Of a DNA stretch of 64,000 nt, positions 1 to 64,000 are shown one piece after another. The first letter of the stretch is position 1. Every line of letters starts with the position of its first letter. Origin of the DNA: Oikopleura dioica (lineage: Eukaryota; Animalia; Chordata). The notes beneath the pieces are model-generated. The model did not search any database and was not told the origin of the DNA. It saw only the letters and a list, made by a program, of their open reading frames with translations. The stretch is taken from positions 11,904,001 through 11,968,000 of the forward strand of contig OU015566.1 of assembly GCA_907165135.1 (NCBI GenBank). The letters run 5' to 3'. A program made the position numbers and the translations under genes.

Positions 1-1825
1 TGACCTTTGCCGTTTAAAATTACCTTTGAGGGGTAGATACTCTTGTTTCCCTTGGGAAAGAAGCTTTGTTTCTCAACAAGGTGTTTCTGATTGAAAGTTT
101 CGACGGTTTGATGCTTCCGCACAACAATTTTTCGTTCTTCTTTGCTCGGGCTCACTTGCTCATCCTCAGGTCTATCAATAGTAGCCACTGCACATCTAGC
201 AACGCGGGATGTCTGGGCTGCATGGCGAATTCGCTGTCTTCGATTGTAGATGCTATTTTCATCGTCTAAACTCGGCACACCGGCGATGATCCGTTCCGTT
301 TCTCTCGCCCTGTCCTGTAAAAGAAAATATTTACAAAGTGAATCAGATCGGTCTTATTTACGATTATACGCTGTCTTGTGCGGTCGACGATATCTGCCGG
401 ATTATTGACGCACTTGTAGTAGATCATATCCGCATCAGGAGGGGTACACTCGTGAACTCGTTGGATCGTGGCTTTGTACGCGTCAAACGTCATTCGTAGA
501 TTTTGCACGGCGAAGGAAAGCGACTCGTCGAAGTCGCCCTTATTGAGTTTTTTTTAAAGTTTTGACCGTGAAAAATACCGATATTTCGTCGACAACATTC
601 AGCAGCGCTGGACTAACTTCGTCAGAATTAATCGCGTGTTGCCAAACATCTGATGTTCCAAGGAGCTTTTGTGTATGAGTTGTTGGAAATTCAAAAGCTC
701 TGGAGGGAACAATATCAGAAATAAACATGAAATTCGAGTGTTTACCCAAGATGGTGTAATTGCCAAAAGACCGCATAAGTGTCCCTCAAACCGTATTCAT
801 GGAAGCTTTCCATCGCAAATTCGTAAAGAATTTTGTATTGAGCAGGAGTCATTCGAATGCCGCGCTTGGTTTTGTTCGTCTGAGTTGTATAAAGAGCCAA
901 AAGCATGTAGATACAGGTTGATCTCACCAAATGATCCGCCTAAATCGACATTCAAATGGGGTTTGTGCCACAAACTTTGTTGGAAAAACGGGCGGTGTTT
1001 TCGAGAACTGGGTGTTTGATTTAGCAAAAATTCTCTAGATGAGCCGGCGTGCTGTTGTCTTTTGCCAGAATTTGATCAGAGAGAGGTACGCCTGCTCCTT
1101 AAAGCAGGGTCCAGAAAGAGTGATTAAGAGGTAAGATTATTGCAAAAAGAACTTTTGATAACGCAAATTTTAGAGCATTGGCAACATGGACACAATGCAG
1201 AGCTGAAGCTCTTCTTCACTCCACCGATCGAGGAGTTCTCGCACTATCTCGACGGAGTCAAGTCCAAAAGGGGATTGGCACACGATTCGATTTCGTAAAA
1301 AACGAAGTCGTTGAAAATAACTGGGCGACATATCCAATCACCACGAACTGTACAACAGTTACAGCCTCGTATTCAGCTACTTTCTGCCAATAAAAGTTGG
1401 CTGCGCCAAATACAACCCTTATATTCAGACCCTTCCGAAAAGCTCTTTGTAGAGTTCTTTGGAAGATTTCTTGTCACGTCATTTCTTGCAGGCTATACTT
1501 ACATCCTTTAGCACTAGAAACTGAACGACGCAGGAATAGCAAGCATCAATAAAGTCAGCCTTGTCAGACTCACTCGTTCGTCCGTCAAAAATCTTGTACA
1601 TTTCCAAATCCTGCCACATGTGCGTGAATGCTAAAATATCTCAATTAAAAGCACGAATATCAAGCCTTTTCTTACTGGAATAGGTTCCCGCTCGATCTTC
1701 TCCTTCATCCTTGATTCTATGAATGAGAAAATCAAAGTCGGTCACAAATCCGGCCGCCTTTTTTCCGGATTCCATCGATTCGACCGTCTAAAAAGGAGAA
1801 AAGCTAGAGTTTCTTACGTTACCAT
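1..1825 (-). CDS. SNAPC1: snRNA-activating protein complex subunit 1 (SNAP43), multi-exon; 3' end runs off the window start
   Basis: GT-AG introns at 1788-1822, ~1620-1665, 940-1502, ~540-578 and ~317-360 join to give MTVESMESGKKAAGFVTDFDFLIHRIKDE...FTHMWQDLEMYKIFDGRT...FLVLKD|ADHLVRSTCIYMLLALYTTQTNKTKRGIRMT...YAVFWQLHHLG. This matches the recalled SNAPC1 N-terminal domain (R-x3-LYLLYGLYNTQ-x5-IR). Confidence 0.8.
1039..1393 (+). CDS. Putative nested two-exon gene (103 aa, unknown function) inside the SNAPC1 intron
   Basis: join(1039..1130,1174..1393) is in frame across a 43-nt GTAAG...TTTAG intron. TTCTCTAG precedes the ATG and AATAAA overlaps the stop. Confidence 0.4.
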
Positions 1826-2026
1826 AATAGTAAAGAACCAATATTGCACATAAATAGAGGACATTTGAACCTAGGGAGTTTCAGTTTGAAATGAATGGCA
1901 GAATGGGTGAAATTCTCGTCTTCTTTTTTTCTAAATTTCTTCTCGAATTCTAAATTCTCTTGGAAGCGTAATCTTCAATAGGTGAAAAATTCTCTGTAAA
2001 AAATTTTGACGAAAAAGATTTCAAGC

Positions 2027-2870
2027 TCAGGTGGATTTTTTCACCATTCCTCCAAGACCCAAAGTAGTGCCGCCAATTGCCTTCACGAGTGGCAGAAGGC
2101 CTGCGTTTGGCACCGTGTTGTAGTACAGAGTCAATTTGATGTCGCTATTGTCTTTCAACCTTTTTTATGGCTCGCGAAAGTAGAACACCCGCAAACAAAA
2201 ATAATGCCCAGACAAAAAACAATGGCCATTCATTTGTCTATTCGAGGAGAAAAAATAGAAGGGGCGGAAATTTAAAATTCAGAAACTTTTTCAATTTTGA
2301 AAAGACTGACTTTCGCGAGCCCGACCCGCCGGCACCGTCGTCGAAGAATTTGTATTTGAGTGGTTTGTTCATGATTCGCAAGTTGCTCTTTTCGCCACGC
2401 ATGATGATTTTGTCCCAGACGATGACCTGATTTCGGAGATTCTAGTGCTCTATTTCTTGATGATTTTCTCACCTGGTTGATGTCGTTTTGAGGCGTTTCG
2501 TATTCGGCGAGAATGTACAGGAAAAGTTGCTTGTTGTTCCAGTGGAAGAGGGGAGTCAGGTCGACTTCCAAATCGAAATGAAAAGACGCTAGAATTTCAC
2601 AGTTATTCTTAATCTTTGGAGAAAAGACTGACCAAGATCTTGCTTGATATTAGGACCGTGGGGATCGCGTGTAAGAGTAACTTTCGCATCGTGAATCGCC
2701 AAATCGTGCGGCCTCGTCATATCTGAAAAGTTGAAGTGGAAAATTGAAGATAGGTAAGGTAATTTCTTACCGATTCCAACGGTGACGAGAAATGTTAAAA
2801 ATGTCATGCCAGTGCAGACCCACATGCCAAAGGCGAACACGGCATTTAGCCGGGACAGTATTCCGTTCAT
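2027..2870 (-). CDS. SPCS3: Signal peptidase complex subunit 3 (SPC22/23)
   Basis: MNGILSRLNAVFAF...[38 protein letters not shown]...KYKFFDDGAGGLKDNSDIKLTLYYNTVPNAGLLPLV; 5 exons with GT-AG introns. Confidence 0.93.
2169..2321. mobile_element. MITE-like sequence occupying nearly all of an SPCS3 intron
   Basis: Perfect 13-bp inverted repeats GGCTCGCGAAAGT (2169-2181) and ACTTTCGCGAGCC (2309-2321) lie a few nt inside the ends of intron 2160-2325. Confidence 0.55.
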
Positions 2871-3036
2871 TCTGAAACAAATTGAGGTAGAAAAATGGAA
2901 GATTATTTCTTTTTTATCTTATTTAATAATCTAATAGATTAGAATCCTTTTTCAGGCGATAGCATAATTGATGTCAGCATTTTATAAATTATTATTCATT
3001 GTATAATATAATAATATAATTTATATAATATAATTA

Positions 3037-3771
3037 GGCATAACGCACAAAAAATCGACTTTTTATCTGAAAGTCGTAGGAAGCTAATTTTCACCTATCA
3101 TATAGATTTTGTGCTCTGACAACATTTCAACAAAAAAAAATGTCAAAAATTTAAAATTTAGTACTTTTTTAGTACCCCAAAGTTGTCAAAAAATTGATTT
3201 TTCCTGCCATCCAAGCTACGGGGTTGTAAGTATGCTCATTCGAAAGAGCACAAAATACTGAGTCAGATACATCGAAAAAAAGGGGTTCCTAGGGGGGTTC
3301 CCCAGATTTTAGGGGTTGAAAATCACAAAAATGAACTTTTTATGAACTTTTGACTTCAGATTCGAACTCTGGGGTACTAATTTACTGTATTTCCATTGTT
3401 TTAGCAGGAAATATCAAAAGTTGTTTTTTGACTGGAAATGACGTCATCACACGATAAGTCGAATGAAACCCCAAACTGGCTGATTTTAAGGGGTTTTTCA
3501 TCCCTAGAATCCAGGGAACCCCACCAGGAACCCCTTTTTATTGATAATTCTGACTCAGTTTTTTCCGCTCTTTCGAATGAGCATACTTAGAATACCGTAG
3601 CTTGGATTGCTCGAAAAGTAGTCAGAAAAGGGGTGAAAAAAAGTACTAAACTGTAACAAAAAATTTTTTCCAAAAAATTTTGAAAAGTCGTTTTTGGTGT
3701 TTTAGTTGCTCCCAAAGTTTCAAACTTGTATCTATTACAGGGAAAAAGTTGATTTTTTTGTGCGTTATGCC
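3037..3771. mobile_element. Non-autonomous TIR element (MITE) with TA target-site duplication
   Basis: TIR GGCATAACGCACAAAAAA(A)TC at both ends, with TA at 3035-3036 and 3772-3773. Internal arms at ~3210-3270 and ~3550-3605 are also inverted copies (AAGTATGCTCATTCGAAAGAGC). Confidence 0.88.
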
Positions 3772-4305
3772 TAAATATAATAAAAATTTATTCATTTTAC
3801 AGTTTGAATTTCAGAAAATAGCTGATTTTTTGATTTCATTATTAGAGAGCATGATAGTTGTCAGTTTGTCTTCATTTTGTAGTTTTCACAATTATCGGAA
3901 ACGCAGTGGAGAGCTGCAAAGACATTATTTTCGAAATTCTATCATTTCTCTGGCGGAGGCAATTATGATTTCTCCATGGCGCGGGGGAATTGAATTCGCA
4001 AGGTTCGAACCAATGAGAGAAATTTTGCTCAAGCGCGATTCCGCGCACTCTTTCCCGCTATTTGCAGAGAATTTTCAACCCTTTTTTGCTCTAAAATAAC
4101 ATTTGAAATCTTTTTATTAATGAGGCTTTAAATTTTTAAATTATAATTTCGTGTTTTCAATTTTAATTTCTGCATATTTTTATGTCTTGTTGTTGAAACT
4201 ACAATTATGATTTCTGTTTTGACTTTCGAGAACTTGTCCTGTTATTAAGACTTTTTTCAGAAAGAAAAATATGTAAAAACATCAAAATCGAAAAAGAGAA
4301 AAACG

Positions 4306-7300
4306 ATGCCAGTGAAAGACGGCGTGATTTTCTCCGAATGGGAAGGGCAAGAATTAGAAGAACCGGTCTGGTCCTGTCGACTCAGCGGCGATGGAGGAAT
4401 GACCTTTTCTCAGGCGCAAAATTGCGAAGAGCAACAGAGGAAGATTTTGCAGAACAGCTTTCCGGGCGAATTCGAGGAGCAGTTGCTCAAGAAGATTCAT
4501 CACAGCTTCTTGGATTTGGAAAAACTGGCGCAGAAATGCGTCAAAATGATCGAGACATCTGCGCTGAAACGAGGCGAGGAGGTGAGTTTCTTATCAACGA
4601 TAGCTCTTGATTTTTAGCGCCAAATTTAAGCTGGAGGTATTCTAAATAAATATATCATAAGTTCAACTTTCATTCGTTTAATTTTGTGAACTTTTGAGAG
4701 TAATAAGGTCTATCTCAGAACGAGTGCGCACTGAAAAGCCCTCTTTAGCTTCATGGGTTAAATTCTCTCTTCAGGTTTTCTACACATTCAAAGAAAACAT
4801 GCATCAAGCAATGGTAACAGATGTCATTTTCAAATCTCCGAAAAAAGTCAAAAGTACTAACAAAGAAAATATCCCCGTAAGTTCTTGTTCACTTATTCTT
4901 GCGAGTGAAACTCTCTTTCTAGGACTGCGTCTACGACATTTTATTGGTAGACTCGAACAAAGAAAGAAACGGCGTGAGTCGCAAATCTCTCGTCAGAAGG
5001 TAAAAAGCAAAGAAAAACTTTGTCAAAAGAAGAATTCTAGCGTTGCTACTCCAGATTTATCAATGATGAAGACCTTCATCCGAGCGCATGCCCGTCGCCA
5101 TCCAGAGACGAGTTCCACTCCCTGGGTCGTCGACGACACTTTTAGGAGCATTTATGACGTAAGTTGCGCAAACAGCTCCTTTTTCAAAAAAGCAGTTTCG
5201 AGAATAAAGCTGAAATTTCTCTATTTTTTCTATTTTTTAGATTCCCGCTAAAGTCGATCTTGAAAAGATGAAAAACGGCCATTCAGGAGACCAAATGCAG
5301 ACCAAGAAATTTGACATTTTTGAGAAAATGAAAGAAGGTTCCAAAGGAGCGAAAAAGGAGAAAACGACGAAGAGGAAAAAAGACCCAGAAGGTAAGTCTT
5401 ACAATCGAAAAATAGTTAGATGTCTTTGGATGTCACTCGATTTGCATAGAAATCCGTAGATTTCTGTAGATGTATATGAATGTCACTTGATGTCTCGAAA
5501 TGTCAATAGATGTCTGTTTATGTCTTTATGTCTCCTTATGTGGGAAACTTATCAAGCCATTTCAGATTCAATCCCGAAGAAGCCCAAAACAACAAAACCA
5601 AAGAAACAGTTCGTCCAGAAAACCATCGCCGATTCCTTCGCAAAAGCGGGGCAAAAGAAAGAAGCCTCGGACAAGCCAAAAGAAGTGACAATTCCTCCCC
5701 GCGTAATTGAATACATTCAAGAGCTGCAAATCCTCGATCGAAAAACGGACGATTACTGGAGTTTGATGAAAAAGGTTGTGACTCCAGCGTGGAACCAGCC
5801 AGTCGCGTTTAGAGACAAGTGCAAAACGATGATGTCGAAATCGGTGGCTGAAGATTTCATGGCCGAATTCGCGATCAAAAGACTGGGGAACAAACCCAGT
5901 TCTACAAGGGACTGGCAGCTTATTGATCAAAGGGTGCGTAGCTAGGCATATCGGGCATTATTTTTATTTAAATTTTCTAGGGAATGCGACCTCTTCCAGA
6001 ATTCGCGCACATAACAGAATGTGTCGATTCCGACTTCTACTGGTTTACGCACAACGAGCAAATCGAGTTCCTCGACGTTTTATACATCTCCAACTATTTC
6101 CTCAACACGAATCTTGTGAAACTGCGACCGCTTGCAGAAGGCCAGGAGTACTCCAACGCAGAGCTTCAACATGGTGCTTTCAAATTGGTACATGGATTGC
6201 TGAAGAATGATCTGGGAGTTTGTGCTTCTTTTTGGGCGAATTATCTCAGGTAAGAATTGTCGAAAGTCACCAGAAAATAGCTCACAATTTAGACAAACGA
6301 GTCAAAAAGATAGAGCCAAGTTCCGCACCCTTCAAGTCTCCAGAAAGCTTCTCAAGAAGCCCGGTTGGCTAGCTGTCGCCGAATGGCACCTCGACTTAAC
6401 GCCCTATCAACGCGCTCAAAAACTGATAAAATGTGCAGATGGATATATTGACCGATATCCGGACGAATGCACGCCGGAAAAGAAGACTTTTCCACTTGGA
6501 GTCGACCGTTCCGGGCGAACATACTGGGTGTTTTTCTTTGTTACATTTATTCTCGTCCAGCCGAATGAAGGGATTGGAGCAGGAACTGGACAGTGGTATG
6601 TTATCAAGGATGTTGAAACGCTCAAGAGGTGAGAAACGGACCAATTGTTATTGTCATTACTAATTATCTAAGGACGATCGACCGACTTGATCCCCGTGGC
6701 GTCAACGAGCAAGCTTTGAAAGAAGTCCTCAAAGAAGAGCTAGAACCCGTGAAGAAGATTTTCAAAGAACGCGCTGATTTCGAAGCAAATCCTCCCTCTG
6801 AGCGCGTGTCTCGTTCCTCAAGTATGGATTGCAATCCAGATGAAATAGTCAAATCGCAGCTCGTGGAGCTAACTGAGCGACTGTACCAGGGCCAACTGTC
6901 GAACGTCGATGAAATTGAGCCTCTGCACGCTAGAATTAATACAATTGACGTGACGCCGACTGGAGATTCGGATGGACTGAACGATTTGAGAGAGCTGATA
7001 TTTGAAGTGACCGACTCGATTATGGACAAAAATATCAAGAATCCGTCCCAGCTTCTGCCGCCGCATCGGGAGAAATTTTATAAAGTAAGTTACACACAAA
7101 AGCTAGGAAGATATTTGAGGAGTTGGAGGTCCAAGAACCCCTCAATTTTAGGAAGAATATAATGCGCTTCTTTTATTTGATTTCTAGCTCGTTGAAGATG
7201 AAAAAATCTGTGGCCTATCCGTGCTGATAACTATCGTTTGGGAGAGCGTGGCTTGGGACAATTTCAAGCAGCGCAAGACCATCCGCTCTGCCCGCCTTCG

Positions 7301-7328
7301 CGCTCGCGTCGACTACAGCGAAGACTAG
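4306..7328 (+). CDS. BAZ1/WSTF/ACF1-family chromatin remodelling subunit (WAC-DDT-WHIM), no PHD or bromodomain
   Basis: WAC: WSCRLSGDGGMTFSQAQNCEEQQRKILQNSFP...IHHSFLDLEKL. DDT-like: RPLPEF...IEFL...LVHGLLKND. WHIM2/WSD: FPLGVDRSGRTYWVF. WHIM3-like: IVWESVAWD, then a stop at 7326-7328. Confidence 0.75.
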
Positions 7329-8293
7329 AAATAATAAAAATACCGATCCTAAAAGAATTCCATTGATGTGCCTACATACAGTAGCGGAGTAACAAAAACA
7401 ATGTTCCACTTATTGATTACCTACCATTCTTATAATCGTAAACAAGTTATCTAAAACTGCCGCAAAACTGCCTCCTGTTTTATTTCATGAAAAATAGCCA
7501 ACTATCATTCACAGCTCAAGAAAAGCTGTCTTTATTCTTAGTTCAAGGTTATCAATGAACACTTCTTGACTCTGCATCAAAGTTTATTTCCTTTTTCCGT
7601 TTGTCAAATAATTCATTCCTGGTGGTCATCAAAACTATGATTCCGAATTTCTGTCTTTTGAACGACAAAAGAATAAATTTGGATACTCGAATCTTCGTTC
7701 ACTTTTTATTGAAATGAAGGAAAAGGGGTGAAGAGCTTCTCTCCAAACACAGGCATTTGAGCATGAACAAACAGGATTTCGCATTCAAATCTTTGCATAA
7801 GCACCTTTTGCGGGTTCTCCAATGCAGAATAGTTCTTCTCCGATGAATCTGGTGCATTTTCGAAGTCACAAAGCGACTGAACTTGACTGGGTCGCCAAAG
7901 CTTATCTTATTCTTTCTGAATCGACTGAGAATATTGACCTGAATGGACCCCTTGTTCTCCCTGTGACCTGATAATTCTGTCTCAGAAAAAGCATTTCATC
8001 AATCTCAATTTACTAATTATTGAGAGTACGTGTCTTCCAATGTGGTCGACACGAAGATTGATTAGCACCAACTCAGCTGTCACCCAAAGGATTAATATAA
8101 ATTATCAGAAAAAAGTGAACGAGAAAACACAGTAAAGAAGGAGAAAATAGGCGTAGATGGCGCTTGGGCGTTGAGTTGTCTGCTCAATGCATCCAAGCCG
8201 TCACTTTATCGTGAAATGCGGCTTCAATCAAGATGCATATTTGATGAAAACTGAATTTACCAGAAGAAAAACCTGTTAACAATTTTTTCGTTC

Positions 8294-10222
8294 ATGAATC
8301 TCTTCGTTTTTTCACTCTTCATACAGCCGTCGTTTGGAAAGAATGAGAGAGAATTATACGATACGATCTTTAGGAACTACTCCAAAGATATCCGACCGAC
8401 AAAACAAGCGAATTTATCCGTTCAAGAAAAAGTTAAAATTCTAGCGCGTCTTCGATTCAAAGGAGTATTTCTAACTTTATGAAAGTTAACCTTGAACTGT
8501 ACATAGCACAGCTCGTGAAAATCGACGAAGTAAATCAAATTATGGAGACGAAGCTTTGGCTGAAGCAGGATTGGATTGACTATAATCTGCGATGGAAGCC
8601 AGACAATTTCGGGGGAATTGACTCAATTCGTGTTCCCAGCGATATGATTTGGAAGCCAGATATTGTTTTGTACAATACAGCTGTTGGGGATTTTCAGGTC
8701 TAGCGTCGTCAGAAGCCTTGTCTAGCCGGGGAGATAAAAAAGTTCAGCCTTGTAAATAAGTTATGACGCCAGTTAAAAGTCTACTCAAAGGACGAAGGCG
8801 ATTATTTGGCATAATGGCCAGGTGATTTGGATGCCACCGGCGATCTTCAAAAGTAGCTGTGCAATTGATGTTACCTACTTTCCCTTCGATGCGCAGAACT
8901 GCACAATGAAATTCGGCTCTTGGACGAATGATCTCAGGTACATAGCAACCTCTCATCGACAGACTATCAAAAATATCGTTCATAATTTAGTCGGATAGAC
9001 TTGCAGATAAAAGGTCCTGAGGGTCCTCATGGAACGCAGGCAAATAATTCAAGCTATTGGGAGTCTGGAGAGTGGGAAATCATGGACTCGTATGGCTACC
9101 ACCATGCTCGAAAGTACAATTGCTGCGAGAAGGTTTTCCCGGATATTGTTTACTCATTCCATATTCGAAGATTGCCGCTGTTTTATACGATCAATCTCAT
9201 TATACCGGTATGAGTTATGCTTTCATAATTTTTCATAAGCAAATCAATCAATTTCATCCTTCGCGTAAGTTTTTTCAACCGAGTTTTCTGATTGTTAAAT
9301 TACGATTATCTCCAATTTAATCGTAAAACAAAGACTTGGTTCTTATGAAACTTGAGATAATCAATTCCAAAGTGCCTGCTCATATCATTCCTGACCGTGC
9401 TGGTGCTCTACCTTCCATCGGACTCAGGAGAAAAGATCACTCTTTGCATTTCGGTCCTGCTCACGCTGACTGTTTTCCTCCTTGTCATCACTGAAATCAT
9501 TCCCTCGACATCTTTGGTCGTCCCATTGATTGGAGAGTATTTGCTGTTTACGATGATTTTTGTGACATTGTCAATCATGATTTCAGTCTTCGTTCTCAAT
9601 ATTCATACTCGAAACCCGCTGACACATAAAGGTATATTAAAATTTCAATCGATTTATTACTGACCATCTTTGTTTATGATCTCTATACATAATTCTTCAG
9701 TTCCTCCTTGGATACGCCTTGTTTTCCTAAAAATCATGCCAACTATTTTAATGATGCCATCTCCTAAATCATCCTTCCAAACAAAGCGGAAATCGCGCCA
9801 CAAGGTGAGTTACAGATATCAAGATAAAATGAATTTATATATTCTTCGATGTTCACTGACGACAATGCGGGCTTAATTATGTGTATTTTAGATGGCGGTC
9901 ACAGGTGTATTTTATAACAGTTTAGAGATAGTTTCGAAACATTGATTGAAGATCGTAACATTCTCTTCTCAATTTTCCATTCCAAATCGGCACGTCTCTA
10001 TTTTAGTTCTCCTACGACCGTCTAATTGACGAGTCCCTAATTTGCGCGATGGATGCGATAGCTGAAATCGCTTACATCCTGATGGAAGAAGAAGAACTTC
10101 TCCAGGCTGAAAATGAGTGGCGATTTATCGCCATGGTCGTTGACAGAGCATTCCTTTGGCTCTTCGTGATCGTCTGTCTGCTCGGAACAACGACATTATT
10201 TATACAACCTCTTGGTGCATAG
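8294..10222 (+). CDS. Nicotinic acetylcholine receptor alpha subunit (neuronal alpha2/3/4/6-like)
   Basis: Signal peptide, WKPDIVLYN, Cys-loop [17 protein letters not shown], vicinal cysteines KYNCCEK, M1-M3 ([34 protein letters not shown]) and M4 ([17 protein letters not shown]). Confidence 0.93.
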
Positions 10223-10701
10223 AAATAAACAAACACAGACTCACTTTTCCATCCATTCATATTTTTTCGACGCCAAAATTCGAAGTTCAAATCATCGAAC
10301 TTTTTATCGGTCGGAAAAAAGTCCGTATGCTTAGCAAAGTTACATTTGTCCTGACACTCCAGATCAACGGTCCCAAATCGAGATCATCAGAGTTTTCGTT
10401 GTGAATGTCAAAGCTATCTCGAAGATTACCTAAACGTACATTATGTAGTTTTTATGAGAGTATGAAGTATATACTGCGAGCTAATCTTTCCTCCTGAAAA
10501 AGAAAAAAAAATATATCGATTGATTTTGTTACGGAAATATCCTGAAATGGCGAAATATAAGAACGTCATAAATCTTCTTTTAAAATCTAGCGCCATCACA
10601 CCTCCAATCTTCTCAGTTTTAAACGATGATGCCCCTTGAAATCTTCCGTCAATTAAAGTTTAAATTAAAAAAGAAATAAAATTATAAATAGAAAAAAAAA
10701 C

Positions 10702-10866
10702 ATGAAAGGTCTCATTTTTGTCATCGTCATTTTGCAAACTCTCGCTTTCGTCGCAGGTACAGCTCCTCGCATTCAAAACAGAAGGTAATGCCACAAAGAC
10801 GAACAGTGCCGACGCCTTCTTGCCAGAAGAACTTCACGACGAAACATGGGAAAAATTTTTTGGTGA
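10702..10866 (+). pseudogene. Secreted cationic peptide precursor, copy 1, with in-frame TAA at codon 29
   Basis: Translates MKGLIFVIVILQTLAFVAGTAPRIQNRR*CHKDEQCRRLLARRTSRRNMGKIFW*. It aligns without gaps to copy 2 at 13255. Confidence 0.6.
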
Positions 10867-11384
10867 AAACATCTGACTGTCTTACTGTTCAACTCTCTCA
10901 TCCTCTCTCTTTCCAATAAACGAAAAATCAAGATTACTTTCTATTACTTTCTAATTAAAAATAAATTTGACTAAATGATGAGCTTTCATTTATTCTAGGC
11001 ATGGGAATGTCAAAGAAAATTTGACGTTTGCGTGTGGTTCCTCAGTGACAGATGCTCTCCAAAAATGAATACGACTGTCTTTTACCTCGAGGCTCCGACA
11101 TCCCAAGATCATCGGAAAGGTTATTTAAATGCAATAGCAGCATTAGTAATGCTTTTCAAGCGAAACTTGTAAAGAAAAGAGAGTTTTTCTTACCAGCAAA
11201 TGATTTGATAAAAGCAAGAGTCGGAGAATCAAGTATACAGTATACAGTATACTGTATACTGGTAAAACCTGAAAATGGCGAGTTTATGGAAGGTGAGGAG
11301 TCCAAATAGGTACCGATTTGAAAATGAGATAACAGCTGTGAGCTAGCGCGGCGGTTCAAGAGTAGCTTGGGGGTAGAAGTGGTA

Positions 11385-11689
11385 GACGGCAGGTTCACGT
11401 CTTTATAAAGAATGATTCTTTTTTCAAAGAATGATTCTTTTTCGCAAAGAATGATTCTTTTTGGGGCTTCTGAAAATGATACTGTAAAAGAAATTCAAAA
11501 TTTCAGAAGCAATTTCTCGTTAGAGAAAAAGATGAACGAAGGAGAGTGCGCTTCGCGCCAGCTTTATAAAAAGTCCAGAGATATTTTAAGTCAAGAATTT
11601 AAAAAAATGGAAAAAACAGTTTTTATGTCATTTTTCTCTAGAACATTGCAAAAAAGAATCATTCTTTATAAAGACGTGAACCTGCCGTC
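11385..11689. mobile_element. MITE with ~40-bp perfect terminal inverted repeats
   Basis: GACGGCAGGTTCACGTCTTTATAAAGAATGATTCTTTTT at 11385-11423 and its exact reverse complement at 11651-11689. AAAGAATGATTCTTTTT occurs three times in tandem near the left end. Confidence 0.85.
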
Positions 11690-12131
11690 AACGGGTAGAA
11701 GTGATGGTAATCTAGGTCGTAATCGGGACGGATCTCTTCGGTGCAAGCGTAATTCGCAAAAAATATGGCGGCTAAGCATAAATTTAATTTTCCTACTTAC
11801 GAAGAAGTGAAAGAGAAAATCAAAGAACTGGCCAGAGAACTCAAACCAGGTCTCTCACTCCCCCTAGTCTATCTTATAACCGCGGGTCAAAGGATAAATA
11901 GCAGCATTTTCTGGATATTTGAAGGGTGTCACAACCGAAATTTTGCAATGAATCTCTACTTGTCAAAAAAAGAGATTTCGAATCAGCCTGAAGATTGGCA
12001 ACGAAGGTTTATTTTATTAAAAATTCTTTTTCTAATGATCTCCTAGAAATATCCGAGAAATTTGCCGCCAATTTGGCTCCCCAGATGAGCCCATCGTCCA
12101 GTTTAAATCAGTTTATTGCGAATTATAATTT

Positions 12132-12698
12132 GGGCAACAAAGGCAACAAGGGCAACAAAGGCAACAAGGGCAACAAAGGCAACATGTTGCCCTTGTTGCC
12201 ATTTTCAGGTTTTGAGCACTTGCGCCGATTTTGATTTGGCAGTTGTTGTTGTTTTTAAAAGCGCGTCTCTAGAATTGTTTTTTATGAATTCTTCTGCGTT
12301 CTACTTGGCTTAGTCTGGGAAATTCAAGAGGGCAACACACAGCAAAGACGAATTAAGTTAAATAAAATGATATTGTTGTGCAACGAATGGCATTCCGAAA
12401 TCAAATGACGACTTAAAAAACAACTAACTTCACTGTTTCACAATATTTAAAGGAGGTAACAATCAACGCTGTTGAGCACGCTGGGGGCCTGCGGCCCTTG
12501 CGCGCAAAACATGGTAGAGAACTCATTTTTGCAGGAGGCCAACTTTCTCTACTTTCGCGCTTTCATCTCTAGAAGATGTTGTTTTTCTAAGCGAAGGAAT
12601 GTTGCCATTTTCAGGTTTTGGAGACTTGAAGCTGTTTTTTTAGATGCCCTTGTTGCCTTTGTTGCCCCGTGTTGCCCTTGTTGGCATTTTCAGGTTTT
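12132..12698. repeat. 9-bp GGCAACAAR minisatellite arrays in both orientations
   Basis: Tandem GGCAACAAA/G at 12132-12186, palindrome GGCAACATGTTGCC, inverse copies at ~12645-12685, and CATTTTCAGGTTTT three times. Confidence 0.8.
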
Positions 12699-13254
12699 TC
12701 GAGTATACTGTATGCTCTATAATTTGCTACTAACAAATTGATAGATAAGGGTTTCAATTATTTCAAAAAGATTCTTTTAAGTTCGCAAAAGCGTTTTTAT
12801 ATCTAACAATTATGCTTTTTATCAGACAATTTTGTTGACTTTATTCATAAAATACCTTCTTAGTATCTTCTTAGTTTCTCACGTATTTATGGGCCAATAT
12901 GATATTGCCAATATTCTCATTTTTCATAAAATCAAAAAGTAGACGCGTCAAAAATATCCAAGACTATTGCAACTAATATTAAACTATTCACATGAGTACT
13001 CTTACAAATGGACAAATAGAAATGCAGTGTTGATGAAATCTTGTTTGAAATACCAATGTATATGAGGAAGTAAGTTATTATCATATTCAGGAATAAATAT
13101 GCTTATCCCTTGAGTAGTTGAAATAGTTGACTAGAAGATAAATTCTTCCAAACCTTCAACAGCGCCATCAGCGTTCCCATCCCACGTTTTAAACGAGAGT
13201 GCCTCTCTCACTCGTTCAAACTTTGATAGTAAAAAGTCGAAGAAATAACTCGAA

Positions 13255-13419
13255 ATGAAGTGCAATTTTTTACTTTCCCTTTCGCTACAAACGCTTGTTT
13301 TGATCGGCGGGGTAGGCGCTCAAAGCCCAAGCTACCAAGAATGCCTCAAAAACGCACATTGTCGACGACTTCTTGCCAGGCGACTTTCGAGAAGAAACGC
13401 TGGAAATATCTTCTGGTGA
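13255..13419 (+). CDS. Secreted cationic peptide precursor, copy 2 (54 aa)
   Basis: MKCNFLLSLSLQTLVLIGGVGAQSPSYQECLKNAHCRRLLARRLSRRNAGNIFW*: hydrophobic leader, C-x5-C and an Arg-rich helix. Upstream motifs are shared with copy 1. Confidence 0.65.
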   Translation: MKCNFLLSLSLQTLVLIGGVGAQSPSYQECLKNAHCRRLLARRLSRRNAGNIFW

Positions 13420-13645
13420 TCTTCGGTTCTATTTTTCTGTTTTAACAAAATCTGTTTATGCCCTTTGATGAAAATAAATCCGTTAAATAAAAACGTCTCT
13501 GATCCCAAATTTTCGAATTCTCATCCTTGATTTCAGCATCGTTTTTTGACAAAATGATAGGAAAAAATAAATTCAACTCATATTTTATTAATTAAAATGT
13601 GTTTAAAATCTAGATAAGTACAATAAGTACTATAAGCATTGAAAA

Positions 13646-15853
13646 CTAGACATCTTCGTTAGCAGCAAACGGAGCCATACTTGGCCTTCTTTCCGAACTC
13701 CTGTGGTGAATTTGGTGGCAAACCCTGAATTAAATTTTTAATGTGATGAGTTACTATTGTGATTTACAGCATTTCGTCTTCGTCAGAAGCGAATGGAGCC
13801 ATGGATGGATGATGAGCGCTTTTTCGATACAAACGAGTTGACATTCTATTTTGACGAGTTTCAATCTCTTCGTCTTCAGCGGTCTTGATGCCGAGGAATT
13901 TTACGAGGTACTGGATCGCGCCTCCTTGAATGATGGACGTAAACATGATGATGGCGATGCAGGTGGAGAGGAACTTGTGGATATGTGGGATTTCGGCAGT
14001 GTGGGTCAGCATTTTCGTCAAAGAAAAGGCGATTCCTCCTCGAAGTCCGCTCATCGCAATCATCATCTGATCGTTGTAGCAAATCTTATCGGTTCTTTTT
14101 CAGAGCTTTTTTTGTATTTAAGACCAAGTTTTTGACATGGCAGAAATACTGTAAATTCGTTCCACAATGACTAGCAGCCTATCTGATAATAAAAAGAGCC
14201 CTTTTCCTGAAATAATTGAGCAGATAGGTAAGACCATATGTTGCGACGAATCTATACATGAGAACCGTAATCAGCGTAAAGAAAAACAATCCAGTATTCC
14301 AGTGAGCTTGGAAATCAACGAGGAATTCTTCGACAACGGTGATTCCAAGGAAGATGAAGATCACGTGCTCAGCGATATTCGCAAGCATTCTCAATAATGC
14401 TTCCGTGACGATTTGGGTGTTTTCGTCGACTTCAGTTTTTATTCGTTGCTTTTTAAAAGGGATTTAGAATGTTGTCAAAAGAGTTTTGTTTATGTTGATC
14501 GATTGACAATTTAATGTGATGAATTTTAGTCCCAGCCTTGAGCGTAAACGAGCAAAAAATGATGGATAAAATGGCAGAGAGCCCAAGCAACTCTGCAAGC
14601 AAGTAAGAGGTGTAGCAAAATATAACGACAAGGAGCGGCTCCACGATGCGTAGTTTTTTCGTGAACTTGAAGGTAAACGAGGCTCAGCTTGTGTTCCCGG
14701 AGGTCAATCAGGACCACACCCTGGATGAATTATTTTTATATCAAGACGATTTATGACTATTCTATGGTGTCATGTAAACAAATAAATTAAAGCCAACATG
14801 CGTCTGAAAATTGTGGGAGCACATTCCTACATATCCATAGACGAATCCGAGAATCGTCCCACCGCCAGCTACGATGGCAAATTTGAGGAAGACTCGAACC
14901 AAATTGAGTTCAAGATGCAACTCGTCCAGCCCCAAAAAGCTTTCGAAGACTTCAAACAGCACGACAGCGACTCCATCATTCAAAATAGACTCTCCAAAGA
15001 CTGTAATCTAAGCTTGGGTCACATCTTATTATCATTTCTAGCAAATATCAGACAGATCGTTGACCCTCTCGTAAAGAACCGCGTGCACGTGGATTTCGTT
15101 AAATACAGCAATCACTGTAACTGGATCGACAGCACTCATGATCGAGCCGAAAAGTAGAAACTCACGTGCCCCAAGATCTAAAGTTTTAGTTAAGACAAGC
15201 CAATAAATTGCTGTCTGTTCAGTACCTCCTTCTTCGTCGTCTAGTCCGGGCATCCATCCTAAGACAAATGCGGCGTAGAGGGTGAATCCAATGGCGATGG
15301 CGTTGAAAATTGTTCCAGCAACAGCGAAAGTCAAAATTGTTCCAATATTTTCCAAAAAATCCTGATTGCGATGTTGGTCAAAAGAAAAAAAAGCACAAGT
15401 CACCTTTTTGGGAAGAAAGTAGCCAGCTTCGAGCATAATGGGTGGCAAGAAGAATGTAAAGAAAATCGTTGGTGTGAAAAGATGCTCCGCTATTTCCTTT
15501 CTAAAAGAAGACAAAATCACTGGAGTAGAACAAGAAAAAGTACTTGCCCATAAATAGCATAGTGAAATTCTCCTATTATGCAGCCAATGACGATTAGCAA
15601 AACGCATTCTGGTAAACTTTTGAAGTATTTATTGACCTTATAAAAAATAATTTTTGAGAAGCCAGCGACCATGATGACGGTGCAGGCTAACAAAGGTACT
15701 TGAACATCATCCCAGTGAATATTTATAAGCTTTTAGGAGGATAAATCATTGTCAGTTAGTCGACTGTACTAATTGAATTAACAAATTTAAACTTCTTCCC
15801 GGTATAATAGTCTTAACTTCATGATCATCATCGTGTTCTGAAGCGACTGTCAT
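13646..15853 (-). CDS. Sodium/hydrogen exchanger (SLC9A/NHE family)
   Basis: FFTFFLPPIMLEAGYFLPK, FLLFGSIMSAVDPVTVIAVFNEIHV, NDGVAVVLF, YLLAELLGLSAILSIIFC and MSGLRGGIAFSL; more than 10 short introns. Confidence 0.93.
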
Positions 15854-17038
15854 TCTCTTTTATTTTCCGCTTTCTCTTGATTTTATGGTTCTGTCGACAG
15901 AAAAGATTTGACCAGCAACTCTGATTAGATTTTCAATTTTACGAGTCTTTCAGCAGAGAACAACAAGGAAAGAATCTCACAATGGATCACTGATATCTTC
16001 CATTTGGTATCCCAAATTGGTAAGCAACAGATTCTTCGAAATTAATACTAAAAAATCAAATCTCTTACGAAAGAAAATATAAGTTATAATTGAGTTGAAA
16101 TGGGGAGAGACTAATCCTTTTGATGGCCAGAGTCTGACCCAACTAACCGATTGTACAGAACTTGTCTGTAGTAAAATAGGTGGTGGTCTAAACTTGACCA
16201 GAATAATAAATTATCATGCGCGTAAAGTGAAGTGTTATTGGAGTTACAGTGTGCGATTTATTTGATTTATAGAAACGGACGACAGAGTAAATTCAAGCGC
16301 GCAGGCTAGATAAATTGCAGTGCGCGTTTTCAGCGGCACGATAATTCTATTTTTGACGGAAGCACTATTTTAACGAAAAAAAAGATGCCACTATATCACG
16401 ACCCAGAAGAGATGGATATTGATCAGACAAGGAAAGGGTTTTTATAACAAAAAATAATGAGTTATTTAAAAATTCAGAAATTATAAAAAAGCAATTATGA
16501 AAATAGAGCCCTATAAGAACCCAGATAATAAGAGATCTCCACAAAAATTACGACAACACCACCTATTGAAAAACCCTTTTCTTCTAACTATTTTGTTGAT
16601 GACAGGCTGTTATTAATATAATCATCTTTTTCTACCTTCAGTCTGTTTGCTTTCTTTATTTGCAGGCGCAGGAAAGGCGATTTTCTATTTACAGAGAATT
16701 AAAAAGCTCAAAAGAAACTCACACGCCCCGGGAAAGCCTTCCAACAATAAAACTAAATTACATAATGTCACTTCCCAGCAGTAAAGATCAGCAGAAATCT
16801 CAAAAACATTTGCTCGCTATAACCAATGCTAAGGTCACGGGTTTCTATTTCCCAAAGTGAAATGTTTGCGCTTGAAAAATATGATTTCCATGGAAATTGA
16901 GAAAAGCTAGTCTGCTTTATCATACTAACCAGGCTCTTTGTTTTCTTTCGGTAATCCGTTGCTGATTATTTTTAATTGTTTGTGTAATTAAATAATAAAA
17001 TATTTCAGAACCCTGGGCTCAGTAAAACGAGATTCTCA

Positions 17039-17640
17039 ATGCCGCTCCATCACTCGGAAGAGATGGATATCCGGGAAAGATCAAGACTACGGAGAGAAAG
17101 CGAGAGGGAGCAGCAACGCCAGAGAAGGAAAGAGTCTTTCGAACGAATAAGAATTTCTTCTTCTTGAAAATTGACAGTCGTAAAATGAAACTCCAGAATA
17201 GAGAAAGCGAGCGAGAAAGACAACAGCAGCGTGAAGAAGAACGACGAGAACGGCTTCGAGAACAGCAGCTTGAAAATTTACATCGAGAAAGATGTAATTT
17301 TGAATAACTGTTCATCTGTTCTGTTCAATTTCGATTCTTACGACGTAGGGCTTATGTTGTTTGATGAGATTTCCTTCACTTTTGACCATCTTTGATTTAT
17401 TTGTTTTATTTTAAGGATTTTCAGCACTTGTCGAAATGAATTCTGCAGAAAGAAGACAACAGCAGGAAAGTTTTTCAGAAACTTAGTTGGCAAGTGCTGA
17501 ATGAAATTTCATCTCGAAAAGGCTTAAAAGAAAGAACAAGAGCAAGAACGGCGACGACAACAGGAAGAAGACCGTCGAGAACGGGAACGAGAACGACGAG
17601 AACGAGAGCGCGAACGGCGAAATCAGCTTCAAAATCTGCA
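17039..17640 (+). repeat. Three degenerate copies of a Glu/Arg/Gln-rich coiled-coil-like sequence (probable decayed gene)
   Basis: GAACGACGAGAACG...CAGCTT(G/C)AAAAT recurs at ~17240 and ~17590-17640. The MPLHHSEEMDI start at 17039 resembles MPLYHDPEEMDI at 16385. Stops interrupt all frames. Confidence 0.45.
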
Positions 17641-18386
17641 TAAAAACTATCATAATTGCTGATGAATAACTGCTCGAAATTTTACTGCAAACACTACTTA
17701 TATCGATGATATATTCCCCGTATATTCACTAATAAACCTTCTCCTGACACCAACGTAAGGACGATACGATTATCAAAGTTCTGTCAATCAGGGCTCTTAG
17801 ATTCAGATAATGAACGCGGAAGGAAATGTCTGAAGTGTCCATTATTCTGAGACAAAACTCATAAGCAGGCCTCAAAGAACCAATCTTTCGAATAACGTTC
17901 TTTTCGATGGTTGAACTCGAAGCCTTGAAGTCAAAAACACCTTTGTTAGTTTTTATTGCGCACTTGGGCTCTCAAAGTATAAAATTAACGTTTTTGCGCC
18001 ACCTTGAAGGCGTTTAAAACGAGCGAAACTCGCTCTTATCTGTCCAAAATATTTTTCCAAGAGAAAAGGTAAGAATTTTCACAAGAAAAAATCGGTTTTC
18101 TAAATCTCTCTGACTTTAAATGAACGATGATATTTTTAGACAACGAAAGGCTGATGAATATTGCTAGAATTCGAATGCAACCAGGCGGATCCCGAAACGA
18201 TGGGGACATCCACAAGGGAAATAACTGCGGAAAATGATTTTGACGTGAGGCTCATGTTATTTTCATTCAATCCCATAACTACACTTCCCCTTTATTCGGC
18301 CTGTTATTAAATTAGTAATAAATTTGATCTCCCTGTGTTTTTCTTTTTTTTTTGAAAAATTGTCAGCATATAATAAACGTCAGACC

Positions 18387-19474
18387 CAGGGTTCTAAATC
18401 TGAGCCCAAAATCAAAAGTCGAGTCGAGTCGAGTCGCTAGTCACTCAAAAAATCCCTAGTCGAGTCGAGTCGAGTCGAAAGACTTTGTGAAACTCCTAAG
18501 TCGAGTCGAGTCGAGTCGAGTCGACTAATTCGACTAATTAGTCGAAAAGTCGAAAATTTTGTAAAAAATAAGAAATTAAGTCGAAGAAGTCGAAACGAAG
18601 TCGAAAAAGTCGAAAAAGTCGAAAGTCGAATAAAAAGTCGAAAAGTCGAGATCAGAAAAATTTATTACTAAATAGTAAGGATATATTTATCAAACTATTT
18701 TAATGACGTTCTTCTTTCCACAATTTATGACGAAAGGCTGGGTAAGCGGAGTGATTTTCTAAATAATAAGAAATATGATATCTTCAGAAAATTCTTACTA
18801 TTTTTTTGATGCTTCAGATGTTCCAAAGGCTTGAGTTTTGAGTCCTTTTCGCGCAGCGATTTTTTTCAAGGCCTCTTTGAAGCGACCATGTTCCGCTGTT
18901 TGTTGTTTCTTTTCTATATGGGCTGCTTTTTGATTATGAAAAATTGTTCCCATTTGGTACGACAAGCAACTGAACTCTCGCTCAGCTTCGTTTGAGGATG
19001 ATGGCAAGCGGCCGATCTACTTTATATTTAAATTTTGAAAATTAATTAAATTTACCTTTCCAGCAATTTTCATGTTGCCTTCGACTAAAGCGGCGAGAAA
19101 ATGATGCTTGCGCGATGCTCATTTCTAAAGTCTAGAAAAGTCAGTTTACAAAATCTAGAAAAGATTTGAGTTCTTTGCCGAATGTTTTCGACTTTTCAAA
19201 TCGACTTATTCGACTAAATTTTCGACTTTTTCGACTTTTTCGACTTGATTTTCGACTTTTTCGACTTGATTTTCGACTTTTTCGACTACATCTATAACTT
19301 CTTTTTCGACTTATTCGACTAGTCGAAATTAAGTCGACATATTTAAGATTTTCTAGTCGAGTCGAGTCGACTTTTTCTCACAAGCAACCAAGTCGAGTCG
19401 AGCTAGTCTTTTCGACTAAGACTCGACTCGACTTCGACTTTAGTCGAAACTCGACTAGTCGATTTAGAACCCTG
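18387..19474 (-). mobile_element. Internally deleted hAT DNA transposon
   Basis: 14-bp TIR CAGGGTTCTAAATC and 8-bp TSD GTCAGACC (18379-18386, 19475-19482). Dense subterminal AGTCG/CGACT pentamers at both ends. The minus-strand remnant LPSSSNEAEREFS resembles the hAT dimerization motif P-x-SS-x2-ER-x-FS. Confidence 0.9.
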
Positions 19475-19622
19475 GTCAGACCATTTAATCGAAAACCCAG
19501 CAAGCCTTACCTTATTTGTCCGTTAACAGAGCAGTATACTTAGGTTTTATTACTTAGGTTTTGCCGGTCGAATATAAATAAAGATTTTCAAATTCTCATA
19601 GATCATAGATTTTTATTAGAAG

Positions 19623-20234
19623 TCATGGTACAAAAGATAAAACAGCGCAAATAAATACCAGTCCCATTTGAAGAGTGCACAAGATGTAGCTGAAGCAATA
19701 AATAAACCCTAAGTCAGAAATATTTTTCTATCTTACCTTGTTCCATAAGAAAAATCTTCGCCCAAGTACTTGATCGGGTCGATCGAACTTATTGCGCCCA
19801 CCGTAAAAACTACTCAAAGTCTATTAGCAAACGCTAACCAAAATTAGCTGTTGTACCTGAAAAAGTGAAAGATGTAATGAAAGCGCTTCCAATGCCACTA
19901 GCTCGGCTTTGATCGCCCTTGAATGCCTTGAGCAGCGAGAAAACAGTAGCTGCCAGTAAAATGAGCACGTTTGTCAGTTGAAAGCCACGAACTGCCTCTA
20001 GTCCCTTGTATCCTTCGTACTCCCCGATAGAAATTGCTTTCTTTTCGTCGGAGATCTTCACTGACCAGATTCCGTGACTGCCTTTTTCGGAATTCCACCA
20101 AGCCTCGCTAGAGACCGCGGAAAGAGCAAACACGAAGCTTGCGGCCCCAAGAGCCGCAACGGCATGCTAAATCCGTTATTACATTGAATCTCTTTCTGCT
20201 CACTTACTGGAGTAAATCTCTTTATATCCATCAT
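19623..20234 (-). CDS. PMP22/EMP/claudin-like four-TM protein
   Basis: Spliced product MMDIKRFTPHAVAALGAASFVFALSAVSSEAWW...HGIWS...LEAVRGFQLTNVLILL...FSYGTSYILCTLQMGLVFICAVLSFVP*, with W-x-GIW, AVR-x-F and YG-x-SY motifs. Confidence 0.7.
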
Positions 20235-21318
20235 TCTTCCTAAAAAGAGGCTGAAACTCTGGAAAAGCTGAATAACCTAAGGCAGCCCGGGCGAGGTCAA
20301 GCGTAAATTAACGACTTTCATTCGTCATCACTTGTTCCTTTGTTTTTTTATTCTACTAAAGTTTTCACAAGTTCTGAGCTCTAGCTCGGAGTTCATTTAG
20401 GTACTCTCGTTCTAGTAGCTCAGAAATGCTTCGAAAGGTTTTTTGGAACGTGTCTTAGATAAAATAATATGACTTGAGCAAAATGACGATTTGATTAGTT
20501 TATAAAATATCATATTGAGCAACACTATATTTATGATTATATCCATCCACAGAGCTCAATCTTAATTTGTTTTCTTGCTTCTTCATCCACGTTTGCCAGC
20601 TTGTGGGATTGATTGGAGAGATTATTGATAAGTCCAATCGAATAAAGTTAATCCTGGTAACCTGGTAAACTTTAATCCATCGTTTATCCACCATTTGTTG
20701 AGCGTCACCAGCGATTTCTTTCAAAACCAGCCATCATCAAAATAATCGTTGTAATTATTTGCATTGAAAAAATCGGTTCGCTGAAACAGCGTGAAAAAGC
20801 AAGTGAAAAAATTTCGCAGGCCGCTCCGGGTTAATCATGTTTGGCAGATGCTGACAGGGAGCCATGTGAAGAAGCTTAGCATAATTTATCTGATAAAGGA
20901 ACTGCTTGCGGCCATTTCGGGAGCCCATGACAGCTACAAACAGGATCCCTAGAATGTTCGGGAGAAACGTTACAAGGCTGCAATTTATGACTTGTACTAA
21001 CGGAAATAAAAACTATTCGCCTCATAAAAGATGAAATAAGCCTCATTAAATGTTATTTATTTCGTCACAATATAACATAAAAAGTCATTATCGTGCCGTC
21101 AGATCCGCAGTGCGGAAGATAAAACCGAAGATAAAAATTGACTTAAATAAGCACTTGTTTTGACCGCAGATAACGGAGTCTAGCCCTTACCCCTGGGCGT
21201 TCCATGAAAAGCAGAAGAGAAACTGCAGTGTCGTAAAGAGAGCGTAACTAGAATTGGTGGCGCCCTTCGAAAGGCGAATATTGGCTTCTGAAAATTTTCA
21301 GGATTCGGCCTCAGAATC

Positions 21319-24300
21319 ATGTCAACCTGGCGAGAGATTTTTGCCAGTTTGGCCATTCTTACAGGGGTGCAGGCCACCCTTGATGGACCAAGACTAGAGC
21401 CACCGGATCCGATCGTCAGAGATGGAGACACTATCAAGTTCTGGGTAAGTTTATACTTCGCGTTCTTTAATTATCATAGAGTTTTCTATTGAACAATTTA
21501 TAATGACTTGACTACAGTCAAGACAAAAATATACCCCGTTCAATCTAAAAACCTTGAAAACCAGAAAGAAAAAAACTAAATTGCAAATTGTGTAAAAATA
21601 ATTTTAGGGATCCAACCTGGAATTACTTGGAGAATACAACATGGACATGCAATTTGTTTTGCATGAAAGTGTCGAAATCATTTTCCAACCCGTTGAAGAG
21701 AGCTTTGACGATCCACCAACTTGTACCGACCTATCAATCGAAGAAACTGACCCGTTTTACCCTCAGCGAGAAGCACTCGACTACCCCTACTTTCTTCAAT
21801 GTACAGCGACAGGAATCAAAGAAGGCCAAGAATATGACCTTCGAATCCTTTACGATATCCCTGGTGTGCCAGCCTACGAGCCTTGCGAAGTTGATCCTGC
21901 AGAAGATCTTGATCCGATGCTCCAAATAGACGAGGACTGGATGATGGCACCTCAAGGTAACACTGGAGTCTCGACCTGCTATTCAATCAGAGGCATCGAA
22001 GCCGAAGAGCTTACACGAGAAGAGCTTCTGGCAGAGATTCGTTCAAAAAACGCAGATGAGGGAGCTAGAGAACGTCGATCTGGCTCCCCAAGTATCTCGT
22101 CCATCGTACCTAGCAGCGGTTCAATCCTCGGGCAGCAACTCATCACCATTGTTGGTCACAATCTTGCTTCTAACAAGCTCAATATTCCCGGTGCCAACCC
22201 TGACGAAAGCTCCCCAGATGGAGACGACTACGTTGTCTGGTTTGAGAAGGCTGGCGAAACGCCAAAATTCTGCGTCTTCGACAGACAGTTGACTCTTCTA
22301 GCCCGTCACGTTGGGAATCACGAGTTCATTCTTTGCCGTACGCCAGCTGTGCATCGAGAGGGATGGTGGAGAATGAAACTCATTATTGACGGTGGAGAAA
22401 CTATAACTGGACCTCAAATGAGATTCGAGGTCAATTACGGACCGACAATTACCTGGGCTACTCCATACCTTTCTTCGCCAGCGGCGCATCCAGATGAGGA
22501 ATACCTCGAGGAACGAACCTTCTGGTCGATGTGGATAGATCTTGACACAAATAACAACGGGGACGAAGATGAACGATTTTATAGGCATCACAGAGATAGA
22601 AAACTTTACTTAGCTCCAGCTTGCCGCTCACCTATCGACTGGGAAGTTTTCGACAAAAACAACAACCAAACATTTGTCCAGTCAGTCAACTTCAACTCGG
22701 ACGGGCTTCCGCGTGCACAGACGTTCAACCTCAAAGAGGGTTTCGATTGCACTGACAGCGCGCAAACAGAGACATTAAGTGAAATCGCTATGTGCCCAGA
22801 TGTTAAAATCCGATACCTTTGCTCCGAAAATGCTATTGACTTCCAAGGACGACTCTACACGGTGAATTTCAATGCAGTCGACGATGGAAACGATGAGGAT
22901 CCCAACAGAATGTTTTTCCAGCCCCGATTCATCTCTGAAGACGGTCTCAATATGGGTGAATGTGAGATCTCAATTAAGAAAGACGAATCATCAGAAATCG
23001 AGCTCTTCCGGCAGATTACAAGTGGCAATAACGGTATTCTCCGATGCCTCGCAAGAGTTGAAGAGCCGGGCCAGTACAACTTTACCTACACAACACAAAA
23101 TGAGGGAGCATCTGTGAACTCTAGAAACTTCAATAACGTGCTTGGGAACGCAAATCTTGATCCTTTTAACTTCGAAATCTATCCAATGATTCGCTCGGTT
23201 CATCCAAACATCGGCTCAGCTGAAGGTGGCACCGTGATAACAATCACTGGAACTGGATTTTCGAGCACGCTTGGTGAGACAGCCGTTGAACTTGGTGGAA
23301 AATCGTGTAAAATTTTGACGCATTCTGCTACGGAGATTACCTGCGTGACAAGTAAAGTGGAGTCCCATAAGCGAAAATTCAACTGGAGCCCGATGCCAGA
23401 TGGAACCAACGATTGCCCAGGAAATGACATTTTTGGTTATCACTACACTCCTAATCAGATGTTTTGCCGAGCGCACTGTGAGGAAGAAGGAGGTTGTAGC
23501 CATTATATTTACGATCCTGTTGATGGAAGATGTTGGCTCAAAAGAAACACCCCCACATGCGGATATTACGGAGGAAAAGATCATCTCGTCGGCGAAATCG
23601 CGCTTGACATGGAGAGTACAAATGCAATTAAAACGACGCGATGCAGATGGGGAAAGGGAGCCGGCTATCAGGGTACCCTTGCTGTCGACAAAAACGGAGA
23701 TGCCTGTCAACCAGGCACTTATTGTAGAAATGAGGATGGTCTCTATGCTCTCCCAAGCTGCAATTCAACTGCTTCAAACACCATCGTCGAGTGCCAGATT
23801 ATAAATTGCGAGCGAGTTGGAGAATATCCCGGTAGTCGAGGATCAACTGTTAGATACGTACCTGATCAAAACGCATATACGTACGGACATGGCGCTTTCA
23901 ATCGCGAGTTTGAACCAGCAAATTTTGAAATAATCGATTCTTCGTATTTTTCGGGCTCCGAAAAATGGAAATGGACCGGTCAATTTAATCGAGAAGGCTA
24001 TTCAGCAAGAAATCAATTCTACTTTGAAGTCCCTCAGACTGGCTGGTACAGAATTATCTTCTCACATGATGATGATGCTCAATTATTGAGAATCAATGAA
24101 GACGGGTCCTACGAAACTCTTTACCATTACGGCGCCTGGAGTGATCTTTTCAACTATGCCGCTCGAGGACACAACCAGCAAACGAAAGACTTGTACTTGG
24201 AAAAAGGAAGTAAACAATTGTTCGAATACAACTTCAGAGAAGGTTGGGGTGGCGATCATGCTTCAATGGGTTTGCAATGGCTTGGTGACTTCAAGAACGG

Positions 24301-27300
24301 GCGATATGAAGATGATACTCAAACAAGACTTGGTTACTTCAAGGCGCATTCTCGACGCGGTTACAGAACAACGGGGACGTCTCAAAGCCACAACATCATT
24401 TTCAAGATGAACTACACAGGACTTGACTGGGAAGGAGAAACACCTATTCCCGAAGAACGAATTCTTAAAGCTCCTATCTATAGACTCATGTATTGCGGTG
24501 ATAATGTCAATGGCTCTCCAAACTGCAGAATAACTAGAAACATGGCGACAGCTCTTTGGCAGTTCAACAACAATGCTGATCGAGAAAAAAGAATCGAGGC
24601 CGTGATGAGAACGGACATTTTCAGAAACAAAATTCAGTACACTGCGAATCCACCAACAGGAGAAGAAGGCTACTGGAATTCGATCCATCAGTACACTGGA
24701 TATGAGGATAACTCGATTTGGCCAGGAAGTAATCACCACAAAATGGAATACGGTCAGTTCAGTGGAGCTAAGGCATTCAGAACAAAACCAGGTTACCACG
24801 TTTACAACTACGGCAAGGGCTACTTACAGTATAATGGAGATGATGAAGTACAACAAAGGAGAACTATAAAGCACTGGTGCACTGCCGTAAAGGGTGGCGT
24901 TTCCTTTTTGCAGGCGAAAATCAGGTTCAACTGGTATAACGCACAGGGAGAACACAGGCTACACGATCACTGGTGGTGGTTGGCTAATGACGAGAACACT
25001 GCATCACAGTATACTTCTCCTAACGACGGTAGAGACTGGGGATACCACTGTTTCAACTTAGTTGACATTCTCGATACACAAGCTGCAAATGTAGGAATCA
25101 GTATTGATTGGATGAATGATGTCTGGCTGACAGAAATGAAGATGTGGGCTCGCCATGATGACCGAAACGACCCGGATCCTGATCGAAGGTGGAGATTCGA
25201 AAATACAGTTTTCGACGAAACTGTTTTCGGCGATTACGGCTTCGAGAGGCCTGAAGCACATATCATCGAACATGCTGTCACTGTCAATGGAAAAGTCATT
25301 TATAATGTTGACGCGAAAGTTACAAAAAGCGGGGATCACAACGTTGTTCTTACTTATTCTGCAACAAACGTAGATGCCTGTAGCTTCAGCGTTCCTTTGC
25401 CAATGGTTGTTGAGCCCGATCCAACAGAGCTCTATGAGCAGGGACTAGACGGAGTAGACCATGTTGGTAATGGTAAAAATCAAACTATGGAATTCATCAC
25501 CGAAACTGAATATGAAATGCTTGGAGAACATCCCGCTGATATTGCAGACTACAAAGTTCAGCTAGGAAGAGAAGGTTCCTATCTCAACAAAGCAGTCGTT
25601 GATATCAAATATTCTGGATATTACTACCGCTGGGATACCCCGATCGACGGAACTCGCATGAGATACGATGCCTACGCAGTTGAACGAACTGTAAACAGTG
25701 ACAACGTTGCTCCTCATGTGACAACTACAGTCAGTTTCGGCATTGACGATGAAGACCAGACGTACTCTTTCACACATTCTACTTCTCATTCGACTGTTCA
25801 ATCTGAAATGCGCAGCCGTTGGCCCCATCTTCAAAAAATGAACTTGCAAGTAAGCAGACACGGTGACTGCAAAAATGGCTATTACTACGACTTCAAAGGT
25901 CATAATAGAGGCAATATTGGTCAGTTGATGGCGGAGCATTCAATTTCAGACGAATTTGTTGAGCGTAATCCAGATGTAGCAGCAGCGTTTTACAAGGTCA
26001 AGAATGATTTCTGGCAGGGCGGTCCTTACCAAGCCATTATTCCTGGTTCAATGATGTCTATTCCAAAGATCCTTCCAGAAGTAGTCGTCATCACCAATCG
26101 ACAAAGATCTAAATGCGGTGCTCACTTTCGTCAAGAAATGACACCCCTTACGTGGACAGATAATATGCTTTATGGTTGTTCTTTCACTTATTCTGACGAT
26201 CACACTCCAGTTGTCTACGACTCGTCAGTTGGAGAAGAAGATATCATCGCGGAAGGAGACGTCATTACTGTCGATGTTACTTTCCCAGGAGCAACTTCAG
26301 TATCCGATGATAGCTTCGTTGAAATTGGCGGAACCAAATGCGAAATCATAGCCCACGAAGATGTCCTTATTGGACCGGTCAATGGCACATTCCTGGCAAC
26401 AAGATTAACGGTCACTGTTGGCGCTGTCCCAGCTGGAGAAAAACTTTTGACCTTTAGTGATCCGTCTTTTGGAACAGCGAAATCCGATATCAAAGTCCAT
26501 TCAGGTCTGACTATCGACTCATATACACCAGAAACTGGTTCGATCTACGGTGGCTCTATAGTTACTGTAACCGGAAAGGGATTCGAGGATGGTCTTGTTG
26601 TTCAAGTCTTTGATACTCTTCAAGACTGTATCGCCATTGAAGGTGAAGTTACTTACAGTGAAATGAAATGTGTAACGCAACCTGCGAATGATTCCAGCAG
26701 TAGAAAACGGCGCCAGGTTGTGGATGAATCAACTCCAACAATCTCAGGAATGTCGAGGACGAAAATTTCGGTTATTGGTGGCGACATCATCACAATTACC
26801 GGCTCCAACTTCGGTTCAACAATGGAAGGTTCTAGCGTTGATGTGCAAGGCCTCTTCGCTGAAACCGAGTGCGTTCCCGATCCGAAATACGTACAACGAG
26901 GTTGTTTGGGATACAGAACAGCAAATTCTGGCGATTGGACTATCACCAGTTGGTCAAACACAGAAATCGTCGCCGTCACCGCCATGCTCGATCAAGGTGC
27001 TTATGAGCTTCAAATCACATCTGCAGACAACGGCTTCTCAAACAAGTTCAACTTCGATTACGCAGTCGAGATTACTGGGGTCTCCCCGCGGTATTCATCC
27101 CTTGTTGGCGGTAGAATGATAACAATTTCCGGTTTCGGTTTTGCAACCGACAACATAATCCCGAATCGCAAGCTCAATGCTGACACAACTATCGAAGTAT
27201 TTGCTGTTGGTGGTCTTTCTGGAATGTGGCGAAATCGATGCCATGTCAAAGAAGTCTCTAAAACAGAGATTGTCTGCGAGACAGGATATGCAATCAACGA

Positions 27301-30300
27301 GCCAATCTTGATGAGCACAGGAGAAAATTTCCCAAACATAACAATCAAAGCAGGCGAAGCTATTCGATTCAAATGGTCGTTCACTGTCGATGGTAAAGCA
27401 CCAAATATGCAATTCCAGGAGTGCGACGAGCCAAACTGCGAAGAAGCTTCATCAGATGATAAAATCTGGGGTCCTAAAATCGTAGAGTCAACTGGCGACT
27501 TTGTTCGCCTTTTCCAGACACCTGGCACCTACTACTACTCTACTGGATATATCGACCAGGCTTTCAGCGCCTGGTTAAATGGTATGATCATTGTTGAAGA
27601 AGCAGAAGAGCGGCCAGAATGGCTTGAAGTTATTGTCACAGACAGTTTCTCTGATCGACAATGGGGCGGAGTTAACGAAAAATGGCCACATATTGCTGCG
27701 CACGTGGGCACCCCACCTGCTTTAGATGGCTCTGATGATGGTGCCTCTGAACTTGGATCTTGCACAGCAACGACAACTAATACCGCTGCACCTTTTGAAG
27801 GGGCATTGGAGAAACACTCAGTCATTTATTCTTGGGCTTTTACGCCCGTTGCAGACAACTGGGTCGCTAACGGTGATTTAACACCATTTATGGAGGCGAA
27901 TTTAACGATTTCCAACTTCGAAGTATCCGGAGATTGCTCCGCGCAAACTCAATTTGCTGCAGTTGAACGATATGGTCCTGAAATCCGTCCTAAGAATTAT
28001 TTCTACAAAGGATCTGATGGCATTAGCGGTACATACACCATCGATCATGACAATATGATGGACCCGTTGATGGAGTACGAATTTGATTTCGTTCTCGCTG
28101 GCCGCGGAAGAGCTTACTACAACAGTTACGATGGTTCTGCTAAATTCAAAATCAAGCCTGTTTCAACTGGTGTAAGCACTACTTCAGTTGGTGTCAAGGG
28201 AGGATGGGAATTGAAAATTACTGGTGCAGGATTTATTGCCCCAGACAAAGATCTTCTTGAAAGCGATGATGTTATTTCAATCGATACGGAAATTCATCTC
28301 GGTAAAGAACCTGCTTATCGCTGTGAAATCTCATCACTTAGCTACACTGAAATCGTTTGTAAAGCTCCGGAAATGTGGAGAGGAATCGCAGATCGACAGG
28401 AAAATTTGAACATCTTCTTCCGACACGACAACGACTTCTACAACGTTGACAACTCATTCGATATCAATCAAGTTCCAGTTTCTGCGAATTTCGCTGCAAC
28501 TCCTCAAATCAATTCAGTCCAGCCCGAATCTGGAATCAGCCATGATACTGCTCAAATTACCTTCAATGGTGTAAATTTGGACGGTGCTCAAATTGTTGTT
28601 GATGGCCAAACACTGACGGGATGCGCAGGAGATAGCACTTCCCAAACGTGCGACGCTCCCACCCTCGCTGCTGGATCATACGCAGTGAGTGGAACTGCTG
28701 ATAGCGGAATCATCTACGTGGCACCACTTGTCAGCGTAAATGCTCTCTTTGTTGCTGAATCGATCACTCCAACTTCTGGATCAGTAAATGGTGGCCAACA
28801 CGTCACTATCTCTGGATACGGTTGGTCTGAAGATATTTCCATTACTGTGACACAGAACGGTGGCATTATTTGCTCTCGATGTCCAATTACTTCTATTGGC
28901 GAAGATGTCGTTGTTTCAATGCCTTCCGGTAAAAGTACTGGCCTCGCTGCCATTGAGATCAAACATGAGTTCATCAAACACGATTCCTTCAAATTCGATT
29001 TCACTTTTGTCGACATTGGCGGCGCAAGTCCCACAACAACGTCTGATGTAAGTGCTCTTTCTGCCGGGGATTCTGTGACTCTTGATTTGCCTGCTGGAAC
29101 TTGCTCTAACTCACTTCGAGTTGATCTAGTGCTGAATATGAGCCCATGTGCTGAAGGAGCTCACAACTGTCATTATGCTGCTGAATGCACTCCCAATGCC
29201 GACGGAATTCAATACACCTGCGCTTGTCAAGGGATTTACCGCGGTGATGGCTTTTCTTGCTCCAAGTTCAATATCAAAAATGCGCAAGAGCTCACTACAG
29301 TATCAGAAAGTACCTGCTACAATACTGGAAACAATTTTGTTTGGAATCTTGCGAAATTCGAGTCTTTGGAAGAGGTCACAAATGTTCTTTCTACCGAAGC
29401 TGGCAATATTTTCTTGAACATAAAATACTCGACAAGTGACAACTTGCTCAAACACGACTTAGATGGATCTGCTGTCGCCTGGGCTGATCAAGTTACCCTT
29501 CCATCTGAAGACTCCTGTCTTGTCTATCATGTTGGCTCGGGAGAGCTTAGCTTCGTTGCTTGCTCAAACACTCATCAAGTTGCATGCGAGTCGTACGATG
29601 AAGAAGATTGCTTCTCTGACCAAGGCCAGTACTACAGAGGAGATCTCGATCATTCGGAAGGGTTTACTTGTGTAAATTGGGCCGATGTGCCATCAATTCC
29701 CGGAACAACCACTGAAGCCAATATGGATCTCAACGGAAATTCATGCCGTAATCCTGACAAGAGAATTCAAGGACCATTTTGTTACATTTCAACAGAAATC
29801 GATGAAGGGGAAAGCGAACCTTCTTGGATTCAATGCTCCGTTCCTAACTGCGCTATGAAAAGTCAGAAAGTTTGCCATGTTGTCACTGAAAGTGGTGCAA
29901 TAATTGGCCGAACTCACGATTCGTACATTCTTGCGCCTAATAATGATAAATTTTATGACAACAGAAAAAATATTCAAACTGGATTCGCTGAATTCGACGA
30001 TGGCTTTGCCATTTTCAAGTTTTTGAATGACAAAAATCCGGATAGCAATCACGAATGCTGGGAAATTAAGAGTGGTGACGCAAGTGATGGCGATCGCCCA
30101 GTTATTGCTAGGTACCAGAAGCTTTCTGATTGTCCTCGCTGGCAGTTGCAATTGCAGCCCGATGGCCGTTATCGTTTGAGTCAAGGCGACTTCTATCTGC
30201 GAGAAACATTAACAGGAAGGGACAGGATTCAAGGTCAATTGCTGACTGGACTTTTGTATGACGAGGACACTATCTCCGGAATGACTTTTGATCTTCAGTG

Positions 30301-33300
30301 CGGCAATCAAGGCGACCACAGAGAAGCAAAGGTTAATCCCGTCGAGATTTTCCACGAGCTCTCTGGTACATGTTCTGGTGACTCTTTGGCCGTCACAATG
30401 CCCGCAGTTGCCTCTGGTTCTTACAGTCTTCGAGTCAGAGATTCAACAAACGGATATTTCTCTGGGAAAGTGGATGTGGCATTCTCTCTCGCTCTTGATT
30501 CGGTCTCACCAGCGTCTATCGGTCAGTCTGGTGGACAACCAATCACTCTTTCTGGCGCCGGCTTCAGTGCAGAATCTTCTGTTGTTACCGTCGATGGTAT
30601 TCAATGTGTCGTACAAACAGTCAATGCTGAAGGAACTGAGTTGACATGCATCTTTGAAGACCTCAGCCATATCACGGAATCAGCTGCTGTTGTTGTTCAA
30701 GTTTCAGTTTCAGATATGTCAACTGGTTCTACTCTGACTGCAGAATCAAGCGTTTTTGTTGACATCACCTTAACTCCTCTCATCACAGGTTTCAGTCCAA
30801 CAAGAGGCGGTTCAGCTGGAGGCACTAGAATAACATTCACTGGATCAAACTTAGACGCAGGAGACGATGCCATTGTCTCAATTCACGGCGTTGTCTGTAT
30901 CACTCTTTCAAGGACAAGTTCAGAGCTTATCTGCGAAACAGAACCGTACAGTGGTCTCAACATTCCAGTCCAGCCAAAGATCGAATTTGTGAATTTTGGC
31001 AACGGTCTCTTCAGCTCCGACGATCTTGAGTTCTGGTACATTGATCGATGGTCGAGTACATTCACCTGGGGTTGCACTGATGGCAGTTGCAAGCCAATGG
31101 CAGGAGATATCGTTGTTATTCCAGAAGGAAAAGTCATTCTCCTGGATGAGTCGACGCCGATTCTCGCTGTTCTCATTGTTGACGGAGGAACTGTTCTCTG
31201 GGACCGTGTTCATGGCATCGAGCTCAGCACCGAATATGCCGTTGTGACAAACGGTGGACACTTTGAAATTGGAAACGAGGATGAGCCTTTCTGTGATCCA
31301 AGTGGCGATCGATCAATTCCTTTTGATGCGACAATTACAATGTATGGTCACCAGCGCTCTATTGAACTCCCAATCTACGGTGCTAAAGTATTTGCTGTTC
31401 GCCGTGGAACCATCGACCTCCATGGTTGTCGCGTTCATACTTCGTGGACTCACATGGACGAAACTGCCGAAATTGGTGACAATACAATCAAACTTACTCA
31501 TCCCGTCGCAAACGATTGGGTTGCAGGAGATCAGATTATTATCGCTACAACTGGTGATTTGATGCATCTCCATCATTCAGAAACTGCTTATATTTCGGAA
31601 GTAAGTGCTGACGGATATACACTGACTTTGAATGACACTCTTCGTTTCCGACATATGTCGGAATGTTCTGACGGATTTGACTGGGCTGGAACAATCTGCC
31701 AACGGGCTGAAGTTGGTCTTTTGTCAAAGAACGTTCTCTTCCAAGGCAATCGTAACTTAGACTGGGTCGAAGAACTTGACGAATGCGAGCTTGGAATCGG
31801 AACCGCTTTCGGAACCCAGACTTGTTTCCAAAATCGATTCGGCCACGAGGTCGGCTCCGATCAGCTAGGTGGACACTTATTCCTTCATATGGTAGACTCT
31901 GCCCGAATCCAGTATGTTGAATTCAATTTCGTTGGACAGGCGTTCCGACTCGGTCGATACCCGATTCACTTCCATATGACAGGAGATGTTGGAAATACCA
32001 ACACCTACGTCCGCGGTAATTCTGTTCACGAAACATTCAACCGAGCCGTCACAATGCACGGTGTCCACAATCTTCTTGTAGAATACAATGTTGCCTTCAA
32101 CGTTATGGGTTTAACCTATTTCCTCGAAGATGGCATCGAAGAAGACAATATAGTGCAGTATAATTTAGCTGTTATGACCAAGAAATCATCTTCTCTTCTG
32201 AATATTGATTCTATTCCGTCTTCGTTCTGGATGCCAAATCCAAACAATATTGTTCGACATAACGCTGTTGCTGGTTCCTCTCACTTTGGTTACTGGTTCA
32301 ATTCGCCACAACATCCTACAGGTCCATCGGCCACAAATTCTATCTGCTGCAAAAACCGACCTCTCGGAGAGTTCTGGAATAATACCGTCCATTCTTCTGG
32401 AAAATACGGTCTTTGGGTATTTGTCGATCTAACTCCTACTGGACCAAATGGTGATTGTGGGGAGGGAGCTCCAAAAGCACTCAAGATTGGTGAGATTCCA
32501 GCTAATGCAACTATGCCAGAAGGCGTTGATAGAAACTCTGTCTATGGCCTCCACACTTGGAACAACGAAAGAGGCGCTGAAATCACGACCGGTGGTGCTG
32601 TCCAATTCCACAACTTCATCGCTTCAGATAATGCAATCTCACAGCTTGCAGGAAAAGAAACGTATCTGAATTCATTCGGTGTCTGTCCTGGTGTTGATTG
32701 TCCTGGTAATGTTCAAGCCTTTGTGCGTTCGATCGTAATCGGAAGAATGAAACATGATCCTCATGTCAATAACTGTGGAGCTATGGGAATCGAAACTCCT
32801 TGGGAAGAATTCGCATTTACAGTTCACGACATTCACTTCTTTAACTTCGACGCGCCAGGTCGAGGCGTCTGTACTGCTGTGAACCCATGCTATGGATCCG
32901 ATGCATTCGACTGCGCAGCTACCTGTTGGTACACTGATGTTCGCTGGACAAACTCGCCTCGAAAAATAACGACTGACTGGGAGCACGAATATGCTATCCG
33001 AGATATTGATGGCTCATTTACTGAGAATGGCGGTGAGGAAGTCTACGTCGTCCCTCAATCGGGTGCTTACGATCCAAATCACTGTAGCTCAGTTTGGCCA
33101 GGACCTGATGGAACGAATGCCAAATTCGTTGGACGCGGAGTTCAAATCTGCCCTTACCAAGACGGAGTTTTCAAACCTCACAGATTCCCATTTAATAACG
33201 TTTCTCCATCGAACCTTGAAGGAACAAACACTCATGCTACCTCACCTTACGGCACTGCTTCTTCTCCTTTCCGTGATTGCCGACCTCGAGGAAAAGGATG

Positions 33301-36300
33301 GATGATGCTGCTCAATCAAGGCCAAGAACATGTGCTCCAGTGGCAGGGATATGAACACGTGACAAATATTTCGTATTCCGCTGACATGTTCCACTTGGAG
33401 CAAAACGACTACTTGCACATTGCTCATGAGTTTTACCAGCGCATCGATTACACAAATCTTGGAATGAAACACGATGAAATTCCGACAATCACGAACGAAA
33501 CACATAATAACCTCGATTATCACATCACATCCGATGACGAATTCATCTCTACCAAGGAATATAAACTCACTTACATGCTCAGAGGTCTGAAGAATCCAAC
33601 AATGTCAAGCACAAAGGGCATCTACCCAGCAAAATATGAAGTTGATGGACGAGGTGATGGAACTCATGGCAGAAAAACAACTTGGTCAATGAAAATGTAC
33701 AAGTGCTTCTATCCTCAATGTATCAAACCGACAACAACCACCCAACCGCCGACAACAACAACGACGGAAGCAACAATTGAGTGCGAAATCGGCACGCCAG
33801 GTTGCGAAGACTGGTTCACTGTTTCAGGCTGGGACGGAAATAATGAAACGAATGTCTTCATCAGCGAGAAGCGAATTATCCGAATGACAAGCATTCCAGA
33901 AGAGCTAAGAGATCCAGAAAGGCCAAATGTGTTGAAAGCGACTAAATTCCTTCTTGATGGCGAACTGGTCATCGAAGATATCGAGGAGGATATTGAAATT
34001 GAAATCGAATCATTTATTGTCAACTCAGGCATTTCTGAGACAACTTGGGGCAAAACAAGAAAACGACGAGACTTGGTCGATAGGTTTACCGGAAAACTTA
34101 TCATCGGAACTGCTGAGAAGCCAATTCCTTGCGATAGAACAGTAACTATCCGTCTGATGGGAAATGTTTCTGAAGCAGAAGAGTTCGGAGCGCTTGGAAA
34201 TTCAATTCCGATCGGTGCAAAAGCACTTGGTGGATACGGTTCTATTGAAATGCATGGTTGTCCACGTGACAAAACATGGACTAACCTTGCTACAACAGTT
34301 CAGGCTGGGGAGAATTCAATCACGCTGAGTGAGGATGCCGACTGGAAGGTCGGAGAAGAAATCGCCATCGCTTCGAGCAACTTCGATCAAGCAGAGGTCG
34401 AGTTCTTCTCAATTACTGCAAAAGAGGCCCGAACTTACACACTCAACCAGACTATCCAGTTCAGACACTTCGGTATCGACACCAATCTCGAAGATGCTGA
34501 TGGAAATCACCTTGGCGCTCCAGTTATGCTTTTGACAAGAAATATCATCCTAGATGGAAGTGACGGTGCAAATGGTCAGGTTGGAGGAAGAGTTCTAGTC
34601 GCCAGTACCATCGAGAAAGATGGAGATGATACAATCTTCCGATCTGGTTATGGCCAGTTCAGCTACGTTCAATTCAAACAAATGGGTCAATTTGGCTACA
34701 ACGATAATACCGATCCAAGATTCCAGCTCGCGTTTTACAAAATCGACCCTACTGCTAGTGGCGATAGAAAGCAATCATACGTTCGTGGCTGCTCTTTCTT
34801 CCATGGTTTGGCGACTGCTATTGGATCGGGAATAGGGGTCAACGGTCTTGAGATGAAGGACAATGTCATTGTTGGTGCGCCTGAAGATGGTATCCGCGTC
34901 CTCGGAGAAGATGCTGTCATAGAGAATAATGCAATCGCTTCTATTTGGGAACGATCAGCTTGGGCTAACATCAACGGAGGAAATTCAGACTTTGATAGTG
35001 CGCAGATACCAGCCGGTATTGATTTCAAGAATGCTCAACGGTATACAATGAAGAACAATCATGTTGCCGGTGTAATGGGCCCCTGCTTCCATGGTTACGG
35101 TCAGACTTGCACTGGCGATCTCGAGGAATGCTCAGCTGACGTTTACCCAACTGACCCGAAAGTCGTTGGAAATATCGGCAGTGGATGTCTTGTTGGCTAT
35201 TACATTCTCAAGCAGCCCTTGGGCAGATGCCAAAAAGTATCAGGATTCTTCCTTCACCACACTACTACTGCAGTTTACTTCCAATCTACTTCTCAACGAT
35301 TGGTCGTTTCCGATAACGTTCTCGTTGATAATTCTGTCGCCCTTTACACTGTTCATGCTGGACCTAATGCTGAGTCAAAACGATACGATCCTAAAGCTTC
35401 TGTGACTTACAAAAACAACATAATTGTCGGTCGATCTGAGCATTGGGAATGTGGTGTAGATAATGAACATTCGACAATTCTAGGATTGAGTGGTGAATTC
35501 GCCCCGGGTACAAGCAGTCCGAAAGATCATGCGGCTATGGTTGGCAGTGACTTTTTGAGTTCTTACAACAAATTCCCTGGAAAACCAATGTACAAAGCAT
35601 TTGTGAAGACCCCAGCGATTTACGGACGAACATGTGTTGTTGCAAACGCTTTTACTAAGTTTGATGGAAGATGCGGGGACAAAGATGTCATCTTCAGCTC
35701 GAACAAGAAAATGGAAGACTATTCGCATCCGACCTATTTCAAGGAAGGAAACACCTTTGATAGCAACGTGGCCACACTTAGCAAAGTTGCCAAGTTTTAC
35801 AGACCAACAACTAGCTTTGTTAACATTGCCGATTGTGTTGATCTGCACTGCGACGGGCACAAGAAGCAAATGATCATCGACGAAACTGGCGATCTTCTAG
35901 GAACACCAGGCTTCCTCCATTCTGAGTCAGAATACAAATGGGAAGGAGTTACTCGAAACGGACATACTTACACTGACACTCGCCCTGGACTTGGCGATTA
36001 CCGACTTCCGAAAACGATGTTGACGACACTTGACGGCAAAAAGATTTCTGTGGAAGACTACGCACCTGAAAAGGGAGTTATTCGTGATGAAAACTGCGTA
36101 TACGATGCTTCTATTCCAGCCTGGCACTGTACTGATTCCCTCAAAATGATCATGATGAACTATCAATTCATGGATGTAGATCACATGGTCCGTAGAATAA
36201 CGCCTCTTGCAGTCAGATCCGAAACCGGATATGTTGACATTATCAACGGCCCTGCAGATCATTCTTGCTGCATTGGGTACGCTTGCATGATCCGTTTGAG

Positions 36301-39127
36301 CAGTTTCTGGTCTCATCACGCTTGCAACCACCACTACGACTACTACTTTACATCAACGCTTCCGAAGCGAATGAACTTCCACTTGCCTGACTACAATAAT
36401 CAAAAGTGCAAGATTTATATAACATTCTACACAATGAGACCAAACCGAATGGATGTCAAACAAGACGGAATTTATATGATTCCAACCAACGCCCGCTACA
36501 TTGGCGACGAAATCGAATGGGAACGACCTCGAAGAGAACTTCATCTTCCTTCTCTTGACGGCATTAATAATGCTGCAGGAACGAATTTCTTCGATCGCCA
36601 GGAACAAGCGGTTCATATGATTTTCGAAACCGGTCACATTTACAATCTTCAGCTGAAATCGACGCTGATTCTTGAGTTAGATGTTATGACCGAATTGACC
36701 GAAGACGAGTTCTATGACAATGGAAATATTGCCGTTAATATCGCTGCTCTTCTCGGAATCTCACCCAGTCGAATCAAGATCGTTAACGTCATTCGTGAAA
36801 CAAATGAAGAACGACGAAAGCGACGCGAAGCCTCCGGTTTGTATTACTATGGCAATGAGCGACTTCGACGATCCGACGATGCAGAAAGCTCATCCTTGCA
36901 GTTTGAAATTGGCAGCAATGATGACAGACCTGAAGATGGCGATAACGAGCTCGACGAGGAAGATTTGGCCAATGAGAAGGCAGAAGTTGACGCTCTCAAC
37001 GAAGTCGGCGCCACGCTAGCCAAACAATCTCTAGCAGACGGAAATCCACTTGGTGCTGCTGCAGCATCTGCAATCGTAGATCAGGACCCCTCTGTTTCTG
37101 TCGGCGAAGTTGCTGTTGGCATGGCTGACCCACCAACAACAACTGAAGATCTGCCAGAATGGTTCGATGAGGAAAATCCAGTTGGAGAAAGTATCATTCA
37201 AAAACTCGGCTTGGACGAAGAGGCAATCGGCGTAGACGAACCTGGCAGTATCGACTTTGATTCTCTGCGAACTCAAATTTTGGCTGCCTCGGATGGTGAG
37301 ATCGATTTGGAAACAACTAAGACTGCAGAAGAAGTAGCAAACGAAAAACAAGCCGCTAAGGATACTGCAGCCGAGCCAATTGTTTACAAGGTGCCAACAA
37401 CAATGGTAATTGATGAAGAACCGACCGGAATTCAAATCGAACAAGTCGACATCCAATCATTCGTTCTGCACGTGTTAGATCAGGACGGAGAAATGATGAC
37501 TGTCGTTGGTTTCCCACTCAACCCGGCCACTTGTGTTGTTTCTCTCAAAGACGGAGAAACTGGAGAAATCATCGGAGTTGACGAGGTTCCTTTCGAACCT
37601 GGAACTGGTTATGCCACTTTTGACGCCTTCCAAGTAAACGGAACAGACAAATCAGTCGAATTCGAGTTCAATATTGCCTTCCCTGCTGATTTTGATCTGA
37701 ATGCAACTGTTCCAGCAGTTTTTTCTTCTGCTCACGAGTTCTTGGCAATGCCCGAGACAGATGGAGACGGAACGTGCGAAGTTTTCGAGGGAGAGGGCTT
37801 CGACAAGCAGGAGATTTGGAACGATGACTGCTCACTCATTTGCACTTTGCCATGCAAAGATGCTGGTGGACTTTTGTCTACCTCGCCAAAGTGCCAGCTC
37901 AGAGATACGACGGAATGCGGATCTTATGGCTCTTGCAACGCTGGAAACGGATGCGAATGCGACTTAGCATCGATGCCTAGACCAGATCAGGTAGACTAAA
38001 AATCAAAGACTTGAATCAATAAAGACCCTTAGATCAATGTCGCTGACCATATTAGCTTCTCATGCGACTCCGAAGGAATGGTGGTAAAGGTCGACAAATG
38101 CGTCATGCATCGATTCGGTTTCAGACTTGAGCATTTGGCGATCAACGGAATCGACCGCTCCTATGACGGGTATTTTCGAAAACGTCTGACTCAAACTACT
38201 AATAAATTTTAGACCTCTTCAAGGATCTGGTTTGAACACCTGCGTCGGAAAACTCGATTACGAGACTGGAACTGATTACAAATTTACTATCTACGGCGGT
38301 GATGCTTGCGGAATGGAGAAAACATTCAACGAAACGCATGTTGTCTACACAAATGCCGTCTCTGGTAGCTTTGGTCATAACATAGGAGGAATCAAGCGAA
38401 AGGTGGAGATGTATACCGAGTTTTCATGTGCTTTCGAAACTTCGATTCGTGTCTCGGCAGCTGTTGGCAGTGTCGGACGCAGCACAATCCACAAGGAGCT
38501 CAAACGAGAAATGGGTGTCTTCGACGCAAACTTGATGCTCTTTACCGATATGAGCTTTTCGACGCCAGTGACTGGCACTTACACCGTCGAAGTCCCTAAC
38601 CAAGTCTTCGTCGGAGCATTTGTGGCTGATCTTCACTCGCGATACGCTTTGGTTCTTAATACTTGTACTCTTTCTATTGAAGGGGAAGATGACATGACAC
38701 ACGAAGTTATTTCTAATTCCTGCGTCAATCCCGATGTAAGTTATAAGAATTGATAGTAATTTCTTCATAAAAAATCGACTCATAGCAGCAAAAATAAATA
38801 TTCCCGTAGGAAACTGGCTTCGTGGAGATCTACAACAACGGCGACTCCGATCAATCTCGATTCTCCTTCAAATCCTTCATGTTTATCGGATTCGAAGATC
38901 ACGAGCAAACTCTTACTTGCAGCATGAAGATTTGTGACACTGAGAGCGAAGCATGCACTCCTTCTTGCTCTGCTCGAAGACGGTAACTATCCCAAAAAGA
39001 TAATGATTAACCCTTGTTCTTAAGGAGAAGCATCGATGAAAGCGAACTTATCCATGCTACAGCACGGTTTAATACTCGAAAAGAGCAACCAAGAATCTCC
39101 CGATGGGAAGCTATTATCAGAGGCTAA
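21319..39127 (+). CDS. Fibrocystin-L (PKHD1L1)-like giant secreted protein with a C-terminal ZP module, ~5,814 aa
   Basis: join(21319..21444,21608..37990,38033..38169,38213..38735,38810..38982,39025..39127), all GT-AG and in frame. Contains a signal peptide, many IPT/TIG repeats, PA14, two G8 domains (RWSSTFTWG...), PbH1 repeats (GQAFRLGRYPIHFH), WxxW, PAN, kringles, EGF and ZP-N/ZP-C. No TM helix. Confidence 0.9.
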
Positions 39128-39243
39128 TTATTTCTGAAAAACATCATTCCCTGAATCAAATAATTTATTTCAAATAAATTATCTATTTATCAAAAAAATT
39201 CTTTAAAATATATTTCACAGTTTCCATACAGTAAATTTCCGAA

Positions 39244-40275
39244 TCAGAGACCAAACTCATTCTCAAAAGTTTCTTCCTTTTCTGGACTCACTGCGGTCTT
39301 ATCTTCTTCCCAATGTGCTCGCACAAAAAGAAGATATAGTAAGCCACCGATTGCTCCACCAATAAGCGGTGCCAAAAGAGGGATCCAAAAGAAGAACTCG
39401 GAGTTTGTATCTTCTATTCCGCTAAATGCAACATCGCCAAGAACCATCGCTGCGAACAATCGTGGCCCCAAATCACGAGCAGGGTTAATAGCGCCACTAA
39501 AATTCCATCATTACAAGTAAAGATTAATTTTGCTTACCCTCCATGATTTCCATAAGCGAGGCCGATGGCAGTGGCGGTGAGTCCAATCAAAAGCGGGTTG
39601 GCTGCATTAGGCATCAGATTTTTCTCGTCGGTAATTGCCGCAATCAGTGTGACCAAAATCATTGTTCCGATTATTTGGTCAAAAAACATCTCACCCTAAG
39701 AGAAATAAAAATTGTGATCAATAAAAAAACCAAACCGTTGAAAGTTTGATATCTTCTGTTGGGCAAGTTGCGAAGAGACAGACCAAATCCTAAAAAAACG
39801 ATAAAATATTTACTATGTTTTCTGATAACCTGGTTTTCGACTCCGTTATATGATTGCCCGTTGAAGACTCCGTACACGACGGAAGCTGCAAGAAACATTC
39901 CAAAAATCTGCCCAGCGACATAGATACAAAAGCCGCCTAAATTTTCGATAATCCCATTTCCAAGTCTTCCAGAAAGTGCAGCATAAGTTGTCACTGCTGG
40001 GTTCACGTGTCCTCCAGAAGATCCAACGCAAACATAAATGCCAATCGCCACACCTAGCCCGCCACAGATTGCTCCGTGAACTGAAGTTTCATGAATATTT
40101 CTTCAATAAAATCAAATCCTAACTCACCAGAACTTGTTTCACCATAGAGGCCCTGATGAGCTCCCGCGATGCCAATTACGGCCAGAAAGAAGCTTCCAAA
40201 AGTCTCTCCCAAAAATTGTCTAATCCGTTTTCGTCGAATTCTCAAAAATCGCTGAGCCAAATCCTCGATAGTCAT
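39244..40275 (-). CDS. Aquaglyceroporin (AQP3/7/9/10-like)
   Basis: QFLGETFGSFFL, SSGGHVNPAVT, second box GAINPARDLGPRLF (NPARD glycerol-channel signature) and FFWIPLLAPLIGG. Confidence 0.93.
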
Positions 40276-41600
40276 TTTTTCTTCGATTTGCAAGGCGAGC
40301 AGTTAACCCTAATATAATTATCGAGTGCCTCCTTCAGTGCGTCGTCTCCACAAATACTGCCCTGATCAAGCACCTGAGTTGTCTGAAATAGCTAATATAA
40401 AGATTATTTATCTATAAATGGTTTTTTGAAAAATTGATCTCACTACGAATTTATCCGCAAAAAAGGGCGGAAAAATACTTACAGGGTCAATTTCTGTTAT
40501 CGATTCTGAGTGAATGAGAACATGGAAACTTTCGAGATAATTTGCGCCTCTTTGCGGGCATTTAAAATTTATGAAAGGCCATTTCCGCGTTTCAGAAAAA
40601 TCTTGACCATCAGCGGAACATGACCCAGTGGCCTTGAGGTCAAAGACTGAGGTCATTAATTTTTTGTCGGGACAAATGAATTTTATTGAAATGAATATAA
40701 CCCCGTCTCGTCAAGGAGATCAGAATAGAACACTATTCCGTAACATTCCTTGTCTTGTCCAAAGTTCCCATCGCTATGGTCACGTTAAATGATTACTTTT
40801 TATGCTTGCGGTTGAAGTGGAATGGATTAGTCCTTTCTTCGAAGAGTTCGATCATCCTTCCATTCTGAAGATTCTCTTGGCATGAATAATCATCACAAGC
40901 AGAATCCAACAACGTTGACAACGATAAGAATGTAGACGTCACATGGGAAGGTTACGGACTCAGCGGAGTGAGTGTCGGGGAGTGCTGCTGCGTCCGATAG
41001 ACCCTGGGCGGCGAGTAGAATATCTCCTTCTGAACAGAGATCTTGTAAGAACACTGAACTTCTTTAAGAACCTAATAGGTGTCTGAATTGCAGAACGGAC
41101 TGAAATCATGGACATTCGTCTTAGAGAAAAAATCGCGCTTCAAAATCGAGTAAGTTCTTCTTTCGTAGTGGATCTGTAGATTTTTTTATTTGATTTTTGG
41201 TTAATAACATACATTTACTTTAACTAGGAGATCGAACAACTGAAAGAAGCATTAGGTATGAAGAGTGAACTCGCGAATATGAAGGCAATGAATTCCGAGA
41301 TGAAGCAAACTTTTGAGTACTCGAAGAAAATCATGGACGACCTCAAAATGGTGAAAATTAGATTTTTTCTTTTTTATTATTATTTGAGCGAAACCACAAG
41401 GAAGCAAACGAAAGAAAGATTGAAAGTCTTCAGTCAATTTTGATGGAAAAAAGCCGAAACGAAATCGAACTTCAGAGGAAAGAGATTGAGAGATTGGAAC
41501 TGGAACTGGGAGAGAAGATGAAGAAAAGCCAGCCAGTCACAAAAGAGGAAGAAAAAAGAATTAAAGATTTGGAAAAGCTTAGAAAAAGGTTGGGTGCGAG

Positions 41601-42839
41601 GGCAGCGCCTGGATTGCCCATTTTCCCGGATCGCCCACATCCCGGATCGCCCATTTTCTTTGATTGCCCATTGTGGGCAAAACGGGAAAATGTGCGGACC
41701 AGGAAAATGTGCGATTCAGGAATGGGCAAAACGGGATTTTCAAAAAATTCCAAAAAAACTCTTTATCCTTGAAAATTATTACCTTTTCTTCTTTTCTTGA
41801 AAATTGAACAGTCATTTATGGTACGAATATATACTGTATATATACTGAATAACAAACATACTGAATATATACTGTCAGTATATGATTACCCCAGTATATA
41901 ATATACTGCAATTAAATCAATTTGAAATCGCTAAGTAACCGTGTTTAATCCAGATCACAGAGGTGTTCCGACCGTCGAACTCTGCACAAGGGTCACTCTT
42001 TCAGAGGATCAAAATGATTATAATCAAAAAAAATAAGGAAAATTTTTTTCTGACTAAACTGTATATGCTGATTTCGAAAAAAGAGTGATTCATAAGACAG
42101 CTGTTTTAAAATCATATAAGAAAAGGATGCTCTTTCATGCAGGTTTTTATGTGGGAACTTTCATTTCTTGAAGTTACAACTATGATTTTCGGAATCTTCG
42201 CAGTCGATTCAGTAATAATTACCTTTTTCCTGACGTTTTTGATGTAAAAAATCCTGACCCTCTGAAAAAGGCTGCTCCCGCATTTCCCAAAATCCTGGAT
42301 TTCCCAAATCCTGGATTTCTCAAAATCCTGAATTTCTCAAATCGCCAAATCAGGATTCTGCCGATTCTGGATTTTGGCAGATAAGCTCGACCGTCGGAAC
42401 ACCCCTGTGATCAGGATTTTGCACGGTAACTCTGCAATTTCCCAACGAGACTCGCAGTCCCTTGCGGAGAAGGACAGTCCTGCCAGGGTGGACTTGTCAC
42501 CCGCTTGGTCCGGCCATTTTGGTCACCCGCCAGATTGCAGAGCTGACGAATTCCTCTTACCCCTACGATTTTTATTTCATTTTTAAATTCAAATTTCAAA
42601 TTGCAAATCCTGATTATTTCCTATGTGACATAGGCTATGTCACGTTATGTGCAAACTAACGTTAGAATTTCTAAACCAGCTTCTTTCATTATCAAATTTC
42701 AAATTTTCAATTGCAAATCCTTGTTTGCACTCAAATCCCGTTCCGCACATTTTCCCGTTTCGCCCACAATGGGCGATCAAGGAAAATGGGCGATCCGGGA
42801 TGTGGGCGATCCGGGAAAATGGGCAATCCAGGAGCTGCC
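41601..42839. mobile_element. Mutator/MULE-like (or foldback) non-autonomous element
   Basis: TIRs of ~100 bp starting GGCAGC, nearly identical and built from GATCGCCCA subrepeats. 9-bp TSD GGGTGCGAG at 41592-41600 and 42840-42848. Confidence 0.9.
41947..42418. mobile_element. Nested inverted-repeat element inside the MULE-like element
   Basis: 32-bp imperfect inverted repeats (41947-41978 and 42387-42418, 3 mismatches). Internal AAATCCTGGATTTC tandem repeats at ~42290-42350. Confidence 0.65.
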
Positions 42840-43659
42840 GGGTGCGAGACATGGAGCTGGCGAATATTACAAAAATGAGCGTGTTTCGGGAAGAAGTGCA
42901 ATGGACGACGATGATTTGAAAAGTGTTCTGAAGCTCCTTGCACTTGGAGAGAAGACCGTAAATCTCAAGGAAAGAGAGTTTTATTTTTAAGCGTAACTTA
43001 CGCTGCGTAAGTCAACTTCAAAATCTCTCTACAAAGCTATATTGCCATGATTACGATGTCTCGAAAGATGGATGGCGCTTGAAATTTGAAAGTTGTAAGA
43101 CCGAACTCGCGGAGGAAGACGGTTGTCTCTTCGGGAAATGTTTCGGGAATTGTTTCGGGAAATGCGAAGATTCAACCGAGGACGTCTACTATGGCAACTT
43201 TACTTTAACGATTCGAAACGAAGGTAAAATATGAAATTTTCACTTACAAAAAATTTATTTAAGAAGGCTGCCCCAAATATAGAGCCGTCGCGCAAGTTAT
43301 CAACGCGTTGACTGGAGAAGAGTCGAAACGGAAAGAAATCAAAAGCGAGGCTAATGGACGGCGACAAATCATTGAATACGATCCTGATCAGATTTTTGAC
43401 TGTACCGAGTACATAAGGTTTAACATATATTTTAAGGGCGAATAAAATTGTTTCAACGAGTTCATATTGAGTTTTATATTCAACCCCAATGCAATGGAGT
43501 CTTCCTTGATTCCTTGCAGATTTCTTACTGAATTGAACAAGCAAATGTTTCGACCAATAAATTGGTGCAAAACTGGCTAAGATCTCTTTGTTTTGCAAGT
43601 TGTCGTTTTCGATTTTCAATGAGTTTATTACAAATATATGAAAGTGTAAAAATGGGCAG

Positions 43660-44836
43660 CTATGAATAATCAATGATAGTTTTCCCGTTTTCCTTCTTGA
43701 TGTCGAGCTTTATTCCCAGTTTTCGGTATCTTTCCAGTTCATACTTTTCTTCATCGGGTATTGCCATTGCTGATGTACCAGAGCTTCCAGTTGCTGATTC
43801 TAAGGAGGTTCGTTTGGTCGACACAGGCTTTTTCTCGTCTTTTATGGGGCCTATGAAATCGGTATTCGAACAAGGCTGGAAGAAATCTGCTGGAATGAGG
43901 GATGATTTTATCCTCAACTTTGGAAAGACTCCCGAAGCGTCGAACAAGTGGTAGCCATCTTTAGTCTTGAACCGCTGCTTTCTCAGCAAAGTGACTAGTC
44001 TTGCTCGAGAAGCGATGAATTTCAGCTTCGGATCGTCGATCTCCGGCATCCATTCTTTTTTCATCACCACCATGTCTGGCTTCTGAAATCGAATAAGAAA
44101 TGAAATTGCTTTTCAAAATTTCTTACCTTTCTTTCGAGAGGTCTCTTTCTTTGAGTTTGTGAAGATCGGGAAATGGCTTCGCTGAAATCACCGTACTTCA
44201 GTCTTTTTGCTCGTTGTTTTTCCAGCTTTCCGCCGCGCCTTCCTCGAGGGGATCGTTTTTGTCTTCTTGGCTTGTACCCTTCAGGGAAAACTTCTGGGTG
44301 ATCAAGCAAGAGTTGAGTCTTCACTTTGAGAAGTGGAAAATCGCGGCTCTTGCGGAAATAGTGGTAGTCGGCTTCTACGTAGAACAACTTGTTTCTCAGC
44401 ATTTCTGACAGTCTTTTGAGGTCTCCGATGCCACTGTATTTCCCGTCTTCGCAATCGAGGGTTGTTTCTAGTGTGACCGTCTCCGGCTGTGGCTCAGGTT
44501 CAGATTTCACTGCGACCATTACAGTTTCCATGATGTGCGCCCGGCTGTCTCTGCATAAAGTTCCATCATGTTCGAATCGCTTTGGAATCAAGTTCAGCTT
44601 CGTCTTCTTAAAAGAAAGTTGTTTATCAATGAATAATTAGTATCATTTCTTACATTCGGGTTACAATCTGCCCAGATGTTCGCATTTTTCTTCGCTCTTT
44701 TGATTCTAGCCTCGGCTTTTTGCTTTTCCTCGGCAATTTTACGGGCAATTTCTTGATTCAAAATGGTCATTGCGGGATCTTCTTCTTCAGAGAACTCATC
44801 TGAGGACTCGGAAAGAACTGGATTCGTGGTCGCCAT
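43660..44836 (-). CDS. Unknown basic, probably nuclear protein, 3 exons
   Basis: Three consecutive long minus-strand ORFs are separated by short GT-AG introns. Acidic N-terminus and K/R-rich NLS-like segment (RRQKRSPRGRRGGK). No recognisable domain. Confidence 0.6.
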
Positions 44837-47800
44837 CAGAAAGGGTTGGGAACTGAAGCTGCATCCTCAGAAATCAACAGTGAGAGGATGCGATTCTAGA
44901 GACGATCAAAATTTCTTCTTAATGATTTCCTGAGAAAATCTATTTTTCTGCTTATTTGTCGACATAAAAAGAACTAGAGCCTCATTACTCAGAAAGCATA
45001 AACTCATTGACTTTGATCGCGCGTTTCAGAGTGATTTCCAAATAAAGCAACTTGGATCCTACCTAAAAGCCGATTACCGTTTTCACTAGAATGATTTGTC
45101 TTTTCCACGAAGCAATCGAAGCGCAAAGTCTTTTGGACTAATTAGGCCACCGTTGAAGCAAAAAAACTCTGGCTGTATCGGTCACTAAGTTATCCGATTA
45201 GACATAAACTGAGCCACGACTGTATGAGTTTCAAGAAAAAACAGCTGGTGAGTGTTTGCTCTAAGAAAGAGCTCAGCAGGGGCTAAACTTGTACCTGTGA
45301 ATGAAAAATCAGATCGCAGTGGGAAAAAAACAAACATTGAGAAAAGTGCACCTGATTTTCAGTAGCTGTTATTGATCTCCTGCTGTGCGATCTCGTGAAA
45401 CGATAGTCTCCCGCTGAGAATGAAATGTCGCAAGAACTCATATCATTTTCTGGACAGTATGTTTGGATAAGGTTCTTTATCCAAACAAGATTTTGTATTT
45501 TTCGATTGTGCCTCTGAAAACAGAAGGCCAAAGGTTAAAATTTGCATAAAAAGAATCTTCCCAGAACCTTTCCCGCTAATTTTCAAGTGAACCTTCTATT
45601 TATTATCATCATTCGATCAGCTCTCCTTCCGTCGGAGAAGTCGGCACTTTGTTCATTATGCTCCAAAAAGGCAAAATTAGTTCCACCTCGTCTGACTACG
45701 GCAAAAGAAAAACAGAGTGGCTTATAATAACCGAGGGTTGAGTTATCAGCCGGCTGGAACACTAACTTTTTGGGCACTTGAGTTCGCTCGGAGAAAGTCC
45801 TTTTATCACAATACCCACACTACTTGAGTCTGAATTTACCTCTCAAGTGGCCCAAATGATCAAAAAATTGGCTACAAGTGCTCGTTACAATAATTTTCTG
45901 AGAAAAGACGAATTCTGCCGCGTGGAGACGATCTCAACTTTCCCAGAACAACTGAAATCGGCAGGCTTAGGGCGGGTACATTTCATTCTGCCAAGAAAAA
46001 AAAAGGGTGACAGGTGGAGGAGGGTGCAACTTGACCTCGGAAGGGATTAAAGGTGCAGTTTTCTTGCCAAATCGAAGGGTTGAATTTGTTATTCTGGGAA
46101 CTCGCTTATCCGGATTTTGAGAAAATTTATCATTGGAGAAATTTCCATGAAAAATTTTTTACTGTCTTCCGGGAATTCTCGTACCCAGTGAAACATAGCT
46201 GAGCAAACCGAAATTTTCTAAAATAGAAGTCCCCATATTTTTTCTTTCTTGACACACCGTAAACCGCCCGTACCGTTTTTTCGTGGAAAGTTTATTTCTT
46301 TGCCGAAGAGTGGCAAAAAGAGGAGGAAGCGGAAATTCTTGCAATAGCGGAAATTGACTATTGGCTTCATGTTTTTCATGAGGAGTTAACGATCGCGTGA
46401 CCGGATGTCCCAACGCCAAGGCTTTGTCACGGGCAATTGGGCTTTCCAGTACTCCCCTCGCTGACCCTAATTCGCCTTGTAAAGGAGACATGCTCCGTGG
46501 GTTTTATCCGATCAGCAGAATAGCTTTTATGGGCAAATTACAGTTACTCAAGCCATTCGCAGAAAAAAAAATAATTTCTATGATACTGTCAAGTTTTAAA
46601 AATAGGATTTCTATTATAGAAAGAAAGAGCACAAACGGTATCACCCGCCGAAGACGTGTTGCTTTTTCGGTTTGAGCCTTTGTTTCCAGCCCTGAAAAGT
46701 GTCGACACTCACTCGAGGGGTGTTGTTCCTGACAGCTCGGTGCCCTGAGGGGCATGGGAAGGAGAAGGAGGTGGTGATAAGGCGCAATGCCCGAAAACGG
46801 ACATAGGTGTGGAGCCGTGCAAAGGGAAACTTTGAAACTTTTCCACGAATAGAAGAAAGCCGGGATTGGGAGGTTTATCAGTTGTCTGGGAAATACCAAA
46901 TAAAGAAAGCTAGAAAAATTCGCTCGTTTAAAAAAAATTGGCGAGGCATTACTTATCAAAACACGATTAAGAGTTATCATCACATCCATCATTAATTGAA
47001 AAGCTAAAACGAATTCTACAAAACCTCCTTTATGATTATTGATGTTTATAATATCCATATCGAGAAAAACGCTTTATTGGATCAGAAGCAAATTGATATT
47101 GCTCTCGGTTTTTTGTCTCAACGAAATAAAACTCCCTTGTCCCAATAATTAATCCAAACAGTCGTCCCTTTGTTGCGCAGAATAATTATCGAAATGTCGG
47201 TCAAAGGCAGCTTTTTGTGGATTAGAAAGTGGTTTACGATAAACAGTGCAATTTTCTTCAAACGGATTGAGGAGACGTAGATAGTTCCACTGGCCTGGCC
47301 CAAATTAGGACGTTGCGCAAGAAGCGACGCGCGGAGGAAGAAAGGGTTCATGTGATAAAAATCAAAATGCACAGCGGCGAAAGGGGATGAAGGCCGATTG
47401 CATAATGGATTCGGAGAAAATTAGCCGAGATTGTTCAACCAAGAATATCGCCTTTGAAAAATGATGCAGTTCAAAGCCACATCTGGCGAAGCGGTCACTT
47501 TCAAGCGTTCATCCTCTAAGGCATAAGTAATTGAGAGCTAGAAATCGGAAATCACATCTACCGACCAATCTGGACCCTTATCGACAGAAAATGTTTATGA
47601 AATGCGACTTTCAACTCGCCAGAAAATTTTGTCTGCTAGACAGTCTGACAGACAACGAAAGCACCTTTTATTTTCGCGGTTTCCTGTTTGAGAAAGTGCC
47701 ATCTTTTCCCTCCTTCCGAACTCTTTGAAAATAATGATCAAATATTTTGAGATAAACTCAGAAATAAATATTGTTTCAGCGATTTTTCTGGAGAGTACTT

Positions 47801-50193
47801 TCCTTCACTGGGGATTATATTTGTTCAGCATATCTGCTCGGCTTCCGGCATCGTCGCTGAAGGGATACAATCTCTCAGTTGGGAGCTCAGCTAAGAATAC
47901 ACGATTTTGTTTGTCCAAGGGGATGAAGAAGGCGCTGATTTTTTTTTCGGAACTGTGATTTATTGAATCTCAGATTTTCGTGATATTTGAGAAGATAATA
48001 AATCGAAGAAGCAATTTGAACAGGCTATCCTTTGGTTTGGAGGATTGAAACATGCATAAAAATTCAATTTCCTTTGAGCAAATCTGTGTCCACTTCTATC
48101 TGAGATCTCAACTTTTGAAAATCAGTGGACGCTCCTTCCGTTTTTTATTAGACGCAGACTTATCTAATAACCCTCAATTGAGGCAGTCTGGGAAAGTTAC
48201 TCTCCTTGATATTAACTAGGCCATATTGACAGTTGTCGGTTTGGCCGTGGCCCTGATTTCCGGTCCCAAATGTGACCGCCACCTGCACCTGATCAGCAGT
48301 GGCTTGCGGCTTGATTGGCATCTTATGTAATCTAGATCATCATTTTCTCTTGGCACAAAGGGAGAAAACGCATATCGGATCTTCCGGGCGGGATTTTCAC
48401 GCCAAACCAGCGAACATATCCGGCTTATGGACAGAATTCGCCCTCCAAAACAGGAAACGCGTTCAAATCCGCAGTGGAACGAGCAGCCAAATTATGCAAC
48501 CCTCGTGTTTCCCATGCGATGTCACCTTCCGGGAAATATATCGACGGAGCGTGATGCCAGGAGCTCGAATGAAAAACTTGCATCACCGAATGGGGATTAG
48601 AATGGAGTAAGTCACCAGTGGCAAAACACAAGCGAATTCGGAGGAAAGGCGGGGTGCCCGACGAGTTGCGCAAGGAGGGATTAAGAAAATATATAACTAA
48701 ACCAGCTGATGACAAAATAAGGACTCTGTTCACGTGAATCCTCGTTGATGTTAAAATTGGACATTTCTTCTTCTTAGGTAAGTTCCATCTGGCACTCGAG
48801 AATTTCGCCCGGAAAGGTAGGTTCATTCGAACTTCGCGAGGAATCAAGGTTTCTCTGCAATTATTCAATTTTACAGCTGCTATCGAAATTCCAAATTCAA
48901 AAATATTTCAAAATTGAAAGAAAAAGGCATTCCAGCTTTTCCTGAAACGTGGCTAACTCGCGTAAACAAAACACTCGAAGGGAAATAATCAAACGATAAT
49001 CTGTTTTTGCGAATTAGCATGTTGGATGAAATCATTGAAAATGATTTGCATAAACGCCGGAAATCATCTGTTTGCGCGCTCGCGAGGGATCAGCGCCGGA
49101 TCACGAGTATCCCGGTTAGGAGTTTGAATAAATTGATCACTACGTAGCAGTTTGGGGGATTTTAATCGATCAGGAAGCAATGATTGTATGTACAAGGGAT
49201 TGACGATCGATGGCGTAACGGGGCCATCAATTCTGAATTTTTGTATTTTAGGAAACATGTTCGAAAGTTGGGTTTTCGAGCTTTCGATTTTACTTTTGAC
49301 ACTTGATTTTAGATACTGATGAAAATTTTGAGCAGTAAAAATGAGGACTCCAGATTGTTGTCTGAATGAGTGACCTGGAACTTTTCGAGTGCCAGATGGA
49401 TGAATTTCGCTGGTTCTTTTCACTATTATTATTTTTCACTTGTTTCAGGATTGAAAAGTAAACCCTGCACGTCATAATTCAACCTCGACTGCTCAAAATG
49501 GCGCGTTTATGGTGGGCCACATTGTCAGAGTCGAGGTCACGCGCGCCAGATTCGGGTCAAGCTTCGTTTTGACATTGTAGCAGAAGTGATTGTCAAGAAG
49601 AAGGATAAGTGGAGATTTGGGAGCTACTCGTAAATGGATAAGCTGGGAAAGGGCATGGACGAAAATTGCAACTTTTTGTATGGTCGCTGTCAGGTCATGC
49701 CCTGCTCTTCGTAAAATTGAATAGAAGAGCTTTATTTCTGACAAAATTATCAATCTCAGTGCCAGATGAAATTGAATAAGTTGTACTCTTCTAATTTCCC
49801 TGAAAAATATCTTCTCAATCATGAGTCAATCAAATTCCTTCAATCCTTTCTTGAATCGTCTGCATTCATAAAATTTCTAGAGTCAGCGAAAACTCAGCCT
49901 TGATCCGTCTGAGCCAAAGCTCATCCTCAGCTCGAGGTCCAAATCCGCCATGATTGAGTGCCCTAATTAGTCCTTTCCCTTCTTCCAACGGGCGGCCGCG
50001 CCCAGCGCCCGTTTCCAAATCGCGCGCGCGAACACCTGATTTTTGTGGCGTTAGCGAGCTCCAGTGGCGCACTCGCGCACCCTTTATAATCGGCACTTAG
50101 CGTCGGAGAAGAATATCAAAATCAGCGAAAAGCAACCGTGAAGTGATCAAATTTGAGAACTTTTTCTTTTTCACCAAAACAAAAACTCGAAAA

Positions 50194-51252
50194 ATGAACA
50201 ACAGAAACACTCCATCAGATGAGGGCTACCAGTCTGACCCTGGCAGACCCAAGACAAGAGATTTCACCACAGAAGAACTGAAGCTGTTCGCCCGAGAGAA
50301 TAAAGCTTTCCGGGAGAAATACTTCATCGAAGAAGTTCTTACAAACTCTGCCAATGGAGTCATTTACAAAGGTAAAAACTTTTTTCTAAATTTGATTATC
50401 TTAAACTCGAAATAATCGTCTTCTTTCATAAAAATAACTTTTTTCTTAGGATATCGAGCTTCCGATCACTACAAAGTCGTCGCAAAGCAAATCCCAAAAG
50501 CAAAAGTCTTCGAATGGGGAGCAATTGGCGACCGAGTTGTTCCTACTGAAATCGAAATGCACTTCAAAGCTTCTTCTGTCGATGGAGTCGTCAAAGTCCT
50601 TGACTGGTACGAGCGAAAAACAAGGTAATTATCGATCTTTATTTTGATTGTCATCTTCCCTTTTTTAATTATAATGAGCAAATCTCTAACCTTTATCTTC
50701 AGCTTTGTTCTCGTCATGCAACGACCTTCCAACTCTTGCGATCTCTTCGACGTCTCTTCCAAGCTCGGTGCTTTGGCCGAAGATCCCACCAAAATCATCT
50801 TCTCCAATATCGTCAATTCAGTCATCTCGCTCCACCGAGCTGGCCTCGTCCACCGGGACATCAAGGACGAAAACATCCTCGTCGACCTCGAAACCCTCGA
50901 AACCAACATCATCGACTTCGGCTGTGCGACCAAGACTACTGATGCTCCGATGACTCAGCTTACCGGCACACCTGAATTCTTCGCTCCGGAGATGTACACG
51001 ACCGGAAGCTACAAAGCAGAGGAAACAGCTGTCTGGAGCCTCGGCACTCTTCTCTACTGCCTTCTCGTCGGCCAGATTCCCTTCCAGACGGACAAGCAAA
51101 TCGTCCGCCTTGAGACCTGCCAGCCCGAACTCGAAAAGAACCTCTCCGAAGACGCCAAAGATCTTCTCAAATCGCTCCTCCAGCTCAACCCCGCTCGTCG
51201 ACCAAAGCTGAAAGAAATCCTCGACCATCCTTGGTTTTTCAACTTCGCCTAA
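50194..51252 (+). CDS. PIM-like Ser/Thr kinase
   Basis: join(50194..50371,50450..50624,50703..51252): VVAKQIPK, VPTEIEM, LVMQRP (hinge proline), HRDIKDENILVD, DFG, GTPEFFAPE. TATA-like TTTATAAT at ~50082. Confidence 0.9.
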
Positions 51253-53354
51253 AAGAACATTTCTTCTTCATTCAGACCACTGTATTTTTTTCATGTCTTT
51301 TCTACCAAGATTTGGACTGTATTTATTATAAACCTTGTACATTGAAAAAATTCATTAAAATCTTCAAAAATTACTTTCTTTTTGTCTTTTTTTTTCGCAA
51401 AATTGAGCAAGCCAGAAGTATCTTACAGTAATATATTTGTAAAATATTTTGAGATTGCCCATTCAAAGTTTTTCATAGAAAATAACAGGCTTTAAATGTG
51501 ATTTGAAGGTTATGATTTCGAACAGACAGTTTTCTAGAGAGATTTCACCAAGAAAATATGCGTAGTTGTCCTAAATACAGAAGGAAAATGAGCTGAGATC
51601 GCCAGGTGAGCATGAAATCACCAGTATGGGATTTTGGTGTTTTGATTTGGCCTCTAAATTCGCAGAAGAGTAACGAGCGCGCGCGGAAATAATTGAAAAA
51701 GCAGAGTGCATAAACCCAATCGAGCATTTTGTTTTTCGAAAATTGACCAACACCAAATTTAATCACGTGCTTCCAAAATAAACCTCGAATTATACACGCT
51801 GGCCAAAGGGGCCGTTATTCCGCGAAAATGGAAAAGTCTGAACAGCTCGTGCATTACTGACAGTTTGACGGTTAATAATGTTTTGATCAAAACAAATATG
51901 GAACCTTCAGCCTTTTCTGTCTACCAGACAGTCTAAAAGTCCAAATTGTTTATCACTTAAACTTGCTAGGTGAACCTTGTTGATCTTATCCTTCAAAATT
52001 GTTGATATATTCGCTGTCAAAAGTGTTCACTGGATCATTCTATATAATGGGCCCATAATGGGTAATTGAGGCATATTTTTGAACCAATTTCACCGTTGTC
52101 AAATAATCGCCCATCTGGACGTCATAACGATAGTGTTATCGAAAAAATATAAACCTATGGACGAGAAGTATTAAACTAATCGAGCGTCACTTTTAATCGA
52201 AAGCCGATGGTGATGATTTTATTCATTTTATATTCTTCGAACGAGGAACAAACAACCTTGTAATTCGCCTGTCACGAGACTGGGAACTCTTCAAAGGGTT
52301 GAAATTTCTGAAAAAACAAGCCCGGAAGTTGCGAAAATTTTCTAGCACCGCGCCGAACCCAAAATAGTGTTACTAAACTTGGAAATCTTCAAACGCCGAT
52401 ATTTCGTCCTTGGAAAAGCCAAAAGGGCAAAAGTTTTGAAATTTCGAGGGAGGGCATTTTCTTCAAGAAAGCGTGACAATTGGAACCCTACGTAACCCAG
52501 ATCTCAGGCTAAAAATCCGAAAAACGGGGAGTATTACGGGAACAACGACGCGTGGCGATTGAGGCCACGTGATCTTAGGCGAAAGTCAAAAGAAAATTCG
52601 AAAGTTTCGCATTCGAGGTCAATCCGATTTCATAAGCGCCGTCAAGATTGATTTTTGCAGTTTGCTCGAGTTTTGATATTTCTGATTATGCCGCGTGCGC
52701 AAAAATGAAGAGCAAATTTGGGGACGTCGACGGACCCAGATTTTGGCCTTCAACTCTGGGCAGTAAAATACGGAAGGGATCAATCATCGTGAAAGTGCGT
52801 CCGCTGTCAAAACTGGCACACTTTTGCAGATATCCAAAATTGTCTCTCTGATGTCTGAACGACTGTCTACCAGACAAATTTCAAGAAATACAGGGGTAGT
52901 TTTCACTAAAAATTTCTTACTAAAAGTGCTCTTCATTCTTTCAAGATAAAATTTTATCAACGACCTGTCTGCCAGACAAACAATTCAGCCTGGCAACATT
53001 TAGGAAAAGGCACTTCACTTCCCAAAGCCATAAATTCAACCCTCACTTACCTTTTCCAAACACTTTCTGCCTATTTGAAAAAACTTGACCGCGCAAAGGT
53101 TATGCTTGGCTTTGTCCCAGGGCTGTTTGCTTCTGGCGAAAATTTTTGTAAATTTCACTTCCGGAAATTCACAGACATTCGCGATTCTTGGCAGTTTTTG
53201 AGCTCTTTTGGCACTTTTACTTCTAAGCTGAGTGCAAGGCCAAGAAACTGCATAAATAAATCAGCTATTTCTCAGGGCCGCCCTAACCCTCGTAAATCCG
53301 GAAATTGCGGACGATGCCAGGCCAAGGGCATCCGCTAAGATGATAATTCATGGG

Positions 53355-54323
53355 AGGTCAAGTCCCTTTACAAGATGCCTGCCAAATTTTTGATTTCCGA
53401 AGCAGGTACCTCCTTTGCGGTTTCTGAGAGACCAATACAGCAAATTTACGGCTTGATAAAGATGTTGCTATTTTTTCAAAGGGAAAAAATTAGAACTTTT
53501 CAAAAAGGACTTTGGCTAATTTTCTGCTCGGAAGATCGGTAAATACGCTTTCGAAAGTGCTCGTAAATCTCGGACGAACATTTGATGAATTTTCCGCTAA
53601 TGATAAATTTTGGTCTCGCCTTGAACTTGGGCCAGTAGTCCGGAAACCGCCGCGCCCGACCTTGAACTGGCCGCATCGATTTCGTTTCTGATAACGGGAG
53701 CTATTTACGAGCCTGTTTGCTTTTGTGGTCTGATTACGGATTGTACTTGAACTTGAGCCAGCTTCATTTGATTTTTGGACATCAGCTGGGTTTGTGCTTC
53801 AATGGCGGATTTGATCGAAGAAAGTTACAATGGAGTAAAAAATTTTAATCAAACAAACCTTGACCTTCTCAATTAGGGCCATAAACTTTGACCTGCTCTG
53901 TAGGAAGTTACAATGAGTGGCAATTTCCGCCTCCTTCTGACCTCAATACTAAACACTGGGAAGCGGTTGACCTTGGCCCTTCCAATCTCGATTCCAAAAA
54001 GGGATGAAAACAAACTTTCTCATATTTTGCGGCGCGATCAAAGGCGGAAAGTGCTCTGGAAGAAGAAAGATGAAAGGGATGAGTTAGGTGCTATTCCCTG
54101 GACAGGTACTTCAGGCGTTTAGGAGATATCTTCCCAAGGCCGCCGGATGATAAATGGGCCATTGATTTTGATTTGCAGTAAGATAAAAACAATATTTTTA
54201 AAGAGGCACTTTCAAGGTTTCCGGGGCCAAGTTGAAGAAAATGATTCTATTAAATTTGGCGGAATTTCAAACATAGAAAACGAGGAATAAAATGTTAAAC
54301 AGGCGGAGCGTTTTTGACCTTGA
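53355..54323. promoter_or_regulatory. Cluster of nuclear-receptor half-sites (AGGTCA/TGACCT)
   Basis: Exact hexamers at 53355, 53861, 53889, 53938, 53968 (TGACCTTGG) and 54315 (TGACCTTGA) in non-coding DNA. Confidence 0.35.
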
Positions 54324-55682
54324 CGAGCAATTAACGCGTTACGACTCAAAGGGCCTTTGCGATCAAAGTCATGTGGATCTGGAACGTGTCCAGTGTTATT
54401 TCAGCTTTTATGCATTTTTCAATATTTGCGGTGAAAATGTAATCCAGACTCTTGAGCAAAATCACGGCTGAGTTTCCTCAAATACGAAAAGAACAAGTTC
54501 CTTAACAAAATAATCAATAAAAAATATCAAGCAAATAAAAAGAACCTCGAAGGTAAATTTGCGCGAAAAAGGCGCTTGACAGTTGTTATGTTATTGCAGG
54601 TGGAGAGAGGTCCAGGGTTCCATTCGTGTACCAAACAAGGCATAATCCTGAAGGCACGGGCATCCGTGAAGAGTCCAATTTACTAAAGCGCAGATTAGGA
54701 GTACTAAAAGCCGTGAGAGTGGCAAAGGATATCGGCGATATCATATCGCGTAATGTTCAATTAGCAGTTCGTTTCTTGGTTTTCTCTTGAATTCTGAATG
54801 ATTTCTATCCTTCAAGAGCTTCAATGATCAAAAACCTCGGCTTGAATTCTTTCATCCTTTCTTCAACTTCCGCTTTCCCGCCAAAAACCGATTCAAGCTC
54901 CAATTTACGAAGGTGATTTAACGAGGTGCCACGCGCCTAGAAGCGCCTTCTATTCCCATCAAGAAAATTTACTCAGCGCGGAGAAGCCCTATGAAAATTC
55001 TGGCGGAGCGGGGAATACCTGGAAGTAATAAAATAGGCTCGAATGTGTTATAAATCTGTCGTATTAAAGTGTTGTCGAATTGGATCAGACATCTAAAGGG
55101 CTTTGATACCCGATCATGGGAACAAGCGAGTCACACATTTCTGGATATTCCAATTAGCGCTAGTTGAAAAATTAGAATTCTAATTTGAAATTTGGCATAC
55201 CGAAAAGACATCAAGTACTCAGATCCCAAAAAATCGTTGAACAAAGCTAAATTTCCCCTACCCGCCGGGATTTTTTATGAACGCCATAAGAATGATCTTG
55301 ATGAGCTTTATCGAAAATTCCTTCTCGTTTTTGTCGAAAAAAAGAAAAAAAATCATGTAGGCTGAATTCAATCTCGCTATGAAACTTCGAGATATGATTA
55401 GCCGTCGATTTAGCTAACTTTTTGACACAAATCTATGAATTTTGAAAACAAGAAGGAACAGAATTAGATAAATTGGAACGGGAGAACTCATCTGCCACAC
55501 TGGACTCCAGGGTCTTTTTTCAAAGTCTATCCTGCTAAATTCAGATTTTTGCCGACGTTTATCCTGTTAGCTAGAGGTTACCCTATGTAAATGGGGAATC
55601 TGACAGAGTTACTTAAAAGTTGTCATCAACAAGATTTTATTTATTTTCGAAATATAAAATTTAATAACTCGATAAAAGAAAA

Positions 55683-58600
55683 ATGGTCGATATGATAACA
55701 TCGATGTGAGGGGATTCAAAAGAATTCTCTTCAGGAGAGGCAAAGCGGTAACAAAAGCCTTGGATAAGGCGAGAGGAGAAACTGTTATCGTCAAGGGAAT
55801 TCTTCTGGAAAATCCAAGTCATCGGCAAGATGCACAAGATGAAGCCGCCACTCTTCGAGAATTAGGTTAGTTGCTCTTTTATGAAAGGGTAAATTTATCT
55901 GACGTTAATTAAACATGACTAGATCATGCGAATATTGTTCGATTTGTCGACTTCCTCGATTATCAAACGCCAAGATGGGCCGGTGGATCGATGAGTTTTA
56001 TCATCATGGAATACTGTCGTGGAGGAGACCTGGCTGGCTGGATTGCCAAGATGAAGGCATCTGGAAGACAAACAACGAAGGAAGAAGCAGCACTTATTGG
56101 TGCACAGATGATATCTGCACTGAGCTACTGCCATGAGAGGAACAAGGTTCACCTCGATTTGAAACCGGCAAACATTTTCATTCTTGACGACTTTATAACA
56201 GTAAGATCCACTATCAATGATTTCTAGCTGAGCTCAACTTCAAGATAAAAATCGGCGATTTTGGAAGCGCCCAGTCAGTCCGATCCGTGATGGACTCGAT
56301 CAACGCAAGCAGAGGTTATCCGATGGTATGCACGAAACTTTATGCTTCCCCAGGTAACATTCATTACGAAAAGAATTAGTTAAATTTGATCTCTGAAGAA
56401 TGGTATGAAGAAAATGCAAAAAAGTCTCCAAGAATCGATGTTTGGGGATTCGGCTTGATTTTACAGGTAAATTGAAATAAATTCCCTGTTCAAAGATTAT
56501 TTCCAAAAGGAAATTCTGACATTAGAGCATGCTTTTGGTCGAGTTGATGGTCGAACTTGCGGATCACGTAAAATTGGTAAGATGATCCGTATTCTGAAAT
56601 AAATAATTAACGTGCAAAATAATCTGTAGAGAAAAATTTGCTAATGGGAAAACGGACATCTCTCTTCGAAATCTTTGGCGAAAATGACGAATTCGAAGAA
56701 TTCGAAGCCCTTCTTGAAAAGTGCACTCGACTTGATCGCAAAAGACGACCGAGAAATGCGATTGAGCTTCGAAATGAAAATCTCTTCCTTGATTTCTTGC
56801 AGCGAATCGAAAATGGCGAGCGACCTTGCGACATTGTTCCTCCTCCCTTCATTAACGAAAGAAACCAAATAAAGCGACTTCAAGAAGTTATTAAAAGCAA
56901 AGACCAACTCATCGAAAAGCTGGAGAAGAAAATTCAAAGATTAGAATTTCTAGCTAATGTTGTTTTTGCTCTTTTTCGCCGTATTTTAACTCATTTTTAG
57001 ACGAAGAAGAAGGCTGACACGCTTTACTCTGATCTCGAGGAATGCAAAGGTGATCATAAATTGATCTTCAAACTCGGCAAAGACAACGTCCATCTTTTCG
57101 AGACCGTTGATCAACAAATTATCATCATGGATGTTCTTTTGGAGAAGGTTATTGAAAAGTCTGTTGCTGATCGGGAGGCCTTATCGAAACTTCTGATGGT
57201 TATTGCCGATGAAGCTAATTTTATGGACTGGGAAGCTTGGTAAAACAGAATCATTAAGACATTGCCTAACTTGTATTTAGTATTGTTCCATTCGTCAAGA
57301 AAGCAGTTGAACAAGATCGGATCACTCGTTGCCCCAAGTTCTGGAAATATCTTTCGTAAGACTACACTTATCTATCGTGAATAAATATAATTCTAGACAA
57401 TGTATCTGCAAGATCTACAAATCCTCTGCAGTTGACCCTAAATCCATCAAGGGAATCACTGAACCAGCAAAAGATCTCTGTTCTTGGACAAACGCCATCT
57501 GTGCTATGATCGAAGAGATCGACTACATTTTCTGGGATAAGAAGAGGATGCACGATTTGTACTCCATCGCAGAAATTGATCTTGCCGCGATCATCGCCGA
57601 AGATGGACTCTCACAGACTCCCGAAGAGTGGTACGTTATCTCCCTATGTCTTAACTCGCCACTTATCAAATCAATCAAGCTTTGCCGAACTGGAATTAGA
57701 TTTTTTGCTCAAGCCTCTAGTTTTATGGGGCAAGGTCGAAAGCCAGCTTATTGACAGCTTGAGAAATCACGCTTTTGGCGAATCAGAGATGGAAGACTTC
57801 TCGAAGGAGTTTGATATGTTGGAGGAGATGGTTCCCGAAGGACCTGATGGACGTGGCCACCGAAACTTTATCAAGGTTCTTGTCAATGCAGTCATGACCT
57901 TTTCCGTCGACTCTGGTAAAAAATCTTCCATGCTCTCTGTTTTATAAAGAGTTTAAATTTAGATTCTAATCAATTGATCCTTCGAAGCCGGGTAGACTCC
58001 AAATTCTCTGACTGTGGGTTGCTGTTGCGAAAGTACATCAATAACGAGGACAATGGACTAGAAGTGTTGTTCGTAATGTCGGACATCTTCAGAAAGAAAC
58101 ACGAGAATAATCCCAGTAAGTTTTTGCTAAACTGCCAAAAATGCACGGAAAATAATAACAAAGCCTTATAGTACTGATAGAGAATGTTTTCTCTGAATTG
58201 TACGACCTTTCTATTTTGGAAATTCCGACCTTCCAGGCGTGGATCAAATTGAGAAGCGCAGAGAAACTTAAAAACTTCGCGGTTATTTCTGATGCCACCA
58301 AGTAAGCCTATTGATGTTATACTATGGTATATATGATATACATTTTTTAGGGATTTTTTCTTATCCTTGGATCAAATAAAAATAATGGAAGAAAAGAAAG
58401 AGTTGGAGAAGCTGAGGAAGGAGCTGGGTGCTGTAGGTGGAACTGGCGAGTTTTATCAAGATGATCGACATGTTGAGCAAGGTGGATGGAGAGAAGAAGT
58501 AAAAGAAGAAGGATTGCGGAAAGTGCTGAAGCTGTTGGCAGTTGGAGAGCGAAAAATCAATCTTAAGGAACGAGATATCTTAGGTTTTTTTTGAAATACT

Positions 58601-58949
58601 CTGTTTCAAATAGGATATCCTCTCCTAAAAGTTTCTGTCGAAGCAAAATTTCGAGGTCGCAGAAGCAGGATGGTACTTGCAATTCAAGAGTGCTTTGTGT
58701 GGAGGAAATGGCTGGTTCTACTTATCGATTTGGAATAAAGGTAAAAGAAGTCTTGATTTATAATTTTTCCCTTAATTTTTAGAAGGCGGCAGAAGATTCA
58801 AAGCCGTCGCGCAAGAAATTGGTTATTTTACTGGAGAAGAAAAAAATCTGAAAGAAATAACAAGCGAGGCGGAGGGACTGCAACAAGTGATAAAATATGA
58901 AAGAAAAACTCATTCTTTTTATGTAAGATTTAATATTTGTTTCCTGTAA
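55683..58949 (+). CDS. Mosaic protein: NEK-like Ser/Thr kinase, coiled coil, eIF4G-type MA3 and W2 domains, coiled coil, lineage-specific C-terminal domain
   Basis: Kinase motifs VIVK, IIMEYCRGGDL, HLDLKPANIF, GDFG, YASPE, DVWGFG. MA3-like LEKVIEKSVADREALSKLL...CPKFWKYLSQ and W2-like NFIKVLVNAVM...LLLRKYIN...FSELYDLSILEIPTFQAW...TKDFFLSL. Exons join in frame through short introns. The 5' start is uncertain and one junction near 58574-58631 needs a non-GT donor. Confidence 0.7.
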
Positions 58950-59253
58950 GTCATCATTCTAAGGCGAGAATTTATCATCTGTGGTCATCCATGCTTCTAG
59001 TATTCCATTATCATCACATTACTGCTATTGCATTTCGTGTCTTTTCTGCCCCTTTTTGATCTTTACCCTACGATTAGCCTTTTATGCTCATCTTTGGAAT
59101 GCTTTCAATCTATTTACTGTATATTTTCTGCGGCTATCATTTGAAAGGAAATTTAAACAAAGATCAAGACGATTAAATTTGTTGGACAAAAATCTTAATA
59201 AAGTCAGGTGTTTATTCTTATTCTGCTCAAAAACACGAATCTCTTCGCGTTCC

Positions 59254-59332
59254 AAAAGCCCCAGTAATTTTCAGTTTCACGATTTCCTCAAAAAGGTTTA
59301 ATCGTAATCGTCATTCGAACTAGCACGCCTTT
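59254..59332 (-). promoter_or_regulatory. SECIS element (type II) in the SelW 3'UTR
   Basis: Minus strand AAAGGCGTGCTAGTTCGA-ATGA-CGATTACGATT-AAA-CCTTTTTGAGG-AAATCGTGAAAC-TGAA-AATTACTGGGGCTTTT folds by hand into helix I, the AUGA/GA core, helix II, the AAA loop and a CCT/AGG mini-stem. Confidence 0.85.
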
Positions 59333-59446
59333 GAAAATCGGAGAATTTCGCGCTCTCGAGCAGCCGACAGGCACAGAAATAGATAGAGAAAGTTGAACAG
59401 TTGAATGAAAGTGCCCAGAAATCGTCGGTTTGCAAGGAAGAAGCGC

Positions 59447-59750
59447 TTATAGAGCGGCTTGAATTGCATCGAAGATTGCGTTCAATTTCTTGTCGCTATC
59501 GATGTACCCGTCGCCTGAATAGATTCCCGTTAGAGACAGAATAAATAAAGATTGTACCTTTAGTAAGCTTGGAGTGAACCAATTGGCCATTGACGTTGAC
59601 CTCAAGAGCACCGGAGGTCTCCTTAGTCGGCTCAGAAGTGATCTCGACCTGGGAGGCTTCGAATTCGTCCAAAATCTGAGCCTTGAGATGCTCAAATTTC
59701 GGACGGTAGCCTCACCCGCCGCAGTAAATAACGTGGATTTTCACAGCCAT
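59447..59750 (-). CDS. SELENOW: Selenoprotein W (86 aa, UGA at codon 13 read as Sec)
   Basis: join(complement 59558..59750, 59447..59514): MAVKIHVIYCGGUGYRPKFEHLKAQILDEFEASQVEITSEPTKETSGALEVNVNGQLVHSKLTKGDGYIDSDKKLNAIFDAIQAAL. CxxU motif with TGA at 59712-59714 and a downstream SECIS. Confidence 0.95.
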
Positions 59751-60715
59751 TGTCTAAAACAAATCGTATCGAGCATTTTCATCTTCAGTAAATAATAGTT
59801 TTACAATCGAATATTTACATGAAAAACAGAAAAAAGGGAAATTGGAGTTTGGAAGTGCCCACTTATTTGAGTCTTCGTTGACTTCAATACGATAGGGTTA
59901 CAGTAGATGGTGACTGTATTCAGATACTTCAAACGTGGTGATAATTCGTTGACTGTATATCAAGCTTTGTCAGTTGTGCAGTTAATTACTATTAATAAGT
60001 TTAACTGTCAAAAACTATCGAAAATTTTACTCAAATAACAAATATCTGCAATTGCGGGAAAATTTTTTCATCGAAATTTAATTTAATGTTAGTTTTTTAA
60101 TTTTGCTAAATCAATTGTCCAGAAATCAAAATTATTAACGGAAAAAGAAATTTGCTTAATCAACAAAAAACTGACTCATCACTTGGTTTAACGAAGCGGC
60201 GGCGACATCAAACAAACAACGCGCCCCTATTTTTGGTAACGGCCTTGGTACTCCTCTTTTTGTCTCTCCTAAAAAAGTGAAAAAGTCGAAAAGAGTGTCT
60301 TTCTGATTCTCCGCTGTTGCTGATTGGTCAAATTTCGCGCCGTCGGGGGCGATCGGGCGCGCGCACGGGCCAAGAAAGGGAAAGAATCCGAAAAACGAGC
60401 TTTTCGCTTTTCAAAGAAAGAAAACTGAAAGAAAGACTTCGAGAAAATTATGAAGGGATGAGAAGGCATTGAGAAAGATAAAAGAATAGAAAGGAAGAAA
60501 AATGGGAAAACAAGTGATGAAAGTTGAGTTATTAGGTTCGGGTTAAAATTATCGTTTGTTTTTGGTTAAAAAAGTGTATTTTTGATAAATAAAATTGAAT
60601 TGAAAATAAAATTTCTGGAGAAAATAAGCATTTTGATCAATAAACTTGTGTTCCTTTGACTGTAAATGCCTTCTTTTCTACGAAACATCGTACATAACCG
60701 GCTAATTTATCATTA

Positions 60716-63700
60716 ATGATCCCTAATGATCGCCAATTACGAATTCGATCCCACGAATTGGATCTTGTGTAATTGAGCGAAAAGCGTTTATCTCATCATA
60801 AATAATCCAATCAATTGAATTTTAACCTGGGCTCAAGATGGCTCAATTCACGAAATCAAAGCTAGTCGAAAAACGCGAGGTGAAGTGATCCTTGGAGAAG
60901 TCGTCAAGCATTTGGGCATTTTCGAAAGCGACTATTTTGGCGTTTCCTTCAAAAGACCAGATGGCTCCTTATGTTGGATCGACCCGGCGAAAACTCTCAA
61001 AGCTCAGAAGATCCGCCTCGATAATAGAACTAGCTTCAAGTTCGCCGTTAAGGAAGGGGTTTATCTTGCAATTTTCGTTAGGAATTTCACCTTTGGCCTA
61101 TTCTTTTAATTTATCTTCAAGGGGATGAAATGTTTGAGGGGCGTCGGAAATAGGTGCCACAAATTGGAAATTGATGCCCAGCGGGTGGGTAGCGCTTCAA
61201 AAGGGCGTTTTTATTGTACCTAAACCATGTTCAATCAAAGGTCTCTGTCACCCGCATAAATATTTTTATGGTTGTTCATCCCATTTGACATCTGGCGAGA
61301 GTTTCAATTATGGGCTTTTCTCACCCATTTTTATGAAATTAATAATGATCAAAGAAATTATATTCTAATCATTTAGTCGTTGTTGGCTTCACCTTTTTTC
61401 AACTGATCTGAACCCCAAGATAGTTCTACCCTTCTGACCCGTGCCAACAACTCCACGACGAATTCACGCGCCATTTGTTTTGCCTGTCCGTAAAGCGGGA
61501 AATTCGTCAAGCAAATCTCACCTGTGCCGAGTCAATGATGGCTCAGATTGCTAGTTGCCTGGTTCAAACCGAATTTGGGGACTTCGATGCGGATGAGTGT
61601 AATGATACGAAGTACATTAGTGAACTCAACTTGCTGCCAATTCCTAGTGCTGATTTGCTAAATCAAATTAGGTTTGTTTTATTTTCTATTGCTTTCAAAT
61701 TGAGTTGATTCTTCAGAATCCTGCACCGGCAACGAGTAGGACAGAAGCCTTTAGAAGCGGACATGATAATGCTCGAGAAGGTGCGACAACTGGAAAGCTG
61801 GGGGCAGAAACCTGTGAACTGCCATGATGGGAGCAACGCCTTTATCAAAATATCCTGCTGTGAGAGTGGCATATCAGGCTCGGATTGACAGATGTTTATC
61901 TTTAATTTTATTTCGAAACTATTTTCAAATTCCTTCTGTCGTTCTTCTCCTATAGAAAAACTACTTTTTCGAGATGATTTAAACAGTATTAAAGGCCCTT
62001 TACAGTCTCTTTAATGCCTCTAAAGAGTGACGTGTTCCCTGACAGTACTCTGTCAACCCCGACGAAAAGTCTTTCAGGATACTTTATTACACACCTGGCG
62101 TTGGAGCTCAATACGAAAGCTATCTTTCAAGGAAGGGTTAAATTGATACACATTGATTACCGTAGCAAACGAGGAAAACATGAGCTAGTCGACCTTTGAG
62201 CGTATATTTCATAATCGAAAATGGCTTGAGAAAGTTAAACAAACTAGGAAATCAGTGAATGATAGATGAAGTTCTGTAAAATGTCAAATAGCGCGATAAA
62301 ACTTGACTTTTATGAAACTCACTGACTTAACCCGTCAAAGCAAAAGCAATTCATTTTGAAACTTCGGCATGAAGACGGCACTCCATCGGATGTAAAGACA
62401 TTTACCTTCAGTAGCCGAGACGCAGCAAAAAACTTCTGGAAATGCACAATCGAGACGCATACATTCTTCAATCTCCGCGTCGGCCCACCTAGAAAGCCCA
62501 AGGTAAGACACTATCGGATTCTGTTGCGTCGGAGAATAGCTTTGAATTAAGAATATCCTGTTTTCTCGTGGCTCGAGCTTCCGGTACAGTGGACGAACTT
62601 TGGAGGAGCTTCGAACTGCGAATAAAAATGCTCCGGCGAGGAATATTACTTTCACGAGGAAGAGTAGTCAGCGCGCTAGAAAAACGCCAAGCATCAAGCC
62701 TGGTAAAATCAATTTCACTCATTTTTTTACTAAAAAATCTTCAGACTACAAAGTGGACATTTCCGAAATCCATGCTCCTCATCCGACGCCATCTCCTAGG
62801 CTACAGGCAAAAGCACAAGCTACTGTTGCGGAATCGACGAAAAGTGATTTCTCGGAGGTACATTATTTTGCATGTCTTTTTCATGCTTTATATAATTAAA
62901 CATGCAGAAATACAATATTCATAATTCATTTTATTCCCTTGTCAAAGTAGACAGAAAAAAATCGATTTTTTCTTCGCGATAAGGGAACAGAATGAAACAG
63001 AATAGCTCCATTTGAGGCCGTTTTCACTCCTTTTCTTTTAGATAACCGAGCTAGCAGAGATGAACAATTTGAAATCAGATGCTAACTCGATTCCAAGGAC
63101 GGATATTGAATTGAAGCCGGATAAAAGTGTGGCTGAAGAAGAGATCTACGATGAGCCGAGGAAGTTGAGATGCGATGTGAATTACTCTGTCTGCAGAGAG
63201 ATCCTAAATACCGAAAGAACTCACCTCAAGGTAAAATTCTAGTTTTTCAAGCTATTTAGACCTATTTTAGGACCTGCAAGTTGTTGTTCTCCATTTCCGA
63301 AACGCAATAAGAGATGAAGCAGGAATCCCCGAGCAAATCATGTCGCTCCTTTATTCAAGCCTCGACCCGATTTTCGAGTTTCACAAAAACTTCGTCGCGG
63401 ACCTTGAGCAACGAGCTGCAGAATGGGAAAATTCTATCTCCGGCCAACAAACAATCTCTGAATTCTTCAAAGTGAAAATGCGCGAATTCGCGTCACATAG
63501 TGGAAAACTTGAAAGGATCGAAAGCGTGTTGCATGAGGTGGAAAGCTCGCTGCAGAATTATCCGAGGTTCTTGCAAGTTTGGAGAGCCTTTGAAGGAAGG
63601 AAGCTGTGCTATTTGCCGATTTCGATGTTTTTGTTGAAGCCGATTTGCAGATTGTTCCAGTATTTTAATGTCATCTCGAGAATGGAGAAGCATGAGGGCA

Positions 63701-64000
63701 TGGCAGCGCAGAAGGAGCTTCAGCCAGCTGTGAACAGGTTCGTTACTTCAATTGCTTTTTTATCATAAATTTGTTGACAAGAACAGTAGTAGTTACTTTT
63801 GCTATCATATTTTATTTCTATATATTAGTACATTACTCTTGCGTCAACAAAAATACAAATTCAACTCTTGAAATTTGCGTAAAATGGTTTCTTTTTGCAT
63901 AATTTTCATTGTATATGGTATTTTCTAGGTTAAAGCCCGTCCTAAACCGATGCCTACAATTCCAAATTACCTCCCAGTTGCAACGAGAGCTCGTCGGAGC
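60716..64000 (+). CDS. FERM, RhoGEF (DH) and PH domain protein, FARP1/2-like; partial, start uncertain
   Basis: FERM (VVKHLGIFESDYFGVSF...CWIDPAK, FYPSDP, VQTEFGDFD, RDAAKNFWKCTIETHTFF), FERM-adjacent motif, then DH (CREILNTERTHLKDL...LDPIFEFHKNFVADLEQR...FLLKPICRL). Continues past the window end. Confidence 0.9.

What the first reader, a model, noticed from the sequence alone, without database searches (positions are those of the whole stretch)
21319..39127. Giant fibrocystin-L-like protein whose membrane anchor is replaced by a polymerising ZP module
Canonical PKHD1/PKHD1L1 are type-I membrane proteins. This ~5,814-aa product keeps the TIG/PA14/G8/PbH1 core but ends in EGF, ZP-N/ZP-C, a furin site (ARRRRS) and an EHP-like tail, then stops with no TM. 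ZP modules form filaments after furin cleavage, so this may be a secreted fibre carrying carbohydrate-binding or -modifying (PA14, G8, beta-helix) heads. It is a plausible component of an external matrix such as the larvacean house or feeding filter (inference).
Basis: partly seen in the sequence, partly recalled or inferred. Interest (0 to 1): 0.8.

Follow-up and report, generated by a model that had tools for sequence, protein, structure and literature searches.

The report
Secreted giant fibrocystin-L protein with ZP tail
A larvacean-type (Oikopleura) gene really encodes a 5,814-residue secreted relative of the kidney/ear protein fibrocystin-L whose membrane anchor is replaced by a filament-forming zona-pellucida module; it is one of a family of such fusions, so it is probably a building block of an external matrix, though where it is used is untested.

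Summary
It is a six-exon gene (21319-39127, +) with a signal-like exon, one 16,383-nt exon and four small ZP exons, giving 5,814 aa.

**Domains:** Pfam finds many TIG repeats, PAN, EGF, Kringle, two G8 domains, a CEMIP/TMEM2-type beta-helix, and ZP-N/ZP-C. PA14 is only weakly supported.

**Splicing:** Seawater metatranscriptome contigs carry three of the four 3' splice joints, including exon 2 to ZP. The fourth is supported by only 8 nt.

**Relatives:**
- A diverged 10.7-kb contig (L001) reads beta-helix to ZP to stop as one intronless ORF.
- Other metagenome contigs and proteins (L003, L004, P0181 of 5,692 aa) show the same G8+ZP order.
- Named fibrocystin-L proteins of fish and bivalves have no ZP and end in a hydrophobic anchor.

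**C-terminus:** I found no TM or GPI signal, and a convergent aquaporin gene starts about 117 nt downstream.

**New here:** The family's convertase site (RRKRR) is kept just before the point where homology to canonical proteins stops.

**Prior knowledge:** An anchor-less fibrocystin-like house protein (oik14) and eight O. dioica fibrocystin homologues are published. I found no description of the ZP fusion. This scan had already noted two paralogous fusions elsewhere in this genome.

**Not shown:** House localisation and polymerisation are inferred.

The parts
21319..21444 (+). Exon 1, 42 codons: start codon and signal-peptide-like N-terminus (hydrophobic core IFASLAILTGV, then QA|T)
   Evidence: Read from sequence. 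GT at 21445. No RNA evidence for this exon. A paralogue (P0183) starts with a clear signal peptide.
21608..37990 (+). Exon 2: 16,383 nt, 5,461 codons without a stop. It holds the whole fibrocystin-L-like ectodomain, the linker, an Ig-like domain and a Cys-rich EGF-like end.
   Evidence: ORF. A TAG lies directly upstream at the acceptor. 34% identical over 2,172 columns to fish fibrocystin-L P0001.
23840..24442 (+). PA14-like domain (weak)
   Evidence: GLEYA E 0.015, below cut-off. Paralogues give PA14 0.0049 and GLEYA 5.5e-4. Aligns with the fish PA14. AF2 core pLDDT 67-89, with Foldseek PA14 hits at 3e-4 to 1e-3.
23411..23554 (+). PAN/apple domain
   Evidence: PAN_1 9.8e-5, 22.6 bits against a cut-off of 21.4
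29147..29851 (+). EGF_3 (29147-29260) and Kringle (29609-29851), inserted among the TIG repeats
   Evidence: EGF_3 9.8e-7 and Kringle 1.1e-10. Kringle is also present in relatives L004, P0180 and P0182.
31088..32413 (+). First G8 domain (31088-31456) and CEMIP/TMEM2-type beta-helix (31865-32413)
   Evidence: G8 4.1e-23 and CEMIP_beta-hel 1.9e-55. TMEM2 ectodomain 8c6i at 7.9e-46.
33848..35077 (+). Second G8 domain (33848-34291) and second beta-helix (34841-35077)
   Evidence: G8 5.1e-11 and Beta_helix 1.5e-4. Colinear with the second unit of fibrocystin-L.
36812..36826 (+). Polybasic RRKRR (exon-2 residues 5069-5073): the family's conserved convertase-type site. Homology to canonical fibrocystin-L ends just after it.
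   Evidence: Conserved in L001, P0020, P0181 and P0183 (RRGRR in P0180, RRRRR in P0182), and in fish and bivalve fibrocystin-L. Homology ends at residues 5064-5136. A predicted conserved site is reported in PKHD1L1 (PMC10942330).
36788..37990 (+). Replacement tail, part 1: acidic linker (25% D/E), Ig-like domain, Cys-rich EGF-like domain. No Pfam match.
   Evidence: Composition. Conserved at 55% in P0020 and 38% in P0006 and P0009, each continuing into ZP-N. dN 0.09 with dS saturated against L001.
38033..38169 (+). Exon 3: start of ZP-N
   Evidence: ZP-N profile positions 1-28. Joint 37990/38033 is present in metatranscriptome contig X1 with 40 nt on the far side. 93% identical to L001.
38213..38735 (+). 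Exon 4: rest of ZP-N, the interdomain linker and most of ZP-C
   Evidence: ZP-N 31-100 at 9.6e-5 and ZP-C 2-78 at 3.8e-6. GP2 2e-5 and uromodulin 5e-5. Joint 38169/38213 is present in X1.
38810..38982 (+). Exon 5: end of ZP-C and the first part of the polybasic site (…CSARRR)
   Evidence: ZP-C 86-133 at 2.5e-7. Joint 38735/38810 is present in X1 with 174 nt on the far side.
39025..39127 (+). Exon 6: completes ARRRR|S, then a 33-residue tail with an EHP-like strand (ELIHATARF) and a conserved end (…ISRWEAIIRG), then stop TAA at 39125-39127. No hydrophobic anchor.
   Evidence: Read from sequence. An X1 contig continues with 8 nt of exon 6 after 38982/3. L001 reads through this joint in frame. 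AF2 of the L001 module puts a strand at residues 294-304, after the RRRR.
39173..39178 (+). AATAAA polyadenylation signal
   Evidence: Read from sequence. L001 also ends about 12 nt after an AATAAA.

Best explanation
This is one real gene for a secreted protein of about 640 kDa, derived from fibrocystin-L (PKHD1L1).

**What is kept.** The TIG arrays, the PA14-like domain, the two G8 + beta-helix (TMEM2-like) units and the family's juxtamembrane domain with its convertase-type site (RRKRR) are all present, with PAN, EGF, Kringle and WxxW modules added.

**What is replaced.** Where canonical proteins continue with a short stalk and a membrane anchor, this one continues with an acidic linker, an Ig-like domain, an EGF-like domain and a uromodulin/GP2-type ZP module. 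That module ends in RRRR, an EHP-like strand and a stop.

**Inferred mechanism.**
- The protein enters the secretory pathway through its signal peptide.
- The EHP strand keeps the ZP module closed until a furin-like or other serine protease cuts at RRRR.
- The ZP modules then assemble head to tail into filaments.
- The giant ectodomains project from those filaments. If RRKRR is also cut, as in fibrocystin, they would be held only by the cleaved SEA/MAD-like fold.
- In effect, a ZP filament takes the place of the membrane as the platform.

**Likely site of action.** The most likely place is an external matrix of the animal. The larvacean house or its filters is the leading candidate, because a fibrocystin-like oikosin and a ZP oikosin are both made by the giant Fol cells.

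**Shown:** the gene model, the splicing of exon 2 to the ZP exons, the domain order, the absence of an anchor, and conservation under purifying selection in several diverged lineages and paralogues.

**Inferred:** both cleavages, polymerisation, ligand binding and tissue.
For: **Gene model and frame.**

**Domains.**

**RNA evidence.** Contigs of metatranscriptome X1 are about 95% identical to the window. Their differences fall at multiples of three. They carry joints 37990/38033, 38169/38213 and 38735/38810, plus 8 nt across 38982/39025.

**Relative L001.** It aligns at 75% nt identity and has one ORF of 2,431 aa running from beta-helix 1 to the same TM-less stop, with all four introns absent. 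On that uninterrupted sequence ZP-C scores 1.1e-18 and ZP-N 4.3e-8.

**Selection.** Against L001, dN is 0.04-0.10 in every block from the G8 units to exon 5, and dS is 1.8 to saturated. The tail after the cleavage site is looser (59% identical, dN/dS 0.31), as expected for a discarded propeptide.

**Other relatives.**
- L002 is genomic-like and has the same introns.
- L004 and L003 place Kringle/TIG/G8/beta-helix upstream of an ORF in which EGF, ZP-N and ZP-C are continuous.
- P0181 (5,692 aa) carries G8 + CEMIP + TIG + ZP-N + ZP-C and is colinear with exon 2 at 32% identity.

**ZP fold.** The AF2 model has pLDDT 83. The best fold matches are the uromodulin precursor 4wrn (3e-16), UMOD and GP2 filaments, and ZP3.

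**No anchor.**. Canonical proteins end in a hydrophobic segment with a Kyte-Doolittle 19-residue mean of 1.7-3.7.

**Conserved RRKRR.**, with literature on the homologous site.

Against: - No expression data exist for this paralogue in any tissue.
- Three bulk oligo-dT RNA runs labelled with the species gave no true reads. This may reflect stage or lineage, so it is not a test.
- The published in situ primers for oik14 and oik20 do not match the window, so this gene is not shown to be a known oikosin.
- Half of the reported fibrocystin homologues are not preferentially oikoplastic.
- Exon 1 and the exon 5/6 joint of the window itself lack solid RNA support (8 nt only).
- From my own knowledge of ZP3 work, membrane anchoring helps ZP assembly, so a soluble precursor may assemble differently or not at all.
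- Cleavage at either polybasic site is unproven.
- I did not verify the species myself.
Confidence: 0.65

Rival explanations
1. The protein is as described, but it is not a house component. It would build or coat another extracellular structure, such as gut or endostyle mucus nets, a sensory-cell surface coat (as PKHD1L1 does on stereocilia), the egg coat or the tail/fin cuticle.
For: [quoted passage not shown] The oik14 and oik20 primers are absent from the window. PKHD1L1 is a cell-surface coat protein in vertebrates.
Against: The one fibrocystin-like protein that has been localised, and a ZP protein, are both house proteins from giant Fol cells. The transcript is abundant enough in wild plankton RNA to be assembled at depth of about 10, which fits a bulk structural product that is made repeatedly.
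Confidence: 0.3
2. The ZP module does not polymerise. It would serve as a ligand-binding or dimerising module, as in endoglin and betaglycan, and the protein would be a soluble giant lectin or enzyme.
For: Endoglin and betaglycan appear among the fold matches. There is no membrane anchor to orient assembly.
Against: The best sequence and fold matches are the polymerising uromodulin/GP2/ZP3 types. A polybasic site followed by an EHP-like strand is conserved in every relative examined. This is the hallmark of regulated polymerisation, and to my knowledge it is absent from non-polymerising ZP receptors.
Confidence: 0.1
3. A membrane-anchored isoform exists through an unseen alternative 3' exon or a GPI signal, so the anchor is not truly lost.
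For: Only short contigs support the last joint. Anchoring varies in the family, and GPI-anchored PKHD1L1 is reported on platelets (title seen).
Against: The stop is followed by AATAAA and, about 117 nt on, by the 3' end of a convergent aquaporin gene. L001 ends at the same TM-less stop with AATAAA. L002, L004, P0010, P0016 and P0181 all end without a hydrophobic tail.
Confidence: 0.05
4. The gene model is an artefact: two adjacent genes, a fibrocystin-like gene and a small ZP gene, wrongly joined.
For: Public gene callers split the relatives into separate ORFs. oik14 and oik20 were published as separate proteins.
Against: A spliced joint between exon 2 and exon 3 is present in RNA-derived contigs. 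L001 has a single ORF across everything. In L003 and L004 the EGF-to-ZP stretch is continuous within one ORF. Exon 3 starts in the middle of nothing, with neither a start codon nor a signal peptide.
Confidence: 0.02

Closest known systems
Oikosin 14 (oik14) of Oikopleura dioica, house proteome (Hosp et al. 2012, PMC3390340)
   Same: A giant secreted fibrocystin-L-like protein with a signal peptide, IPT/TIG, G8 and PbH1 domains. Its TM was judged absent. It is made by a larvacean and found in the house.
   Different: - oik14 is 482 kDa, against about 640 kDa here.
- It was drawn without a ZP domain.
- Its in situ primers are not in this window.
- This gene is therefore a paralogue, or comes from a diverged lineage.
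Fibrocystin-L / PKHD1L1 of vertebrates and bivalves
   Same: - Colinear TIG, G8, beta-helix, G8, beta-helix core, 32-36% identical.
- PA14-like domain at the aligned position.
- Conserved polybasic site in the last shared domain.
   Different: - Canonical proteins are about 4,200 aa, have no ZP, PAN or Kringle, and end in a stalk plus a hydrophobic anchor.
- This protein has about 1,000 extra N-terminal residues and a tail of linker, Ig-like domain, EGF-like domain and ZP.
Uromodulin and GP2 (polymerising ZP-module proteins)
   Same: - The ZP-N/ZP-C module gives the best sequence and fold matches.
- The module is preceded by an EGF-like domain.
- A polybasic or serine-protease site followed by an EHP strand, and arms projecting from a ZP filament core (PMC7737619, PMC4755741).
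   Different: - Uromodulin and GP2 are GPI-anchored before cleavage, and their arms are about 300 residues.
- This protein has no anchor, and its arm is about 5,500 residues.
Alpha-tectorin and other large mosaic ZP proteins
   Same: A very large multidomain extracellular protein ending in a ZP module. Such proteins were among the best ZP hits (P0089, P0111, P0132).
   Different: Their N-terminal parts are NIDO, VWD, C8 and TIL rather than TIG, G8 and beta-helix. Alpha-tectorin is GPI-anchored (my own knowledge).
Teleost liver-made egg-coat ZP proteins (choriogenins)
   Same: ZP precursors without a membrane anchor that are secreted and assembled away from the producing cell (my own knowledge, not tested here).
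   Different: They are small proteins with no enzyme-like or lectin-like arm, and they belong to a different ZP subtype.
CEMIP / TMEM2 (G8 + beta-helix hyaluronan-degrading proteins)
   Same: The G8 + beta-helix unit matches the TMEM2 ectodomain 8c6i at 7.9e-46 and Pfam CEMIP_beta-hel at 1e-56.
   Different: They have one unit rather than two and no TIG arrays or ZP. Nothing here tests for catalytic activity.

Membership tests
Fibrocystin-L (PKHD1L1) family | Arrays of IPT/TIG domains | tested here: met
   TIG 4.9e-52 in the first 2,500 aa and 1.2e-30 in the next block, with many stretches
Fibrocystin-L (PKHD1L1) family | Two G8 + parallel beta-helix (TMEM2-like) units, colinear with canonical members | tested here: met
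   Two G8 domains, CEMIP_beta-hel 1e-56 and Beta_helix. 34% identity over 2,172 columns to fish fibrocystin-L.
Fibrocystin-L (PKHD1L1) family | PA14 domain in the N-terminal part | tested here: inconclusive
   Pfam signals are below threshold (GLEYA 0.015). The region aligns with the fish PA14 domain, and fold matches to PA14 domains are weak.
Fibrocystin-L (PKHD1L1) family | Last extracellular (MAD/SEA-like) domain with a conserved convertase-type site | tested here: met
   The motif and RRKRR align with ARRRKRS / ARRRRS of fish and RKKR / RRRR of bivalves. I did not model the fold of this domain.
Fibrocystin-L (PKHD1L1) family | C-terminal membrane anchor (single-pass TM or GPI) | tested here: not met
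   No hydrophobic stretch after exon-2 residue 5060 (best Kyte-Doolittle 19-residue mean 1.16). Canonical proteins reach 1.7-3.7 at their C-termini.
ZP-module proteins (polymerising type) | ZP-N followed by ZP-C | tested here: met
   The window's exons cover ZP-N 1-28 / 31-100 and ZP-C 2-78 / 86-133. On the uninterrupted L001 sequence, ZP-C scores 1.1e-18 and ZP-N 4.3e-8, both above the Pfam cut-offs.
ZP-module proteins (polymerising type) | Conserved cysteine pattern of ZP-N and ZP-C | tested here: met
   In the 32-sequence alignment the cysteines at query positions 16, 61, 83, 123, 202, 221, 262, 267, 274 and 278 are invariant or at least 90% conserved.
ZP-module proteins (polymerising type) | Polybasic cleavage site after ZP-C, followed by an external hydrophobic patch strand | tested here: met
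   ARRRR|S in the window. Similar sites are present in all relatives examined. The AF2 model of L001 has a strand at 294-304 after the site, and the best fold match is the uromodulin precursor 4wrn over 316 columns. The window's own tail is only 59% identical to L001's.
ZP-module proteins (polymerising type) | Membrane anchor (TM or GPI) downstream of the EHP | tested here: not met
   The protein ends 33 residues after the site, at …ISRWEAIIRG.
ZP-module proteins (polymerising type) | Forms filaments after cleavage | not testable with these tools
   Needs protein expression and electron microscopy.
Oikosins (larvacean house proteins) | Detected in house material and expressed in the oikoplastic epithelium | not testable with these tools
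   No tissue-resolved reads were obtained. The oik14 and oik20 primers are absent from the window.

The most novel reading that the evidence does not exclude
In larvaceans the fibrocystin-L family was converted from a membrane-anchored surface coat into a set of self-assembling matrix polymers.

- A ZP filament replaces the membrane as the platform.
- The convertase-cleaved giant ectodomain stays attached through the conserved SEA/MAD-like fold, which could make the attachment breakable under force.
- Several ancient paralogues, at least three in this genome, build different meshes of the house.
- The published oikosins oik14 (482 kDa, no ZP) and oik20 (42 kDa, ZP, no signal peptide, same cells) may be the two halves of one such gene. 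Their sum of 524 kDa equals the mass expected for the 4,751-aa paralogue noted elsewhere in this genome.
Probability: 0.35. Interest if true: 0.72.

Novelty: new variant of a known kind. Interest (0 to 1): 0.55.

Why it matters
The function of the huge ectodomain of fibrocystin (mutated in recessive polycystic kidney disease) and of fibrocystin-L (the stereocilia coat, linked to hearing) is still unclear.

Here the same ectodomain, including its conserved cleavage site, is attached to a self-assembling ZP filament rather than to a membrane. This arrangement is kept under strong purifying selection in several old paralogues.

That points to an extracellular, structural or glycan-handling role that needs no cytoplasmic signalling. 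It also offers a tractable system in which to study that role, because the larvacean house is made repeatedly in large amounts.

For larvacean biology, it supplies candidate fibre-forming subunits of the filters that drive a large share of marine particle flux. It also suggests that some published oikosin models are fragments of larger genes.

Tried and rejected
**RNA runs.** Bulk oligo-dT runs X9-X11, chosen by species label, gave no reads beyond a spurious 40-nt partial match at 36245-36286. They are no test of expression.

**Published primers.** The oik14 and oik20 in situ primers gave no match in the window at up to 3 mismatches. They also gave no match in the fetched loci or proteins at up to 5 mismatches or as peptides; only noise came back.

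**Protein searches that were blank or thin.**
- The word-based search with all of exon 2 gave only four hits and no larvacean model.
- The same search restricted to the ZP region of L001 gave nothing among proteins of 1,337-4,254 aa.
- The ESM Atlas gave no usable hit.
- These blanks reflect method limits. A search restricted to the conserved C-terminal domain did find G8+ZP proteins.

**ZP-seeded HMMER search.** Among the best 150 hits, none of the eight proteins of about 2,000 aa or more that I scanned has G8. They are uromodulin-like, tectorin-like or multi-ZP proteins, plus one cadherin.

**O. dioica scaffold.** The only O. dioica reference scaffold reached (FN655888.1) starts inside the ZP gene, so it says nothing about what lies upstream.

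**PA14 model.** Half of the model has low confidence.

**Joined product not used.** Exons were handled one by one, and the naturally intronless relative L001 stood in for the joined product.

**Other points.** I did not independently verify the species; O. dioica is a lead from other notes. It is supported only indirectly, by introns of 42-74 nt and by the fact that a ZP relative clusters with CBY40357.1.

Full report

Yes, at the base level. The ORF listing gives a single ORF of 5,452 codons at 21641-37999 on the + strand. Reading the flanks gives this model:

| Part | Coordinates | Notes |
|---|---|---|
| Exon 1 | 21319-21444 | 42 codons, signal-like: MSTWRE, a hydrophobic core, then QA|T |
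| Intron 1 | 21445-21607 | 163 nt; its acceptor TAG is also the stop that closes the ORF upstream |
| Exon 2 | 21608-37990 | 5,461 codons |
| Exons 3-6 | 38033-38169, 38213-38735, 38810-38982, 39025-39127 | separated by GT..AG introns of 42, 43, 74 and 42 nt |

**2. Domains.**

Pfam results:

| Domain | E-value | Exon-2 residues |
|---|---|---|
| TIG (many stretches) | 4.9e-52 and 1.2e-30 | throughout |
| WxxW (borderline) | - | 306-405 |
| PAN | - | 602-649 |
| EGF_3 | - | 2514-2551 |
| Kringle | 1.1e-10 | 2668-2748 |
| G8, first | - | 3161-3283 |
| CEMIP-type beta-helix | 1.9e-55 | 3420-3602 |
| G8, second | - | 4081-4228 |
| Beta_helix (weaker) | - | 4412-4490 |

The G8/beta-helix part matches the solved TMEM2 ectodomain 8c6i at 7.9e-46.

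The four small exons carry a ZP module whose profile positions run on across the exon borders. ZP-N covers positions 1-28 in exon 3 and 31-100 in exon 4. ZP-C covers 2-78 in exon 4 and 86-133 in exon 5. This is in itself strong support for those splices.

PA14 is the one weak claim:
- The window gives only a sub-threshold GLEYA match (E 0.015).
- Two paralogues give PA14 at 0.0049 and GLEYA at 5.5e-4 at the aligned place.
- A fish fibrocystin-L gives PA14 at 1.2e-7 at the aligned place.
- An AF2 model is confident only for its core.
- That core finds PA14 domains of yeast adhesins, an RTX adhesin and a beta-glucosidase at 3e-4 to 1e-3.

I call the region PA14-like and probable.

**3. One transcript or two?**

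Contigs of a seawater metatranscriptome (X1) cover 35000-39076. They differ from the window by about 5%, and the differences are spaced in multiples of three, that is, at third codon positions. The contigs contain:
- joint 37990/38033 (GT..AG, 40 nt on the exon-3 side);
- joint 38169/38213 (64 nt);
- joint 38735/38810 (174 nt; the four letters 'between' are two synonymous changes at the end of exon 4);
- a continuation of 8 nt that equals the start of exon 6.

The three species-labelled bulk RNA runs gave nothing usable.

A scan of metagenome contigs with the exon-4 protein gave independent evidence.
- **L001.** This 10,666-nt contig aligns to window 28322-38982 at about 75% nt identity. It holds one ORF of 2,431 codons that reads from the first beta-helix through the EGF-like end, ZP-N, ZP-C, ARRRRS and a 36-residue tail (window exon 6: 33 residues) to a stop. 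All four introns are absent at exactly the modelled borders, and an AATAAA lies 12 nt before the contig end. It looks like a spliced mRNA contig. It has one frameshift near its position 3300-3400.
- **L002.** It is about 74% identical and genomic-like, with the same introns.

Against L001, dS is 1.8 to saturated. dN is only 0.04-0.10 in every block from the G8 units through the acidic linker to exon 5. The tail after the cleavage site is looser, at 59% identity and dN/dS 0.31. That is what one expects of a discarded propeptide.

**4. Is there an anchor?**

The best Kyte-Doolittle 19-residue mean in exons 3-6 is 1.16. The C-terminus (…ISRWEAIIRG) is not hydrophobic. The single value above 1.6 in exon 2 lies inside a TIG domain, with Cys-rich extracellular modules on both sides.

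The stop is followed by AATAAA at 39173-39178. About 117 nt after the stop comes the last exon of a convergent aquaporin gene (MIP profile 203-222 of 222). L001, L002, L004, P0010, P0016 and P0181 also end without a hydrophobic tail.

Canonical fibrocystin-L proteins of fish and bivalves end in a hydrophobic segment with a Kyte-Doolittle mean of 1.7-3.7.

**5. What exactly was replaced?**

Homology to canonical fibrocystin-L stops at exon-2 residues 5064-5136, which corresponds to canonical residue about 3930-4010. The last shared element is a conserved motif (…FYDNGNIA.NIAALLGI…VIRE…) followed by a polybasic site, RRKRR at residues 5069-5073.

That site is conserved in L001, P0020 and four paralogues. 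It is also conserved in fish (ARRRKRS, ARRRRS) and bivalve (RKKR, RRRR) fibrocystin-L.

The literature places a highly conserved predicted convertase site of PKHD1L1 in an exposed loop of a MAD/SEA-like domain, leaving a 236-residue stub (PMC10942330). It also places a convertase cleavage in fibrocystin at residue 3616 (PMC6992733).

So the larvacean protein keeps the family's processing site. It replaces only what lies beyond it, the stalk and anchor. The replacement is an acidic linker (25% D/E), an Ig-like domain, a Cys-rich EGF-like domain and the ZP module.

**6. What kind of ZP module?**

By sequence, exon 4 is closest among solved structures to GP2 (2e-5) and uromodulin (5e-5).

Instead I folded the uninterrupted L001 module with a 32-sequence alignment.
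- Mean pLDDT is 83.
- The cysteines are conserved.
- A beta-strand sits at residues 294-304, just after the RRRR at 280-285. This is the position of an external hydrophobic patch.
- Foldseek ranks the uromodulin precursor 4wrn first (3e-16, 316 aligned columns), followed by uromodulin and GP2 filaments, an egg-coat filament and ZP3.

For uromodulin, cleavage that removes the EHP is what triggers polymerisation into filaments with projecting arms (PMC4755741, PMC7737619).

**7. Is the architecture found elsewhere?**

- A full HMMER search of 1.84 billion representatives with the L001 ZP module gave 529 hits.
- Among the best 150 hits, the eight proteins of about 2,000 aa or more that I scanned are uromodulin-like (D8C+ZP), alpha-tectorin-like, multi-ZP arrays or a cadherin. 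None has G8.
- The closest hits are fragments: P0020 at 55% identity, and P0006 and P0009 at 38%. Each consists of the same acidic linker, Ig-like domain, EGF-like domain and ZP.
- Their contigs show what lies upstream. L004 (22 kb) has a 4,584-residue ORF with Kringle, TIG, two G8 domains and a CEMIP beta-helix. It then has the ORF in which EGF, ZP-N and ZP-C are continuous. L003 is colinear as well.
- A search restricted to the conserved C-terminal domain found P0181 (5,692 aa) with ZP-N, ZP-C, G8, CEMIP beta-helix and TIG in one model, and P0180 with ZP-N and G8.
- In that search every named hit (fish, bichir, bivalves) lacks ZP, and most carry PA14.
- P0181 is colinear with exon 2 over 5,300 residues at only 32% identity, so the paralogues are old.
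- A ZP relative 36% identical to L001's module, which matches the tail of P0181, clusters at 90% identity with CBY40357.1 of Oikopleura dioica.

The fusion is therefore a family trait of Oikopleura-type sequences. It is not a feature of PKHD1L1 orthologues in general.

**8. What is already known?**

- Hosp et al. 2012 (PMC3390340) found oik14 in the house. It is 482 kDa, has a signal peptide and IPT/TIG, G8 and PbH1 domains, and shows 'overall similarity to fibrocystin'. [quoted passage not shown]
- The same paper lists oik20 separately. It is a 42-kDa ZP protein without a predicted signal peptide, from the same cells.
- A 2026 preprint counts eight fibrocystin homologues in O. dioica. [quoted passage not shown]
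- A full-text search for fibrocystin together with 'zona pellucida domain' returned only the Hosp paper. So I found no description of the fusion.
- This scan had already noted two other fibrocystin-ZP genes in this genome, of 4,751 and 5,691 residues. The second is probably the P0181 type.
- The present gene is a third, larger paralogue. Its relation to oik14 is open, because the primers do not match.
- The masses of oik14 and oik20 add up to 524 kDa, which is the mass expected for the 4,751-residue paralogue. This suggests that they may be halves of one gene. I could not test it.

**9. Mechanism and verdict.**

Shown:
- one gene, whose 3' exons are spliced as modelled (RNA joints for three of the four 3' introns; the exon 5/6 joint rests on 8 nt plus L001, and exon 1 has no RNA support);
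- a fibrocystin-L core, a convertase-type site, and a tail of linker, Ig-like domain, EGF-like domain and ZP;
- no anchor;
- purifying selection, and a multigene family with the same order.

Inferred:
- secretion;
- cleavage at RRRR releasing the EHP;
- head-to-tail ZP polymerisation with ectodomains of about 5,100-5,500 residues as side arms;
- possible cleavage at RRKRR, with the arm held by the cleaved SEA/MAD-like fold;
- use in the house.

The main rival is a different extracellular structure in the same animal. I rate the finding as a new variant of a known kind. It is of moderate to good interest, and the scan had already encountered it at two other loci.

Noticed in passing
window 39244-40293 (minus strand): An aquaporin (MIP family, NPA motif) gene converges on the giant gene. 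Its last exon ends about 117 nt from the giant gene's stop codon, so the two 3' ends nearly touch.
   Followed up: partly
window 21608-37990; L004 1-9313: The 16,383-nt intronless coding exon is not peculiar to this gene. A 40-60% identical relative on a metagenome contig has an uninterrupted ORF of at least 4,584 codons, so giant exons are a conserved feature of the family.
   Followed up: partly
literature (PMC3390340, Tables S1, S4, S5) versus this genome: oik14 (482 kDa, fibrocystin-like, no ZP drawn) and oik20 (42 kDa, ZP, no signal peptide) are both expressed in giant Fol cells. Their masses sum to 524 kDa, which is the mass expected for the 4,751-aa fibrocystin-ZP paralogue noted elsewhere in this genome. 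They may be two halves of one gene.
   Followed up: no
window 39026-39124; L001 10499-10594; tail of P0010: After the EHP-like strand, the discarded tail ends in a conserved short motif: KEQP.ISRW..IIRG here, and KERPVMSRMQRIM in a 35% identical relative. The AF2 model predicts it to be helical. Its role is unknown; it could be a sorting or chaperoning signal.
   Followed up: partly
L001 about 3300-3400: The otherwise continuous relative has a one-base frame change (frame 0 is open over 1-3403, frame 1 from 3302). This is probably an assembly error or a strain mixture in the contig.
   Followed up: no
window 36245-36286: Ten reads of RNA run X9 match only this 40-nt stretch, and unrelated sequence flanks the match on both sides of each read. 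This is a short shared motif, not expression of this gene.
   Followed up: no
P0005 (3,056 aa, metagenome protein): The top hit of the ZP search is a protein with one D8C domain followed by ten tandem ZP-N/ZP-C modules. That is an unusual multi-ZP array, and it is unrelated to the finding.
   Followed up: no
window exon-2 residues 154, 1699, 4151 (RERR, RKRR, RKRR): Further polybasic motifs lie inside the ectodomain. The one at 4151 (KTRKRRD) is kept in L001 (KERKRRD). They may be additional processing sites.
   Followed up: no

Follow-up and report, generated by a model that had tools for sequence, protein, structure and literature searches.

The window analysed here, a 64,000-nt stretch of an Oikopleura dioica contig, carries on its plus strand at 55679–58949 a gene that can be modelled as one continuous frame of 867 codons, distributed over 15 exons and 14 introns and free of premature stops and frameshifts. 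The introns measure 41–58 nt (GT-AG introns of 41–57 nt, plus a single GA-AG intron), in agreement with the median of 49 nt for the species (PMC8008620), and all 14 retain usable ends. A 5′ frameshift, which a first-pass annotation of the locus had considered as the mark of a pseudogene, is thus not found in this model.

The 5′ part of the frame encodes a protein kinase. Based on frame and splice sites, exon 1 (55679–55865) would specify the N-lobe, with a degenerate Gly loop (FRRGKA), the β3 lysine in VIVK and the αC glutamate, while exons 2–5 (55923–56200, 56245–56353, 56399–56466 and 56510–56576) contribute the core with HLDLKPAN, DFG, SPE and DVWGFG. The exons of the gene lie at the positions given in the first-pass annotation. 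Exon 2 matched the Pfam Pkinase profile (PF00069; E = 1.1e-15, 58.1 bits vs. a cutoff of 31.7) as well as 456 PDB kinase sequences at E ≤ 0.001. Its nearest solved relative is NEK2 (E = 7.9e-10), a weak match of a 93-aa query that is followed within about two orders of magnitude by CDPK, ULK3, Wee1, PKR and AMPK. The residues expected for catalysis are all present in the spliced model (VIVK, DEAATLRE, HLDLKPAN, DFG, SPE); given the degenerate Gly-rich loop and HLD in place of HRD, an active enzyme is plausible rather than certain. Exon 6 (56630–56958) encodes the end of the C-lobe and a coiled coil, and 16 homologous ORF fragments from relatives aligned to it with 45–59% identity.

Exon 1 starts immediately after an AG at 55677–55678, preceded by a TAAC branch-like motif, and enumeration revealed no in-frame ATG within it. 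An out-of-frame ATG in good context at 55683 opens an ORF of eight codons followed by TGA (55683–55709) and could represent the true start, provided that a short intron follows, or else a uORF. Candidate mini-introns downstream of this ATG (29–32 nt GT-AG or 41 nt GA-AG, with ends at 55734/55737) were enumerated and not adopted, there being no equivalent solution in the relative L008. The latter shares the AATAACTCGnnAAAAG/AAAAATGGnCGAT arrangement of exon 1, its ATG being likewise out of frame. With tblastx, the sequence upstream showed no 5′ exon conserved in L008, and a word search returned no exon 1 homologue.

The eIF4G-derived exons

Within the same frame, the kinase is followed by exons with a close counterpart in the animal's own translation machinery. 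Exons 7–9 (57001–57239, 57281–57355 and 57397–57630) encode the copy of the MA3 domain and are 78% identical to residues 1183–1364 of P0023, the annotated O. dioica eIF4G of 1566 aa (Oidioi.mRNA.OKI2018_I69.chr1.g2544). Exons 10–12 (57680–57915, 57963–58115 and 58172–58301) correspond to the linker and the W2 domain, the last residues of which (KDFFLSLDQ) extend into exon 13 to about 58385. Over the entire block, from exon 7 into the first part of exon 13, the spliced product and P0023 share 78% identity in 377 columns (residues 1183–1559). The copy therefore begins well behind the parent's MIF4G domain (residues 688–982, E = 2.4e-23) and lacks both this domain and the N-terminal parts, as the first-pass annotation had stated; nor did Pfam find a MIF4G match in the window exons. 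The predicted protein accordingly holds a fragment of eIF4G and is not itself an eIF4G.

That annotation had derived the MA3 and W2 assignments by eye from human eIF4G1, and proposed a Pfam scan. Such scans recovered the kinase on exon 2 as described; single-exon scans of the MA3 and W2 exons (window, L002 and L004) found nothing, the exons being too short and too diverged, and the MA3 profile matched neither the window exons nor the appendicularian eIF4Gs. Other single-exon approaches fared similarly: phmmer and four-sequence exon profiles against the PDB gave chance matches only, the ESM Atlas related exon 7 to viral hypothetical proteins (0.69, uninformative), and a HMMER representative search with exon 9 yielded five short ORF fragments, which led to the relatives' contigs. 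Pfam, AlphaFold and Foldseek were run on the 78%-identical parent as a proxy for the spliced window protein, and a profile of the parent region, built from six appendicularian eIF4Gs, was searched against the PDB.

The best match of this profile was the C-terminus of human eIF4G1 (1UG3; E = 8.3e-6 for the whole sequence), in two collinear stretches: profile positions 3–176 aligned with 1UG3 residues 5–173 (MA3) and positions 295–377 with the eIF4G1 W2 region, the W2 domain of eIF2B-epsilon being the fourth match. The by-eye pairings were reproduced in this alignment, both in MA3 (LSEEELEKKSKAIIEE with LTPEEIEKKAGTLYSD, LERSAIAREHMGQLL with LEKSV..REA.AKLL, and DIPHVWLYLAE with DCPKFWQYLSQ) and in W2 (LLQKYL with LLRKYI, and FFDALYDEDVVKEDAFYSW with VFSELYELSI.EIPTFQRW). 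Pfam W2 was detected in the homologous region of P0024 (E = 1.1e-6; 29 bits, marginally short of the 30-bit cutoff) and, at E = 0.045, of P0023, and the window copy retains VFSELYDLSILEIPTFQAW of this domain. AlphaFold modelled the parent region with a mean pLDDT of 82.8, and in Foldseek only 1UG3 (8.9e-8) and DAP5 (3L6A; 6.6e-5) matched the model at E < 0.001. Judged by sequence identity and by the parent's profile and fold, the post-kinase exons do represent the MA3+W2 portion of eIF4G. Among 56 positions that never vary between canonical eIF4Gs, eight are changed in the copy, including one in the D-x-P motif of MA3, where the aspartate of TDCPKFW (aligned with human IDIPHVW) is replaced by arginine; binding of the canonical partners may thus differ or be lost.

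Junctions of the block and its host gene

Intron 6 (56959–57000, 42 nt) marks the left border of the block and corresponds to the 3′-terminal part of the intron located just ahead of the MA3 exon in eIF4G. Homology to the canonical genes L001 and L002 starts at about 56949, inside what is intron in L001, so that the last nucleotides of exon 6 are likewise intron-derived. Alignment with L001, L002 and L003 revealed a conserved acceptor and a TTAAC branch-like motif, combined with a new, unusual putative donor (GTTGTT); 11 of the 12 other GT donors have an A at +3. Left unspliced, intron 6 would end the kinase frame at a TAG (56998–57000). In L001 and L002, the exons upstream of the block encode MIF4G and a linker, and no kinase.

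Inside the block, all splice sites are conserved with L001 and L002, and cDNA confirms the canonical ones (a single mismatch in 1085 nt between spliced L002 and L013). The stop at 57241–57243, suspected in the first-pass annotation of splitting the gene, sits in a donor that is also present in canonical eIF4G, where cDNA shows its removal by splicing; the critical junction lies at 56958/57001, rather than in the 57240–57280 interval initially singled out. For intron 9, two other models, one with a GTTATC donor and one with its acceptor at 57742, were discarded in favour of 57631–57679, which fits the L001, L002 and L004 junctions.

At the right border, the final exon taken from eIF4G lacks the parent's terminal seven residues and stop codon and continues into kinase coding sequence without an intron. 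Exon 13 (58351–58573) accordingly encodes, after its W2 residues, the coiled coil and tail of the kinase family (ELEKLRKELGAVGG...KINLKER), followed in exons 14–15 (58632–58740 and 58783–58949; stop codon TAA at 58947–58949) by the family's conserved C-terminal domain. The protein P0012 matched window positions 58391–58591 (46% identity, E = 9e-19), and tblastx aligned exons 14–15 with L008 and L009 at 36–62% identity per segment and in the same frame throughout. In these relatives (L007/P0012, L008 and L009), the kinase leads via the coiled coil directly to the tail, without an eIF4G block, whereas in the window the same tail (58391–58949) sits in frame behind the block. Of the fusion originally envisaged, the continuous frame from the kinase into the eIF4G exons thus stands, but the block is internal: the comparison identifies it as an insertion into a kinase gene, within the exon that codes for the coiled coil, not a C-terminal fusion. 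The host itself appears to belong to a multi-copy, fast-evolving family of NEK-like kinases composed of kinase domain, coiled coil and conserved tail.

No GT-AG intron joining exons 13 and 14 was found upon enumeration. We modelled a GA-AG intron of 58 nt (58574–58631), with a 49-nt GG-AG intron as the alternative; non-GT-AG introns make up 11–12% of O. dioica introns (PMC8008620). L007 and L009 contain stops or a frameshift in the linker matching this region, while both flanks are conserved. Relatives in other organisms share both the lack of an in-frame ATG and the aberrant intron, which are therefore traits of the family rather than signs of decay.

Divergence, expression and alternative readings

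A phylogenetic tree grouped the copy with P0023/L001, the Okinawa-lineage eIF4G (support 97/97). The copy's branch measures 0.24, compared to 0.009–0.01 for the canonical genes, and has thus evolved about 25 times faster. The block is a young, fast-evolving paralogue of a canonical eIF4G, the latter being carried by the O. dioica genome OKI2018_I69. Differences between copy and L001 are distributed 34/16/68 over the three codon positions (p = 2e-8), NG86 omega amounts to 0.18, and indels in the block are confined to 6 and 12 nt. Under neutral drift, the first 261 codons would have stayed stop-free with a chance of 0.025. Even a conservative branch split that assigns all non-synonymous changes to the copy gave a pN/pS of 0.48 (p = 7e-4). 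Homology and insertion are demonstrated, as are the uninterrupted frame and the purifying selection acting on the copied block; it is from the frame, the selection and the family comparison that we infer a single fused mRNA, spliced as modelled and translated.

It is conceivable that the locus is instead the dying or untranslated product of a rearrangement, either once under selection or with a divergence that reflects mostly the constrained parent branch, and makes no protein now. The rapid protein evolution and the lost invariant residues would be compatible with such a fate, as would the missing in-frame ATG, the required non-canonical intron and the lack of RNA reads described below. However, 867 codons without stop or frameshift, usable ends on 14 of 14 introns, a third-position bias and a pN/pS below 1 even with all non-synonymous changes placed on the copy speak against it, and the absent start codon and non-canonical intron are, as noted above, features of the family. 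We therefore consider decay unlikely.

In four RNA runs, essentially no reads fell on the gene and none spanned its joints. Reads on a neighbouring gene were only 95–99% alike, suggesting that the runs stem from another population and constitute a weak test of expression. None of the indexed RNA runs holds the stretch. The spliced leader (SL) is present on reads of the neighbouring gene.

O. dioica employs SL trans-splicing and operons (PMC6883708), and the locus might accordingly comprise two cistrons: a kinase ending at the TAG at 56998–57000, and a second mRNA, SL trans-spliced at the acceptor at 57000 and translated from the earliest AUG in frame, which encodes the Met of the exon 7 peptide IIIMDVLLEK. 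The products would be a tail-less kinase and an N-terminally clipped MA3-W2 protein fused to the kinase-family tail only. The overlap of stop and acceptor, the weak GTTGTT donor, a Met where all canonical eIF4Gs have Leu and the SL on the neighbouring gene lend this arrangement some appeal. Yet the sequence ahead of 57000 shows no evident polyadenylation signal, no SL-carrying reads were seen at the locus in the four RNA runs, and the kinase would forfeit its family-conserved tail. In addition, the 43 exon 7 codons ahead of that Met are open and conserved (the exon being 80% identical to L001), and overall we regard two cistrons as rather improbable.

An erroneous joining of a kinase gene and eIF4G sequence, which might be considered if the window stems from the Nanopore-based public OKI2018_I69 assembly (PMC8008620), is extremely improbable, as the copy is just 78% identical to the real eIF4G and hence a separate locus, and as contigs from DNA runs of three samples contained 82–99% of the locus 31-mers, including sampled words across both junctions.

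Proposed origin and known systems compared

We favour, with a probability of roughly 0.6, a lineage-specific chimeric O. dioica gene that arose by in-frame insertion of an eIF4G fragment and gives rise to a spliced and translated fusion product. Part of the genomic eIF4G sequence, extending from a point within the intron ahead of the MA3 exon to a point seven codons short of the stop, would have been duplicated and placed into the exon that encodes the coiled coil of the kinase; the retained donor introns point to copying at the DNA level. At the left junction, a GT of the eIF4G-derived intron sequence would then serve as new donor for the old eIF4G acceptor, and at the right junction the terminal exon of the fragment would run into the kinase's own coding sequence, the frame being kept on both sides. 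The predicted product of about 867 aa would comprise kinase, coiled coil, MA3, W2, coiled coil and family tail.

Under this reading, a partial, DNA-level duplicate of an essential translation factor came to lie in frame inside a kinase gene, with a remnant of a donor intron turned into an intron, and selection has since kept the chimera open while it evolved about 25 times faster than its parent. If expressed, it would be an unusually clean natural experiment on the origin of new signalling proteins. It would couple a kinase permanently to the eIF4G region with which eIF4A and MNK, the kinase of eIF4E, are recruited in mammals, and would offer a direct means of studying what this poorly understood MA3-W2 segment can recruit. 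The MA3-W2 module may guide the kinase to proteins that bind the C-terminus of eIF4G (eIF4A; MNK-type or other W2 ligands) or compete with eIF4G for them, a tether-or-decoy function that is speculative. More specifically, and doubtfully, the protein might be a working enzyme with MA3-W2 as a built-in docking arm, phosphorylating eIF4A or another initiation-complex partner, or titrating them. It would then be a naturally occurring, covalently linked counterpart to the pairing of eIF4G with MNK and a new kinase input to translation initiation, acquired in one O. dioica lineage via a single in-frame DNA insertion. In line with the first-pass annotation, a limited literature search found no described counterpart to this architecture.

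The closest comparison is O. dioica eIF4G itself (P0023; canonical genes and cDNAs L001, L002, L011, L013 and L016), which has the same MA3-linker-W2 arrangement in its last 377 residues and an identical exon-intron structure there, whereas the window gene lacks the N-terminal region, MIF4G and the linker before residue 1183 and has the block embedded in a kinase gene. The C-termini of human eIF4G1 (1UG3) and DAP5/p97 (3L6A) share with the modelled parent region a predicted two-domain MA3+W2 HEAT-repeat fold, but at 15–17% identity only, with Pfam W2 marginal and MA3 undetected, and with the conserved Asp of D-x-P being Arg in the window copy.

In mammals, eIF4A binds eIF4G at MA3 and MNK-type kinases dock on W2. 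Both there and in the window, a Ser/Thr kinase is joined with the eIF4G C-terminus; the association of MNK1/2 with eIF4G, however, is non-covalent, involves a MAPK-activated CAMK-group kinase and takes place on a scaffold that also holds eIF4E, whereas the link proposed here would be covalent, with a NEK-like kinase and no eIF4E-binding or MIF4G part. NEK2-type kinases likewise have a coiled coil after the kinase domain, although the exon 2 match to them is weak, and the window family differs in reading HLD or HQD at the HRD motif, in its degenerate Gly loop and in a tail domain of its own.

Drosophila jingwei and primate TRIM5-CypA are chimeric genes of recent origin that go back to the partial duplication of another gene, in these classic examples by retroposition of intronless cDNA. 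As in the window, a gene fragment was captured in frame and a lineage-specific domain architecture resulted. The window gene differs in that it keeps the introns of its donor, carries the insert within a coding exon and has apparently gained a new intron from a donor-intron remnant.

Gene model and kinase part

The spliced model, built from the three forward frames and reading of the sequence and then refined against relatives, comprises 15 exons on the plus strand (55679–58949) that join into a single frame of 867 codons ending with TAA at 58947–58949. Its 14 introns span 41–58 nt, thirteen with GT-AG borders and one with GA-AG. The sequence is eukaryotic and its introns are very short; their length and the GA-AG intron both agree with the figures for O. 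dioica (median 49 nt, 11–12% non-GT-AG; PMC8008620). Exon 2 matched Pfam Pkinase (E = 1.1e-15), bearing out the Ser/Thr kinase called in the first-pass annotation. The model contains the β3 Lys (VIVK), the αC Glu, HLDLKPAN, DFG and SPE, together with a Gly loop that reads as degenerate. NEK2 was the closest solved kinase (E = 7.9e-10), with CDPK, ULK3, Wee1, PKR and AMPK little behind.

Exon 1 lacks an in-frame ATG. A well-placed ATG at 55683 lies off the kinase frame and meets a stop after eight codons. In a kinase-family contig from another organism (L008), the conserved AATAACTCGnnAAAAG/AAAAATGGnCGAT is as in the window and the ATG is likewise out of frame, so this is a family trait and a private frameshift at the gene's 5′ end is ruled out. 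In the window, short introns could bring ATG 55683 into frame with the kinase, none such being present in L008, and a search of the upstream region found no conserved 5′ exon. A conserved 29-nt block, AATAACTCGnnAAAAGAAAAATGGnCGAT, occupies the 5′ end of these two diverged kinase paralogues (window 55664–55692 and L008:975–1003).

Two introns are unusual. The donor of intron 6, GTTGTT, is atypical, and unless it is used the kinase frame runs into TAG at 56998–57000. Exons 13 and 14 can be joined solely via an intron with GA-AG (58 nt) or GG-AG (49 nt) borders. The corresponding linker is interrupted by stops or a frameshift in L007 and L009, with both flanks conserved, and in L008 measures 51 nt, starting with GA and ending with AG. 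Conserved flanks around a broken frame in relatives lead us to read the linker (window 58574–58631, L007:1260–1345, L009:1430–1515, L008:2760–2845) as a putative conserved non-canonical (GA/GG-AG) intron of 48–58 nt. Overall, stops or a frameshift occur between '...KINLKER' and 'F...EVAEAGW' in three of four family members, the flanks being conserved.

eIF4G identity of the inserted block

Taken singly, the exons following the kinase gave no match with Pfam, with phmmer and small exon profiles against the PDB, or in the ESM Atlas. A HMMER search with exon 9 over 1.84 billion representatives returned only five short ORF fragments, whose contigs carry the same exons at 65–80% identity. In relatives' contigs these eIF4G exons are preceded by MIF4G exons (E = 4.2e-5 for a 100-aa piece) and a long linker, and a kinase is absent upstream of MA3-W2 in the contigs found via exon 9. 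A pattern scan of metagenome contigs yielded three intron-free ones (L011, L013 and L016), taken to be metatranscriptome cDNA, with ORFs of 1179–1513 aa and MIF4G matches near E = 1e-22. When the C-terminal part of L016 served as query, we retrieved the annotated O. dioica eIF4G (P0023, Oidioi.mRNA.OKI2018_I69.chr1.g2544; 1566 aa, MIF4G E = 2.4e-23), to whose residues 1183–1559 residues 348–717 of the spliced window product align at 78% identity and free of large gaps.

A profile of the C-terminal region of six appendicularian eIF4Gs had the human eIF4G1 C-terminus (1UG3) as its top PDB match (E = 8.3e-6), in two collinear stretches spanning MA3 and W2; full-length eIF4G1 ranked second and the W2 domain of eIF2B-epsilon fourth. 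This alignment recovered the pairings with human eIF4G1 previously made by eye. An AlphaFold2 model of P0023:1175–1566 (mean pLDDT 82.8) matched, in Foldseek against the PDB at E <0.001, only 1UG3 (8.9e-8) and the C-terminal region of DAP5/p97, 3L6A (6.6e-5). Identity to P0023, profile and parent fold thus confirm the exons after the kinase as eIF4G MA3 plus W2. Pfam agreed in part: besides Pkinase in exon 2, W2 was detected on a more distant eIF4G (P0024, E = 1.1e-6), and MA3 in none of the appendicularian eIF4Gs or window exons scanned, the domains of the block therefore being strongly diverged. For P0023 and the three intron-free contigs, Pfam is blind to MA3 and marginal for W2, profile and fold searches find both, and automatic annotation lists MIF4G as the sole domain.

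Insertion into a kinase family and selection on the copy

An exon 6 search retrieved 16 ORF fragments (45–59% identity in the alignment), which form a multi-copy kinase family of marine metagenomes. The family (P0006–P0021, L007–L010) is large and fast-evolving, occurs in marine metagenomes and Logan assemblies, and is ordered as kinase, coiled coil and Pfam-negative tail (EVAEAGW...YVRFNI). In one member, P0012, a single ORF covers the coiled coil and then sequence that matches window 58391–58591 (46% identity, E = 9e-19), a segment lying 3′ of the MA3-W2 block. In L007, L008 and L009 the tail follows 0–460 nt past the kinase part, succeeded by two further conserved exons equivalent to window 58632–58740 and 58783–58949; MA3-W2 is absent between kinase part and tail in all three, and likewise from L010, the closest relative. 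Homology between window and eIF4G begins at ~56949, within an intron of the Okinawa-type canonical gene (L001), and stops inside exon 13 near 58371–58386. Relatives lacking the block and homology starting within an intron show the insertion of a genomic eIF4G piece into the coiled-coil exon of a kinase gene. Of the kinase–MA3-W2 fusion proposed earlier, the in-frame join stands and the C-terminal placement does not, as the kinase-family tail follows the block.

The inserted fragment extends from mid-intron to seven codons short of the stop. At the left junction the old eIF4G acceptor at 57000 is retained, a formerly intronic GT at 56959 providing a putative phase-0 donor to suit this phase-0 acceptor; the right junction is a direct, in-frame fusion. 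The linker exon of both canonical eIF4G contigs (L001:587–652; L002:470–535) has the same weak tblastx match to window 17552–17617 (22–25 bits), probably low-complexity chance.

All splice sites of the block agree with canonical eIF4G genes, where they are backed by cDNA (spliced L002 vs. L013, 1 mismatch in 1085 nt; all junction 30-mers present). The stop at 57241–57243, feared to split the gene, sits in a conserved donor common to canonical eIF4G. Window and L001 are 84.9% identical in exons and 72.7% in introns, the latter with many indels. In the block itself the indels are of 6 and 12 nt, with no others. Differences at codon positions 1/2/3 number 34/16/68 (p = 2e-8), and the probability of no stop in the first 261 codons after 118 neutral substitutions is 0.025. 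NG86 dN/dS is 0.18 for window–L001 and 0.058 for L001–L002; three-point dN assigns 0.085 to the window's branch and 0.0125 to that of L001. With all non-synonymous and half of the synonymous changes given to the copy, pN/pS is 0.48 (p = 7e-4). In the maximum-likelihood tree the copy joins P0023 and L001 (support 97/97), with a branch length of 0.24 vs. 0.009–0.01 for canonical genes; the duplication therefore took place in the Okinawa-type lineage, after its split from the other sampled O. dioica lineages. Eight of 56 invariant canonical positions are changed in the copy, among them D to R in TDCPKFW, paired with human IDIPHVW.

Expression and possible function

The simplest reading, to which we assign a probability of roughly 0.6, is a single protein comprising kinase, coiled coil, MA3, W2, coiled coil and tail, because the block brings neither a start nor a stop, stays open in the reading frame that it shares with the conserved exons flanking it, and is under purifying selection. 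That the locus is no longer expressed is unlikely. In four RNA runs (three bulk oligo-dT, one single-cell) the gene had essentially zero reads and no joints, and none of the indexed RNA runs contains it. A small neighbouring minus-strand gene (59449–59822) is expressed in all four runs, its reads being only 95–99% like the window, with fixed differences. As this holds for all its reads, the four runs seem to stem from another, strongly diverged O. dioica population, making the absence of reads a weak negative. Reads on this neighbour have a loose end at 59755 whose reverse complement, CATTTTTGAGTCCGATTTCGATTGTCTAAC, is contained in the 40-nt O. dioica spliced leader (PMC6883708); the gene is SL-trans-spliced there. 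Further loose ends at 59457 and 59516 resemble exon borders.

An operon-like pair of a tail-less kinase and a clipped MA3-W2-tail protein initiating at the exon 7 Met, which stands in place of the canonical Leu, is quite improbable. An assembly artefact is ruled out, since DNA-run contigs from three samples of one study carry 82–99% of the 31-mers sampled from 56630–58594. A 2025 DNA run labelled as another organism (X29, organism B) contains 21% of the words sampled from this stretch, which could reflect a related lineage or prey/contaminant DNA.

A limited literature search found no description of a kinase–MA3-W2 protein. Judging from the roles of MA3 and W2 in mammalian eIF4G, the MA3-W2 part of the single protein might tether its kinase to eIF4A or to ligands of W2, or might compete with eIF4G for these partners.
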